From IMG/VR virus record IMGVR_UViG_3300045988_041301, positions 1-49,492 of that record: a DNA stretch of 49,492 bases; one strand, 5' to 3'. The position numbers and the translations under genes were made by a program. Shown here one piece after another: positions 1 through 49,492 of this stretch; position 1 is the first letter of the stretch, and each line of letters begins with the position of its first letter. The notes under the pieces were generated by a model. It was not told the origin of the DNA. It made no database searches and worked only from the letters and a program-made list of their open reading frames with translations. Origin of the DNA: a virus.

Positions 1-55
1 GACCACTTCTCCGCCTTCGGCGGCATAATAGTAATCGCAGAAGTAGGTATTGCTG
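1..55. repeat. Terminal 55-nt direct repeat, identical to 49438..49492 (circular-assembly overlap)
   Basis: Both ends read gaccacttctccgccttcggcggcataatagtaatcgcagaagtaggtattgctg, 55/55 identical. The minus-strand reading frame is continuous across the junction. Confidence 0.95.
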
Positions 56-1779
56 GACGCTCCGTTTTCTGTGCAGATTTCAATTTCTGGCCATTCCGGA
101 TCGTATCCTAATGTTTTCACATAGCCTTCGGCGGTACCTGCTACATATCCGACTTTGAAATATGAGCCAGTATATACCTTGTCGGCATATGCGCTTCTGT
201 CATTGCAGTAGTAATGCTGATACTTCTGAATGTTATCGCCGTCTCTGAACTGCCACATATTTCCGTACCAGTCTTCGATCCAGAGGAAGCGGATCGCGCT
301 CATTCCGTTTGTTTTGCCCTCTACGCGGCCGTTTGGTGATGCCATTCCGATAGTTGCACCTGTCGGCTGAATAGAAGACCACAGAACGCTGGTTGATGTG
401 ATCGCTACCGGATCGCCGTCGAAATATACGCATACTGCGTTGTCTACTTCAGTGGAGTCTTCGATTTTGGTCACCAGACGGTCTGCTGCCAGGTTCTGGT
501 TCCATAAGCCGGCGCCGATAGAGATTGCCTGTCCGACTGCAAAACGGTTTCCGTAGTCCTTTGCCACAGTGATATAGTTGCCGGTTCTTTCCTGAAGGGC
601 CAGGCCTTTTGTTCCGTCTTCCGGGAACTCCGTACGTCCGGATCCGAGAACGGCCTGCGCGTTGCTGTTTGCGAACATTACCAGGAAGCAGGTATCCAGG
701 AAATGCATAGCCCATACGTCATCGAGGTACCAGTTGCTACCTTTGGCTGTACACAGGGTTCTGAACTGGCCACGTGTCTTATTGTGTGCCGGCACCACTC
801 CTGCTTTAGATTCCAGTTTGTTTCCTTCTGCATTCAGGGAACCAGGGAAGATTGGGATATATACCTTTTCAGAGATTCTGCGATCAGCTCCGTCCGTGAA
901 CAGATGATCTAAGTGAAGGTGTCCGATCGGACCGGAAGAAACAGCTCTGTACTCCCACTTCACACCATCCGCGTCTGTTTCAAACCAGCGGCCGGTGTAT
1001 GTCATTGGCACTTCCAGCATGACGTCTCCGTTTGTACCATCCCACTGGAAGGTTGCGTCTCCAAGGTATGCATTGACTGTTCTGTCTTCTGCCAGGTTAC
1101 ATGGGCGCATTTCACTGAACGGGTAATGACTCATCATGTCATTCTGAACGGTTCCATTTCCGACTGCTGCCTTGCAGATCATGCCGACAGCGTCCCCGAT
1201 ACGTTCCCAAGCGGAAGGGCTGGCGCTGACTTTTCTTCTTACTCCGAGCAGCTCCACCTTGTTGTTTTCGATGATAGTGACTCTTGCTTCCAGAGCTTCC
1301 AGGTCAGCCTGAAGAGCCAGGGCTCCTGCGCTGTTGATAGTTACATTCGCCGCGTTGGAAACTTCCAGGTAGTAACTCATATTGATCACTGACGGAAGCA
1401 CGCCGTTGTACGCTGGCATATAGTCGCTTGTAGATGCTGTCGCGATGGAATACAGGATTTCTCCCTTCTGCGGATCCTGTGCAAAGATACCAAACTCAGT
1501 GATGTCGTATCCAGTGCTCAGGGTTTCTTCTTCACTCTTGTTTGTGATCGCAATCTTTAAGATCACGGTATTCTCCGCATCGCTGATCACCTTATTCTGA
1601 ATCGGGAAGGTCTGTTTCGGATTCTTCAGAGCTGTTCTGCCTTCGATGTTTTCTCCGGAAGAATAGGAGCCGGATCCGGTCTGGGCCTTCGTGATCTGGA
1701 TGCTTGTCTGTCCTGCCTGGGCTTTTGCCAGGAGGGCTTTTCCTGCGGTTGTTAACTTGCTAGGGTTCCACATTAACAT
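1..1779 (-). CDS. Tail fibre / receptor-binding protein, DGR target (first 593 codons). The ORF leaves the window at position 1 and continues at 49437..49321.
   Basis: The minus frame is open from ATG 1779 to nt 1. The start has GGAGG 10 nt upstream and a TAATG overlap with the upstream stop. The ORF is missing from the track because it has no stop inside this end of the window. The N-terminus (TTAGKALLAKAQAGQ) looks like a tail-collar fibre. The C-terminal region (IEDWYGNMWQF ... FCDYYYAAEGG) looks like the C-type-lectin/FGE-like fold typical of DGR targets. Confidence 0.85.
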   Translation of the reverse strand, partial: MLMWNPSKLTTAGKALLAKAQAGQTSIQITKAQTGSGSYSSGENIEGRTALKNPKQTFPIQNKVISDAENTVILKIAITNKSEEETLSTGYDITEFGIFAQDPQKGEILYSIATASTSDYMPAYNGVLPSVINMSYYLEVSNAANVTINSAGALALQADLEALEARVTIIENNKVELLGVRRKVSASPSAWERIGDAVGMICKAAVGNGTVQNDMMSHYPFSEMRPCNLAEDRTVNAYLGDATFQWDGTNGDVMLEVPMTYTGRWFETDADGVKWEYRAVSSGPIGHLHLDHLFTDGADRRISEKVYIPIFPGSLNAEGNKLESKAGVVPAHNKTRGQFRTLCTAKGSNWYLDDVWAMHFLDTCFLVMFANSNAQAVLGSGRTEFPEDGTKGLALQERTGNYITVAKDYGNRFAVGQAISIGAGLWNQNLAADRLVTKIEDSTEVDNAVCVYFDGDPVAITSTSVLWSSIQPTGATIGMASPNGRVEGKTNGMSAIRFLWIEDWYGNMWQFRDGDNIQKYQHYYCNDRSAYADKVYTGSYFKVGYVAGTAEGYVKTLGYDPEWPEIEICTENGASSNTYFCDYYYAAEGGEVV

Positions 1780-2693
1780 TAGTGTTTTTCCTCCTTAATG
1801 AATGATGTGATATTGTAAGCGTCCCCCATCTGGGCGACTGTGGTTACGCTGTGTGCTGCAGCATTGCCTGCAGTCTCATTTGTTACGCAGCTTCGATTGT
1901 CTGTTACGGATCCGAACGCTGCAAGGTGATTTCCTGCCTGGATTCCGGCATCTGCCTGCAGAGTGTTATAAACTTCTGTGCCTCTTGCTTTATCCACGAT
2001 GCCAATAGCTCCCTGACGTCCTGCCTGGGCTGCCTGCACATCTCCAGATGTCGTGTTGAGCACGAAGCTGTCTCTATCTCTCACGCCTGCCGCTGTGGCT
2101 GCGTATACGGTCTGTACAGCCTCATTATCCTCTCGAAGGATATTCAGAACGGTACATTCCTGTACGGCCGTCTGAAAGGCTGCCAGGTGCATTGCTGAGT
2201 GTACATCTCGAACGATGGTAACTTTCCGAATATGAGAGCGGACGTTCTTGGACTTTCGAATCATTGCATTCAACTGTTCGATAATGTCCGGTGTCAGCCT
2301 TGCGGATGTGATGATATCGAAGGTTCCAGGCGTGAACGGTGGTTCGTCATAATTGAACCACTCCACGATTTTTCCGGCTCCGAATACTACACCGACCATC
2401 TCTGCGACGGTTGCCGGTACACCTGCGTAGGTGTACCATTTCAGGGTATTCTTAACGATTTCTCGCTTCCTCTCGATCTCCAGATTCTGTTCGTAGTACA
2501 TGCTTCGCATTTCTACGGCGAAGTAATCCAGGATTTCTTCGTCCAGATCGTCTACATCACTGTAGCACTGAGTTTTATCCGCATATGATTTCAGCTTTTT
2601 AAACTGCTGTTGCAGCGCGTAGCTGAGAGCCTGGATTTCCGGATCCTTTTCCGGCCAGATATCGATGAGACCGCCTTCTGTGAATTTAATCAT
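1779..2693 (-). CDS. Baseplate / tail-fibre attachment protein (P2 gpI-like)
   Basis: 304 aa ORF between baseplate J and the fibre gene. The segment DEEILDYFAVEMRSMYYEQNLEIERKREIVKNTLKWYTYAGVPATV fits the tail protein I pattern. It overlaps both neighbouring genes. Confidence 0.55.
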   Translation of the reverse strand: MIKFTEGGLIDIWPEKDPEIQALSYALQQQFKKLKSYADKTQCYSDVDDLDEEILDYFAVEMRSMYYEQNLEIERKREIVKNTLKWYTYAGVPATVAEMVGVVFGAGKIVEWFNYDEPPFTPGTFDIITSARLTPDIIEQLNAMIRKSKNVRSHIRKVTIVRDVHSAMHLAAFQTAVQECTVLNILREDNEAVQTVYAATAAGVRDRDSFVLNTTSGDVQAAQAGRQGAIGIVDKARGTEVYNTLQADAGIQAGNHLAAFGSVTDNRSCVTNETAGNAAAHSVTTVAQMGDAYNITSFIKEEKH

Positions 2694-3828
2694 CTTCGAT
2701 ACCTCCGTATGTCACGGTCTGGCTTACCAGTTTGGCCACATTGGTTGCTCCGATCACCTGGAAGACTGGCAGCTTGACTTCTACCCTCTTGGCTCCTGCA
2801 GAAACCATCATCTGAATGAGCTGTGAAGGGTTGATGTCTCGGCCGATCTTGCTTCTCTGCCAGATGATATACTGTTCTACCGCCGCGGCCACGTTTGCTT
2901 TGATCGTATCGGCACGCTTTAGGTCGCTGCTGTTGATGTAGTATTTCACATCCAGTTTATAGTCTACTGTGTCCGGAGCTTTGACGGTTACCTTGTCGGT
3001 AAGTGGCCGGATCTGTTCGTCTGCCAGGTAAATCTGCAGGCCCTGGATGATACCTTCCGTTGGAAGTTCTCCGTTCTCTATGATGAATTCAATGATCACT
3101 TCTACCGGGTTATCACTTTTTACCAGAACGTCCGAAATACTTGAATTATAAGTCTTAACCCAGTATCTGTACGCATCCTCCGGGCCGGCTACTGAGTACT
3201 TGGAAGGAGCTATGTACACACGCTCTTTCATGCTGTCATCGTCCTCGATATCAACACCTCCGGCTGTCTTCTCTGTGTTGGCCACGCTGGCCACATAGGG
3301 AATTGGGTTTACCAAGGTATTAATTTCTCCGGGCTGCAGATCGTTTCCTTCGATTCCGGAAGTAAGGCATACGCATTCAACGTCTGCCTTTTCTTCTCCC
3401 GCTTTGATTTCTGCGTACTGTTCCGTCTCGAAGTAGATCTCGCCGTCTGTCACCTGAGTTCCCTGCGGAATCTCTACAGTGTCCGGACGAAGACCTGAAA
3501 GAGTAAAACGCACCATGGTCCTGGCCGGTTTGGCCTGTTCCCTTGCGATTCCCTTCATCGCGGCGGCATGGTCGAGATAGTCTCCGTATGTGTATTTCAG
3601 AAGGTCCATCTTGCCGGCCTTATCAATGTACTTGAATCCTTGGAAAAACTGCACTGCACATGCGTACAGTATCAGGGTTGCCGGATCCGATCTTGCAAGC
3701 ACCAGGTTCTCTCCGGTGATCTCGTTATACTTTTTTTCATAATCACTTTTCAGCTCTGCCTCGATGCTCTCCAGGGTAGTGTTCCCGATAAAACTGACAT
3801 CTGGCAGAATCTCCAGTTCCTTGATCAT
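2686..3828 (-). CDS. Baseplate protein J-like
   Basis: 380 aa. Size, position after the W-like gene and overall sequence pattern match the Baseplate_J family. Confidence 0.75.
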   Translation of the reverse strand: MIKELEILPDVSFIGNTTLESIEAELKSDYEKKYNEITGENLVLARSDPATLILYACAVQFFQGFKYIDKAGKMDLLKYTYGDYLDHAAAMKGIAREQAKPARTMVRFTLSGLRPDTVEIPQGTQVTDGEIYFETEQYAEIKAGEEKADVECVCLTSGIEGNDLQPGEINTLVNPIPYVASVANTEKTAGGVDIEDDDSMKERVYIAPSKYSVAGPEDAYRYWVKTYNSSISDVLVKSDNPVEVIIEFIIENGELPTEGIIQGLQIYLADEQIRPLTDKVTVKAPDTVDYKLDVKYYINSSDLKRADTIKANVAAAVEQYIIWQRSKIGRDINPSQLIQMMVSAGAKRVEVKLPVFQVIGATNVAKLVSQTVTYGGIEDD

Positions 3829-4139
3829 TCTGTATCCCTCCTTTCTATGTAGATTTGTGTTTCAAGAGAGGATTCGTCACCCATCTGGCCAGTTACATTT
3901 GCGATTCCGATTCCTGGGATGAATTTCTCCACTTTCTCCTGAAGGTCCATTGCGAACAGGTTCAGAGTGTCTTCTGGCGTCTGATCCAGGATATCCGGAT
4001 CAAGGCCAAACCCCCGGCTTCCTGGCAGCGTGCCTTCCATGGTGCTTATCAGGCATTGAAGCTGTTCATCGTATTCTTCTAATTCTTCATAGTCTATGTC
4101 TCCGCTGGCTCTGATCGTAGCCAGACCGACGTATGCCAT
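3825..4139 (-). CDS. Baseplate wedge protein (gpW/gp25-like)
   Basis: 104 aa acidic ORF immediately upstream of the J-like gene, overlapping it by 4 nt. Contains an LPGSRGFGLD motif. Confidence 0.6.
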   Translation of the reverse strand: MAYVGLATIRASGDIDYEELEEYDEQLQCLISTMEGTLPGSRGFGLDPDILDQTPEDTLNLFAMDLQEKVEKFIPGIGIANVTGQMGDESSLETQIYIERRDTE

Positions 4140-4151
4140 ATGCTCGCCTCC

Positions 4152-4952
4152 TTATGTGTATTCCACAAAAGTGAGATTTACGGTTGCTCTCACCAGCTCG
4201 CCCTTGTTCCAGATTTCGTCCCAGGTCTCTGAACAGGAAGATATATACATCTTCCGTCCGCCAACGAATTTCCCGCCGATCACAAGCCAGTTTACTGTTC
4301 CGGCCTTGATGGCTTTTTCTATCGTGCCGAGCATCGCTCGTGGCTTTACCCCGCATTCTGCAGATAGAACTACGGTCATTGTTGTCTCTGGAGCATTCTG
4401 CCCTACGAATTCTGATTTCGGAGCTTTTCCAAGTATCTTGTGCTGTTCCCATCTGGCACTCACTGACCGCTTCATGTTGTGCGGTGTCAGAATCTTGCTT
4501 GAACTTACAGAGAAAACGATGGTCTCACCAAAGTTCCCGATCTTGCTTTTCTTCTTGATCTTATTGTTGTATGCTTCGACCTTCTTTTTCTGCTGAAGCT
4601 TTTTCAACTCCGCTTCCTTTTTCTTTTTAAGAGCCAGCTGCTGCGCCTTGGTCAGCTTACTTTTATTACTCGGCTTTTTCTTGTTGTTCTTAGAATTCTT
4701 GCTGTTCAACGCTGATTTTGCGACCGATTTCTTTACATTACCGGTCTTTGTTACATACGTTTTATAAACATATCCGTAAGAACTGCTGCTGAACTTGATA
4801 TAGTACCAGCTTCCGGAAGTATCGCAGATATTGACTGAAGTTCCTTTTGGAAGGGTCTTTATTACTTTGTAGTTGGTTCCAGCTCCATTCCGGACATTTA
4901 GGCCGCTGTTCGCATTGACCTTACCTGTCCATTTCGGTGTCTTGCTTGGCAT
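4152..4952 (-). CDS. Tail protein: N-terminal SH3b-like domain, Lys-rich linker and P2 gpU-like C-terminal domain
   Basis: The N-terminus (GKVNANSGLNVRNGAGTNYKVIKTLPKGTSVNICDTSGSWYYIKF) is a bacterial SH3 pattern. About 70 aa of K-rich linker follow. The C-terminal 125 aa follow the gpU tail-protein pattern (RWEQHKILGKAPKSEFVG ... VNLTFVEY). Confidence 0.55.
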   Translation of the reverse strand: MPSKTPKWTGKVNANSGLNVRNGAGTNYKVIKTLPKGTSVNICDTSGSWYYIKFSSSSYGYVYKTYVTKTGNVKKSVAKSALNSKNSKNNKKKPSNKSKLTKAQQLALKKKKEAELKKLQQKKKVEAYNNKIKKKSKIGNFGETIVFSVSSSKILTPHNMKRSVSARWEQHKILGKAPKSEFVGQNAPETTMTVVLSAECGVKPRAMLGTIEKAIKAGTVNWLVIGGKFVGGRKMYISSCSETWDEIWNKGELVRATVNLTFVEYT

Positions 4953-4964
4953 AGAAACACCTCC

Positions 4965-5378
4965 TTACAGGCTGTCGAGCTTGGCTTTCATGGACAGCAG
5001 CTGTGCCACTGTAATGGCTCCTGAAGAACAGGTGAGGCGTACAGCAGGCCCTTTTAAATCTACCGTTCCATCTTTGAACTGTGTGTAAGCCTTCCCAGGC
5101 GTTCTGGATAGCTCCTTCCTGTAGACGTCTTTTCCGGATACCTGCGGCTTATTGTCTTCGTTCCAATACGGCCCAAGGACAACTCCCAGAGCGGAGCCGT
5201 TCGACAGATGCAGAACCAGGACGTCATCTCCGATGCCCGGCATCTTATATTCATCGTTAAATGAAAGCACCGGGAACGGATCTGTTACCGCATCGTCCCG
5301 ATCCGGATAGGTAACTTCGATCGTGCCTTCCTTGTAGTTAATTTTGGATACGCATCCGACTCTGATTAAATCTGACAT
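4965..5378 (-). CDS. Baseplate spike / assembly protein V-like
   Basis: I place the start at ATG 5378 (AGGAGG upstream) rather than the track start at 5414. The sequence MSDLIRVGCVSKINYKEGTIEVTYPDRDD is OB-fold-like, as in gpV. Confidence 0.6.
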   Translation of the reverse strand: MSDLIRVGCVSKINYKEGTIEVTYPDRDDAVTDPFPVLSFNDEYKMPGIGDDVLVLHLSNGSALGVVLGPYWNEDNKPQVSGKDVYRKELSRTPGKAYTQFKDGTVDLKGPAVRLTCSSGAITVAQLLSMKAKLDSL

Positions 5379-5389
5379 ATATCCTCCTT

Positions 5390-6421
5390 CTAAATTGCAA
5401 TACGTTTTTTGCATTTATGCAGCGTGATCTCCTGCTTGGTCCTGCTGTCTGAAATGATCACCCTGACTTCATCAACGTAATATTTCCCGTTCGCTTTTCC
5501 AAGATCAGCTATGTTGACGGTTACGCCTGCTACTACTTTCGGATTGTAAAAGATCGTACCGGTGAGGACTGTTGCTTCCTCGTTCGCCTGGTTGATCTGT
5601 GCTGCAGCTTTGCGTTTTGCCTCAGATAAACTGTCGCACTGTTCGTTGATCCGGAGGATACGGCTGCCTTTTGCAGTTTCTTTCTTCAGACCAACATAGG
5701 CACTAAGCGCTTTCTGATTCTTACTGGCCGACTTATAAGTTATCCGGCAGCCAGTGTATGTGCCTTCCAGGGTGTCTGAATAGTCCCAGTCATCGTCTAC
5801 GAAGTTGTTCCGGTGTATGGTCGTTACTGCTTTCTTTTTTTCGTATCTTCCCTTATCAAAAATGATGATCTTATTCCGGAAGACCTTCATGGAAAGCCCG
5901 TAATCCTTTACGAGATCATACAAAAATGCAGAGTCTGTCTTTTTGCTCTGTTCCACAGATGTGATCTGAATGCTTGATGCTACATAACTCAGCCCGATCT
6001 TGTACCGCTTTGCGATCTCCGCTGCAATCTGTTTTATAGTTACTTTTTTCCAGGTCTTTGTTCTCTCCCGGACTTTAAAAGATGAATTTGACGGAATAGC
6101 CAGCCCCTGCATGGTAGCCTCCAGGGGGCCTCCGCTGAATTTGACGGTATCAAGAACAAAGGATCCACAGCTGAGGACTTTGTTCTGCCCATCTGCCAGC
6201 CAGTTCTTAAACGTGAGCTTCGCGCTTACCTTGTCTCCTTTTGCTGGGTACCAGGAGCCGATCCACTTCATGTCCACATTGTGCAGTGTAAGGTCTAAAG
6301 AGTCACTGGATCCGGATGCCACGTCCGCATAAGTCAGGGACTTAATATAGTTCGCCATGCTCGTTTTCGCTCTTTTCCCGTTGAATGACAGGCTGACCGC
6401 GACTTGCCTTGGGTTACTCAT
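5390..6421 (-). CDS. Tail protein D (late control gene D family)
   Basis: 343 aa counted from the internal ATG at 6421, which overlaps the stop of the X-like gene. Position and length match P2 gpD. Confidence 0.7.
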   Translation of the reverse strand: MSNPRQVAVSLSFNGKRAKTSMANYIKSLTYADVASGSSDSLDLTLHNVDMKWIGSWYPAKGDKVSAKLTFKNWLADGQNKVLSCGSFVLDTVKFSGGPLEATMQGLAIPSNSSFKVRERTKTWKKVTIKQIAAEIAKRYKIGLSYVASSIQITSVEQSKKTDSAFLYDLVKDYGLSMKVFRNKIIIFDKGRYEKKKAVTTIHRNNFVDDDWDYSDTLEGTYTGCRITYKSASKNQKALSAYVGLKKETAKGSRILRINEQCDSLSEAKRKAAAQINQANEEATVLTGTIFYNPKVVAGVTVNIADLGKANGKYYVDEVRVIISDSRTKQEITLHKCKKRIAI

Positions 6422-6671
6422 CGGCTTCTTCCTCCTCTTCGTCGTATTCATATTCATCTTCGCTGTCGTCCTGCCTCCAGAACGGCATATCTTCATCTAC
6501 TTCTTCAGGTATTTCCTCCGGCACCTGAATAACAGTGCCGGCCGAAAATACGAGAACGTCCAGGAGGTCAAGGTTAGCATCCATCAGGATTCCCATGTAT
6601 CCCTCGCTTCCGAACAGATCGTATGCGATTGAATCCCATGTGTCGCCCTGACTTGTTACATAGATGTCCAC
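6414..6671 (-). CDS. Tail protein X-like (LysM-type) with acidic tail
   Basis: YVTSQGDTWDSIAYDLFGSEGYMGILMDAN is a LysM-like gpX pattern. The gene lies directly after the tape measure gene. Confidence 0.65.
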   Translation of the reverse strand: MDIYVTSQGDTWDSIAYDLFGSEGYMGILMDANLDLLDVLVFSAGTVIQVPEEIPEEVDEDMPFWRQDDSEDEYEYDEEEEEADE

Positions 6672-6683
6672 GTTTTTCCTCCT

Positions 6684-9600
6684 TTACGCAAATGATACCC
6701 TGCCCTTATTTCTAAGGTATTCCTTCATCATCTTCTCAAACTCCCTCTGGCTCATGCGGTTTGCATCCTGGATGTCTTTCTTATCCGGGGCGTCCCCGTT
6801 GAACTGATAGGTTGGACTGAATACGAAGGTAGGGTTTGGATCCTTCGGATTTCCCTTCGGATCATTGTTCTGTGTTCCGCTTAAGTCGTGAATAGTTTCC
6901 CTGATCACTGAACTCCTGTTGAACGTCGGCATCTCCAGGCTTTTTGTTCCTGGTGACGCTGCATCCTGAATCGGGGCTGCCAGTGACCGCTGTGCTTCTG
7001 CCTGAATAGCTCCACGCATTCCCTGCATACCAACAACAAGACCCTGTCCGGTGAATTTACCGGATTCCACCATAACCCTTGAAGGTGAGTGAATCTTCAG
7101 GGCGCTGTTGACTGCTGCCGATGCTGCACTGGCTATGCTGGCCGCTGCTGCCATAACGGATCCCCGCATTGCGTTGATACCGTTTACCAGACCGGACATC
7201 ATGTTCACACCTGCACTGTACAGGCTGATTCCAGCAAAGGCTCCGTAGATACCACTGGCGGTGCTTTGTGCGATTCCGAGTGCCTGACTGCATCCGCTGC
7301 TTACTGCAGATACGAGCTGACTCATTCCGGATTGAACTGCAGATACTACCATCGCCATTCCAGACTGCGTGATACTTACAGCCTGGCTGGTTGATGACTG
7401 GACGGCAGATGTTGCCGTTGTGCATCCAGCTGTCACTGTTGCCTGGATCTGCGTAGCTCCGGCAGTAATGGTCGCCGTCATGGTAGTTACAGTTGCCGTT
7501 GTGATCGTGCCGCACTGTGTCATGCTGGTTGTGACAGCTGTCGTGATCAGCGTGAAGGATGCGGTCGATACCGTACCCATGCTGGTGAATCCCGTCTGAA
7601 GAGTGGTCCTCATCGTCGTGATTCCGGTCTGCATGGCCGTCTGCATAAGTGTCATTCCCATCTGCACCGAAGTGCTCCAGGATGTCGTGCTGGTCGTGAT
7701 ACTTGACTGCACGCTTGTCAGCTGTGATGTGATCGTCGCTGATAAACCAGTAAATCCGGTTCCCATGCTCTCCATTGACGTCTTAGCTTCTTCGATACTG
7801 GACTGCAGCGCCTGGACTGCTGAATTGGCCGCCTCAATGGCCGAAGTGTCAACCTGAACGGTCATCTGCTGCGGTTGTGCGCTGGTATTTACCGTCGGCG
7901 CAGAAACTTCTGCAGACTTGCCGCCGCCTGTGATTGCGTCCCAGATACCTCCGAAGAAATCCTTCACTCCCTCCCAGGCACCTTTCACCGCTTCAGCTGC
8001 TGCCGAAGCTCCGGACTTCAGGGTTTCCCAGCCTGCGTCCAGCAGGGAACCGAGACCGTCTCCGATTCCGGATATAGCTGTCGTCATGGCGCTGAATCCG
8101 CCCTGGATCAGTCCTGGCATTGCATCAGCTGCTGCCGAAGCTGCAGACTTCAATGCTTCCCAGCCTGCATCCAGAAGTGAACCAAGAGTTCCGCCTACTG
8201 TCGTGATCGCTGAACCGAGGGCGCTTAATCCTCCGGATACCGCACCAGGCAGCGCATCAACTGCGGCAGAGGCTGCTGTCTTCAGTGCCTCCCAGCCTGC
8301 GTCTAAAAGTGAACCCAGGGTACTTCCTACCGCTGAAATCGCAGTTCCGAGGGCACTTAATCCTCCAGCTACAAGTCCCGGCAGGGCATCAACTGCGGCC
8401 GAAGCTGCAGATTTCAAAAGCTCCCATCCTGAATCCAAAAGTGAACCCAGGGTACTTCCAATTCCGGTTATGACGGATTGCATCATGCTTAATCCGCCGC
8501 TGATCAGTCCCGGAAGGGCACCGGCAGCAGCTGAAGCTGCGCCTTTGATCGTCTCCCAGGCTCCGGACCAGTTCCCATGGATCACATCCATTACAACCGA
8601 TATGATTCCCTGAATAATCGAAAGGCCGCCCTGAATCACAGATGAGATTCCGGACCATACGGTACTTGCTACGTTCTTGATGCTGTCCCAGGATACCTGC
8701 CAGTCAACTCCGATCAGGCTTAAAAATGCGTTGATCACTCCGCAGATTGTAGAACCTACAGTGTTAATCACATTCAGGATAAAGTTCCAGACAGACGACG
8801 TGATCGTCTGGATTCCCTGCATGGCGCCCGACCAGTCTCCACGAATGATCGAGGCTATGGTCTGAATGATTCCGGATATAACTCCGGTTACTGCTGATAT
8901 AGTGTCTGCGATCAGCTGGAATGCTCCGATAAATACCGGTGCCAGCAGACTGCAGAATCCATTCCAGGCTGCTGATAGCACCTGAGTGATATTCTGAAAG
9001 TTAAAACCTAACCCATTCAGGGTTGAAACGATACCCTGACCGAAGCTGCTTATCGTACTCGTGATCTGGTTCCAGATGCCTGTGATGGCACTCCGGAAGC
9101 CTTCATTCGTGTTCCATAAATGAATAAAAGCAGCAGTCAGTACCGCGATGGCTGCGACTGCGATTCCTGCAGGCGATGCGATAGCCTTGAACATACCGCC
9201 GATCTTTCCGAGCCCGCCTTTGGCCAGTGATACGACTGCATTCTTCATTCCTCCTGAATCAATCACGAACTGCTTCGCAATCGACGGGAAGTTTGTCAGC
9301 ACCTGAAAAGCTGTTCCGGCTTTAGAGCCGAGACCCTTCAGTGCCGGTGCAAATGCCTTCACCGCGCTGGTTGCTTTATTGAACACCGGAGCGATCTTCG
9401 CTCCAATCAGGATTAACGGTGCAAATGCCGCCACACCCTGTGAAAGGCTTGCGGTTCCGTTACCGAGGTCTGTGAAGAAGTTGCTTACTCCATCCATGAG
9501 ACCCTGACCGATTGACTGCGCCAGCGTAAGTCCTGCCTGCAGTAATCTCGGCGCCGCCTGGACGATTGCGTCCATGATCTTGCTGATAGCTTCTTCCGTT

Positions 9601-11264
9601 GCTGTGATAAGCTCCGGAGAACCACCGGCCAGACCGTCTGCGATAGCTACGATAGCATCTGTTCCGGCTGTGATCAGCGCCGGGATAAAGTCTCCCAGGC
9701 CCTGTGCCAGCGTGGTTGCGATACTTACGGCCGAGTTTGCGATGCTTGGAAGGTACGACGTGATCCCACTGCTGAACTGGCCGATTACATCCGTAGCCAG
9801 CTTTGTGAGTTCCGGCAGTCTTGAATCCGCCCCCTTCAGGAATTCATCAAGAAGCCGCGTTCCTGTCTGCAGGATCCTTGGCACTATCCTGATGATTCCA
9901 GAGACAAACGAAGCTCCGATCTCCGCAGCTCCGTCTCCGATTGCTCCGGCATTGTTTCTTATTCCTGTCAGGAAGCTGGTTGTCAGCGCCACCGCCATGG
10001 TGACTACCTTTGGTCCGTATTGCGATATCTTGACGATACCGTCAGCCATTACTGATCCGATTTCTCCAACGAATCCGGAGAAGCCACCGGAAACAAGGGC
10101 ATCTGACAGTTTATAAATCTCCTGTGTGCCGTACTGTACCGCCGCTCTGAGAGGTTTATTCAGGTTATCATAGATCTTGATTCCGGTATCCTGAAGAGCC
10201 GACTGGAATATGGCCATGTCACCTTTCAGGTTGTCCAGTTTCGTCTTGGCCATATCCTCCAGAGCGCCATCTGCATTCTGAAGTTCATTAGCCAAGGCAT
10301 CCCACTCGATTGCTCCATCCGCTGTGGTGGCATTTAAACCTTGCAGGAGGTCGTTCAGTGCATCGACGTGCTGTTTTCCACCGATTGCCGCCAGAGCCGC
10401 ATTTCGCTGCTCCTGGGTCATTCCGGCGAGCTTTCCGTTCAGTTCTGTCAGTGTTCCTTTTAAACCCTTGAAGTTTCCCTCACTGTCAAATGCTGACAGA
10501 CCGAGTTTTTCCATCATGGTTCCTGCTTGTCCGGCTCCGGATGTCAGGTTGACCATGATCGCATTCAGGGCATTTCCGGCTTCACTTCCTTTGATACCTC
10601 GGTTTGCCATGACGCCCAGCGCAGTAGCACTCTCTGTGATCGGAACGCCGAGGTTCTTCATGGTACCGCCTACGCCGATGTAGGCTTCCATGAGTTGCTC
10701 TGCAGTTTGATTCGATTTATTATTCGCTTTCGCGCAGATGTTCAGGTAATCAGACAAGCCATCGACGGTGACTCCGCAGGCAGACATGGAATCAGTAACC
10801 AGGTCTGATGTCCTGGCCAGATCAAGCCCTGTCGCTTCTGAAAGTCTCAGGACGGAAGGCAGACCTTTTATGGACTGGTCGACCGTCCAGCCGGCTAGAG
10901 ACATGTACTCAAGTGCCTGAGCTGACTCTGTGGCCGTCTTGGAAGTCTCGCGGCCCATCTGCATGGCCGCGGCTTTTAACTTGTCATATTCTTCCGCCGT
11001 GGCTCCTGCTGTAGCCGCCGTTGATGACATGGCCGCCTCGAAGGTTGAACCAGTCTTAACGCTGGCAGCAGTAACCGCTGCGATGGCAGCGCCGGCAGCT
11101 CCGAGTCCGGCAGCTCCGATCTTTCCGATCGTACTGAGGCCCTTCAGGCCGGCTTTTGCCGCTTTCATGGCTGCGGAGAAGGACTTCTCCAGCTGCCCCG
11201 CGATCTTGATGTTGATCTTGTAATCGCTCACTGTTGTTTGCTCACCTCCTGAAGGTCCTCGCAC
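6684..11264 (-). CDS. Tail tape measure protein
   Basis: 1526 aa, Ala/Gly/Ser/Thr-rich with internal repeats, located after the chaperone pair. An alternative GTG start at 11231 overlaps (GTGA) the stop of the frameshifted chaperone. Confidence 0.9.
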   Translation of the reverse strand: MRGPSGGEQTTVSDYKINIKIAGQLEKSFSAAMKAAKAGLKGLSTIGKIGAAGLGAAGAAIAAVTAASVKTGSTFEAAMSSTAATAGATAEEYDKLKAAAMQMGRETSKTATESAQALEYMSLAGWTVDQSIKGLPSVLRLSEATGLDLARTSDLVTDSMSACGVTVDGLSDYLNICAKANNKSNQTAEQLMEAYIGVGGTMKNLGVPITESATALGVMANRGIKGSEAGNALNAIMVNLTSGAGQAGTMMEKLGLSAFDSEGNFKGLKGTLTELNGKLAGMTQEQRNAALAAIGGKQHVDALNDLLQGLNATTADGAIEWDALANELQNADGALEDMAKTKLDNLKGDMAIFQSALQDTGIKIYDNLNKPLRAAVQYGTQEIYKLSDALVSGGFSGFVGEIGSVMADGIVKISQYGPKVVTMAVALTTSFLTGIRNNAGAIGDGAAEIGASFVSGIIRIVPRILQTGTRLLDEFLKGADSRLPELTKLATDVIGQFSSGITSYLPSIANSAVSIATTLAQGLGDFIPALITAGTDAIVAIADGLAGGSPELITATEEAISKIMDAIVQAAPRLLQAGLTLAQSIGQGLMDGVSNFFTDLGNGTASLSQGVAAFAPLILIGAKIAPVFNKATSAVKAFAPALKGLGSKAGTAFQVLTNFPSIAKQFVIDSGGMKNAVVSLAKGGLGKIGGMFKAIASPAGIAVAAIAVLTAAFIHLWNTNEGFRSAITGIWNQITSTISSFGQGIVSTLNGLGFNFQNITQVLSAAWNGFCSLLAPVFIGAFQLIADTISAVTGVISGIIQTIASIIRGDWSGAMQGIQTITSSVWNFILNVINTVGSTICGVINAFLSLIGVDWQVSWDSIKNVASTVWSGISSVIQGGLSIIQGIISVVMDVIHGNWSGAWETIKGAASAAAGALPGLISGGLSMMQSVITGIGSTLGSLLDSGWELLKSAASAAVDALPGLVAGGLSALGTAISAVGSTLGSLLDAGWEALKTAASAAVDALPGAVSGGLSALGSAITTVGGTLGSLLDAGWEALKSAASAAADAMPGLIQGGFSAMTTAISGIGDGLGSLLDAGWETLKSGASAAAEAVKGAWEGVKDFFGGIWDAITGGGKSAEVSAPTVNTSAQPQQMTVQVDTSAIEAANSAVQALQSSIEEAKTSMESMGTGFTGLSATITSQLTSVQSSITTSTTSWSTSVQMGMTLMQTAMQTGITTMRTTLQTGFTSMGTVSTASFTLITTAVTTSMTQCGTITTATVTTMTATITAGATQIQATVTAGCTTATSAVQSSTSQAVSITQSGMAMVVSAVQSGMSQLVSAVSSGCSQALGIAQSTASGIYGAFAGISLYSAGVNMMSGLVNGINAMRGSVMAAAASIASAASAAVNSALKIHSPSRVMVESGKFTGQGLVVGMQGMRGAIQAEAQRSLAAPIQDAASPGTKSLEMPTFNRSSVIRETIHDLSGTQNNDPKGNPKDPNPTFVFSPTYQFNGDAPDKKDIQDANRMSQREFEKMMKEYLRNKGRVSFA
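7975..8620 (-). repeat. Five in-frame tandem repeats of 132 bp (44 aa) inside the tape measure gene
   Basis: The anchor word cccagcctgc (or a variant) recurs at 8027, 8159, 8291, 8423 and 8555, exactly 132 bp apart. The protein repeat is ALPGL.(S/A)GGLSA...GSTLGSLLDAGWE.LK.AASAA.D. Confidence 0.85.
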
Positions 11265-11730
11265 AGGTCTATGAGTTCAAATATTGACAGGCTCATGAAG
11301 TAATCCAGGCCGGTCTTAAGATTTAAGGCCAGTGCAAGGCACAACTTTCGGAGGTCGGACAAATCACTCGGGTCTATTCCTCGCCAAAGAAAAAATTGGT
11401 GACCTTTGTCTTAATTTTCATTGCGTCACGAGGCTTCAGGCCCTTGAAGAACTCAACCGGGGTACCAGTTGCACTTGCCGCGATAATCAGGGCGTATTCC
11501 AGGTTTGTTTCCGGAATCGCACTGACTGTTCCGCTGTTCTGCAGAACCTTGTTGGCTCTGATCATGTCATTCGCTGTCAGATCATCCATGCCGCTAAGGT
11601 CTACCTCTGAGATTTCTTTTCCCTCAAAGTTGTATGTTCGCGTAAGTTTGACTAAAAAGTCGTTATCCTGCGCTTCTTCCCCGGCCTTGTCAATGTTTAC
11701 GATTTTGGTTGTTTCTTCTTTGCTCATCAT
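11228..11730 (-). CDS. Tail assembly chaperone, -1 frameshift-extended form
   Basis: After T_TTT_TTC (11389..11395) the -1 frame stays open for about 53 more codons. Its TGA at 11228..11230 overlaps the candidate tape measure GTG start. Confidence 0.6.
11374..11730 (-). CDS. Tail assembly chaperone (short form)
   Basis: 118 aa ORF between the tube and tape measure genes. It ends just after a slippery heptamer. Confidence 0.75.
   Translation of the reverse strand: MMSKEETTKIVNIDKAGEEAQDNDFLVKLTRTYNFEGKEISEVDLSGMDDLTANDMIRANKVLQNSGTVSAIPETNLEYALIIAASATGTPVEFFKGLKPRDAMKIKTKVTNFFFGEE
11389..11395 (-). promoter_or_regulatory. Slippery heptamer T TTT TTC for programmed -1 frameshift
   Basis: The zero frame reads AAT TTT TTC TTT GGC GAG GAA TAG. 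The heptamer has X_XXY_YYZ geometry, 4 codons before the stop. Confidence 0.6.
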
Positions 11731-11745
11731 CTTTCCTCCTGTGAT

Positions 11746-12273
11746 TTAGCACTGACTTCTGATCTTCTCAAGGAGATCTACACCGTTAACGGCGTACTTG
11801 AAGTTTGCCTTGTCCAGCTCAACGACTGGCTTGCTGTTTACATCGATCTTGATATACAGGATCTCAAGCTCAACGTTTGGATCCATCTTTTTGCCCTTGG
11901 TCATCTTTCCGAGAGAATACTTCTTGCATTTTCCGCGGATCACTACTTTTACCGGATAGTGATCTGTCACTCCGGTCGTTGGGTCCATGAACTGCATGGA
12001 ACCTCTGAGTGTAAGCTGCACGCCCTTGGCTGAATTCACAAGCGTGAACATATCCTCATACAGAACACTGAACGGAATCTTAACTGTCATGGATGAGAAT
12101 TGTCCGGTAGCTGTAGCTTCGATCTCACCAAGCACGCCAGCTCCTTCAATGGTCTCTGTGATAGCCTCGAAGTCCGGAAGTTCAACGTCTCCGGATACGC
12201 CGATCAGTTTCTGTGCGTTGTTGTACACGTTGTAATGGTTTAAAAGTTCAGGAATAATAAGTCCTGCTGCCAT
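11746..12273 (-). CDS. Tail tube protein
   Basis: 175 aa directly after the sheath gene. The N-terminus MAAGLIIPELLNHYNVYN is typical of contractile-tail tube proteins. Confidence 0.8.
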   Translation of the reverse strand: MAAGLIIPELLNHYNVYNNAQKLIGVSGDVELPDFEAITETIEGAGVLGEIEATATGQFSSMTVKIPFSVLYEDMFTLVNSAKGVQLTLRGSMQFMDPTTGVTDHYPVKVVIRGKCKKYSLGKMTKGKKMDPNVELEILYIKIDVNSKPVVELDKANFKYAVNGVDLLEKIRSQC

Positions 12274-12275
12274 TC

Positions 12276-13712
12276 TTATTCACCTCCCAGTGCTGTGGCC
12301 AACATATCTGTGTCGTAGCTTAATACGTTCACGATTTCCTGTGCCGGTGTATATGGTGTGATTCTCTGTCTGAAAGTTACCTTTCCTGCCAGGATGCTTG
12401 TCTGCGGGTTATCTGACTTTCTGTACTCCATTGAGGCACCAGCCCAGTATTTAGGCGCATACGCTCCGCAGCGGATGTTCTCAGAATCAACCACGCTTTC
12501 AACGAGGACCGTATTCATCGGGTCGTCTACTTTGTCATAGTAGGTCTGAATGAAGGTGTTTCCATGCCAGTTGAACATCCGGCGAACTGAGATATAAATG
12601 TCTTTTGCGTCAGAGCTTGCCGGATATGCTCCGGTGTAGTTGCCCCAGGATCTCCATCCATTTACGTTGATGGCGGTCAGGACTCCGTAACTGTTAACTG
12701 TGTTTCCCTGGTCCTGATCCAGTACGACCTCTGTGCCATCGGCCAGACACTGACCGGTTACACCGAGCAGCTTGTTTGATGGAGACAGGTTTGGCACATT
12801 TCCGTTCGCTGCGTCCTGGTATGCAGTTCTCGCTGCAATGACGGCAGATTTTGCAAAGATCAGCTCGCCGATTCTGTCACATGGCCACATCGGAACACCG
12901 AACGCAGAGGTAAATCCTGAAGATTCTTTGACCTGCTTGCAGTCTGTATACTTCGTGGCTTTTGTGGTATCCAGATCAAGGAGTGCCTCAGCCTTAAACA
13001 CACCATTGATAGCGGCGGCTTTTGCGGTGAGCGCGATACCGACTTCCGGAATATGCGACCATCCTGGTGCGATAAGCAGTCCCGGAGCAATGCCAAGCTT
13101 CGGGTATACCTGTCTGATCAGCTGCATTCCTGTTTCCTTTCCTCCGCTGTAGCTTCCGATGATGTCGTCTTTTGTAACCTTTGACGGGTCAAGCTGTTTT
13201 CCTGAAATCTTCAGGGAAGTAGCTGACTTTCCAGCTCCGGTACCTGTGAGAATCACCACCAGATGTCCGCTTTCGTTAAATTCGACGCTGTAATCAGTAT
13301 CTGCAGTTAACGTAGAAGCTCCAGACTTTACTGTCAGGCCATCAAGAATGATTCCTTCTTCCTCAAGTACCGCCTGAAGGTCGTTTACCTGAACTTCTGT
13401 CTCAGCGAGTGCCTTGTTATGCTTCGCCGGATCCAGTACGTTGATATAAACCACCGGAGATACCTGATATACGTTTGATGTCAGGTACATCATCTGGCAA
13501 AGGCTGTAATTCTTGAAGTCTGCACTATATCCGAGTGCTTCAATGGCTTCTGATGCGGAATTAGCCAGAATCGGAACATTGACAGCCGCCTTCGGATCCG
13601 CGCCCATGTTTACCGGTGCGGTACCAATTACAACCGGGACAGAACAGTCGCCGGTTACGGGAGCAGTCAGGGAAGTGGCTTCTTCCTGAATGTAAATTCC
13701 ATGATTGATCAT
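12276..13712 (-). CDS. Tail sheath protein
   Basis: 478 aa. The N-terminus MINHGIYIQEEATSLTAPV is typical of sheath proteins, and the gene is followed by the tube gene. Confidence 0.9.
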   Translation of the reverse strand: MINHGIYIQEEATSLTAPVTGDCSVPVVIGTAPVNMGADPKAAVNVPILANSASEAIEALGYSADFKNYSLCQMMYLTSNVYQVSPVVYINVLDPAKHNKALAETEVQVNDLQAVLEEEGIILDGLTVKSGASTLTADTDYSVEFNESGHLVVILTGTGAGKSATSLKISGKQLDPSKVTKDDIIGSYSGGKETGMQLIRQVYPKLGIAPGLLIAPGWSHIPEVGIALTAKAAAINGVFKAEALLDLDTTKATKYTDCKQVKESSGFTSAFGVPMWPCDRIGELIFAKSAVIAARTAYQDAANGNVPNLSPSNKLLGVTGQCLADGTEVVLDQDQGNTVNSYGVLTAINVNGWRSWGNYTGAYPASSDAKDIYISVRRMFNWHGNTFIQTYYDKVDDPMNTVLVESVVDSENIRCGAYAPKYWAGASMEYRKSDNPQTSILAGKVTFRQRITPYTPAQEIVNVLSYDTDMLATALGGE

Positions 13713-14038
13713 TCTGCTTTTCCTCCTTTATTTTTAAGTTCCAGTGCCTTTGTGAAAGCACTGTATAATCGTCCGGATTTTTCTCTGATCTGTCGTTCCA
13801 CTTCGGGATATTTCATCACCGGAACAAACAGATCAAGGAGAACCGGAAGCCCTTTTGCAGCTTCCTTCACTGCGTCCGGAATCTCGGCATATACGGTGTT
13901 CTGAATGCCGATTCCGGGAATTGTAGGGCCGACGTACATAAGCGGCTCATTGGCCTTAATTCCGGCGTCAGACGGGGGCTTCTGTGCTGCAGCAGCTGTC
14001 TTTTCAGGAACTGTCTCAGCTTTTTCTGTTGAACTCAT
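13709..14038 (-). CDS. Hypothetical virion-module protein
   Basis: I chose the start at ATG 14038, which makes an ATGA overlap with the upstream stop. The longer track ORF (to 14173) would overlap its neighbour by 139 nt. Confidence 0.5.
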   Translation of the reverse strand: MSSTEKAETVPEKTAAAAQKPPSDAGIKANEPLMYVGPTIPGIGIQNTVYAEIPDAVKEAAKGLPVLLDLFVPVMKYPEVERQIREKSGRLYSAFTKALELKNKGGKAE

Positions 14039-14505
14039 GCGTATTCGTCTCTCCTTCCTGTTTTTGGAATTGTGAAAGTTATTTCTACCCCTCCGAAGTA
14101 GAAGGGATAGGTATCTTCGTCCTGAAGCGCGGTTTCGATATCCTGTTCTGCCCTGTAAGTCTTTTTGAGCCATGGCTCCGCAATGAAGCGGTCTGTAATC
14201 CTTTCGATCATCGTCAGGATATGTAGATGTCCCTGCCCTCTTCTGCCATCATCATAAACTCCCAGGAGCCAGTCCACAGTTACATGCCAGGGGTCTTCGT
14301 CTCCGGCCGTCTTGGCGTCTCCCAGGCGGACGATCGCATACGGGAACAGCTTTGTTTCATCGTCTTCGTCTTCAGTCATCACCGGCAGGCGCTGTGGGAA
14401 CACCTGAACCGGTACATCCTCTCCCAGGGAATTCCTGGCCCACACATCTTTCAGGATTTCCCTGGTTTCTTCGACCAGGGCATCCTGTAAATCTTTTCTT
14501 GTCAT
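14035..14505 (-). CDS. Putative neck / tail-terminator protein
   Basis: 156 aa ORF in the head-tail joining block. The call rests on position only. Confidence 0.4.
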   Translation of the reverse strand: MTRKDLQDALVEETREILKDVWARNSLGEDVPVQVFPQRLPVMTEDEDDETKLFPYAIVRLGDAKTAGDEDPWHVTVDWLLGVYDDGRRGQGHLHILTMIERITDRFIAEPWLKKTYRAEQDIETALQDEDTYPFYFGGVEITFTIPKTGRRDEYA

Positions 14506-14509
14506 TCAA

Positions 14510-15046
14510 TCACCCCACAAGCAGCTTAATCTGCGCTTCCATGTACTTCCGGAGGTCGCTTTCAATGTTTGGCTTTACAATGCCATACACTCTTTTCTCG
14601 CTTCCGATCATTTTCGGAATGGAGTTAGAAGACAGCACCTTGATCGGAAGTCTGGCAGCAGACCGCCTCTGAAAAATCTGACCATTTCGTTTAAATGCTT
14701 TGATATTCCCCATCACAAGAGCTTTCAGGCCGCTCTTTGTGATGTCTGCCTTTGCTCCGGACTGCGGCGCAGAATATTTAAACTTCGTGATCTTGAGCGG
14801 GCGTCCCTGGGACCTGATTTCTGCGACCAGGTTTCCGGAAGACGCCTTTTTGATCTGCATGTCCTTCTTGAAACCGCCGGACTTTACTGTATAAGCCGCC
14901 TGTGCTCTTGTTGCCAGTCTCTGCCTGGCGCTTACCGCCGTCTTGTTCAGAGCTCTTGAGATAACGATCGGAGCTTTGCTCTGCATTGTCCCGAGCTTCC
15001 TCTGAACTCTCTGCAGGCTGGCCTGGTCTACCTGATACGTGATCAT
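14510..15046 (-). CDS. Head-tail / tail completion protein (gpZ / HK97 gp10-like)
   Basis: 178 aa. The pattern QVDQASLQRVQRKLGTMQSKAPIVISRALNKTAVSARQRL resembles virion morphogenesis proteins. Confidence 0.5.
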   Translation of the reverse strand: MITYQVDQASLQRVQRKLGTMQSKAPIVISRALNKTAVSARQRLATRAQAAYTVKSGGFKKDMQIKKASSGNLVAEIRSQGRPLKITKFKYSAPQSGAKADITKSGLKALVMGNIKAFKRNGQIFQRRSAARLPIKVLSSNSIPKMIGSEKRVYGIVKPNIESDLRKYMEAQIKLLVG

Positions 15047-15384
15047 GCTTTATTCGCCTCCAGTGTGATGGAATACACGCCGCCTTCGTCGATTGCGTCG
15101 GCTACGCGGTATATTTTCCCGTCAAGTGACAGTGCAGTTCCCTGCTTCGGCATTCCGGACCGGCCAGGAGCTTTCTTGTAATCTTCTGCAGATACATAAA
15201 TCAGCTTCTGGTTCAGGTAGATTCCATCCATGTGCTGATTGAATCTCTTTTCTCTCTCGATCTGTTCGTTCGAGTCAACCTGAACCGGTACATTGACGCC
15301 GTTCAGGTTGTGGATATCAGAGAATTCCTCCGGGTTCATGAATGTCTTTTGCACATCTTCTGCGATTATGCTCTTAAAGCTCAT
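15043..15384 (-). CDS. Putative head-tail adaptor / head closure protein
   Basis: 113 aa, overlapping both neighbours by 4 nt. The call rests on position. Confidence 0.4.
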   Translation of the reverse strand: MSFKSIIAEDVQKTFMNPEEFSDIHNLNGVNVPVQVDSNEQIEREKRFNQHMDGIYLNQKLIYVSAEDYKKAPGRSGMPKQGTALSLDGKIYRVADAIDEGGVYSITLEANKA

Positions 15385-15653
15385 ACATGGCGCGCCGGTG
15401 TATCCGGGATCCTGCCGACGAGGTCTTCCTCGTTTCCGGTTGTTGAAATCCCGATCTGCCCGGGTCTGGCCGTAGCCATCTTGGCTTTCGGCCGCTTTGC
15501 AGGTTTCTTTACTTCCTGGCCATCTTCCAGCCTTTCAGCAGTTCCTGCTTCCAGCCACGCATCGATCATGGTCTGGTTCTGAAGCGGCAGCTCATCTCCG
15601 ACCTCGTACAGATGTGCAAAATACAGGATCGGAACCTTCGCGATCAGCCTCAT
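15381..15653 (-). CDS. Hypothetical head-module protein
   Basis: 90 aa ORF coupled to both neighbours. Confidence 0.35.
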   Translation of the reverse strand: MRLIAKVPILYFAHLYEVGDELPLQNQTMIDAWLEAGTAERLEDGQEVKKPAKRPKAKMATARPGQIGISTTGNEEDLVGRIPDTPARHV

Positions 15654-15979
15654 GCGTTGATCTTTACAAGGATTTCTGTATCTCCGGCAGCTGCGTCGGC
15701 CACTGCGTAGCCTGCCAGGACGTTAGTGGATGCGGTCTCTGTGATTCCGGTACCATCGAAGTAAACCGGAGTTCCCATTGTGATCGCGTTAGTTGATGTC
15801 TTTGGCATTGCGAATACGCCGACTACATCAACGGATCCAAGTGCTTTTGGCTGAATCAGGGTAGCGGCTACACCGATTCTTTTTCCGATTGTCAGGATAG
15901 TCCCTGCTTCAATCGCGCTGGATCCGGTGTTTGTATAATCAAGAGTTTCGCCTCTCTGGTGATATGCTGCTTTACTCAT
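15650..15979 (-). CDS. Small capsid-associated protein (DUF2190-like decoration/cement candidate)
   Basis: 109 aa Gly/Thr/Ala-rich beta-type sequence directly after the capsid gene. Confidence 0.5.
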   Translation of the reverse strand: MSKAAYHQRGETLDYTNTGSSAIEAGTILTIGKRIGVAATLIQPKALGSVDVVGVFAMPKTSTNAITMGTPVYFDGTGITETASTNVLAGYAVADAAAGDTEILVKINA

Positions 15980-15997
15980 GTTCTACGTCCTCCCTTC

Positions 15998-17578
15998 TTA
16001 CGCAAGTTCCAGCTTGGTGCTGACTTTGACGCCTGGATTCTTAACGATGGAGCGGTAATCCATTACGGTGATGCCCCAATCGAGGTAGATATCCCATATA
16101 AATCCAAGCTGTCCAGGAGCTTCCATTCTTCTGATTGTCGGGATTTCCTGTCCATTCAAGTAGTCGATCTCGATACCATCGCAGTCTGAAGGATTGCCGA
16201 ACAGGAACCAAGGCATAATGTTTCCCATTCCTCCACACAATGTGTTGATGGTCGGGTCCTCTACGACTTCCAGCATTCCGCGGTAGTTGTACAGCGGGTT
16301 CACTGCCTGGGTGTTATCCTTTGTTTCGATGTACGGGCTGTTGAACAGTGTGTACATATCGAAGCTCAGGCCAGAAGGCACGACGATGGTGCGCGGGTTG
16401 ATCACGATTGCCTGATCGAACTGGTCTCGCTGGTTTGCCAGTGCCATGATCATCGTCTGCATAGCTTCCTGGGTGACACCGGTACCAGTTTTAACAAGGT
16501 TCTTGTGAGCTGTTCCGAAGAGCTGAGCTCCATCGTAGATGGCCGGGTTCTTCAGAAGGATCTCGAATACCTGTTTGTTCTGGGTTCTTCTTGAGGCTGC
16601 TGCATATCTAGCCGGAACGGATGTTACAAGGCTGATGTCATCGTCCACGAAGGCTTTTCTGGACAGTGTGAACTGGCGACCGTATGTTTTCAGCTGTCGC
16701 TGCGGCAACTTCGCATCGCTAAATACATCATGTTTCAGTTCTCCGTTCTCCGGTACCTCGTAGAACTCACCGACGGGTCCTGCTACATAGTAATTGTCGT
16801 GTTTCTTAAAGTCTGTCAGTGTTCCTTTTTTGCAGAACTTATCGAAAGTCACGTTTACTTTGTTGTATCCTTCCTTGTAGGCTTTCTCGATAGTCTGATC
16901 CAGGATTGCAGGGAACGCAGATTCTGGATTGTAGAATCCTCTGACTGCCATCTGATAGATTTCCTCAGCGGACTTTCTGTACAAGTCTGTACTTCCGCCT
17001 TCTTTGATCAGACATTCAACAGCAAGGTTACGGATACTCATTCCCATGAAGTCCCTGTAGCCTTCCGCAGGTTTCTCGACTGTTATTCCGCCTCTCTGAA
17101 GAAGTGCATCGGAGACTGCTGCCCTGTACTTGTCTTCTTCGGATCTCAGGACTCTGACCCCTGTGTTTACCGGAGCGCCTCCGTTTGTAAGGTGCTCGAT
17201 GACTGCAGCTCTCATCTGGTCCACTGTGGTTCCATTCTGAATGTAATCTCTTGATTCCATACCGAACTGAGTACACATCTCTGTGATAGACTGGATTCTT
17301 GCTCTTTCTGCAGCTACTGCCCTCTGAGTGTCACCCTCCGGGTCAGGATCACCATCCGGATCAACGCCGGTGTTCTGCTGTCTGGATCCTGCAGCAGGTG
17401 TTGCAGAGGATCCCTGGCCGGAGCTTCCGGCACCATGTGTGGCAGCAGCTCTTGCAGCATCAATGCTTCTCTGCAGACGCTCGAACTCTGCGGTTTCTTC
17501 CGATGTCATATCTCGGCCGGCAGTTCTTGCCGCATTAACAATCTGCTGCTGTCTTTCAATCATTTCTCTGATTGTCAT
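15998..17578 (-). CDS. Major capsid protein with N-terminal scaffold-like (delta) region
   Basis: 526 aa after the protease gene. It has a GGAGGAAG RBS and a coiled-coil, low-complexity N-terminal stretch of about 100 aa. Confidence 0.75.
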   Translation of the reverse strand: MTIREMIERQQQIVNAARTAGRDMTSEETAEFERLQRSIDAARAAATHGAGSSGQGSSATPAAGSRQQNTGVDPDGDPDPEGDTQRAVAAERARIQSITEMCTQFGMESRDYIQNGTTVDQMRAAVIEHLTNGGAPVNTGVRVLRSEEDKYRAAVSDALLQRGGITVEKPAEGYRDFMGMSIRNLAVECLIKEGGSTDLYRKSAEEIYQMAVRGFYNPESAFPAILDQTIEKAYKEGYNKVNVTFDKFCKKGTLTDFKKHDNYYVAGPVGEFYEVPENGELKHDVFSDAKLPQRQLKTYGRQFTLSRKAFVDDDISLVTSVPARYAAASRRTQNKQVFEILLKNPAIYDGAQLFGTAHKNLVKTGTGVTQEAMQTMIMALANQRDQFDQAIVINPRTIVVPSGLSFDMYTLFNSPYIETKDNTQAVNPLYNYRGMLEVVEDPTINTLCGGMGNIMPWFLFGNPSDCDGIEIDYLNGQEIPTIRRMEAPGQLGFIWDIYLDWGITVMDYRSIVKNPGVKVSTKLELA

Positions 17579-18275
17579 CTGTCTCTTCCTCCATTAAATT
17601 TTTGTTTATTTGAAGTTGCCGTTCGCACATCTCCAGGCTGGTTTTTCCGGGCTCCCCATCGCCTTCGGATCTTCCGACCCCGACGGTTGGATCTGCCGGT
17701 ACAGATACGATGCTGATCTCATAAGGCGCCCACTTCCTTGCGATGCTGCATGGTCCTGTAAATCTTCCATCTGCAGACTGCTTTCCTGGCATTACTTCCT
17801 CCCAGGAATCTACCATGTAGCCGACGCTGACTCCTTTAAGGGTTCCGCTTTTGACTTTCTGATAGATAACTTCCGAGGCTTCATCAGTATCGAACTCGAT
17901 TTCTGCCTGGCCTCGACCATTCTCGATCCACGCCCTCTTGATTTTTCCGATGACGTAATCACGTTTATGGTTAAATAAAACGCATCCGATACTGTTGATT
18001 CTCTCAAGATCTACGCATCCGTCTGCGTGATCCAGAATCTCAGGGCCAAACCACCGATCATATGGTTCTTCAGAAGAGAAACTGAGAACGAAGGTTCTTT
18101 CGTTTCCTTCACCTTCTAAAGCTCGAATACTTCCGATAGTAAGTTCCCGGATGCCCTTATTCTTTTGCTGCTTCGGATCCGCCTGCAGTGGTGTCGCCGC
18201 CGCCTCCCTCTTCAGAAGAAGGTTCCTGGCCTGCTGCATCTTCTTTTTCCGGATCCTTTTCTTTGCTCTTGGCAT
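17556..18275 (-). CDS. Prohead protease (HK97/S78-like)
   Basis: The segments FVLSFSSEEPYDRWFG and SGTLKGVSVGY fit the prohead protease pattern. The only ATG starts (18275, 18239) overlap the portal 3' end, so the start is uncertain. Confidence 0.7.
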   Translation of the reverse strand: MPRAKKRIRKKKMQQARNLLLKREAAATPLQADPKQQKNKGIRELTIGSIRALEGEGNERTFVLSFSSEEPYDRWFGPEILDHADGCVDLERINSIGCVLFNHKRDYVIGKIKRAWIENGRGQAEIEFDTDEASEVIYQKVKSGTLKGVSVGYMVDSWEEVMPGKQSADGRFTGPCSIARKWAPYEISIVSVPADPTVGVGRSEGDGEPGKTSLEMCERQLQINKNLMEEETDDNQRND

Positions 18276-19716
18276 TGAATATCACCCCTTCCAGGTCAAT
18301 TCCTTTTTTGCGTCCGTACTCCAAGACTTCAGCCATATCGTCAACCTGACGCCGCCAATCCCGGCCACTCTCGGCCGCGATCTGTTTAAATGTCTTCTGT
18401 CCTGTCTGCATGGCTGTTTTTGTTGCGGATGATTCCTTAAGCGGATCAATCCATTTTTTCGGCTGTTTAATCCATTCGTGCTTCAGATACTTGTCCTTCT
18501 TAAGCCAGAAGTCCTTAATCTGAACCAGTCCGGCCAGCACGCAGCTGATTACGAATGTTTCATAGATTTCATCCAGGGCTGTCATGAGTCTTTCTTCTTC
18601 TTCCGCGTAGGTCAGTTCATCCTCTATGGCTCCCTGCCTTGCGGATGCGTAGTTAGTTTCGCTCATATCGCGGGACGTTGCCTCGTAGCTGAGTCCCTGT
18701 CCCGCTCCAATCATCCTCTGATGGAGCTTTGTGAAGCTGGCCGCATCAGTGGCCTGCCCGGTTGGGTTAACCACCTGAACCTCATCGCCTGCATTCAGCT
18801 CCTTGATCATTCCAGGAGTCAGGGTTTTTCCGTCGTATTCTTTCTGTCCTGCATTTCCACTGTTGCTTCCGGAACGGCCCATGCCAACCGGAGGCAGCTG
18901 CTTCTTAATGAAGACTGAAAGACAGGCGGCGATCCTTTCTTTTACGGATACAGCCGTCATGAATTCATTGGTATCCCTCACCCTTGGAACGGTGCAGGCC
19001 ATGTCGGACATCTCCCTGATCTGCGATGGCCGCCTCTTCTCAAAAATGAAGATCATATCTTTCGCCGGGATATATACCGGTTCAGCGATGGTGTAGCCAT
19101 CAATCTGATACTGCCTGATCCAGTAACCAACAGGGCGGTTATGCCGGTTATATTCGATACCTCCGACCACCCGGTTTCCCTTCTCATTCGGACCGGTCTG
19201 CATGTTATCCAACTCATCAACCTCTAAGGCCTGGAGTTTGAATGGGATCATGCCATCCTTGGTGTACCGTTTCAGGATCAGGATGCCTCCGTCCACTTTC
19301 TTTCTGCGAACGATCATTCTTAAGATGTCGTTCATACTCTGTGTTCCAGTGACATCACAGTTCCTTGGTTTGCACCACTGTATCCATAACTCTTCCAGCT
19401 GCTTATTCAGTGAACTGTTAGTGGTTGCCGCCTGGATCTGGTATCCATGGCCGACCACGTTCCGCTTATAGGACAGGATCACTGAATTCATGATGTCGGA
19501 GTTTCTTTCCAGGTCTCTCGCCCTGGCCCGGACCGTCTCACGACTCATCCGGTCTGTAATTTCTGCGGAATTATTCGTAGCTCGCCAGCCGGCATTCAGT
19601 CGGCCGTAGTTCCCTGCGTCATAATTCCGAAGCTCATCTGCATAATTTCTCCACGCTGCTCTTTTCGCGCCCAGTTTCGGGGATATGAAAGATATTGCTG
19701 AATCTAACCAGTTCAT
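18157..19716 (-). CDS. Portal protein (lambda-type)
   Basis: 519 aa directly after the gpW-like and GpA-type terminase genes, with an acidic C-terminal tail. Confidence 0.85.
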   Translation of the reverse strand: MNWLDSAISFISPKLGAKRAAWRNYADELRNYDAGNYGRLNAGWRATNNSAEITDRMSRETVRARARDLERNSDIMNSVILSYKRNVVGHGYQIQAATTNSSLNKQLEELWIQWCKPRNCDVTGTQSMNDILRMIVRRKKVDGGILILKRYTKDGMIPFKLQALEVDELDNMQTGPNEKGNRVVGGIEYNRHNRPVGYWIRQYQIDGYTIAEPVYIPAKDMIFIFEKRRPSQIREMSDMACTVPRVRDTNEFMTAVSVKERIAACLSVFIKKQLPPVGMGRSGSNSGNAGQKEYDGKTLTPGMIKELNAGDEVQVVNPTGQATDAASFTKLHQRMIGAGQGLSYEATSRDMSETNYASARQGAIEDELTYAEEEERLMTALDEIYETFVISCVLAGLVQIKDFWLKKDKYLKHEWIKQPKKWIDPLKESSATKTAMQTGQKTFKQIAAESGRDWRRQVDDMAEVLEYGRKKGIDLEGVIFNAKSKEKDPEKEDAAGQEPSSEEGGGGDTTAGGSEAAKE

Positions 19717-19718
19717 CC

Positions 19719-19949
19719 TTACCTCCCGTCAAAAAACGCGACATAGGTATTGTCCAGGAGGCTGCTGCTTCCTTCGGCATTCACCTCTGCCTGCAGTTCT
19801 TTCTTCATTGTGCGGAGCATGGAGAGGTCAGCTCTGGTCAGCTTACGGCTACCGATCTGATAGCTCTGTCCGCCGATCAGAACCTTTGTGATAGCTTCAT
19901 TGACCTGCTGCAGCATTTCCGCAGCTGTCATCTGTCCTTCTTCTGCCAT
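19719..19949 (-). CDS. Head-tail joining protein W-like
   Basis: 76 aa between the terminase and portal genes. The pattern GGQSYQIGSRKLTRADLSMLRTMKKEL resembles gpW. Confidence 0.55.
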   Translation of the reverse strand: MAEEGQMTAAEMLQQVNEAITKVLIGGQSYQIGSRKLTRADLSMLRTMKKELQAEVNAEGSSSLLDNTYVAFFDGR

Positions 19950-19961
19950 TCTCTTTCCTCC

Positions 19962-21815
19962 TTATACCCAGTGTTCATTTGCCCGGATCCAGTTTTCTTC
20001 CGGAGTTTCCTGCTGTTCTTCCTGCTGTCTCTGAAGCTGTTCTTTTCGCTCAGCTTCCACCTGCAGATGAAGCATACGGACTCCGAGGATATCCGCAGCG
20101 GCCAGGCTGTACACCTCACAGTCAAGATAGTGGTTATCTATGTGCGAATGTTTCGGTCTCCATCGCTGCACTATTCTGGATCCTGATTTTTCATTGACTT
20201 TATGCTCGGAAGTAACCTGTTCGGCATACTCCCGGTCGCACCCCTCATAAACCATCCAGGCGCCTTTTCCATTATCCTTCCGCATCCTGGACGCGATCAT
20301 GTCCTTGTACTTGTCGCCATCGACCAGAACCAGGTTCATCCCGTATGCCTTGCTGTCAACCTTGTTAATCTTCGAGGTTTTGAAGTGCGACATCATCGGA
20401 TTACTGGCGCCTTTGACGGGCATGGCCCATTCGGAATTTGTCGCACAGAAGTCGTAGGTGCTGTCTGCGTCGTATCCTGAATCGATCAGACACAGGGAAA
20501 CGATGACCTGTTCCCCGGATTCTGTGAGGTACGGGGTGTTCATGGTGCTTTCAATGTCCTGAAACGATAACGCCTGACCATGCGCGATGTTTTGGCTGGT
20601 GATATACGGCCCCCAGGCTCGTATCGTCCAGTACAGACAGGTTTCCTGAACATCCACTCCTGCAGTCAGGTATCTGGCCCAGGAAGGGACTACAAGCTGC
20701 GGCAGGTCTGTCTGCCTCTCCATGACCATGTCTGCGTCCGTCTTTAACTTTGTGTCCTCCCATGGCTCTGCCAGCCAGGAGTTTACAAAGTTCTGAAGAA
20801 GATCGGGGTTATCCTTGCTGTCAAGGAATTCCTTCACGATTTCAGAGAATCGGACGAACGGTGAGTACAGTGTGTTAATCCAGAAAGCGACTTTCTTGCT
20901 TGCTTTCGTGTTCCTGCGGACCTCCCGCCACTCTCCGTACCGGATCATGTTGTCACGATCCTGATCAGTGATCTTGCAACCGCATTCCTGGCAGACGTAG
21001 ACGGCCATATCGGCACGTTCTGAATTATCCAGATCGTCTCCGCTTGGAAAGCGCAGGTTACTGAATTTCAGTTCTATGTACTCCCCACAATGCGGGCATG
21101 GTACAAAGTAATGCTTTTCAATGTCCGCGCCTTGCAGGGCCTGCCAGATATGCCCGGTCTGCAAAGTAGGGGTGCTTGTCATGTATATCTTTCTCTGATT
21201 CGTGAACGTCTTGGTACGTTCCCTGGCCAGCCTGATAGGGTCCGCTTCCTTTTTGCTGGCTCCTGGGTATTTATCTACCTCATCAAGAAAAAGATATTTG
21301 ATTGCCTTCGATGCCAGTGCGGATGGGCTGTTGGCACCGTTAAGGCTCAGATACATTCCATCGAACTGAAGCTCCAGTTTCGATGATTCGTTTTCGTTGT
21401 ACAGCTTACGCAGTGGCTTGCTGGCTCTGATCATTGGCTCCAGTCGGTTCTTGCTTATGCTCTCCGCCAGGGTATCTGTCGGGTATACGATAAGCGTCGG
21501 TGACGGGTCCTGCTGAATGACATAGCCGAGCATATTCTGCATTGCCTCGGTTCCGCCTACCTGGGACGGCTTACAGAAGATGATTTCTTCTGTGTCGTAA
21601 TTGATAAATTCATCCATGATCTCCTTCAGATATGGAGTCTTCTCATTTCGCCAGGGACCAGGCATGGCCGATGTTTTTGAGTCCAGCATTCTGTACTTCT
21701 CGGCCCACTCGGATACTGTGAGGTTTTCCGGAGGCTGCAGCTGCCGCATGGCCTCCTTCTGGTATTCCGCAACGCTATATTTGCGGATCTGAATTCTTTT
21801 TCTTTTTAGTTCCAT
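19962..21815 (-). CDS. Terminase large subunit (GpA family)
   Basis: 617 aa with N-terminal PPENLTVSEWAEKYR, a Walker-like KPSQVGGTE motif and the zinc motif CPHCGEYIELKF. Confidence 0.9.
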   Translation of the reverse strand: MELKRKRIQIRKYSVAEYQKEAMRQLQPPENLTVSEWAEKYRMLDSKTSAMPGPWRNEKTPYLKEIMDEFINYDTEEIIFCKPSQVGGTEAMQNMLGYVIQQDPSPTLIVYPTDTLAESISKNRLEPMIRASKPLRKLYNENESSKLELQFDGMYLSLNGANSPSALASKAIKYLFLDEVDKYPGASKKEADPIRLARERTKTFTNQRKIYMTSTPTLQTGHIWQALQGADIEKHYFVPCPHCGEYIELKFSNLRFPSGDDLDNSERADMAVYVCQECGCKITDQDRDNMIRYGEWREVRRNTKASKKVAFWINTLYSPFVRFSEIVKEFLDSKDNPDLLQNFVNSWLAEPWEDTKLKTDADMVMERQTDLPQLVVPSWARYLTAGVDVQETCLYWTIRAWGPYITSQNIAHGQALSFQDIESTMNTPYLTESGEQVIVSLCLIDSGYDADSTYDFCATNSEWAMPVKGASNPMMSHFKTSKINKVDSKAYGMNLVLVDGDKYKDMIASRMRKDNGKGAWMVYEGCDREYAEQVTSEHKVNEKSGSRIVQRWRPKHSHIDNHYLDCEVYSLAAADILGVRMLHLQVEAERKEQLQRQQEEQQETPEENWIRANEHWV

Positions 21816-22362
21816 CTACATCTTCCGGGCCCACGACGCCAGCAACTACGAAGGCGCCCAGGAGCCGATTGACCTCGCTGGCCAGTTCCTTTTCCAGATG
21901 CCGGGCTTCCGTTGGGTCTATGCCACCTGAAAGCATCCCGATGATTCTGGACGGGAGCGATGTTGCGAACTTCTTAAAAGCAACGAAAAACTTTGCATAA
22001 TCGAGCTTTACTTCCTCGATGGAAATGTACTTACCAGCTGCGATCTCGGTCTTTAACCGGTGCAGCTCTCCCTGGGATTCTTTGAGAGCAACGTCAGCCT
22101 TCATCTTTTGCTCTCTGAGTTCCACTTCCTTTTCTGAGCGTCCAGCTTTCCCGTATGCCTTTTCAGACAGGTACTTGATGTAGCTCTGGATTGTTGGAAC
22201 CAGGTCATATCTGCGGACCGTATGACCGTCTTCCAGGATCTTTGTGGTGGATATAATTCCCTCCTGAGTCAACTGCTGCACTCTCCGGACGCTGACCCCG
22301 AAAAGCTGAGCAATTACTTCTGTTCTGTAGAGGCTTCCTTTGACTTCACCGTTCTCGGCCAT
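21775..22362 (-). CDS. Terminase small subunit (HTH, Nu1-like)
   Basis: The N-terminal HTH is IAQLFGVSVRRVQQLTQEGII, followed by RRYDLVPTIQSYIKYL. I use ATG 22362; the track uses TTG 22365. A G9 run lies 7 nt upstream. Confidence 0.65.
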   Translation of the reverse strand: MAENGEVKGSLYRTEVIAQLFGVSVRRVQQLTQEGIISTTKILEDGHTVRRYDLVPTIQSYIKYLSEKAYGKAGRSEKEVELREQKMKADVALKESQGELHRLKTEIAAGKYISIEEVKLDYAKFFVAFKKFATSLPSRIIGMLSGGIDPTEARHLEKELASEVNRLLGAFVVAGVVGPEDVDGTKKKKNSDPQI

Positions 22363-22398
22363 CAAAATACCCCCCCCCTAGCAACATTGACTCTTCAC

Positions 22399-23763
22399 TC
22401 ATAGCTGCAGGTTCAGGCCTGGATCCGATAAGCGGATGGCCTTTTCCCCTGTATATTCTTCCCACCTGCGGACGATTACGTCACAGAACTTCTCGTCAAG
22501 CTCCATCAGGTAAGCTGTGCGGTTCAGCTGCTCCGCTGCCATGAGGGTGGAACCACCGCCTCCGAACAGGTCAGTGACATTCCATCCTGGTTTACTGGAA
22601 TTCTTCATAAGTCTTCCGATCAGCGGTACCGGCTTCATGGTTGGATGGATGTCGTTTCTTAAAGGTTTATTCTCAAATAAGACCGTAGTCTGATCTTTGA
22701 ACGCCTCCCGAATCTGTTCGATGTATGTAATCAGGTCTTTTTTCTTCATGGATTCGAGATCCAGTTCCTCATCCATGAAAACCGTAGCCTGTGTACGGTC
22801 ATTAATGAAATAATGACCAGCGCCTTCCTTCCACCCGTATAGAACAGGTTCGTGAATCCACTGGTAATCACTCCGGCCTAATACAAATGAGTTCTTTTCC
22901 CATATCAGGCACTCGCTCAGCTTCAGACCAGCTTCTCTGAATGCCCGCCTGAAAGTTTCGCCGTGTGAATCGGAGTGAAATACATAAATCGCGGCGCCTG
23001 GCTGCATGATGCTGACTGCTGAGCTATAAGCGTCAAAGAGAAAGTCGTGGAAGCTTTCCTCGTCCATGTCGTCATTCTGAATAGATGACTGTCCCTGTCC
23101 CCTTCCGGAATCTTTCATAAATTCCGTTTTTCCACCATAATTGACGTTATACGGAGGGTCTGTGATGATAAGATCTGCCATTTCTCCGGCCATCAGTTCC
23201 GCTATATCGGACTGAGATGTGCTGTCTCCGCACATTAACCGGTGGCGGCCTAAAAGCCAGATATCTCCCCTCTTAGTAACCGGTTCGATGATCTTTTCAT
23301 ATTCTTCTTCCGGATTGAAGTCATCATCTTCGGCTTTGGCATCCTTCTCAAGGTCAACACAGAGATCTTCCAGCTCGCTCGTGGAGAATCCGGTTGCTGC
23401 CAGATCGTATTCATTCAGCTCTAAATCAAGAAGCAGATCTCTGAGTTTCAGTTCATCCCAGCGGCCAGTGATCTTGTTCAGGGCCACGTTGGCCTGTTTC
23501 TCTTTTCCTTTGTCTCTGATATTGAGAACAACAACCTCTGCTTCCTCAATTCCGAGGTCCATCATAACTGTGCGGCGCTGATGGCCCTTTATAATGGTTC
23601 CGTCGTAGTTGATTACTATGGGATCCAGATATCCGTTCTCTTCAATGCTGCATTTTATGTCCTGATATTCTTTGTCCTCCGGTTGGAGCGGAACCCTTGG
23701 GTTGTATTCCGCAGGTTTCAGGTCTGAAAGCCTCCGGCGCTCCATTTTCATGCAATCTCCCAT
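22399..23763 (-). CDS. ParB-like nuclease domain fused to a DNA methyltransferase
   Basis: The start is ATG 23763 with an AGGAAGGAGG RBS. The ParB-like N-terminus carries IIKGHQRR and the methyltransferase motif IV is IITDPPYNVNY. Confidence 0.85.
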   Translation of the reverse strand: MGDCMKMERRRLSDLKPAEYNPRVPLQPEDKEYQDIKCSIEENGYLDPIVINYDGTIIKGHQRRTVMMDLGIEEAEVVVLNIRDKGKEKQANVALNKITGRWDELKLRDLLLDLELNEYDLAATGFSTSELEDLCVDLEKDAKAEDDDFNPEEEYEKIIEPVTKRGDIWLLGRHRLMCGDSTSQSDIAELMAGEMADLIITDPPYNVNYGGKTEFMKDSGRGQGQSSIQNDDMDEESFHDFLFDAYSSAVSIMQPGAAIYVFHSDSHGETFRRAFREAGLKLSECLIWEKNSFVLGRSDYQWIHEPVLYGWKEGAGHYFINDRTQATVFMDEELDLESMKKKDLITYIEQIREAFKDQTTVLFENKPLRNDIHPTMKPVPLIGRLMKNSSKPGWNVTDLFGGGGSTLMAAEQLNRTAYLMELDEKFCDVIVRRWEEYTGEKAIRLSDPGLNLQL

Positions 23764-23940
23764 GGTTTTTCCTCCTTCCTGGGGGATTCTCGGGCAAGCG
23801 TAACGAAATAAGGAAAAAATTTTTGCTCGCATCCGGGAAAGAACCGGGCCTTCCCCGCCCCGTGGGCCGTAGGGGGCCTGGGTAGTACCTAAGCCCTGCC
23901 GCACTGGCCGGGTGGCCTTCTTCCACAGATGTCTGAAAGC

Positions 23941-23972
23941 AAAACAAAAGAGACAGCCTCTCGACTGTCTCT
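23941..23972 (-). terminator. Strong intrinsic terminator upstream of the late operon
   Basis: The minus strand reads AGAGACAG-tcgagagg-CTGTCTCT followed by TTTGTTTT. This is an 8-bp stem, an 8-nt loop and a T tail. Confidence 0.75.
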
Positions 23973-24100
23973 CTCTACGAGCTGGTGGGCCGGGGTGTTG
24001 CCCTGCCTTGCTCGTCCTCTCTCACTCTCTTGCCACGCTACCACTATAGCACAGTTGGATGTCTCAGTGTGTCTCATGTTTAAGAGGGTGATCCTCTGCA

Positions 24101-24384
24101 CCTGCGCTTCCTGCTGCCTGGCCCCTGGCCTGCCTCGTCCCTCTGCTGCCTCGCTTGCCCTGCGTGCCGTGTGGCTCTGTCTGCTGTGCGTGGTGTGTGT
24201 GCCTGGTCTGCTGTGTCTCCCTGCTTCCTGACTGGCCCTGCGCTCTGGCCCTGGCATGCCCTGCCTCACTGTGCCTGTGCTGTCTGTCCTTGCCCTGGCT
24301 GTTGTGTGGCCTGGCCTGTCCTGACTGGACTTGTTCCCTGCTGCCTGGCCCCTGCTGCCTTCTCCCTCTGCTCTGGCTGCGGCT
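24101..24384. other. Strand-asymmetric tract almost free of A on the + strand (T/U on the - strand), non-coding
   Basis: Direct count gives 0 A in 24101..24230 (130 nt) and 5 A in 24101..24384 (284 nt). The tract is rich in CTG, CCTG and GCC words. An exact 18-nt repeat lies at 24110..24127 and 24337..24354. Confidence 0.9.
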
Positions 24385-24580
24385 ATCCATCTGAAGGTAA
24401 GCCCTGTATATTCCTGGGCGGATATCTGGCCCCGTCTACCGGAGTGTCTTCTTTTGTACGCCTGGCTCTGACCCATGGCCTACTGTGTTCCCTGCATGGC
24501 GTTCTGCTGGTGCTGTGCTGCAGCTACGGTCTTGAGCTGCTGCCCTGTTACTGCCTACTGCCCTGCCTGCTTCACTCCGG

Positions 24581-24610
24581 AATAAAAGCCCGGATGCACC
24601 GAGCTTTTAT
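24581..24610 (-). terminator. Hairpin terminator after the sigma-like gene
   Basis: The minus strand reads AGCTCGG-tgcat-CCGGGCT (7 bp with one G-U pair) followed by TTTATT. T-rich sequence flanks both sides, so it may work in both directions. Confidence 0.55.
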
Positions 24611-24659
24611 TTTCCTGAAAAAATTCCTGAAAATATTTTCCGGGTTATACCCCCGGGTG

Positions 24660-25184
24660 TCACTTTTTCCAGAATTTTTTCCTGGCCATTTTCTGAGCCA
24701 GATGTTTCTGGTAAACTGCCCTGTTCTCATCTACGATATCCAGGACTCCATCCTGCTGCAGGAGATAGTTAAGCGCTGCATTGTAACGCTTATTGCACTG
24801 GCTCCGGCTCATGTAGATGCCATCCGCTATGTCCTTCCAGTCTTCCATGTCCAGATGCCTGCGTTCCATGATCTCTCGTTCCAGGGACGTCTCCGGCAGC
24901 AGCTCTAATAAGTCCATGGTCTTTTCGATCGAGAGGCTGACGTTGTACTTCTGCTTCTCGATTCTCTCTTCGATGCTGGACTGCTTCACTACCAGGTTGG
25001 CTGTGCCATCGCCATGGTCTCCGGTGGTCCTGCGGCCACGCCCCTGTGCTCCTGGTGCGGATCGCATATCACACTTCAAATTCTCAAGCCTCCGATCCAG
25101 CTGGCCCTTGCGGCGCTTCGCCCGATAGATCTGTTCCAGAACGAACTTCAATATTTCTCTATCTTCTTTTTCGTCCCTGTCCAT
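24660..25184 (-). CDS. Sigma-70 region-4-like / ArpU-RinA-type late transcription regulator
   Basis: The start is ATG 25184 (AAGAGAGG RBS). The C-terminal segment LLELLPETSLEREIMERRHLDMEDWKDIADGIYMSRSQCNKRYNAALNYL has a sigma r4-type HTH pattern. It is the last gene before the late operon. Confidence 0.55.
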   Translation of the reverse strand: MDRDEKEDREILKFVLEQIYRAKRRKGQLDRRLENLKCDMRSAPGAQGRGRRTTGDHGDGTANLVVKQSSIEERIEKQKYNVSLSIEKTMDLLELLPETSLEREIMERRHLDMEDWKDIADGIYMSRSQCNKRYNAALNYLLQQDGVLDIVDENRAVYQKHLAQKMARKKFWKK

Positions 25185-25189
25185 GGGTC

Positions 25190-25438
25190 TTACCTCTCTT
25201 TCCGCTGTGCGAAGAAGTAGCACTTTCCTCCCAGCTGTCTAAATTGCACCAGGTGTCTGTCCTTGTCTTCCCAGTCCTTGATTTCAATCCCTTTTTCGTG
25301 TAAGATGTCCACCGTACTCTCAAGGCTTGCCAGGAGCGCCGGTACCGGCATCTGAAGAAGAAAGTTCTTCAAATATGCCGGCTGACTGAGCGGCGGACGG
25401 AATATCTTCTCAGTTTTCTGTTTCAGTTTCTTCTTCAT
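25190..25438 (-). CDS. Hypothetical protein
   Basis: 82 aa ORF in the operon. Confidence 0.4.
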   Translation of the reverse strand: MKKKLKQKTEKIFRPPLSQPAYLKNFLLQMPVPALLASLESTVDILHEKGIEIKDWEDKDRHLVQFRQLGGKCYFFAQRKER

Positions 25439-25706
25439 GCCATTTCTCCATAATTCTCTGAATGAGCTTGAATGCTGTTTCTGCCTTCAAAAATCCCCGG
25501 ACTTCTCCGTCCGGATACTGCAGCTCGAGAAGATCAAACGCGGACCCATAGCTCGATGAGTGCTCGATCACGCTGATCTGTCGTTCTTCCTCCCATATCT
25601 TCGGGATTCCGATCTGAAAGCCATCATAGAGCTTTTCTGTCTCATACGGAATTTTAGCTTCCTTCAGATAGTCTTCAAGCTCAGAAATTTCTGCGTATTT
25701 TCCCAT
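25410..25706 (-). CDS. Hypothetical protein
   Basis: 98 aa ORF whose start abuts the upstream stop. Confidence 0.5.
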   Translation of the reverse strand: MGKYAEISELEDYLKEAKIPYETEKLYDGFQIGIPKIWEEERQISVIEHSSSYGSAFDLLELQYPDGEVRGFLKAETAFKLIQRIMEKWHEEETETEN

Positions 25707-25963
25707 TATTTTTCCTCCTGGAAGAGCGGATCCAGTGCAGCGCGGATTCTATCCATCACTTTTGGCCCGATTCCTTTCACCTGGTCTAAAGCCGCGTATA
25801 CTTTTTTGATGTCTACGCCAGGAACTGCCGCTTTCCCGTCCTCGAAGCCATATCCGTACAAATCCGCACAGAATCTCGTGAACTGCTGCCGATCGTATTT
25901 CTTGATATCCTTGTACATAGCTCTTGTGATCTCCGGCATGACGCCTTTTCTGTTTCTGTTCAT
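25706..25963 (-). CDS. Small helix-hairpin-helix-like protein
   Basis: 85 aa with a GIGPKVMDRI HhH-like motif. Confidence 0.5.
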   Translation of the reverse strand: MNRNRKGVMPEITRAMYKDIKKYDRQQFTRFCADLYGYGFEDGKAAVPGVDIKKVYAALDQVKGIGPKVMDRIRAALDPLFQEEK

Positions 25964-25974
25964 ACCTTGTCCTC

Positions 25975-26193
25975 CTACATCTTAAACAAGAACGTTGTTC
26001 CGCTCTGAAATGCCATAGCTCTCATTACGATATTTTTAATCGTCTCTCCGGCTCTCTCCATCTGAATCTGAGCTTCCTGGAGTTGCTTTTGGGCTTCTAA
26101 AAGTTTCATGCGGTCCTCATTTGAAAGGCTTTTTACATTTTCGACATCTTCAAGCCAGCCGGATATCACTTTCCCTTCAAGATCACTTAACAT
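25975..26193 (-). CDS. Hypothetical coiled-coil protein
   Basis: 72 aa ORF. Confidence 0.45.
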   Translation of the reverse strand: MLSDLEGKVISGWLEDVENVKSLSNEDRMKLLEAQKQLQEAQIQMERAGETIKNIVMRAMAFQSGTTFLFKM

Positions 26194-26197
26194 GGTG

Positions 26198-26758
26198 TTA
26201 CCTCCTGAGATTCTGTCTGAGATTTCTTACCGCGCTTTCACGTATCGCATCACCAAGTCCGGCCGCAATCTGAGCCCCGATTTCTCTCGTATTCTCATTC
26301 CTGTACTGTTCCACTGCCTGAATGGCTTCCTCTGGCCAGCGTACAAGGATGGCGGTGCCTCCGGCAGCAGTAATCTGCCGGATTGTTTCCTCCTGGAGCT
26401 TCGACGGAACGCCAACCACCGGACGCTTCACCTCGAATCCGTAGTAGTGCCCCTCGTGGATCATTAAGATATCAGGGATCCCGGCTTCACTGAACAGCCC
26501 CTGGCTGATCTTTCTGATAAATGCCTTCGGGTATTTCGCCTTCAGGGCTTTTTTGATTTTGTCCTGATAGTACGGTTCATTTTTAATCTCTTTTCTTAAT
26601 GCTTTCAGCGCTTCCTTTTTCGTCCGGATGCTTCTTGCTTCCATGAAGGATTTTATAAATTCGCTTTCGTCGAAGTTCGGCTCGTATCTCTCTAACACGC
26701 TTCTTTTCCTCCTTTTCCTGTCTCCATCTTTCCAGGAACTCCATCTGTTCCTGATCAT
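26198..26758 (-). CDS. VRR-NUC domain nuclease
   Basis: GIPDILMIHEGHYYGFEVKRP is a PD-(D/E)XK / VRR-NUC motif. The start is uncertain: GTG 26698 has an AAGGAGG RBS. Confidence 0.75.
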   Translation of the reverse strand: MIRNRWSSWKDGDRKRRKRSVLERYEPNFDESEFIKSFMEARSIRTKKEALKALRKEIKNEPYYQDKIKKALKAKYPKAFIRKISQGLFSEAGIPDILMIHEGHYYGFEVKRPVVGVPSKLQEETIRQITAAGGTAILVRWPEEAIQAVEQYRNENTREIGAQIAAGLGDAIRESAVRNLRQNLRR

Positions 26759-26785
26759 CTTTTTCTGTGTTCATGGCGGCTCCTT

Positions 26786-27517
26786 TCAGGCCGGAGCCAT
26801 TGCAGGAGCTTCCTCGAACGCCATCTGATCAGCTGGTGCCGCTGCCTCCTGGCCTGCTTCTTTAAAAATCTGCTTTCTTCCATCCGGGTCTTCCATAAAA
26901 TGACTTGCTTCCTGATCAGCATTGTGAAGAAGAAGTACCAGCGGATACAGTTCGCAGCTGGCGTTGAATGCCTGGATCTCGTTATAGCTGCAGTCTCCCA
27001 TTCCCATATGCCATCTGATTGCATATCTTTCTTCCATGGAGAGTTTCATGAACTCTTCCACCATCATGACGGATTTTTCTCCATGCCCATATGGATTCTT
27101 ATCTTCAACCGCATATGCTGGCACCACCTGCCAGTCAAACCTGCCGCCGGCATCTCTCTTGGATCCTTTGTCGTTATACACTTTTTTGTTCCGATATTCG
27201 ACTGTATAGAAGTTGGTCTTGCAGATATCATGGAGCAGGGAGACTACAGCCAGAGTTCCCTGGCTAAAGGACGCCACACTCTTTCCGGCTACCATGTAGT
27301 GATACTCTCCATCATCCAGCATCTGCAGTCTTCCGATCAGCGCGTCGTAGACATTCAGGCTGTGCTGCAACAGGCCACCCTCGCATGATAAATGAAAGCG
27401 GGTGCTTGCCGGAGCTGTATAAAAGTCACTTTTTCTGATGTAATTCATTAACCGGTCAAATCCCGGGCGATCTGATACGCTCTGCATCAATTCTTCAAAT
27501 CTTTCTTTGTCTGTCAT
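26786..27517 (-). CDS. HD-domain phosphohydrolase
   Basis: RFHLSCEGGLLQHSLNV, VSLLHDICK and GHGEKS form an HD superfamily pattern. The RBS is GGGAGGATG. Confidence 0.8.
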   Translation of the reverse strand: MTDKERFEELMQSVSDRPGFDRLMNYIRKSDFYTAPASTRFHLSCEGGLLQHSLNVYDALIGRLQMLDDGEYHYMVAGKSVASFSQGTLAVVSLLHDICKTNFYTVEYRNKKVYNDKGSKRDAGGRFDWQVVPAYAVEDKNPYGHGEKSVMMVEEFMKLSMEERYAIRWHMGMGDCSYNEIQAFNASCELYPLVLLLHNADQEASHFMEDPDGRKQIFKEAGQEAAAPADQMAFEEAPAMAPA

Positions 27518-27531
27518 GTCTTCATCCTCCC

Positions 27532-27705
27532 TTAGATATATTCTTCGATCAGCCAGCGCAGCATTTCCACCAGGTCTTCCTTCTTCACGTTCTTCGGTAC
27601 CCGGTCAAGCTCTATGATGTCCTGGATTGCTGTCAGCTTATCTTCCACTTCGGTTTCCTCGCTATGTATGTCTTTCGCGATCTCAATAGCTTTCTTTATC
27701 ACCAT
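27532..27705 (-). CDS. Hypothetical small protein
   Basis: The internal ATG at 27705 has an AGGAGGG RBS, giving 57 aa. Confidence 0.45.
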   Translation of the reverse strand: MVIKKAIEIAKDIHSEETEVEDKLTAIQDIIELDRVPKNVKKEDLVEMLRWLIEEYI

Positions 27706-27919
27706 CGTCTTTTCCCTCCTGGCTCGATTCTTTCTGAAGCTGCAGCTTTTCAGCTCTTCTTTTTTCTTTTGCTTCAATCTTTCTTTTCATCATGGATTCC
27801 TTTCTGATCAGGATCCTTTCTTCGGTTCTGTGTATGTCTTTGATACAGTCTGTGATCGCTGAAGCGATAAATCCTACGGTGATCGATACGATTATGACTG
27901 TGAATATGTCCTGCGGCAT
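27683..27919 (-). CDS. Small membrane protein
   Basis: 78 aa with an N-terminal TM helix (IFTVIIVSITVGFIASAI) and a Lys/Glu-rich tail. Confidence 0.45.
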   Translation of the reverse strand: MPQDIFTVIIVSITVGFIASAITDCIKDIHRTEERILIRKESMMKRKIEAKEKRRAEKLQLQKESSQEGKDDGDKESY

Positions 27920-28467
27920 TTCATTTCCTCCTGTTCTTTTCTAACCATTTCCATTGTTGGCGGCAGCATGGATGTAAATTCCCACGTGCCGTTCTTCTCT
28001 CTTATCCATATCTGACAGCTTTCGCTCCAGTAAAATTCCGGAAGCAGGGAGCATCGGATCCGGCCATCCGGTTCCTTTTGGCACTTTGATACCCAGTACG
28101 GAGCGTATGCCTGGTACCAGGCCGGGAAGTGCAGCCTCTTGACTGCGATGTCCAGAAACTTTTCCGGATCATATTCCTGGAATATTGCTCTGCGAAGTTC
28201 CTTTCCTATTCCGGCTTTTCCCTCTGCATCGATGATCTGATTTATCCGGTCAGACAGCTCTTTTCTTTCTGCGATATCGACGGTCATGGTAAACATTCCG
28301 TCGCAGATGATCTCTCTTAAGATATCGGCCGCCATTTCGTACAAATCTGAAATCAGTTTGTTATATCCCTTTGCATATTTTGTCTTTAACTCTTGCAAGG
28401 GCACATTTTCCCTGTTTTTACGGTATATTCGGAGCTTTTCGGTGAATTCTTGCCATGTACATTTCAT
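27892..28467 (-). CDS. Hypothetical protein (first gene downstream of the origin)
   Basis: 191 aa ORF. Confidence 0.55.
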   Translation of the reverse strand: MKCTWQEFTEKLRIYRKNRENVPLQELKTKYAKGYNKLISDLYEMAADILREIICDGMFTMTVDIAERKELSDRINQIIDAEGKAGIGKELRRAIFQEYDPEKFLDIAVKRLHFPAWYQAYAPYWVSKCQKEPDGRIRCSLLPEFYWSESCQIWIREKNGTWEFTSMLPPTMEMVRKEQEEMKCRRTYSQS

Positions 28468-28471
28468 TTTT

Positions 28472-28761
28472 GTTACTCCTTTTGATTTTAAAAAGGAGTA
28501 ACACGAAAACCCTTGATTTTACTAGGGTTCCGGGCATTGTTACTCCTGTTACTCCTTTTTTTAAATACACAATGATTTTTTTAAGAATTTGTACCCTGTG
28601 TACCGTTTTTTGGTACAAATGGTACAAATTTCTATAAAAACACTATATATCTCTATTTTAGGAGTAACAGGAGTAACATACCCTCTAAAGCCGCATAAAT
28701 ACTGGCTTTTTTTGTTACTCCTTTTGTTACTCCAATGTTACTCCTTTTTAAAAGGAGTAAC
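28472..28761. repeat. Iteron array: 10 copies of GTTACTCC/GGAGTAAC, candidate origin of replication
   Basis: Direct copies start at 28472, 28539, 28548, 28714, 28726 and 28737. Inverted copies start at 28495, 28661, 28670 and 28754. The array fills the intergenic gap just downstream of the primase-helicase gene, and an AT-rich segment lies in the middle. Confidence 0.7.
28588..28628. repeat. Paired inverted repeat TTTGTACC/TGTGTACC - T6 - GGTACAAA x2 at the centre of the iteron array
   Basis: The sequence tttgtaccctgtgtaccgttttttggtacaaatggtacaaa was read directly. It is symmetric around a T-run. Confidence 0.55.
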
Positions 28762-28770
28762 ATTTCGGAG

Positions 28771-31512
28771 CTAATTGAATGGGAGATCGTAGTCCTCGGA
28801 CACCGGCATGAACCCGTCTTTATCCGTCAGACTTTCCTGTTTATACTGCTGTTTTTTTTCTGCCGGCTTTGCTGGCTTTTCTTCTTCCTCATCGTCAATG
28901 TCCACTGCATCTTCTTTTTCAGAGAGCTTTCCGACGAAGAATTCTACAAACTTGCAGAGCCGGTTATCGAACCGCTTCACGACCTGGTAGGTCTTCCCTT
29001 TATGATCAGAGCGTTCCTGCGATGTGATCAGTCCGTTGTCGGCCATGTACTTCAGGGTCTTTCTGGCACTGTATCCTGCTTTCGTGAGTGCCTGGTTCAG
29101 GGCCGATGGGAATATGTACGCGGTATTCCCGGATTCTGAAAAAGTCCCCAGGCAGGTGCCGATGGCTTTCTCTCCGAAGTAGAGCCGGTTCTGCAGAACC
29201 CAGTCCACAACAAACTGGACTGCATTCTCATTGACATCTCCGACGTCTGCGTTCATCTGCTCCTGGAGGATCGCTGCTGCCATCTGCTTTGCTCTTTCCC
29301 AGGAATCGTTCCGGATGTTCAGGTTCGCTTCTGTTCCCTGGCTGCTTTGCTCCGGCGCATCTGCATCCCGAAAGAACCAGGTATCAATCATGGCGTCTGC
29401 CAGGGCTACTGCGCTGACACCGGCCACATGGCTTCCTGATTTCCCATTCGCGACACCGGAGACGAACTTCACCATTTCTTCGTACTTTTCGCAGATAGAC
29501 CGCTCTGAGACGCTTATCACATGTTCGATGAATTCCGGTCCAGCCCATCCGCAGTTTGTTCCTGCGTCCTGATGCATCTTGCTAGCCGCCTTCTCATCAT
29601 TGAATGGTCCGCCGTAGATTTCCAGAACACGAGTGCTGACGCCGGTCTGCGAGGTTTCTGTCGATAGTGGTTCTTCTCCTGTAGCCAGGGCTACTGTTCG
29701 CCACTGGTGCGTAGTCTGAAGGCCGCCACCCTTGCTTCCTCTGATTTTTCCAGTGCCGGATGCGATCATGTAGATGGTCTTCTCCAGCCCTTCCTGGTTC
29801 CTTCCGGCCAGCTGTCTCTCGTCGATTCCAAGCGGAAGATCACAGAAGAAGCTCGCAGTTCTTTCCAGGCCGACCTGAGTTGCGTTGAAATTGACCATCA
29901 ATCTTTCCGGGTCGCCCCAGGCGGACAGTGCAGCCTTAAGTGCTGCAGTCTTTCCACCTTTAGAACCTCCCCAGTTGTATACGAAGAAGATTCTCTGTTT
30001 CAGGATCCGAAGGAGCGGAGCTGCGAAGCTGGCCGCCAGGATGAATCTGAACTTGTCCCTGTCTCTGTGCGGTCTCATGGTTTCCACCCACTTCTCCATT
30101 TCGCCGGCCTGACAGTATGCCATGGCTGTTCCCTTCTGGCTTGGATCAATGTCCAGAACGATTCCCTGTTCCCTTCCTGGGATGAACCGTTTCCCTGGCT
30201 GCCATCCGAATGTGGACGTTGCATCTGCCTTTGTGATGATGTCGATATTCTCTGCTTCCAGTGCGGCCAGGAACCGGACGACCTGCTTTGCGTTCTCTGA
30301 TGTAACTGTACATCCAAGATCGGCCAGTGTAGTGATCCCTCTTGCAGTGAATATAGTTGATCGCGGGAAGATGGCCCTGTGCCAGGTTCCATCTCTCTTA
30401 AATGCGATCTCTATCTTTTCCTCTCCGGATTCTATGCTTCTGAGACGCTGGGTTAATATGATCGGGGTTCTGCAGACCATCTTCGGCGTATATTGTTTTT
30501 CGTCTATGTGGCTGATCCCCTTATCTGAATATATCCAGCTTTCCGGCTGTCTTAAATTCACCGGGGCACCCTGGATTGCTTCCGGGATTTCCTCCGGAGC
30601 ATCGAGGTCAATCTTTTCTGCGTTCTGGATCAGCTTCAGGATCTTCTTCTGCGCTTCCTCTTTTCCGAACTTCACATAAACGTCCGACGGGTCCTTGCAT
30701 CCCTGGATCCTGCTGCAGGAAAAGCGGTACACCTCTCCGATGAATCCGCCCTCTCTTAATCCCGCCAGCATTTTTCTGAGGAACGTTTCGCCGCCCTGAT
30801 CCGGTTCTACATGCAGGTAAATCTTCAAGTCCTGGAGTATTCCGGCCTGGTGCGGCTTAAACATCGAGGCTCCGGGAACTCCCAGACAGCTGATTCCCAT
30901 GTACCACATTGACTGTGAATCGCTCTCACCTTCCACCATGGCTGCATATCCTACACTTCTGATTTCCGGAAGTCTCCATTCTCCGTACAAGCCGATTTTT
31001 CCGGAAGAACCATATTTCCATCTGAAATCCTTGTGTGCGAAGCGCTTCCGGTACGTGGATTCCTTCCGGTTCTCATCCAGGTATGGGATCTTCATGTAGG
31101 AAGCTCCGGTCCTTTTGTCCTTGATGGTGCTTAAGAAGCACTCACTGGCCAGCCAGTCTTCTGGCAGCTTCTTCTCGAAGGCATACTGGGTCAGGCTGTA
31201 GCTTTTTTTCTGCGCTTCCAGCTTCTTTTGTTCTCCGGTCTCAACTCCATACTTCTCCAGAATCTTTGCATAGGCTTCCTTGGTATCGCAGCCATTTAAC
31301 TCTGCATAGAAGTCCAGGAAGTTTCCGCCTCTGTCTTCAGCGAAACAGTGCCACTGTCCGGTCTTTAAATTCACCGAGAAGCTGTTATTGCTGTCGTCAT
31401 GGAAAGGGCAGAGACCTATCAACTGATCGCCAGTGATCTTTGCTTTCTTGATAACGCCGTATTCACTTCTGTAATCGACTATGCTGTCGAGGTCCGCCGT
31501 TTCCGTATTCAT
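28771..31512 (-). CDS. Bifunctional DNA primase (CHC2 zinc finger/Toprim) and SF3 (D5/P4-alpha-like) helicase
   Basis: The zf-CHC2 motif is CPFHDDSNNSFSVNLKTGQWHCF and the Walker A motif is NWGGSKGGKTAALKAAL. 913 aa. The C-terminus is DGFMPVSEDYDLPFN. Confidence 0.9.
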   Translation of the reverse strand: MNTETADLDSIVDYRSEYGVIKKAKITGDQLIGLCPFHDDSNNSFSVNLKTGQWHCFAEDRGGNFLDFYAELNGCDTKEAYAKILEKYGVETGEQKKLEAQKKSYSLTQYAFEKKLPEDWLASECFLSTIKDKRTGASYMKIPYLDENRKESTYRKRFAHKDFRWKYGSSGKIGLYGEWRLPEIRSVGYAAMVEGESDSQSMWYMGISCLGVPGASMFKPHQAGILQDLKIYLHVEPDQGGETFLRKMLAGLREGGFIGEVYRFSCSRIQGCKDPSDVYVKFGKEEAQKKILKLIQNAEKIDLDAPEEIPEAIQGAPVNLRQPESWIYSDKGISHIDEKQYTPKMVCRTPIILTQRLRSIESGEEKIEIAFKRDGTWHRAIFPRSTIFTARGITTLADLGCTVTSENAKQVVRFLAALEAENIDIITKADATSTFGWQPGKRFIPGREQGIVLDIDPSQKGTAMAYCQAGEMEKWVETMRPHRDRDKFRFILAASFAAPLLRILKQRIFFVYNWGGSKGGKTAALKAALSAWGDPERLMVNFNATQVGLERTASFFCDLPLGIDERQLAGRNQEGLEKTIYMIASGTGKIRGSKGGGLQTTHQWRTVALATGEEPLSTETSQTGVSTRVLEIYGGPFNDEKAASKMHQDAGTNCGWAGPEFIEHVISVSERSICEKYEEMVKFVSGVANGKSGSHVAGVSAVALADAMIDTWFFRDADAPEQSSQGTEANLNIRNDSWERAKQMAAAILQEQMNADVGDVNENAVQFVVDWVLQNRLYFGEKAIGTCLGTFSESGNTAYIFPSALNQALTKAGYSARKTLKYMADNGLITSQERSDHKGKTYQVVKRFDNRLCKFVEFFVGKLSEKEDAVDIDDEEEEKPAKPAEKKQQYKQESLTDKDGFMPVSEDYDLPFN

Positions 31513-31563
31513 GTTGCCCTCCTATGAATTGAGGGGGATGGGGCAAAGCCCCCCCCCTGTTGT

Positions 31564-32403
31564 TTACTGGTTAAAAGGTAAATCTTCTGTGATCGCGTCA
31601 TCCACGCTCATGAATCCGTCCCGATCCACCGGTGCGGAACTGCTGCCGGACTGGTTGTAATCATCTGAAGTGATCGCTACGTCCTTGTACTTTTCCTTCA
31701 GCTCTTTTCTCATGGCTGAGGTTGTTGGCCAGGCTTCCTTGGGAAGTGTGCCGGCTTTCTCGATGACAACCTTGCTGTATTTGATTCCGCCACGGTTTAC
31801 TGCAGTCTCCAGTTTCAGGTGGACCACCATCTTGCTGTATGGGATCTTCTGAATTCCCATGATTTTGGCCAGCTGCTTATTTACATCCTTGATAGATGTT
31901 GGCGGAACGCTGAGAAGATAAACGCCCGGTTTCCCGGAAATGAGAAGGTACAGGCGGCGGATATTCTTACATTGTTTCCCGGATCCGTCGTCTGCGTACT
32001 GGTTCAGAGGGCAGTTCTCGCAACTCTTGACTTCGCCGGTATCCAGGTCGACTCCTGTCTTTCCGTCCATGCTGCTGCACTTCGGAAGGTTCGGAGAGCC
32101 ATCTTCCGCGGTAGCTCCGAACTCTCCCTCCCAGTAAGAGTTCATTCTATGTGTGAAAATGATCACTGCCTCGATCTCTTTTTCGATGTCGGGATCGTCC
32201 GGATCATCGCTTTCGACCTCATACGCTTTGCCGCCTCCGGACGGAATCTTGATGTGTCTACAAGAGATTCCTTTCACAGCGTCCAGGTCGTCCATTTCAT
32301 CTTCCAGCTCAGCCAGGAGTTCTTCGTCCAGGCCTTCCATGCCTGTCACGATCTGAAATGTATCAACAGTTGCCAGTGCTGTGTTTTTCTTTTCTGCTGC
32401 CAT
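31564..32403 (-). CDS. Replication/recombination-module protein with a Cys cluster and an SSB-like acidic C-terminal tip
   Basis: 279 aa with an acidic N-terminus, the cluster CSSMDG...CENCP...GKQCKN and the C-terminus DGFMSVDDAITEDLPFNQ. Confidence 0.55.
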   Translation of the reverse strand: MAAEKKNTALATVDTFQIVTGMEGLDEELLAELEDEMDDLDAVKGISCRHIKIPSGGGKAYEVESDDPDDPDIEKEIEAVIIFTHRMNSYWEGEFGATAEDGSPNLPKCSSMDGKTGVDLDTGEVKSCENCPLNQYADDGSGKQCKNIRRLYLLISGKPGVYLLSVPPTSIKDVNKQLAKIMGIQKIPYSKMVVHLKLETAVNRGGIKYSKVVIEKAGTLPKEAWPTTSAMRKELKEKYKDVAITSDDYNQSGSSSAPVDRDGFMSVDDAITEDLPFNQ

Positions 32404-32672
32404 TACTCATCATCCTCCACTTTCTTGAATTTAATATCCCCGACCACCTGGCACTTATCTACAGAGCTCAGACGGTACTGGTTCAGGTATACTTTGTCTA
32501 CGGTGCTGGTCACCAGGTACTGTCCCTTCGTTCCTCTGAAGACGCAGAGGACATTCTCAGTTTTCTCAGCTTTCTTGATATTGAGAAGCAGAAGGTCTCC
32601 TTCGTGAATCGCATTCCCGAAGCTGTCAGTAAACTCCTGAATCACCTGCTGCTTTACATTAATTCCCGCCAT
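32403..32672 (-). CDS. Hypothetical protein
   Basis: 89 aa; its stop abuts the next start. Confidence 0.5.
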   Translation of the reverse strand: MAGINVKQQVIQEFTDSFGNAIHEGDLLLLNIKKAEKTENVLCVFRGTKGQYLVTSTVDKVYLNQYRLSSVDKCQVVGDIKFKKVEDDE

Positions 32673-32979
32673 GGATGTCTTCTCCTTTCAGTTCGTTCAG
32701 TCTTCCGTCAAGTACCGCCACTGCCTGTTCCAGAATGATTCGTTCAAGTATGGGATCGCCATCACACATTTCTTTCGTCACAAGCATGACACTGGTTCCC
32801 ATTGGGGTACCCATAAAAATTGGATTAACATGGCCAGTGAAGAAACTCTTGCAGGCGATGCCATGATCTCTTCCTTCTGATACTTCCGTTACAGCGCATC
32901 CATACACTGCATGGCTTTCTACTGTCTCTACTTTTCCATCTGCACATGTGATCGCTACTTTTACATTATCATTCGACAT
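32659..32979 (-). CDS. Hypothetical protein
   Basis: The internal ATG at 32979 has an AGGAGG RBS 9 nt upstream, giving 106 aa. Confidence 0.5.
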   Translation of the reverse strand: MSNDNVKVAITCADGKVETVESHAVYGCAVTEVSEGRDHGIACKSFFTGHVNPIFMGTPMGTSVMLVTKEMCDGDPILERIILEQAVAVLDGRLNELKGEDIHGGN

Positions 32980-33439
32980 CTTTCTCTTCCTCCTGTGCTT
33001 CTTCCAGATCCTGTTCTGCTGCTTCTTCAAATTCTCCATCCTGTTCATTCAGGTAGTCCTCGATCGGGGTGGTCTCGCTCTGAGCTACAGTGTAAAGGTC
33101 ATTCATGACCTTATCTGCATTGGCTGCCAGCTTCACTGCCTCGAAGGCGACTTCGATAGCTGAGTTCTTCAGACTGCTGGCCGCGCTGATCGCCTCACCG
33201 CTTCCTGCCGGAAGGATACGGAGAAAGAGCTTCATGTCATCGCTGACTTTCTTCATCGCAGAATCCAGGGCTACTTTGCCCTCAGCGGCGATTCCGTATC
33301 CTTCATGGTTACTTTCTACGGTCTTGCGGTTTTCAGCGGCTACCTGGCGGCAGGCAAACTCTACGGCAATGCCTACGTTGTCCTTCAGCTCCCGGTCTCC
33401 GGAAAGCGTTACATCAAATTCCATCTGTTCATATCCCAT
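32969..33439 (-). CDS. Hypothetical protein with strongly acidic C-terminal tail
   Basis: 156 aa, ending EEAAEQDLEEAQEEEKDVE. Confidence 0.5.
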   Translation of the reverse strand: MGYEQMEFDVTLSGDRELKDNVGIAVEFACRQVAAENRKTVESNHEGYGIAAEGKVALDSAMKKVSDDMKLFLRILPAGSGEAISAASSLKNSAIEVAFEAVKLAANADKVMNDLYTVAQSETTPIEDYLNEQDGEFEEAAEQDLEEAQEEEKDVE

Positions 33440-33440
33440 T

Positions 33441-33890
33441 TTATTTTCCTCCCTTGGCTTTCTTTAAAGCACTGCTTGTCTGCTTTCTTCTTAAGATATC
33501 TGTCTGATCATACTGACTGATCACTTCGGCCAGCTCCGGAGGGAGTTCTCCTTCCTTTGCCACGAGCTCTTTCATGGCGCTCTGAAGAGATCTAGGATTG
33601 ACCGTCTCTTTGATCAGTTCCCCGAATCCCTGTTCTCTTAAGACCTCGAAGAAGTCCAATCCGCCTGCTGCCAGGTCAGCCTCTGATTTCTTCGAGAACT
33701 GGTTCTTGATCTGAAGGCTGAACATGTAATCACCGGATGCGATGCGCGGACAGTCATCATCAATCATCTGCTGCGCGATCTCCTGCTTCATCGCTTCGAT
33801 CAACTCGTTGTTTTCCTTTGTGGCTTCTGCCAGGGACTCCTTTTTCTCCAGGAGCTCCTGGTAATCATTCACCATGTCAATAAGTGCCAT
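33441..33890 (-). CDS. Coiled-coil protein (Siphovirus Gp157-like candidate)
   Basis: The start is ATG 33890 (GAGAGGA RBS). MALIDMVNDYQELLEKKESL and the length (149 aa) resemble the Gp157 family. Confidence 0.4.
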   Translation of the reverse strand: MALIDMVNDYQELLEKKESLAEATKENNELIEAMKQEIAQQMIDDDCPRIASGDYMFSLQIKNQFSKKSEADLAAGGLDFFEVLREQGFGELIKETVNPRSLQSAMKELVAKEGELPPELAEVISQYDQTDILRRKQTSSALKKAKGGK

Positions 33891-34104
33891 CGTCTTTTTC
33901 CTCTCTTTCTTGGATGTTATATTCTTCAACTGTCGGCCGCGGGCCGTCCAGGTCATCCCATTCATACAGTGCTTTATTCTCATCCTGCCAGTTTGCTCGA
34001 TAGCAATTTCTGCAGGTGCACTTTCCCGATAACCACCGCATCTCTCCCCAGTATTCTGGTCGATTGCACTGCTTGCAGATCACGATTTTATCCATGGTGA
34101 TCAC
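33877..34104 (-). CDS. Small zinc-ribbon protein
   Basis: 75 aa with CKQC...CTCRNC motifs. Confidence 0.5.
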   Translation of the reverse strand: MITMDKIVICKQCNRPEYWGEMRWLSGKCTCRNCYRANWQDENKALYEWDDLDGPRPTVEEYNIQEREEKDDGTY

Positions 34105-35243
34105 TCCAATTCATCGATGAGATTTCTTATTTCCATTCGCGCTTCGTCTCGGATGTCTTCCGCGTATACGTCGTACCAGCGATTGAATTTATCTTTCAAA
34201 GTCATAACGTTGGCGCATGGGATTTCTGTAAGCGCTTTGATGCGCTTGTCTTTTTCTTTCTTGAGCAGCTTCGCCACGCCTGCTGGAACGACTACTGGAT
34301 TCCCTCCGTATGCCTTAACTTTTCTTATATCCTCCTGCGAATCTACCGGCACAGAGTATGGCTGCGGGTTTTGTGTATCGAATGATTCTATCAGCATTTC
34401 CTGAACTTTTTTCACGTCGTCACTGTAGGCATTGAACTCGAAATGGTACACGTCGTCGGCTCTTTCCTCGACCATCCTCCGCACTTTTTCCATCGGAATG
34501 TCTCCCTTTACCATTGCCTCTGCAATCATGAGCGATGTTGTATCTTCAACATTCCATGTGTCGCAGGTTTTTCTATCGCGCTCCAGGCGTATGTATTTTG
34601 GCTTAAAATTGTAACCGTATTTCAGATCGCTATTACAGTCCACGAATAAGCCATTGACGTACACTTCTCCGGCATATGCTTCGTCCAAGATGATTTCTCC
34701 ATACTTCGTTTCCGCTTTGCTGTAGTCACAATCGTCCAAGTGGAGCCATACCTTGTATAAATCATTAAATTCTCCCTGCGTGACATTGCCTACTTCGATG
34801 CATAAGCCGTGGTCATCCGTTTTTTGTTTGCTGACGTAAAAGCAGAGGATTTTTTCCAACCATTTCTCTGAATTTTTGAATCGGGATTCCCAGACCTCAT
34901 TTTTTTCATTGTTGTAAATCGTGAAGGTCTTCCCTAGTCTATTCAGAACCAATGCGGCGATTTTATAGCCTTCTCCGAACTGTCCGACCGTGTCCTCGTT
35001 ATTCGCCTTGCTGCTTCTTCCTAAAAGCAAGGTATTTATTTTAAGAACAGACTTCCGGTTCTTGAGCCGGAGCACTTTTTCCTTTGGGCTGTAGTCGATC
35101 TGGAATTCGTTATCTGGATCCAGCACCTCCTGATCAGTGCCGTTCTGTATCAACTCCCTGAGAGCATCGTTAAAATTCCAATCCGATACATAGTTTGGTG
35201 TCAGCGTTAATTCGTAGCTGTTTATCGCTGTCTCATCTTTCAT
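34101..35243 (-). CDS. GHKL (Hsp90/MORC-like) ATPase-fold protein
   Basis: The N-box is ALRELIQNGTDQ and the G2 box is VGQFGEGYKIA. I see no clear DxGxG G1 box between them. Confidence 0.6.
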   Translation of the reverse strand: MKDETAINSYELTLTPNYVSDWNFNDALRELIQNGTDQEVLDPDNEFQIDYSPKEKVLRLKNRKSVLKINTLLLGRSSKANNEDTVGQFGEGYKIAALVLNRLGKTFTIYNNEKNEVWESRFKNSEKWLEKILCFYVSKQKTDDHGLCIEVGNVTQGEFNDLYKVWLHLDDCDYSKAETKYGEIILDEAYAGEVYVNGLFVDCNSDLKYGYNFKPKYIRLERDRKTCDTWNVEDTTSLMIAEAMVKGDIPMEKVRRMVEERADDVYHFEFNAYSDDVKKVQEMLIESFDTQNPQPYSVPVDSQEDIRKVKAYGGNPVVVPAGVAKLLKKEKDKRIKALTEIPCANVMTLKDKFNRWYDVYAEDIRDEARMEIRNLIDELE

Positions 35244-35286
35244 TTAGTTTCCCTCCTTCTCCTGAACGCTCCATCTGGGCACCTCC

Positions 35287-35475
35287 TTAGCTTCCGTCAA
35301 AGTTCGGAATAAATCTCTCATCCAGTTTCTTTCCGCACTTTGTGCAGACTTTATACTGCGTCTCGCCGCTCAGGTTGTAGAACGGCTCTTGTCTTCTGAA
35401 CCACTCGCCATGGTGTCTGCAGAATAGCTGCGCGATCCACGGCTTTGGATTATTTACTCTGCTTTCCTGTTTCAT
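35287..35475 (-). CDS. Small Cys/His zinc-ribbon-like protein
   Basis: The start is ATG 35475 with a GGAGAAGGAGG RBS. Contains CRHH...CTKCGKK. Confidence 0.45.
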   Translation of the reverse strand: MKQESRVNNPKPWIAQLFCRHHGEWFRRQEPFYNLSGETQYKVCTKCGKKLDERFIPNFDGS

Positions 35476-35824
35476 TGCCTTTCCTCCTTCTCCTGAACGC
35501 TGCAGGTTTTCGATGCATCGGCAGGCCATGCATCTTGCGCCAGTTGTTTGTTAGGTGTCGCAGCGGCTCAGGTTTCTGCGCCAGGGCTTTCGCGATTGAG
35601 CATGCTGCTTCATCTGTACTCAATCCACACGCCGCCAATGATTGAATCAACTGTTGCATTGGTTCCGGTTCCGGATGTTCTGGTTCGAAGCTCTTTTCGT
35701 ATTCCTTTAGTTGCTCCGCCTTGGCATCCAGCGTCGCGACTATGCTGGATGCCACCTTCTCGTCCGCGGCCTTTACTGATCTGAATGCCTGAGCTATCTT
35801 GCGGCCGATTTCTTTTAATATCAT
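35450..35824 (-). CDS. Hypothetical protein, paralog B with C-terminal NNWRKMHGLPMHRK motif
   Basis: 124 aa with an ATGA overlap with the upstream ORF. Confidence 0.5.
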   Translation of the reverse strand: MILKEIGRKIAQAFRSVKAADEKVASSIVATLDAKAEQLKEYEKSFEPEHPEPEPMQQLIQSLAACGLSTDEAACSIAKALAQKPEPLRHLTNNWRKMHGLPMHRKPAAFRRRRKGNETGKQSK

Positions 35825-35979
35825 GACCGAACTCCTTTCGTGAAGCGATTGTTCGGCTCATATTTCAGCTCTATGGATCTCACTTCTCCATCGTCGTCTG
35901 TGTGAACCTTCATGTCCGTGAGGTTCAGTTCCTCTACGACGTCTTTCAGTGGCTTCGTATATACGTCATTCAGTTTCAT
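35821..35979 (-). CDS. Hypothetical small protein (52 aa, below the track cutoff)
   Basis: A GGAGGGAG RBS lies 6 nt before ATG 35979. The sequence starts MKLNDVYTKPLKDVVEELNLTDMKVHTDDDGEV... and its stop overlaps the next ATG. Confidence 0.45.
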   Translation of the reverse strand: MKLNDVYTKPLKDVVEELNLTDMKVHTDDDGEVRSIELKYEPNNRFTKGVRS

Positions 35980-36000
35980 TTTCTCTCCCTCCTGCAGGTT

Positions 36001-36582
36001 CTATCTCTTGCGCGACGGCCAGCCGCCAGAATACCTTCTGCCATTCTGGTTCCTCCTTATGTTCTGATTTCTAAGGCCAGAGTTACATACTGCGAGTTGA
36101 GGCTGTCGATTAACTTCAGGCATGTTTCCGCTCCGATCAGCTCCAGCTCCTTGAGCAGGTAAATCTTTCCCCTTGCAGTTATGTACTTCTGATTCAATTT
36201 CAGGAGTGCGTCCTGGCTCTTGGTATTTATTTTTACTGAGTCCATTATCTTCTGGACAACTTCCTGAATGGTTTCTGCAGATATGTTCTTTCCTTCTTCC
36301 ATGTCTTCCTGCGACCTCCCTTCTCATTGGATATCCATGCATCTTAAGCCAGTTGTTACTTTTGCCTTCTGGCACGTTCCGGATCTTTTTATATTTTTCT
36401 TCCAGGTACTTCTGCCTCTTAAGCATCTTGAGCGGCGCTTCGTCGGCGCTTATGCTGCAGCTTGCCATTATATTCCTGGCGGCATCAATCATTGTTGCAA
36501 AGAGTTCCGTACACCACTCACCAAGCAAGATCGCCGCCTCTCCCATTTTTCTGATGGCCTGCGTCAATTTGTCATTGTTCAA
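36001..36582 (-). CDS. Hypothetical protein, paralog A with NNWLKMHGYPMRR motif; 3' extent uncertain
   Basis: The TTG start at 36582 has a GGAGGG RBS and overlaps the helicase TGA. The last ~90 codons are low-complexity and overlap 36057..36302. Confidence 0.45.
   Translation of the reverse strand: MNNDKLTQAIRKMGEAAILLGEWCTELFATMIDAARNIMASCSISADEAPLKMLKRQKYLEEKYKKIRNVPEGKSNNWLKMHGYPMRREVAGRHGRRKEHICRNHSGSCPEDNGLSKNKYQEPGRTPEIESEVHNCKGKDLPAQGAGADRSGNMPEVNRQPQLAVCNSGLRNQNIRRNQNGRRYSGGWPSRKR
36057..36302 (-). CDS. Hypothetical protein (81 aa)
   Basis: The sequence looks like a natural protein and an AGGGAGG RBS lies upstream. It sits entirely inside the 193-codon ORF in another frame. Confidence 0.45.
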   Translation of the reverse strand: MEEGKNISAETIQEVVQKIMDSVKINTKSQDALLKLNQKYITARGKIYLLKELELIGAETCLKLIDSLNSQYVTLALEIRT

Positions 36583-37937
36583 AAGAAATCCCTCCAGTTA
36601 TCTACGACCGTCTTGGCCATGTCCTCTTTTCGACTCAGGGCCTTGCTGATCAGCTCGTCGATAGTTCCCTCAATCTCCAGATCGATGTATGTGCAGCAGT
36701 TTCTCTGGCCGATTCTGTGGATACGGGAGAGGCTCTGGCTGTACGTTGCGTAGTTGAAGTTCTTACTGTAATAGACACAGGTATCTGCAGCTGTCAGTGT
36801 GATTCCGGTACCGGCGGTATCAATCTGTCCGATAAAGAGAACTGTTTTCGGGTCCTCCTGGAACTGCTTCACAATGTCGCCTCGGTCCTCTTTCTTAATG
36901 TCACCATAGATGGCCACCTGCTTCAGCTCCTTCGGCAGGACCTTGTCGGCCAGCTCCATGATTGCTTTTACCTCTGCGATGAACCTTGCGAAGATCACCA
37001 GCTTCTTTCCGGATCCGATCACATAGTCCTCGATGATATCTGCCAGGGCATCCAGCTTGGCCCTGCTTACCAGCTGCGGCTTCTGCGCGTCATCCTGAAC
37101 CAGGAACCCTCCGGCCAACTGCTGCAGGCGGAGCAGCCTTGTCAGGACTGTGGTTGCGGTAATGTGGCCGCCTCCGTCCAGCTCTGCGTAGCTGTCCTTT
37201 TTAATTCTCTCGTACAGGTTCTTTTCCTTCTGGTTGAACTGTATCTTCCTGGTCTCGAACGTCTGCTCCGGAAGGTCCAGAGCCTCGTCTTTGGTAACTC
37301 TGAAGGCGATGCTGTGTTCTTTCTTGATCAGGCCTTCCAGGTCCTTGTATCCGACGATCTTCTTGTTTCCATAGCCGCCCATGATAGCGTACCGGCCGCG
37401 GAACTTGAAGAAGTTATCTCCGAATACGGTTTTGTCCAGGAAGCGGTACTGTGACCAGATGTCAATAGCTGCAGTCTGGACTGGAGTTCCGGATAAGATC
37501 AGTTTATATCTGGCCTGATCTCCCAGCTCATGCATGGCCTTGCTCTGTGCTGCATCGTATGTTTTGATACGCTGGCTCTCATCTGCGATCACCATGTCCG
37601 CATCGAACTCCTTGAGTTTCTCCAGGATCTCTGGCCGCCAGGCTGACTCGTAGTTGATCACCGCGACCTTTAGAGCCTTGAATGGAAATTTCAGAAGGTC
37701 ATCGATCTGCTTTATGCGCTGCTTCTTTTCTCCCAGGAGCGTCTTGCAGGTATACTTGAATTTTGCGTACTCCTGCAACTCCTTTGGCCATACAGCCACG
37801 ACGGAGGTCGGTGCCACAATCAGAAGACGTTCGACCTTTCCCATCTGGTAGCCGGCGCCCGCGATCGCGATCGCTGTCAGCGTTTTTCCGCATCCCATCT
37901 CAAACAGCAGGCCGAAGCCTTTGTTTATATTCTGCAT
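36579..37937 (-). CDS. SNF2-family helicase, C-terminal fragment (motifs I-VI)
   Basis: Motif I is GLLFEMGCGKT, motif II is MVIADESQRIK and motif VI is QSLSRIHRIGQ. The usual L-x-x-(Y/H)-Q element before motif I is absent. Confidence 0.9.
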   Translation of the reverse strand: MQNINKGFGLLFEMGCGKTLTAIAIAGAGYQMGKVERLLIVAPTSVVAVWPKELQEYAKFKYTCKTLLGEKKQRIKQIDDLLKFPFKALKVAVINYESAWRPEILEKLKEFDADMVIADESQRIKTYDAAQSKAMHELGDQARYKLILSGTPVQTAAIDIWSQYRFLDKTVFGDNFFKFRGRYAIMGGYGNKKIVGYKDLEGLIKKEHSIAFRVTKDEALDLPEQTFETRKIQFNQKEKNLYERIKKDSYAELDGGGHITATTVLTRLLRLQQLAGGFLVQDDAQKPQLVSRAKLDALADIIEDYVIGSGKKLVIFARFIAEVKAIMELADKVLPKELKQVAIYGDIKKEDRGDIVKQFQEDPKTVLFIGQIDTAGTGITLTAADTCVYYSKNFNYATYSQSLSRIHRIGQRNCCTYIDLEIEGTIDELISKALSRKEDMAKTVVDNWRDFF

Positions 37938-37970
37938 TTAATTCTCCTTGAATCTTTGTTATAATAAGTG

Positions 37971-38912
37971 TCATCGGGGGGGGGCTTCACTGAATTCCAC
38001 ACCTTGCATCGCCTTGTGTCTTGCCAGGACTTCTGAAGGTTTCATGCTGTAGATGTCTTGATATTCAGTGCCATTCCCTCTGTAATATCTTTTCATGTAT
38101 GCCGGGTTCATAAGCCGTTCATACTTTCCCCTGGTGGCCAGTGCCGATCTGTCCAGTTTCTCTGCGATCTGTTCCCATGAATATCCTTTTTCGACCATAT
38201 CGCAAAGAACCTCTACCTCGGATTCTGTCCACATACGGGTCTTGCTTTTGACGGGGCGCTCTTTGATCTGAAGATCACAAATTCTGCGCTTGACCGCGCC
38301 TTCTGTCTTCCGGAGCTCCCTGGCCAGTTCCCTGTATCCGTACTGGTGTTTTGAAAGCATACGCTTCAGCTTCTCATCTTCTGACTTTGTCCAAGAGGTG
38401 TTATGTCTCCCGACCTGCTGTCCTCTTTCAAAGTCCGCCTTGCGTTTCTCTTTTACCCATTCCGGTTCTGCTCCCAGGCTCAATTCCTCAAACTTGGAAA
38501 AATCCAGGATCATTCGATTCTGTTCTGCCCATTGCCAGAACTCTTTCAGATCAACAACCTGAAACCTGCAGGCATTTGTTCTGTGCCAGCGTACTGGCAG
38601 TCCTGCTTTGATCAGGCGTCCTGTTATGTACGATTCCATGCTCTTTGTGCCGTATATGGTACTCATCAGCTGGTTTAACGAAACCCGGTAGTCATTTTCC
38701 AGGTGCGCTCCGCATCCCAGACGGTATCTTCGGTTATTTATCGCTTCCGCGCTGCGACCGAGCTTCTTTGCTAATGCAGGGATTGAAAGGCTTCCCCATT
38801 TGTCCTGAAGAAAGGCATCCTCTTCCGGAGTCCAGTTCTTCTTTGCCCTGGGTGCCGGCTTAAGTCTCCGGTCTGTCTTCGGCTCTGCCCTTGGCTTCTC
38901 TGTTGTCTTCAC
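37971..38912 (-). CDS. Protein with three Myb/SANT-like HTH repeats (inside the helicase-splitting insert)
   Basis: The three repeats are WTPEEDAFLQDKWG...LAKKLGRSAEAINNRRYRL, WTKSEDEKLKRML...LARELRKTEGAVKRRICDL and WTESEVEVLCDMV...IAEKLDRSALATRGKYERL. The start is GTG and a C9 run sits 2 codons before the stop. Confidence 0.6.
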   Translation of the reverse strand: MKTTEKPRAEPKTDRRLKPAPRAKKNWTPEEDAFLQDKWGSLSIPALAKKLGRSAEAINNRRYRLGCGAHLENDYRVSLNQLMSTIYGTKSMESYITGRLIKAGLPVRWHRTNACRFQVVDLKEFWQWAEQNRMILDFSKFEELSLGAEPEWVKEKRKADFERGQQVGRHNTSWTKSEDEKLKRMLSKHQYGYRELARELRKTEGAVKRRICDLQIKERPVKSKTRMWTESEVEVLCDMVEKGYSWEQIAEKLDRSALATRGKYERLMNPAYMKRYYRGNGTEYQDIYSMKPSEVLARHKAMQGVEFSEAPPR

Positions 38913-39142
38913 TATCTAAGCCCTCTTTCCTTCGTTGGCTCTGCGCGTCTGTGGGTTCTTTCATAATCGACGCATCTCGAATCTTTAAATGCATCTATGA
39001 ACATTCCGGCAGTTTCTTTTTCATAATTTCCACAGAGCCCTCTATAGTCGATGTCTGTTCTTACTCTTTCAAAGAAATCTCTGAATCTATCTTTTCGATA
39101 GTCTTCTTCAAATTCTTTTGGTATCTCTATCTGAACTCTCAC
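38912..39142 (-). CDS. Hypothetical protein (inside the helicase-splitting insert)
   Basis: 76 aa. The GTG start has an AAGGAGG RBS and overlaps the TGA of the upstream ORF. Confidence 0.45.
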   Translation of the reverse strand: MRVQIEIPKEFEEDYRKDRFRDFFERVRTDIDYRGLCGNYEKETAGMFIDAFKDSRCVDYERTHRRAEPTKERGLR

Positions 39143-39510
39143 TTTCCGTCTTCCTCCTTTTTCGGCGTCTCAATGAATCCGAAGGTCATGAGTGCCATGT
39201 TGGCCGCTCTTACCTGGTGTTCATAGAGGTTCTTTGTTACCGGGTATTTATACAGTGGTTCCGGATGCTCCCTAGTTCGTTCCTGATCTACCGCCTCCTG
39301 GACCTCATTCATTCTGGTTCGTTCCGCTTCGATGGATGGAGGGAGATGTACGAGGGTGGCCAGTTTATTAAGCAGTTCCGCACTGGCAATCCCTTCATAC
39401 ATCTGCTGTCCTCTGATCCATCGCATCTGGTTCCAGCTCTTGATGATCGTCTTCTGAATGGCATCGGCTTCAATGATCCGGACCATTCCGTCTGTCAGTG
39501 CCATCTTCAT
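39139..39510 (-). CDS. SNF2-family helicase, N-terminal fragment (carries the LYEHQ element)
   Basis: The C-terminus ...KNLYEHQVRAANMALMTFGF-IETPKKEEDGK supplies the L-x-x-H-Q plus about 13 aa that normally precede GLLxxMGxGKT. Confidence 0.55.
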   Translation of the reverse strand: MKMALTDGMVRIIEADAIQKTIIKSWNQMRWIRGQQMYEGIASAELLNKLATLVHLPPSIEAERTRMNEVQEAVDQERTREHPEPLYKYPVTKNLYEHQVRAANMALMTFGFIETPKKEEDGK

Positions 39511-39821
39511 TCCTGGATGCCCTCCTGCTGCAGATACGCTTCTCTCTCGCTCATCATCGATTCGTATTCCTCCTGGGTGTACTGCTGTCCGTTCCAGTAG
39601 GTTCTTTCGATGGGAGTTGCCGGAGCTTCGTATGGATCGTTTAAGATTATGTACAGGAGCCCCCCTGCTGTAAGAGCTGCTACACTTATGCAGACAGCTG
39701 CTTCTTTCAGGATCCTCTTAAGCCGAGCGTTTCTGCGGCGTTTCCTGTTCCGTTCTCTCTGTTCCATCCCTCTTTGATACCTGTTTGAGCAGGGACTCTG
39801 TGAATCGTTTCTCATATCCAT
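39507..39821 (-). CDS. Small membrane protein (basic N-terminus, one TM helix)
   Basis: A GGAGGTG RBS lies 10 nt before ATG 39821. The TM segment is AAVCISVAALTAGGLLYIIL. It has an ATGA overlap with the next gene. Confidence 0.5.
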   Translation of the reverse strand: MDMRNDSQSPCSNRYQRGMEQRERNRKRRRNARLKRILKEAAVCISVAALTAGGLLYIILNDPYEAPATPIERTYWNGQQYTQEEYESMMSEREAYLQQEGIQE

Positions 39822-40268
39822 CTGTGTACTGCACCTCCATCTTTATGTTCATAGTTACCATCCTTTCTGAATGTACTTGACTTACCGGAAGGGTTTTATT
39901 ATGCTCTCTAGGCTTGGCTGGGTCCGGTAGTCTGTGACAGGTTCTCCAAGGCGATTGAAGAACCTGTCCGCTATGCTCCCTGAGTTTTGTGTGGGGTAGC
40001 CGTATAGCCGTTGCCTGCAGTGCTGATCGTTTCAGGTCAGCCATCCGGGGTTAAGTCGCACCCACCAGTCCATGCTCCGGATGTTCTCTCTCTGGTGTTC
40101 TCATCTGCCTCCAAGCCGGGATTTTTTTACTAGGGTCTGCGCTTTCCACCCCTATTACGACGGCTCTCCGCAGGCATCGGATTCCCCGCCGGGTGGACTT
40201 ATCTGCGTCGGCTCCACCAGACCTGGGTTTTTAATGAGGTCCCGCGTCCCTCAGCTCTCTATTTAGTT
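39822..40268 (-). ncRNA. Candidate structured non-coding leader RNA (family not recognised)
   Basis: This 447-nt gap lies downstream of a consensus early promoter and a 55-codon ORF. Helices: 39936..39945/39959..39968 (10 bp perfect), 40042..40048/40077..40083 (7 bp), and 40145..40151/40191..40197 enclosing 40158..40163/40186..40191. The last contains a pair that is G-U only in the minus-strand transcript. Confidence 0.35.
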
Positions 40269-40436
40269 TTAGGCCATGGCCGGTTCGTCGATTGCTCTCT
40301 GAGCTTCCATGCCGGCCATGAAGATGTTTGTGGCTTTCACCACTTCAGCTCGTTTTTCTTTTGGCACCGCCGCCAGCATCTTCATGATGGTCTCAGCGCT
40401 TTCGAGCTGTTCTGTTGTGTATCTTCTCTCTTCCAT
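40269..40436 (-). CDS. First early-operon ORF (55 aa, Cro-position protein, below the track cutoff)
   Basis: An AAGGAGG RBS lies 7 nt before ATG 40436. The sequence is MEERRYTTEQLESAETIMKMLAAVPKEKRAEVVKATNIFMAGMEAQRAIDEPAMA. It is divergent from the repressor gene. Confidence 0.5.
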   Translation of the reverse strand: MEERRYTTEQLESAETIMKMLAAVPKEKRAEVVKATNIFMAGMEAQRAIDEPAMA

Positions 40437-40465
40437 CTTGGTTCCTCCTTTCGTTGGTGCGTTGG

Positions 40466-40551
40466 TTTTTGTTGTCTATGCCGTTATTATATGTTGACGC
40501 AAGCGTGTTTGTCAATACTTTTTTGTTGTCAGCGCGGTTTTTTGTTGACAA
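40466..40551. promoter_or_regulatory. Candidate operator repeats TTTTTGTTG(T/A)C and inverted TTGAC/GTCAA pairs
   Basis: TTTTTGTTGTC is at 40466 and 40520, and TTTTTGTTGAC is at 40539. The inverted repeats are TTGAC-N12-GTCAA (40494..40515) and TTGTCA-N14-TGACAA (40526..40551). They overlap both promoters. Confidence 0.45.
40486..40515 (-). promoter_or_regulatory. Early (lytic) promoter: TTGACA-18-TATAAT
   Basis: The minus strand reads TTGACAaacacgcttgcgtcaacaTATAAT. The -35 is 40510..40515 and the -10 is 40486..40491. Confidence 0.65.
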
Positions 40552-40573
40552 TGCGGTTTTTATGCTTTATAAT
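40545..40573 (+). promoter_or_regulatory. Repressor promoter: TTGACA-17-TATAAT
   Basis: The + strand reads TTGACAatgcggtttttatgcttTATAAT, about 10 nt before the AGGAGG of the repressor gene. Confidence 0.7.
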
Positions 40574-40598
40574 TCAGGCCATAGGAGGTGAGAAAAAA

Positions 40599-41060
40599 AT
40601 GACGATTGGAGATCGAATTAAAAAAATTCGTCGAGAATTTGATTTAACGCAGGAGGCTTTTGCTTCCAGAATTGGTTCTGTACAAAATACTATTACCGGT
40701 TACGAAAGCGGACGAAGAAACCCGTCAGCTCCAGTGATTTCTCTAATATGTAGGGAGTTTGGAATAAACGAAGAATGGCTTCGGGATGGAATCGGTGATA
40801 TGTGTGTGCCTGATCCAGATAATGAGTTGGAAGCCCTGGCGGAAAAATATAAACTGAGTGCTGCTGATCAGATATTGATTGAGAAATTTGTAAACCTGAA
40901 AGCAGATACTAGAAATGCGATCCTGGAGTTCATGGCGGACGTTGTTGCCTCTATCCAGGAATCAGAGGAAGATTTTTCGGACGTTCCTCTTACCTCTAAG
41001 GAATTCGAGCGGAACTTCCAGGTCTTGGAAGACGACGAAAAAAAAGGGGGACTTGGGTAA
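40599..41060 (+). CDS. CI-like repressor (XRE-family HTH)
   Basis: ATG 40599 follows an AGGAGG RBS. The HTH is DLTQEAFASRIGSVQNTITGYESGRRNPS. 153 aa. The track ORF starts upstream at 40491. Confidence 0.8.
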   Translation: MTIGDRIKKIRREFDLTQEAFASRIGSVQNTITGYESGRRNPSAPVISLICREFGINEEWLRDGIGDMCVPDPDNELEALAEKYKLSAADQILIEKFVNLKADTRNAILEFMADVVASIQESEEDFSDVPLTSKEFERNFQVLEDDEKKGGLG

Positions 41061-41072
41061 TGTACCCAGTCC
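41035..41072 (-). terminator. Hairpin terminator at the repressor 3' end, T8 tail on the minus strand
   Basis: GGACTTGGGTA-atg-TACCCAGTCC (one bulged T). On the minus strand it is followed by TTTTTTTT. Confidence 0.55.
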
Positions 41073-41082
41073 TCCTGTGTCC

Positions 41083-41205
41083 TTAACGAATTAATATAAT
41101 TTTTGCGCTTTTACTTGCATTTAGGTTGATGTAGATGGTGTCGTCGTCGTGGTAGTAAATCGCGTATATGTATTTTTTAGTGAAGAAAACGTATTTTTTG
41201 CTCAT
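41083..41205 (-). CDS. Possible 40-aa ORF convergent on the repressor gene
   Basis: An AGGGGGAG RBS precedes ATG 41205. The sequence starts MSKKYVFFTKKYIYAIYYHDDDTIYINL... and ends just before the terminator hairpin. Confidence 0.3.
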   Translation of the reverse strand: MSKKYVFFTKKYIYAIYYHDDDTIYINLNASKSAKIILIR

Positions 41206-41359
41206 ATCCAACTCCCCCTTTTTAGGACCGGAGCGACTGGGCACACGAAAACTATTATACTGTAAAACATCATTTATTTAACTGGTAAGTTCTGGAAATA
41301 CGGGTACCGCCTGGTGCTCTGTTTCAAATAAATATCTCACTCAAAGGAGGGCGTGCTTT

Positions 41360-41875
41360 ATGAAAAAGAAATTAGCCGCTTTACTGTTAGCCGGAACTCT
41401 TGCAGTTGCTCCGAGCTACGCAGTCCTGGCCGAGGATGCTTCCGCCACAGAAGCTCCGGCAGAAGAAAAGAAGGAACCGGTCAAAAATGGATCTTATGAT
41501 CTGAAGTGTTCCGAAGATGACAAGGATGAGGATGCGATCAAGCTGCACTTCTCGAATGAAGTCAGAAACGACGTAACAGGGAACTGGCGTATTGCTACTC
41601 TGGCCTCTGATAAGTCATCTCTTGACTTTGCTCTGGCTTATTACAAAGAGTTCGTGACCTCAAAGGACGAGATTCATGCGGTCGTTAATTTTACAGACAA
41701 TACGACCACAAAGATCTGCACTGCGTTCGATTCTGATTATGTGGATGTGACTATTCACAACTACATGGATGGAGAAGAACACGATGCAAAGCTGTTGTTC
41801 GGTGGAGATGTGACCGGTGAATACTGGATCAATATTGAAACCGGTGAGGTAGAAAACCTCGCAGACGAAGAATAA
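41360..41875 (+). CDS. Secreted protein (Sec signal peptide), lysogeny-side moron
   Basis: The signal peptide is MKKKLAALLLAGTLAVAPSYAVLA|EDAS and the RBS is AAAGGAGG. I recognised no family. Confidence 0.65.
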   Translation: MKKKLAALLLAGTLAVAPSYAVLAEDASATEAPAEEKKEPVKNGSYDLKCSEDDKDEDAIKLHFSNEVRNDVTGNWRIATLASDKSSLDFALAYYKEFVTSKDEIHAVVNFTDNTTTKICTAFDSDYVDVTIHNYMDGEEHDAKLLFGGDVTGEYWINIETGEVENLADEE

Positions 41876-42032
41876 ATAAAAAACCGCCCAGCGCTTCCAA
41901 CACCGGACGGTTTCGTGTAACCTTGTAGGCAGTTATCCAACTGGTTACAATTCCCTCTAGACAAGGGAATTATAACACAGATCTGGGCGCCTGCATAGGC
42001 GTATTTTTTATACTCTTTTTTAGGAGGTTGTT

Positions 42033-43607
42033 ATGATAATCTGTTGTTATGGCAGAAAGTCCATCTACTCTGATCACTCAGATTCCATCGACAATCAGTT
42101 CCGGATGTGCCGGGACTATGTGGAGATGAAGTTCTCCGGACAGGTAGATTCCTTCCTGGAATACCAGGATGAAGCCTTCACTGGTGCGAACACCAAGCGG
42201 CCCGATCTGCAGCGTCTCCTGACGGATATATCTGCAGGGAACTGTGATGTTCTGATTGTGTACCAGCTGGATCGTCTTTCCAGGGATGTCCGGGACTTTG
42301 CGAATATCTACGCAATCCTGGAAGAACACCGGGTGAAGTTTATCTCTATCAAAGAAAATATTGACACGTCCACGCCGATCGGACGCGCCATGATGTATGT
42401 TACCGTCGTCTTTGCTCAGATGGAACGCGAGACCATCGCAGCCAGGGTGGCGGACAATATGATCGGTCTTGCAAAGAAGGGCTACTGGACCGGCGGAAAC
42501 CCACCTGAAGGATATGTCCGTACCCGCATTGAGGTAAACGGTAAAAAGCACTGCTCCATCGTTCCGGATCCGGAAGGTGTGAAGTATGTTACCTGGATCT
42601 TCGATACTTTTCTGCAGAACGGTTACTCCCTGCAGGGTATGGAGACAGCTTTTAAAAACCAGGGAATCCGGACACGACGCGGCGCATTCTTCTCAACCAC
42701 TCAGCTGCATAAGATTCTGACCATGCCGTACTGCGTGGCTGCTACTCCGGAGGTCTACGACTTCTATGCTGCTAAAGGCTGTATCATGGATCCGGAGTCT
42801 CCGAGGGAATCCTGGGACGGTACTCGCGGCGTGATGATCTACGGAAGATCAACCGAGAAGAACAAAAAGCACGAGCTTCAGCCGCCGGAGAAGTGGCTGG
42901 TATGCCTGGGTGCTCATGAACCATTCATGCCGGCAGAGAAGTGGCTGGCGGTTCAGGCAAGATTCGCCAGGAATAAATTTGATAAAACGATGAAGTACGA
43001 TGTGCCACTTCTGAAGGGAGTGCTCCGGTGCTCCTGCGGATCCATCATGTGCGTGTCCAGGAAGAAGAAGGTCGATGGCAGCGTGTCCTCCTGGTATTAC
43101 TGTCTGAAACGAATGAGGCAAGGGAAAGAAGTGTGTGATTCCAGACAGATCAAGTGCGAGCTGCTTGACCAGAAAGTGCTGGAGCTTCTACAGTCCATCA
43201 AGCGCGACCCGCAAGTTATCCACAAATTCGCAGAGAACAATGTGGATATGTTAAACGGTCCGGACCCGAAGGTCTTAGCTTCTAAGATCAGCACATGCCA
43301 GACTCGCATTGACCGCTTGGTATCGTCGCTTTCCCTGGCTGCGGATTCTTCAGCGCAGAAATATATCCTGGCTGAGCTGGAGCGTCTGGATCTCGAAATT
43401 CAAGCCCTGCGGCGTGAACATAACCTTGCACTGGCTGCGGAGAGAAAGCGATCCATGCAGCAGCAGAATACGCTCTCGAAGGTATCTGAAATAAACCGGC
43501 TCATTGCCGACCTGGATTCCTTCTCCGCATCGGAGAAAAATGCAATTGTGAAAGACGTAATTAAAAAATGTGTATGGGACGGGGAGTCCCTTTCTATTAT
43601 GCTTTGA
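42033..43607 (+). CDS. Large serine recombinase (integrase)
   Basis: The N-terminal resolvase domain has YGRKSIYSD and VYQLDRLSRDVRDF. It also has a recombinase domain, the Cys cluster CSCGSIMC...YYCLKR...C, and a C-terminal coiled coil. Confidence 0.92.
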   Translation: MIICCYGRKSIYSDHSDSIDNQFRMCRDYVEMKFSGQVDSFLEYQDEAFTGANTKRPDLQRLLTDISAGNCDVLIVYQLDRLSRDVRDFANIYAILEEHRVKFISIKENIDTSTPIGRAMMYVTVVFAQMERETIAARVADNMIGLAKKGYWTGGNPPEGYVRTRIEVNGKKHCSIVPDPEGVKYVTWIFDTFLQNGYSLQGMETAFKNQGIRTRRGAFFSTTQLHKILTMPYCVAATPEVYDFYAAKGCIMDPESPRESWDGTRGVMIYGRSTEKNKKHELQPPEKWLVCLGAHEPFMPAEKWLAVQARFARNKFDKTMKYDVPLLKGVLRCSCGSIMCVSRKKKVDGSVSSWYYCLKRMRQGKEVCDSRQIKCELLDQKVLELLQSIKRDPQVIHKFAENNVDMLNGPDPKVLASKISTCQTRIDRLVSSLSLAADSSAQKYILAELERLDLEIQALRREHNLALAAERKRSMQQQNTLSKVSEINRLIADLDSFSASEKNAIVKDVIKKCVWDGESLSIML

Positions 43608-43610
43608 AGC

Positions 43611-43656
43611 TCACTTTTTTACTATGCGTCTTTCACCCCGCATTATAAAAAAGTGA
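43611..43656. other. Candidate attP: 11-bp perfect inverted repeat with 24-bp spacer, 4 nt after the integrase stop
   Basis: The arms are TCACTTTTTTA (43611..43621) and TAAAAAAGTGA (43646..43656). The 46-bp total with outer inverted arms resembles known serine-integrase attP architecture. Confidence 0.35.
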
Positions 43657-43685
43657 AATACAAAAAATGGAAGGAAGCGTTGTTT

Positions 43686-43859
43686 ATGCCAGCTATCTAT
43701 CATGTATTCGGATCCGGAGATTTCTTTCTGGAAACCATCAGCCAACGCGAGGCTGCCTTGACTGCCAGGAACGTCGCAACCGAGACCGGCCAGCCTGCGT
43801 CGGTGCTTATGTACTTCGATGGCCGAACAAAGATCACACATTACTACCCTGAAAAGTAG
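43686..43859 (+). CDS. Hypothetical small protein
   Basis: I chose ATG 43686 after GGAAGGAAG. 57 aa. Confidence 0.4.
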   Translation: MPAIYHVFGSGDFFLETISQREAALTARNVATETGQPASVLMYFDGRTKITHYYPEK

Positions 43860-43928
43860 TTATAAAATACTATAAGATATGGACAAATTCAGTGTAAAAA
43901 CATTGTGCAAATTACGGTTATAAATAAC

Positions 43929-43957
43929 TTGAATAGTACCGGCATCAGAGCTAATAT
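43929..43957 (+). promoter_or_regulatory. Candidate promoter TTGAAT-17-TAATAT for the small-ORF cluster
   Basis: Read directly in the AT-rich gap upstream of 44004. Confidence 0.45.
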
Positions 43958-44003
43958 ACAGACAACCTAAAGGAAAGCAAATAAATGAATCGGAGGTCTT
44001 AGT

Positions 44004-44171
44004 ATGAAGCAGTTGAGAAATATAATTGACGTATGGAACATGATTGAAAAGTTTAACCTGCAGGGCTGGGTGGTAAAAGATAGCACCGTGATTCTTCTTC
44101 CGGTTGCTGAATACGAACGGCTTCTCGCAAGCGTTAAAAACAAGAAATATATTCGCAGCTTGGCGAGATAG
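44004..44171 (+). CDS. Hypothetical 55-aa protein (below the track cutoff)
   Basis: A GGAGG RBS lies 7 nt before the ATG. The sequence is MKQLRNIIDVWNMIEKFNLQGWVVKDSTVILLPVAEYERLLASVKNKKYIRSLAR. The VILLPVAEYERLL segment is reminiscent of Phd/YefM-type antitoxins. Confidence 0.45.
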   Translation: MKQLRNIIDVWNMIEKFNLQGWVVKDSTVILLPVAEYERLLASVKNKKYIRSLAR

Positions 44172-44183
44172 GAGGTATGAATC

Positions 44184-44348
44184 ATGAGGAAAACAAACCG
44201 TGTTTACTTGGTAACCTGGAGCTATCCTGGCGGCGGTTGGGACGTCGTCAGAGCTTACGTCGATACGAAAGCGCAGGCCAGAAAGGCTGCAAAGGATCAA
44301 TTCGGATCCTGTATCGAAATTCACGACATTGAACTCTGGGAGAGTTGA
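44184..44348 (+). CDS. Hypothetical 54-aa protein (below the track cutoff)
   Basis: An AGGAGG RBS lies 8 nt before the ATG. The sequence is MRKTNRVYLVTWSYPGGGWDVVRAYVDTKAQARKAAKDQFGSCIEIHDIELWES. Confidence 0.45.
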   Translation: MRKTNRVYLVTWSYPGGGWDVVRAYVDTKAQARKAAKDQFGSCIEIHDIELWES

Positions 44349-44628
44349 TCTCCCAGGTATTAAACCGCCGATGGCAGGTCCGAAGCCCTGCAGGAAGAAG
44401 CGCGACGGGTACCGTGGATTGATGTTCGACAAGTTTCCCTGGTTTTTAATGTGAAAGCCTGAAGGTCTGGCTGCCCCGCCGGACGTCCTCGTAAATCTTG
44501 CACCCGGCCATCGGCCAGAAAGGCGACGCCTATGATTGTATAAATTTTATCCTGGGTTTTCTGCAGCTTCCCCACGCAGCCGAATTGAAGCGCTCCACGG
44601 TTATCCTTTTAGAAAGGAATAAATAAAA

Positions 44629-44862
44629 ATGTTTGACAAAGAAAAATTAAAAGCTGCCATGGTTGCTCATGGCGATCTGAATAAAGACTTGGCAGAATAC
44701 CTCGGTATGTCTGTCCCTAACTTCTCGACCATCTGGAATGGCCGGCAACAGTTCAATGTGAAGCACATCCGTCTGATTGCTTTGCGCTATTCCCTGGATC
44801 CTGTACAGGTGTGGGATATCTTCTTGTTCCCTGAAGGATTCGTCTCTGATATCAATATCTAA
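44629..44862 (+). CDS. Small XRE-type HTH protein
   Basis: 77 aa. NKDLAEYLGMSVPNFSTIWNGRQQF is an HTH pattern. Confidence 0.6.
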   Translation: MFDKEKLKAAMVAHGDLNKDLAEYLGMSVPNFSTIWNGRQQFNVKHIRLIALRYSLDPVQVWDIFLFPEGFVSDINI

Positions 44863-44906
44863 CAAAAGCCCAGGAGCTCAGCTCCCAGGCTTTCTTTTTG
44901 TCCATA

Positions 44907-46379
44907 TTAAATTGCAATCAGATCTTTCCAGGTCTTTTCTCCGCACTCTCCGTCTACGGCCAGAGCTCCGTTTCTGGATTTCTGGTAAGCCTTGAGTGCA
45001 TAGATCGTGTTCTCATCAGCCTTTCTGGATAAACTCAGGGCCTTTCCATTTTTGCCCTTGAATCCTCTTGCTCTTAAGATCTCCTGCAGCAGCAGGACGG
45101 ATGTTCCTGTGGATCCGAGTTTCACAAGTGCAGGTTCAAACATATAGCCAGCTCCTTTCGTAGTTGTTTCCGGTGTCACAGTTTCTGGTTTCTTTGTTGG
45201 CTTGCTTCCGCTCGTATTTACGAGACCGGAGAAGTCGATTCCTTTTCCGGTGAATCTGAGACGGTGCGTCCAGCCATGACTATACAGGTACCACGGCTGC
45301 GTTCTGATCTCATTTCCGGAGTTGTCCTTTGTGTCCGTCGTTCCCTCGGAGCTTCTGGCATGGACAATGTTGTCCTTACCAATCGCCATTGCTACATGAC
45401 TATTGGATCCATTTGGATTATTGTCCGCCAGTTCCAGATCGCCTTTGATCATCTGTGCATGAGCTGTCTGATTTCTGGCCACGACCTCAAACCCGCATTT
45501 TAACATTTCCAGCATATTGCCGGTGTAGCTGCAGTGCTCCTTCAGGTATCTGGCCTGCTGAGTAAGCCCATTCTTAAGGAATGCGTAGTAGTAAGCAGTC
45601 AGGGTCAGCGAACTGCAATCGAAAGACTTTGGTGCATTGATTTCATACAAACTCCGGATTCTCTGGCTGTATCCGTGATCGTTATCATTTGCGATTCCGA
45701 CCGCAAACTCTACCGCATCGTTCCGGATGTTCTGAATGATCTGTTCTTTTGTTTTCTTCACTTCTGGCTCCCCCTTGTCATTTTTGGAATAATCTTTGTA
45801 GAAGACGTTCCGGTCTACGGTTCCGCTAATACCAGGGATCTTGGCCTTGGAGCTGTACTGCCAGCCGACGCCGAAGTCTGGCCGGAGTCTCTCCTGGAGC
45901 CATCCGTTATCGTTGGCCGGATACCTTGCGATCCAGAAATCGTACTTCTTCAGGTGACTGCAGATCACATTCATGTACCAGTCCACGTTGCAGTAGATGC
46001 CGAACTTGTAACCTGCTGCCTCTACGATTTCTCTGAAAGCATCAGCCATCTTGTGGATACTCTCAGCTCCGATGCTTCTCTGGTTATTGTATTCCAGGTC
46101 AAGCCATACCGGATACTGCAGCTTCCTTCCATTCAGGACGGATACGACTTTCCTGGCTTCGCTCTGAATCTCTGCGATCGTCATTGCATAGCTGTATTTA
46201 TATACTCCGACCGGGATATTGTGCTTTTTACATCCGGAGAAGTTTCTCTCGAAGCAGCTATCGATCACGTTGCCTGCTTCTGTAATTCGAATAAAGACGA
46301 AGTCCATCCCATAGCTCGCTACCTTATCCCAGTCAATCTGCCCCTGCCAAGCAGAGACGTCAATTCCTTTGATTTCCAT
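44907..46379 (-). CDS. Endolysin: GH25 muramidase + NlpC/P60-like cysteine peptidase + PG_binding_1 domain
   Basis: GIDVSAWQGQIDWDKV marks the GH25 domain. FDCSSLT with NSHVAMAIG gives a Cys/His peptidase. The C-terminal LLLQEILRARGF...VDGECGEKTW is a peptidoglycan-binding repeat. Confidence 0.9.
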   Translation of the reverse strand: MEIKGIDVSAWQGQIDWDKVASYGMDFVFIRITEAGNVIDSCFERNFSGCKKHNIPVGVYKYSYAMTIAEIQSEARKVVSVLNGRKLQYPVWLDLEYNNQRSIGAESIHKMADAFREIVEAAGYKFGIYCNVDWYMNVICSHLKKYDFWIARYPANDNGWLQERLRPDFGVGWQYSSKAKIPGISGTVDRNVFYKDYSKNDKGEPEVKKTKEQIIQNIRNDAVEFAVGIANDNDHGYSQRIRSLYEINAPKSFDCSSLTLTAYYYAFLKNGLTQQARYLKEHCSYTGNMLEMLKCGFEVVARNQTAHAQMIKGDLELADNNPNGSNSHVAMAIGKDNIVHARSSEGTTDTKDNSGNEIRTQPWYLYSHGWTHRLRFTGKGIDFSGLVNTSGSKPTKKPETVTPETTTKGAGYMFEPALVKLGSTGTSVLLLQEILRARGFKGKNGKALSLSRKADENTIYALKAYQKSRNGALAVDGECGEKTWKDLIAI

Positions 46380-46427
46380 GCTGGTCCTCCTTTTCTGAAA
46401 GAGGGCAGCAGTGCCGCCCTCTGTTTC

Positions 46428-46685
46428 TTATTCCTCAGTGTCATCTACGCCGATGCCAGGAAGGACCTCAGTTCCATCGATGGACGGAGCTGCTCCTGCT
46501 GCATCAGCCAGGCCTTCTCCGATCACATATGCGATCACTGTAGCTCCGGCCATGATCAGCGCAGCTACCTGGGATGCCTGGTTCTCAGTTCCACCGCACG
46601 CCACGATCATCATTGTTACGAAGTTTGCAATCGCAAGCCAGAACTTCCGGCTCGTCAGTTTCTTTGCCCAGTTAATATTCTTCAT
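46428..46685 (-). CDS. Holin (phi LC3 / SPP1-type)
   Basis: 85 aa with N-terminal NWAKKLTSRKFWLAIANFV, two TM helices and an acidic tail. It lies directly upstream of the endolysin gene. Confidence 0.8.
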   Translation of the reverse strand: MKNINWAKKLTSRKFWLAIANFVTMMIVACGGTENQASQVAALIMAGATVIAYVIGEGLADAAGAAPSIDGTEVLPGIGVDDTEE

Positions 46686-46697
46686 GTCATTGCCTCC

Positions 46698-47048
46698 TTA
46701 AATGATATGTTCGACTCCCTGCTTTGTCAGGAACTCTTTCTGTTTATGTTTTACTTCGGTCGCGTATGCCAGAGCCGCGTGCATATCCCCGTTGCAGTGT
46801 GCGTCGGGAATTCTCTGCACTGCCTTGGCCGTAGCCTCTGAAAGAGACATGCAGGCATTCACGCTGTTGATCACAACAAGCTGCAGCTGCTCCTGCTTTT
46901 TCTCTCTTGCGTCAAATTCTTTCTGCCGGCGCTGGCGTTCTTCTTTTTCCGCGGCCGCCCTGGCTTCCAGTTTTCGTTCCAAAAACCAGAAACAGAAGCC
47001 CACGGCCGCTGACGGAATTCCGGCGGCCAGGATTAATGTTTCAATCAT
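46698..47048 (-). CDS. Membrane-anchored coiled-coil lysis-cassette protein (holin-like)
   Basis: 116 aa with an N-terminal TM helix (LILAAGIPSAAVGFCFWFL) and then a charged coiled coil. Confidence 0.5.
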   Translation of the reverse strand: MIETLILAAGIPSAAVGFCFWFLERKLEARAAAEKEERQRRQKEFDAREKKQEQLQLVVINSVNACMSLSEATAKAVQRIPDAHCNGDMHAALAYATEVKHKQKEFLTKQGVEHII

Positions 47049-47259
47049 CTCTTTCTCCTTTCATACAGCTCCTGCAGGGCTCCTGGCTGGCCGGTATATG
47101 ATAGCTGCGGCATTCTCCGCAAGATTCATAAAATTGACACAGAGGCCCGGTACAGGGCTCATATGAGCGCCTGCAGATGTTTCGTTCATCGATATGGCTG
47201 CATATGAAGTTACTCTGCAGTCTTTTTCTTTTCTTCGATGATTTCTTCCTTCTCTTCAT
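47041..47259 (-). CDS. Possible small Cys-rich protein
   Basis: 72 aa with CTGPLC, CGEC and CRSC motifs. Its stop makes an ATGATTGA overlap with the next gene. Its 5' 50 nt overlap XkdX in another frame, so the call is uncertain. Confidence 0.3.
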   Translation of the reverse strand: MKRRKKSSKKRKRLQSNFICSHIDERNICRRSYEPCTGPLCQFYESCGECRSYHIPASQEPCRSCMKGERDD

Positions 47260-47359
47260 CGGTGATCCATCCTCTCTTCACTGCAGTCTGAAGGGCTGCG
47301 TCTGTCAGGCGATCAGCCAGATATAACCTTTTGAGTCTTTCGTACATTGCGCTATGCAT
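47210..47359 (-). CDS. XkdX-family small protein (49 aa, below the track cutoff)
   Basis: The sequence is MHSAMYERLKRLYLADRLTDAALQTAVKRGWITDEEKEEIIEEKKKTAE. The KRGWITDEE..EI signature is XkdX-like. It has a TAATG overlap with the upstream stop. Confidence 0.7.
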   Translation of the reverse strand: MHSAMYERLKRLYLADRLTDAALQTAVKRGWITDEEKEEIIEEKKKTAE

Positions 47360-47745
47360 TAAAGTTCACCTCCCAGGGATGCGATGACTAAGTCATCAAC
47401 TGTACTGCTGAGTTCCTTGTTGGCAGCAGTTAAAGTCTGCACTGTCTGCTGCAGGATCTCGATCTCAGTAAGCGGCTCACCGGCTGCTTCAGATTCTTTG
47501 GCCTTCTGAAGCCAGGCATCAAAGGAAGCCTGGACGCTTTCTTCCAGTCCTTCTCTGTAGTAGGTTTCCACCTCGTACCGGTCATAGGTGAAGTAGGTGG
47601 ACGGCTCCTGATCCGCGCCGTTGTCTTTTGTGAACGGGCCGGCGACATTGTCATACAGGATTACAGTGCAGACTGTTCCCTCCTTCTTCGGGAAGGCTTC
47701 GATTTCAAGCTGCACAGATGGCTTTACATTGCTTTCTGTTCTCAT
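47359..47745 (-). CDS. Hypothetical protein in XkdW position (acidic, C-terminal coiled coil)
   Basis: 128 aa. It overlaps the RT 3' end by 41 nt and is followed by XkdX. Confidence 0.5.
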   Translation of the reverse strand: MRTESNVKPSVQLEIEAFPKKEGTVCTVILYDNVAGPFTKDNGADQEPSTYFTYDRYEVETYYREGLEESVQASFDAWLQKAKESEAAGEPLTEIEILQQTVQTLTAANKELSSTVDDLVIASLGGEL

Positions 47746-48871
47746 TGCTTACTACTCCTTTCAATACTTTGAAGTTTATAAACGGCTGGATCCACTTCTC
47801 ATAGAATCCGGTGGAGTCTGAATGATCCATGTATCCTTTGTAGCTGATCATGCCGGAGGCGTTGGTCACTGAGGCATAGCCATTTCTGGCTATCGTCCTG
47901 GCTTTACGTGATATCCTATACAGAATTGACTTCCGAAGCGTTACTTTACCGCTTGTATGGAACTTAAAACCTAAGAAGTCAAGCGGGCGAATCCGTAAGT
48001 GAAACACCTGCCAGTTGCCCTTCAGCTTCATCTGCATGCTTTGCAGATATTCTCCAACCGTCCTGATCGCTGCATGCAGTCGTTTCTTCGAATTGTCAAA
48101 CAGGACCATATCATCGACGTATCTCGCGGAATGATTGAGACCACACTTCTCTGCGATCAGGTGATCTAAGTCCTGAAAGAAAAAATTTAAAAACCAGGGG
48201 GATGTGTACAGTCCAACTGGAATACCTACCGCAGTGTCTTCCGGCAGCATCTGCGTCTTGTTTGCCATGGCCTGCTGATAGCTGGCTATGATCTTAAAGG
48301 CAAGCCGCAGGAATCTCCTGTCTTTGATGCGCTTCTCCAGTTTCAGGCGAAGCTGCTCATGTGGCAGCGTTGGATAGCACTGTTTCACATCCAGGACGCC
48401 GACTTTGCTCGTTCCTTTTGGATCATTTACGATCCAACGCTTTATAACCTTCCTGGCTCCGTCGGTTCCTTTTCCTGGTACGCATCCGCAGCTATGCTCG
48501 TAGGAGCCATGTTCTACGACTTTCTTAAATACCAGGACAAATGCGTGATGAATGCACTGATCTGGAAAGAAGCGCGGCACTGCGATGATGCGTTTCTTTT
48601 TCTTTATGCCATCGTTGATCTCTCGGATGTGGTAAGCGTGCGGTATCCAACTCTCTGTTTTCAGAATCTCCTGCAGCTTCTTTGCGTATTTATCGACGTC
48701 CAGCAGAATCCTTCTGACTGATGGCCGGTCACTTTTGCGCTTTGCTGCGTTTCTGATCGCCAGCTTGATATTATCCAGGTCTACCACTCTCTCGAAGAGA
48801 TGACCGATTCTCTTTGTGAATTTTATTGGTTCAGTTATCATTGGTATATTTAATCTCTTTGTTAGCCTCAC
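47705..48871 (-). CDS. DGR reverse transcriptase
   Basis: The motifs are SCGCVPGKGTDGA, IPVGLYTSPWFLN and YVDDMVLF. It lies 170 nt downstream of the TR on the same strand. Start is GTG 48871 or ATG 48841. Confidence 0.9.
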   Translation of the reverse strand: MRLTKRLNIPMITEPIKFTKRIGHLFERVVDLDNIKLAIRNAAKRKSDRPSVRRILLDVDKYAKKLQEILKTESWIPHAYHIREINDGIKKKKRIIAVPRFFPDQCIHHAFVLVFKKVVEHGSYEHSCGCVPGKGTDGARKVIKRWIVNDPKGTSKVGVLDVKQCYPTLPHEQLRLKLEKRIKDRRFLRLAFKIIASYQQAMANKTQMLPEDTAVGIPVGLYTSPWFLNFFFQDLDHLIAEKCGLNHSARYVDDMVLFDNSKKRLHAAIRTVGEYLQSMQMKLKGNWQVFHLRIRPLDFLGFKFHTSGKVTLRKSILYRISRKARTIARNGYASVTNASGMISYKGYMDHSDSTGFYEKWIQPFINFKVLKGVVSNENRKQCKAICAA

Positions 48872-49041
48872 CGGCTTTCAATCGTGCTACTAACCGGTGC
48901 CATTTACGGCCCATTTTCACCAAGCGGTGCGGCACCATGACTCTGCATGGCGGTGGCTCTATGGCCAGCGAATAAAGGAACGACATATTTATAAAAACCA
49001 AAAATTGAGAAATATGTCGAAAATGAGATTATTAACAAAGT

Positions 49042-49148
49042 GGGCGACCGCCGATGTTCCAGTTCGCATTCCCAGCCGAGTTGTTGCAGTTCCGGTTGAA
49101 CGGGCCCGAGTTCGTGCCGTTGTTCACGTTACCACCCGAGATGACCAC
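49042..49148 (-). repeat. DGR template repeat (TR), 107 bp
   Basis: It aligns without gaps to 49337..49443. In the target reading frame it carries 10 AAC, 1 AAT and 2 ATC codons, with 25 adenines on the minus strand. Confidence 0.92.
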
Positions 49149-49283
49149 CGATCGCGCGTTCCTTTATCCCCATATATTTACAAGTTACTTTTTATTATGT
49201 TTCCGACATTTATATCGGGAACATAATCTCGCAGGGGCAAGGGCTCCCGGCATGCATGTGTTACGGTTCCTTTGCCGGAAGCT

Positions 49284-49305
49284 CCGGGGGAGAAAAGTCC
49301 CCCGG
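49284..49305 (-). promoter_or_regulatory. GC hairpin 31 nt downstream of the VR (candidate DGR target-recognition hairpin/cruciform)
   Basis: CCGGGGGA-(6-nt loop)-TCCCCCGG, an 8-bp perfect stem with no T-run after it on the minus strand. Confidence 0.45.
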
Positions 49306-49320
49306 TCCCCCTTGAAATGG

Positions 49321-49492
49321 CTACTTTCTAGCTTGAGGGCGACCGCCGATGTCCCAGTTCGCAATCCCAGCCGAGTAGTCGCAGTACCGGGAGAACGGGC
49401 CCGAGGTCGTGCCGTAGAACACGCGACCACCCGAGAAGACCACTTCTCCGCCTTCGGCGGCATAATAGTAATCGCAGAAGTAGGTATTGCTG
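49321..49492 (-). CDS. 3' end of the tail-fibre / DGR target gene (last 38 codons plus stop, plus the duplicated 55 nt)
   Basis: The frame continues from nt 1 and reads ...EVVFSGGRVFYGTTSGPFSRYCDYSAGIANWDIGGRPQARK*, with the stop at 49321..49323. The full ORF is 631 codons. Confidence 0.85.
   Translation of the reverse strand, partial: SNTYFCDYYYAAEGGEVVFSGGRVFYGTTSGPFSRYCDYSAGIANWDIGGRPQARK
49337..49443 (-). repeat. DGR variable repeat (VR), 107 bp
   Basis: It has 14 mismatches to the TR, all at TR adenines (coding strand). All 82 non-A positions are identical. Confidence 0.92.
49438..49492. repeat. Terminal 55-nt direct repeat (copy of 1..55)
   Basis: See the feature at 1..55. Confidence 0.95.

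Follow-up and report, generated by a model that had tools for sequence, protein, structure and literature searches.

A T-less, non-coding tract near the right genome end of an Epona-like cos phage

Organization of the locus

The DNA analysed here is a viral sequence of 49,492 nt (IMG/VR record IMGVR_UViG_3300045988_041301, positions 1 to 49,492), referred to below as the window. It carries a tract that forms part of the control region at the right end of an Epona-like cos phage (Table 1). Along the sense (-) strand, the order was activator gene, bidirectional terminator, T-poor and then T-less tract, late promoter, and leader with its terminator. These were followed by the cosQ-like box, cosN, the cosB-like boxes, and the genes for a ParB-methyltransferase, TerS and TerL. 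The original prediction had placed the tract between the late regulator and the late operon with a terminator on each side, and this was confirmed. The gap at 23764-24659 was indeed the largest in the ORF list, counted as stretches without a plausible ORF.

Table 1 Features of the right-end control region and of the flanking genes in the window.
Feature	Coordinates	Strand	Basis
TerL, gpA-type	19962-21815	-	PF05876 1e-80, PF20454 2e-72
TerS candidate	21775-22365	-	Position and Epona annotation
First late gene, ParB-N fused to a beta-class N6/N4 DNA methyltransferase	22399-23763	-	PF01555, PF02195
A5T6 run and ATTTCGTTACGC box, cosB-like side by the packaging genes	23798-23824	-	Conserved in all recovered loci
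cosN, 12-nt cohesive end GGGCGGGGAAGG	23849-23860	-	Independent contig ends
Conserved TAGGTACTACC box, cosQ-like position, 20 nt upstream of cosN	23881-23891	-	Position only
Predicted late leader, ~100 nt, terminator-ended, lambda 6S/tR'-like	23937-24038	-	Terminator call, folding
Predicted extended -10 element TGC-TATAGT (TGnTATAGT), then conserved GGTAGCGTGG	24043-24051	-	Block kept, flanks not
Two direct GAGACA repeats, starts 10 nt apart	24060-24075	-	Identical in relative L004
Core T-less tract, non-coding	24101-24384	-	Counts, Markov scores, no 3-nt periodicity, folding as in shuffles
Distal T-poor part of the tract, decayed but in the same grammar	24385-24580	-	11.7% T; Markov +22.7 bits at 24492-24571
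Bidirectional intrinsic terminator closing the early/activator operon	24581-24611		13-nt inverted repeat, 92% complementary
Late transcriptional activator gene, RinA/ArpU-like	24660-25223	-	phrog_36, phrog_248

The activator gene had been described earlier as "sigma-like", and its Epona homologue is annotated as a sigma factor. Its product matched phrog_36 (E 1e-14) and also phrog_248 ("transcriptional activator"), with no match in Pfam or NCBIfam. In the ParB-methyltransferase, PF01555 was found at 6e-27 and PF02195 at 4e-4; its NCBIfam matches were adenine-methyltransferase families, all below their cut-offs. No tRNAs were found in the window, and no base-modification or dUTPase-type functions were recognised among the early genes.

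Composition of the tract

By direct count, the + strand had no A in the 130 nt of 24101-24230 and five in the 284 nt of 24101-24384, corresponding to five T (1.8%) on the sense strand. These numbers were exactly those reported originally, and the anomaly was stronger than reported. The second-longest A-free run in the window, outside the tract, was 52 nt, and all other 284-nt windows held at least 31 A (mean 57, sd 10.8). Calculated from the composition of the window, ~2.5e-9 A-free runs of 130 nt would be expected in 49 kb at 20% A. A comparable exclusion of C, G or T on the + strand was not found in the window. The weaker bias said to continue to about 24580 was seen as 23 A in 24385-24580 (11.7%, against 20.1% A for the window). 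An exact 18-nt repeat inside the tract (24110 and 24337) and a second repeat, TCCTGACTGG (24226 and 24319), were both found again. The tract had a GC content of 62-68% and a sense strand that was 66-72% purine. It lay upstream of the late promoter, with ~240 bp between it and the right genome end.

T made up 14-19% of four-fold degenerate positions in the phage genes, against 1.8% of the tract, so T is avoided below the synonymous-site level, as had been proposed. Codon periodicity was absent from the tract (p = 0.06-0.99), while coding T-free segments of 90 nt did show it (p <= 0.001). Neither ATG of the overlapping tract ORFs had a ribosome-binding site, and Pfam searches on these ORFs gave nothing convincing (NRDE-2, sub-threshold at 17.5 bits against a cut-off of 34). 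Codons free of T encode only K, N, T, R, S, Q, H, P, E, D, A and G. A disordered hydrophilic protein encoded by the tract would agree with the three sense frames, all open across it, and with T-free coding linkers in late genes of relatives. It is nevertheless extremely improbable: besides the missing periodicity, ribosome-binding site and Pfam match, indels were not multiples of 3, and there is overlap of the ORFs with the conserved promoter and, for one frame, with the terminator as well.

Folding of the tract was no better than that of dinucleotide or mononucleotide shuffles on either strand (z = -0.8 and -1.05), and no consistent trend was seen in 12 families. Rfam searches (gathering threshold and E<=10) returned only RT-18, far from the tract. 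A structured non-coding RNA family was rejected on these two grounds. A literature search for T-free or U-free phage elements found nothing, and with the lack of an Rfam match this agrees with the earlier statement that no element of such composition has been described.

The tract had also been proposed to act as a protein sponge. Like the RNAs that titrate CsrA/RsmA, it is non-coding and purine-rich and holds some AGGGA/CAGGA words. In contrast to these RNAs, it is poor in GGA (91 observed against 151 expected across families, 0.6x), folds like its shuffles and has no detected promoter. A CsrA-type sponge was thus rejected, also for the lack of GGA in hairpin loops.

Late promoter and leader

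No promoter had been seen in the gap before, a view contradicted by a TGnTATAGT element at 24051-24043 that follows two GAGACA repeats. The motifs predict an activator-type late promoter at about 24075-24043, downstream of the tract, with the GAGACA pair as the probable activator site. In L004, the repeats were identical, yet the region upstream of them was unrelated. Other families had analogous paired repeats ahead of the -10 element. The sequence TGTGCTATAGTRGTARCGTGG was found in 29 viral contigs, each time together with a cos of the window's type, and the late-promoter motif was never found without such a cos. For this reason, the association of the tract with the promoter and its association with cos are inseparable; L010 and L099 suggest a linkage to the cos side.

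Both terminators described for the gap were present. The one ahead of the tract is an inverted repeat with a 5-nt loop, bordered by an A-run on one side and a T-run on the other, and the second, at 23975-23946 on the - strand, is a strong intrinsic terminator with a hairpin and a U-run. The predicted folds of the leaders from five families all showed a 5' domain, then a hairpin at the end followed by a U-run (z -2.2 to -3.5). The transcription start of the leader is a predicted one.

The late region had been likened to the PR'-6S-tR' layout of lambda. A unit of this kind is present: as in lambda, a late promoter and a short structured leader with a strong terminator precede the packaging/structural operon. 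The matching segment was 24075-23937, and its promoter lies only ~185 bp from cosN. The part of the proposal that failed was the tract as late leader, since the promoter block (24075-24043) is downstream of the tract and the leader is a separate segment of ~100 nt (24038-23937). A second -10-like element, TAGCGT, just after the -10 element resembles the lambda pause inducer. The regulator here is RinA/ArpU-like, in contrast to the antiterminator Q of lambda.

No promoter transcribing the tract was found. Scans upstream of the tracts in three families revealed no consistent sigma-70 promoter, and a column-by-column inspection of the group A spacer showed conserved TATA-GGGCA units and no -35/-10 pair. 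This bears on the R-loop idea raised originally, a reading in which a U-less sense transcript would form a persistent RNA:DNA hybrid (R-loop) that primes replication or modulates the late promoter. Hybrid rU:dA pairs are weak, and the persistence would come from their absence. The T-less, purine-rich sense strand would suit an R-loop, as would the iteron-like repeats directly upstream of the tract in some relatives. We consider it very unlikely: besides the missing promoter, GC skew flips its sign between families (+0.14 to -0.15), a GC content of 62-68% makes a poor unwinding element, and the tract is dispensable in relatives.

The cos site and the genome end

Contigs L088/L065, L079, L098, L132 and L150 started exactly at G[GC]GCGRGGAAGG, and contig L003 ended with ...GCGCGGGGAAGG; the contig ends overlapped by 12 nt at cosN. 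This 12-mer was nearly invariant in 22 families. The pattern that includes the TAGGTACTACC box was recovered at 58 viral and 16 genomic loci. From their positions, the TAGGTACTACC box would act as cosQ, and the A5T6 run and the ATTTCGTTACGC box as parts of cosB. The suggestion that the tract is itself the cos/terminase-recognition region did not hold: cosN lies at 23860-23849, 240 bp further on, contig ends map there and not to the tract, and the tract sequence is not kept among phages sharing the terminase.

The cohesive end of lambda, GGGCGGCGACCT, is also 12 nt long. Both phages have a gpA-type TerL and a G-rich end (GGGCGGGGAAGG here), and by analogy the overhang polarity and the packaging direction would be as in lambda. 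RecBCD enters lambda DNA at the right end of the cut cos and reads the 3'-ending strand, and a cos/Chi orientation rule is established for lambda. The polar tract here lies just inside the corresponding end, and its T-less, G-run-bearing strand would be the 3'-ending one. A polar Chi-like or recombination element, acting on nucleases that enter the DNA end, would be oriented compatibly. AddAB/RecBCD might be attenuated on meeting several such words soon after the end, and the first-injected end might then yield fewer CRISPR spacers.

In 17 of 22 families, the tract started 180-240 bp inside the right end, the first non-essential position there. Polarity was strict, with GG enriched and CC depleted on the T-less strand, and the tract is accessory and fast-evolving. 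The Firmicute Chi words AGCGG and GAAGCGG contain no T, and all this would fit a Chi-like element. Against it, no word was common to all families beyond composition, the best shared ones (CAGGGC, AGGGC) being barely above it. AGCGG, GAAGCGG and GCGCGTG, with Bacillus and Staphylococcus words among them, were absent from the window's gap, and a Chi array does not require total exclusion of T. A literature search found no Chi word for Clostridia hosts. Lambda, for its part, has no T-less tract. Overall, a Chi-like role appears improbable.

The tract in related phages

Most relatives carried a syntenic tract that was T-less on the same strand, and BLAST showed at least 16 families of tracts that could not be aligned to each other. 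No alignment between families was possible, though the cos boxes were nearly invariant. Tract-bearing prophages included those of Faecalibacterium, Oscillospiraceae and Lachnospiraceae hosts, and the cultured lysogen Clostridium sp. OF03-18AA had a tract of 220 nt.

T-free segments were scored in the 700 nt upstream of cos at 76 loci, and the best score per locus had a median of 84 and a maximum of 219. Segments free of A, C or G in the same 700 nt scored 21-23, and T-free segments in the remainder of each locus 28-41. A second set of loci (n=44) was anchored on TerL and thus unbiased by any motif. The tract was detected in 22 of these, on the identical strand in every case, ending 130-400 nt (mostly 200-290 nt) upstream of cos.

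Tract length varied from about 80 to 350 nt across families, each with its own motif flavour. Diversity was 0.10 in the tract, against 0.016 from promoter to cos. Close relatives differed by tract indels of 1, 2, 4, 5, 7, 8, 23, 24 and 47 nt, and group C had a segmental duplication within the tract. T density climbed with distance from the promoter in all families, with the strictest T-lessness beside the promoter. The neighbouring spacer of relatives had 21% T and several TATA-like boxes. L004/L053 and L011 kept the same promoter and cos without a tract, from which it follows that any function it may have is dispensable.

These comparisons among related phages support the earlier view that selection acts on the nucleic acid, with composition kept and sequence not. 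What defines this non-coding cis element is its composition and not its sequence: the make-up of one strand is held by evolution, and sequence and length turn over rapidly via substitution, slippage and duplication.

The phage also carries a complete diversity-generating retroelement, in which all differences between template and variable repeat (TR/VR) are at adenines; the only adenine-differing repeat pair was 49042-49148 / 49337-49443. Its adenine-specific, self-templated homing, acting on a + strand RNA, could in principle have eroded every A of the tract, and variable regions are of about the same length as the tract. Several observations make this origin almost certainly wrong. RNAs of the retroelement are - strand, where the tract is A-rich; no RT-18-like RNA near the tract and no template-repeat copy of it were found. 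Tract polymorphisms were not adenine-specific, and cDNA synthesis on a + strand RNA would put the strict zone at the opposite end. On co-occurrence of reverse transcriptase and tract, a single-protein search gave only 10 close loci, a number too small for a comparison.

A shared grammar

The tracts of different families had a common grammar, in which T is left out, A stands almost exclusively behind C, and GA, AA, CG and CC are scarce. Observed/expected ratios in nearly every family were ~2.0 for CA, ~1.4 for AG, ~0.3 for CG, ~0.5 for AA and ~0.55 for GA; genome-wide, dinucleotide ratios were 0.85-1.16. A Markov model trained only on other families was run along the 49-kb genome. It gave +43 and +32 bits in the core, +23 in the distal part and at most +6 elsewhere, making the tract locus the single outlier of the genome.

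Over 4.2 kb of tracts, T amounted to 2.4%, against 14-19% at four-fold sites. The CA excess (+362) matched the deficit of CG plus CC (-355). TG occurred only 44 times, 18-fold more rarely than CA despite strong CpG loss. Among minor alleles, C>T was found 13 times versus 31 for G>A. Allele frequencies of T-creating and other variants did not differ, and the polymorphism support for ongoing selection is weak. Residual Ts showed no avoidance of ATG/GTG or TAA/TAG/TGA contexts, and Shine-Dalgarno-like GGAGG and AGGAG were mildly depleted.

The tract could also be a neutral or nearly neutral expandable minisatellite, built from slippage-prone CAG/CAGG/CA/GAA-type units that a permissive intergenic site would tolerate. 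In E. coli, how stable CTG.CAG repeats are depends on their orientation, and dependence on replication direction would then account for the strand; the distal part would be older and decaying. Internal duplications, short and local tandem arrays of 2-3 copies, and the many indel sizes are in line with this, as are the motif flavours, the T gradient, the dispensability and the uniform allele-frequency spectra. It is less easily reconciled with at least 16 families being T-less on the same strand, in the same place and in one grammar absent elsewhere in the genome. Duplication and deletion at random cannot keep T down at 2.4% with neutral sites at 14-21%, and the scarcity of TG does not fit either. 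Autocorrelation had no helical or other peak at lags 2-40, and the arrays do not amount to a tandem repeat. We regard a minisatellite as unlikely.

Another reading takes the tract as an array of degenerate sites, all in one orientation, that would bind a phage or host protein such as TerS, the late activator or a repressor; their core would be ~(C)AGGGCA or RGACA. Such sites would form a nucleoprotein structure beside the late promoter and cos, and repeat arrays do flank packaging sites in other viruses. CAGGGC had 47 copies in the 4.2 kb of tracts and occurred in 19 of 23 families, and GCAGGGCA was present in the tracts of 11 of 23. In the window, 10 of 28 genome-wide CAGGGC copies were on the sense strand of the 700-nt gap. 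GGACA, similar to the promoter repeats, was ~2x enriched, and the spacer of relatives contained 4-5 TATA(T/G)AGGGCA units.

However, CAGGGC/GCAGGGC was only marginally above a first-order Markov null (z about 3.5, 11 families) and did not rank with the most enriched words when 22 families were tested. CAGGGCA is a chain of favoured dinucleotide steps, and shared k-mers of 11 families gave nothing convincing. GCAAGG, CCACGCA and GGCAAGGC were enriched in 22 families but scarce in the window's own region (GCAAGG twice across the 700-nt gap), and their enrichment probably reflects residual relatedness. The candidate sites also had no preferred spacing or helical periodicity, and an array would leave the lack of T between motifs unexplained. 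This reading thus seems quite unlikely.

A possible role as a signal-free spacer

Our preferred reading, held with low confidence, is that the tract may be a composition-selected, signal-free, nuclease-refractory spacer. It would form an information-free stretch in the direction of late transcription. As all A:T pairs share one polarity, -10 hexamers are impossible on either DNA strand, and so are palindromic operators or restriction sites that contain A/T. Start codons, stop codons and U-tracts would be missing from a sense transcript, as would the G|A, AU-rich context favoured by RNase Y, the principal nuclease initiating RNA decay in Firmicutes. Without such signals, the 100-300 bp before the promoter and cos would offer no point at which anything could begin, end or be cleaved, and the lethal late operon would be kept dependent on the activator and the leader terminator. 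Targets of RNase Y are characterized by a GA dinucleotide, AU-rich and GC-poor sequence, and U at -2/-3 (bioRxiv 10.1101/2023.03.12.532304; PMC4608709). The tract is the mirror image of such a target, hence the fit at the RNA level.

The spacer reading draws on the conserved presence, position and strand, on the lack of sequence conservation, on the shared grammar, on T far below neutral levels and on the gradient from the promoter. It also draws on the non-coding nature of the tract, seen from the missing periodicity, the varied indels and the lack of a ribosome-binding site. Given that no tract promoter was found and a good terminator lies ahead, its RNA-level part may never apply. Further points stand against it. 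Avoiding -10 hexamers, starts and stops does not need total removal of T; residual Ts ignore start and stop contexts; and the neighbouring spacer of relatives tolerates 21% T and TATA-like boxes. Relatives without the tract keep promoter and cos, allele frequencies of T variants are not distinct, and the grammar could reflect a degenerate array of CAGGGCA- or CACAG-like units.

More broadly, it is possible, if doubtful, that gut Clostridia phages carry a new cis element defined by strand composition: U/T-less, poor in RA steps, and placed inside the first-ejected end before the late promoter. It would act through a base-by-base property of one strand. One candidate is a transcript that RNase Y could not cut and that would be neither terminated nor translated; another is a 3'-ending DNA strand that might disarm end-entering nucleases or defence systems. 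Fast turnover would then be part of how the tract functions.

If functional, the tract would show that selection can keep one base out and a dinucleotide grammar in place across hundreds of positions whose sequence drifts. Such a signal would be invisible to searches based on homology or covariation. With the composition model, tracts of this kind can be sought in further phage groups. The cos site with its 12-nt end, the predicted activator-dependent late promoter and the 6S-like terminated leader are three testable landmarks, and the lysogen Clostridium sp. OF03-18AA brings experiments within reach. The Faecalibacterium/Oscillospiraceae phage group is prevalent and linked to inflammatory bowel disease viromes (PMC5883640).

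Resemblance to other elements

Three elements share traits with the tract. A large non-coding region near the first-injected end is known from the injection-stop region of phage T5 (bioRxiv 10.1101/866236). Both are large, untranslated and cis-acting, and lie by the end presumed to enter first. The T5 region is conserved and rich in palindromes, inverted repeats and DnaA boxes, whereas the tract is variable and palindrome-free.

The DR2 array in the 'a' sequence of herpes simplex virus adjoins pac1/pac2 and consists of the unit GGGGGAGGAGCG, GC-rich and with one strand lacking T. The array varies in copy number, is recombinogenic and is dispensable for cleavage, and the packaging machines of herpesviruses and phages are of one lineage. 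Like the tract, it is a GC-rich, variable element with a T-less strand beside a terminase cleavage site, without homology between the two. DR2 is a regular 12-bp tandem repeat, while the phage tract has no period, follows another grammar and has a promoter and a terminator before cos.

Expandable strand-asymmetric repeats include CAG.CTG, CAGG.CCTG, GAA.TTC and CA.TG, and the minisatellite core GGGCAGGANG. They share with the tract a stock of words (CAG, CAGG, GGCAGG), a purine-rich, T-less strand and length change by slippage. In contrast to them, the tract is irregular and occupies one locus in one orientation, across many phage families and hosts.

Base composition of the tract

The predicted A-poor tract was borne out by direct counts on the + strand. 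No A occurred in 24101-24230 (130 nt), 5 A in the 284 nt of 24101-24384, and 23 A in the 196 nt following 24384. The window averaged 57 A per 284 nt, with a minimum of 31 elsewhere, and its longest A-free run outside the tract was 52 nt. By our own arithmetic, ~2.5e-9 A-free runs of 130 nt are expected per 49 kb at 20% A. Two further claims, an exact 18-nt repeat with a second short repeat in the tract and two terminators bracketing it, also held.

All genes flanking the gap lie on the - strand, and the tract is therefore T-less in the sense orientation (G 38%, A 31%, C 29%). Since T makes up 14-19% of the four-fold degenerate sites of the phage genes, the tract is about ten-fold under the synonymous level; it is also about ten-fold under the adjacent spacer (21% T). 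It matches no described family, and a literature search for a comparable element found none. The nearest parallels, none of them a homologue, are the DR2 array, also T-less, that adjoins the packaging signal of herpes simplex virus, expandable CAG/CAGG repeats and the injection-stop region of T5, which is non-coding.

Late promoter, leader and cos site

Positions 1-55 of the window are identical to 49438-49492, so the record represents a complete phage genome of ~49.4 kb, assembled as a circle. Its closest named relative is Faecalibacterium phage FP_Epona, and its TerL is of the lambda gpA type. The 187-aa "sigma-like" protein matched the PHROG families transcriptional regulator and activator. 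Around the tract, the now more sharply defined elements are of ordinary kinds: a 6S-like terminated leader, a lambda-type cos and an activator of the RinA/ArpU type.

The gap region was aligned with three related viral contigs. In contig L004 the activator is 85% identical to that of the window, the tract slot holds unrelated AT-rich sequence, and near-identity returns at TAAAc/gATGAGACACACTGAGACAT..TGTGCTATAGTgGTAGCGTGG, in the block with the late promoter. Leaders of five different families share one fold (z -2.2 to -3.5), made up of a 5' domain and a U-run-bearing terminal hairpin. The original prediction had likened the layout to lambda PR'-6S-tR'; such a unit of promoter, leader and terminator exists, but the tract lies upstream of the promoter, outside the unit. 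Directly after the late -10, TAGCGT within GGTAGCGTGG (24031-24042, -) is a second -10-like hexamer kept across families; it is similar to the pause inducer of lambda PR', which is sigma-dependent.

The segment between the strong terminator and the methyltransferase gene is a cos site (23798-23891, -), missed in the first reading. One 42-kb contig ends in ...GCGCGGGGAAGG, and 5-6 independent contigs from other samples start exactly at G[GC]GCGRGGAAGG; the 12-nt overlap of contig ends is the pattern of filled-in cohesive ends. Several more contigs stop at most about 200 nt from the cos point, some 1.85-2.07 kb upstream of TerL. The cosN 12-mer is nearly invariant in 22 families. Its position places the tract 240-530 bp inward from the right end of the virion DNA, with the T-less strand running 5'->3' towards that end; we infer packaging direction and overhang polarity by likeness to lambda.

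Features of the late region and of the retroelement in the window
Feature	Position	Strand	Basis
Two GAGACA repeats, 10 nt apart, in conserved block	24075-24060	-	gap alignment
Extended -10 in conserved block: TG; TATAGT	24051-24050; 24048-24043	-	gap alignment
Conserved initial transcribed block after the -10 element, same near-identical block		-	gap alignment
Leader, ~100 nt, after promoter block; 3' end is the strong terminator	hairpin 23975-23946	-	
TAGGTACTACC box, conserved, 20 nt upstream of cosN	within 23798-23891	-	
cosN 12-mer GGGCGGGGAAGG	23860-23849	-	ends of independent contigs
A5T6 run and ATTTCGTTACGC, downstream of cosN	within 23798-23891	-	
Reverse transcriptase	47705-48871	-	
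RT-18 RNA	48855-48929	-	
Template repeat	49148..49042	-	
Variable repeat	49443..49337	-	

Conservation of composition among relatives

Related loci were collected by a cos-box pattern (58 viral contigs), a second pattern (25 more) and a TerL search (80 more), and 16 prophage loci were recovered in named genomes. Over the 700 nt preceding cos, the best T-free segment scores of 76 loci had a median of 84 and a maximum of 219, the latter being the window. A-, C- or G-free segments in the same 700 nt scored 21-23, and T-free segments in the other ~8.8 kb per locus 28-41. The TerL set, which is free of motif bias, had 44 loci with enough upstream DNA, and 22 of them carried a tract. These tracts were all on the same strand and ended between 130 and 400 nt before cos, mostly at 200-290 nt. 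Prophage tracts were found in a Faecalibacterium MAG, a Lachnospiraceae MAG, a rabbit Oscillospiraceae MAG and the isolate Clostridium sp. OF03-18AA.

BLAST found no similarity between the families of tracts, of which there are at least 16; even the 284-285 nt tracts of two relatives (L100 and L126) had no similarity to the 284 nt of the window. The best-sampled family, with 24 sequences, had a nucleotide diversity of 0.10 in the tract versus 0.016 in promoter-leader-cos, and its indels measured 1-47 nt. The composition is therefore conserved and the sequence is not, the pattern that the original prediction had proposed to look for. The tract is a real, conserved, composition-defined element and, if functional, categorically new. 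Any role is accessory, because relatives (L004/L053, L011) share promoter and cos yet lack it.

In L004/L053, a 105-nt C-free stretch lies 477-582 nt upstream of the ATTTCGTTACGC anchor, within an AT-rich insert of ~480 nt in the tract slot. In another relative, L010 (IMGVR_UViG_3300037453_001199), genes judged partition-like by eye precede cos, TerL follows it directly, and neither a methyltransferase nor an obvious late promoter is present; a T-poor tract nevertheless lies 30 nt from cosN.

Dinucleotide grammar and the deficit of T

Sense-strand dinucleotides of 23 family representatives (4.2 kb, 2.4% T) departed strongly and consistently from expectation. Observed/expected ratios were ~2.0 for CA, ~1.4 for AG, ~1.25 for GC, ~1.15 for GG, ~0.65 for CC, ~0.55 for GA, ~0.5 for AA and ~0.3 for CG; genome-wide, the same steps ranged from 0.84 to 1.16. 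The preferred words were CAG, GCA, CAC, AGG, ACA and GGC. A first-order model trained on other families only, scored per 80 nt of the window, peaked at +43, +32 and +23 bits, all inside 24145-24571, and elsewhere reached at most +6 bits on both strands (genome mean -52, sd 18). Two rules reproduce this grammar: no T, and A never after a purine. The second forces A after C and thereby depletes CG and CC.

The surplus of CA (+362) was balanced by the shortfall of CG plus CC (-355), but TG, the other expected product of CpG decay, occurred only 44 times. Among minor alleles, C>T was 2.4-fold rarer than G>A. Together with the ten-fold deficit, these imbalances point to selection removing T, or else to a mutational process with extreme strand bias. 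As caveats, an allele-frequency test found no difference between T-creating and other variants, and the diversity figure for the spacer was inflated by one divergent member. Residual Ts in the tracts did not avoid start or stop contexts, so the constraint seems to act on T itself rather than on codons or -10 hexamers. From the promoter, T rose from 2-3% over 100 nt to 5-7%, 11-13% and, past 250 nt, 16-20%.

In the spacer just upstream of the tract there are 4-5 units resembling TATA(T/G)AGGGCA, all in one orientation (L054 about 3180-3350; L038; window 24385-24480), e.g. CCCCTATATAGGGCAG and CCCCCATATATGGGGCAGG in relatives and TATACAGGGC and TAACAGGGCAG in the window. They may serve as binding sites for a protein or as weak promoters.

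Possible roles

A coding region is hardly credible: no family showed 3-nt periodicity (p = 0.06-0.99), whereas 90-nt coding T-free linkers of the same phages were periodic (p <= 0.001), indels break the frame, and a ribosome-binding site is absent. Coding T-free stretches of 55-200 nt in late genes of relatives are acidic, Pro- or Gln-rich linkers (L075, +5605..+5808; L030/L039, +5511..+5609, relative to the anchor) with clear codon periodicity, unlike the tract.

Origin as a retroelement product can be practically discounted as well. The phage's retroelement RNAs have the opposite polarity, no template copy of the tract exists, and its polymorphisms are not adenine-specific. The window holds a complete diversity-generating retroelement (47705-49443, -) running across its ends; inside the repeat, its template and variable copies differ at 15 positions, each of them an adenine in the template.

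The tract is neither a known nor a structured RNA. It has no helical or other regular period, and depletion of GGA in the tracts contradicts a CsrA-type form of the suggested protein sponge.

We tentatively prefer to read the tract as a signal-free spacer in the direction of late transcription. With all A:T pairs of one polarity, a -10 hexamer or an A/T-containing palindrome would be impossible on either strand, and the sense RNA would lack start codon, stop codon and U-tract. This RNA would also be the reverse of what RNase Y favours, a GA dinucleotide in AU-rich, GC-poor surroundings with U at -2/-3 (bioRxiv 10.1101/2023.03.12.532304; PMC4608709). Against the spacer reading, no promoter feeding the tract was found, and total exclusion of T exceeds the need of signal avoidance. 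A neutral, tolerated expandable minisatellite, its orientation set by replication direction, is a less likely explanation. We consider it improbable that the tract is an array of degenerate protein-binding units, e.g. CAGGGCA, and equally so that it is a Chi-like polar element acting on nucleases that, as in lambda, would enter from the right end of cos. A role in R-loop formation or as an origin element is very improbable.

Other features of the genome

A 132-nt unit occurs three times in tandem at 7978-8453 (copies 70-71% identical), within a 1526-aa ORF (6684-11264, -) that probably encodes a tape-measure or tail protein. In the early region, 26786-27517 (-) encodes an HD-domain metal-dependent phosphohydrolase (phrog_28876, E 3e-34).
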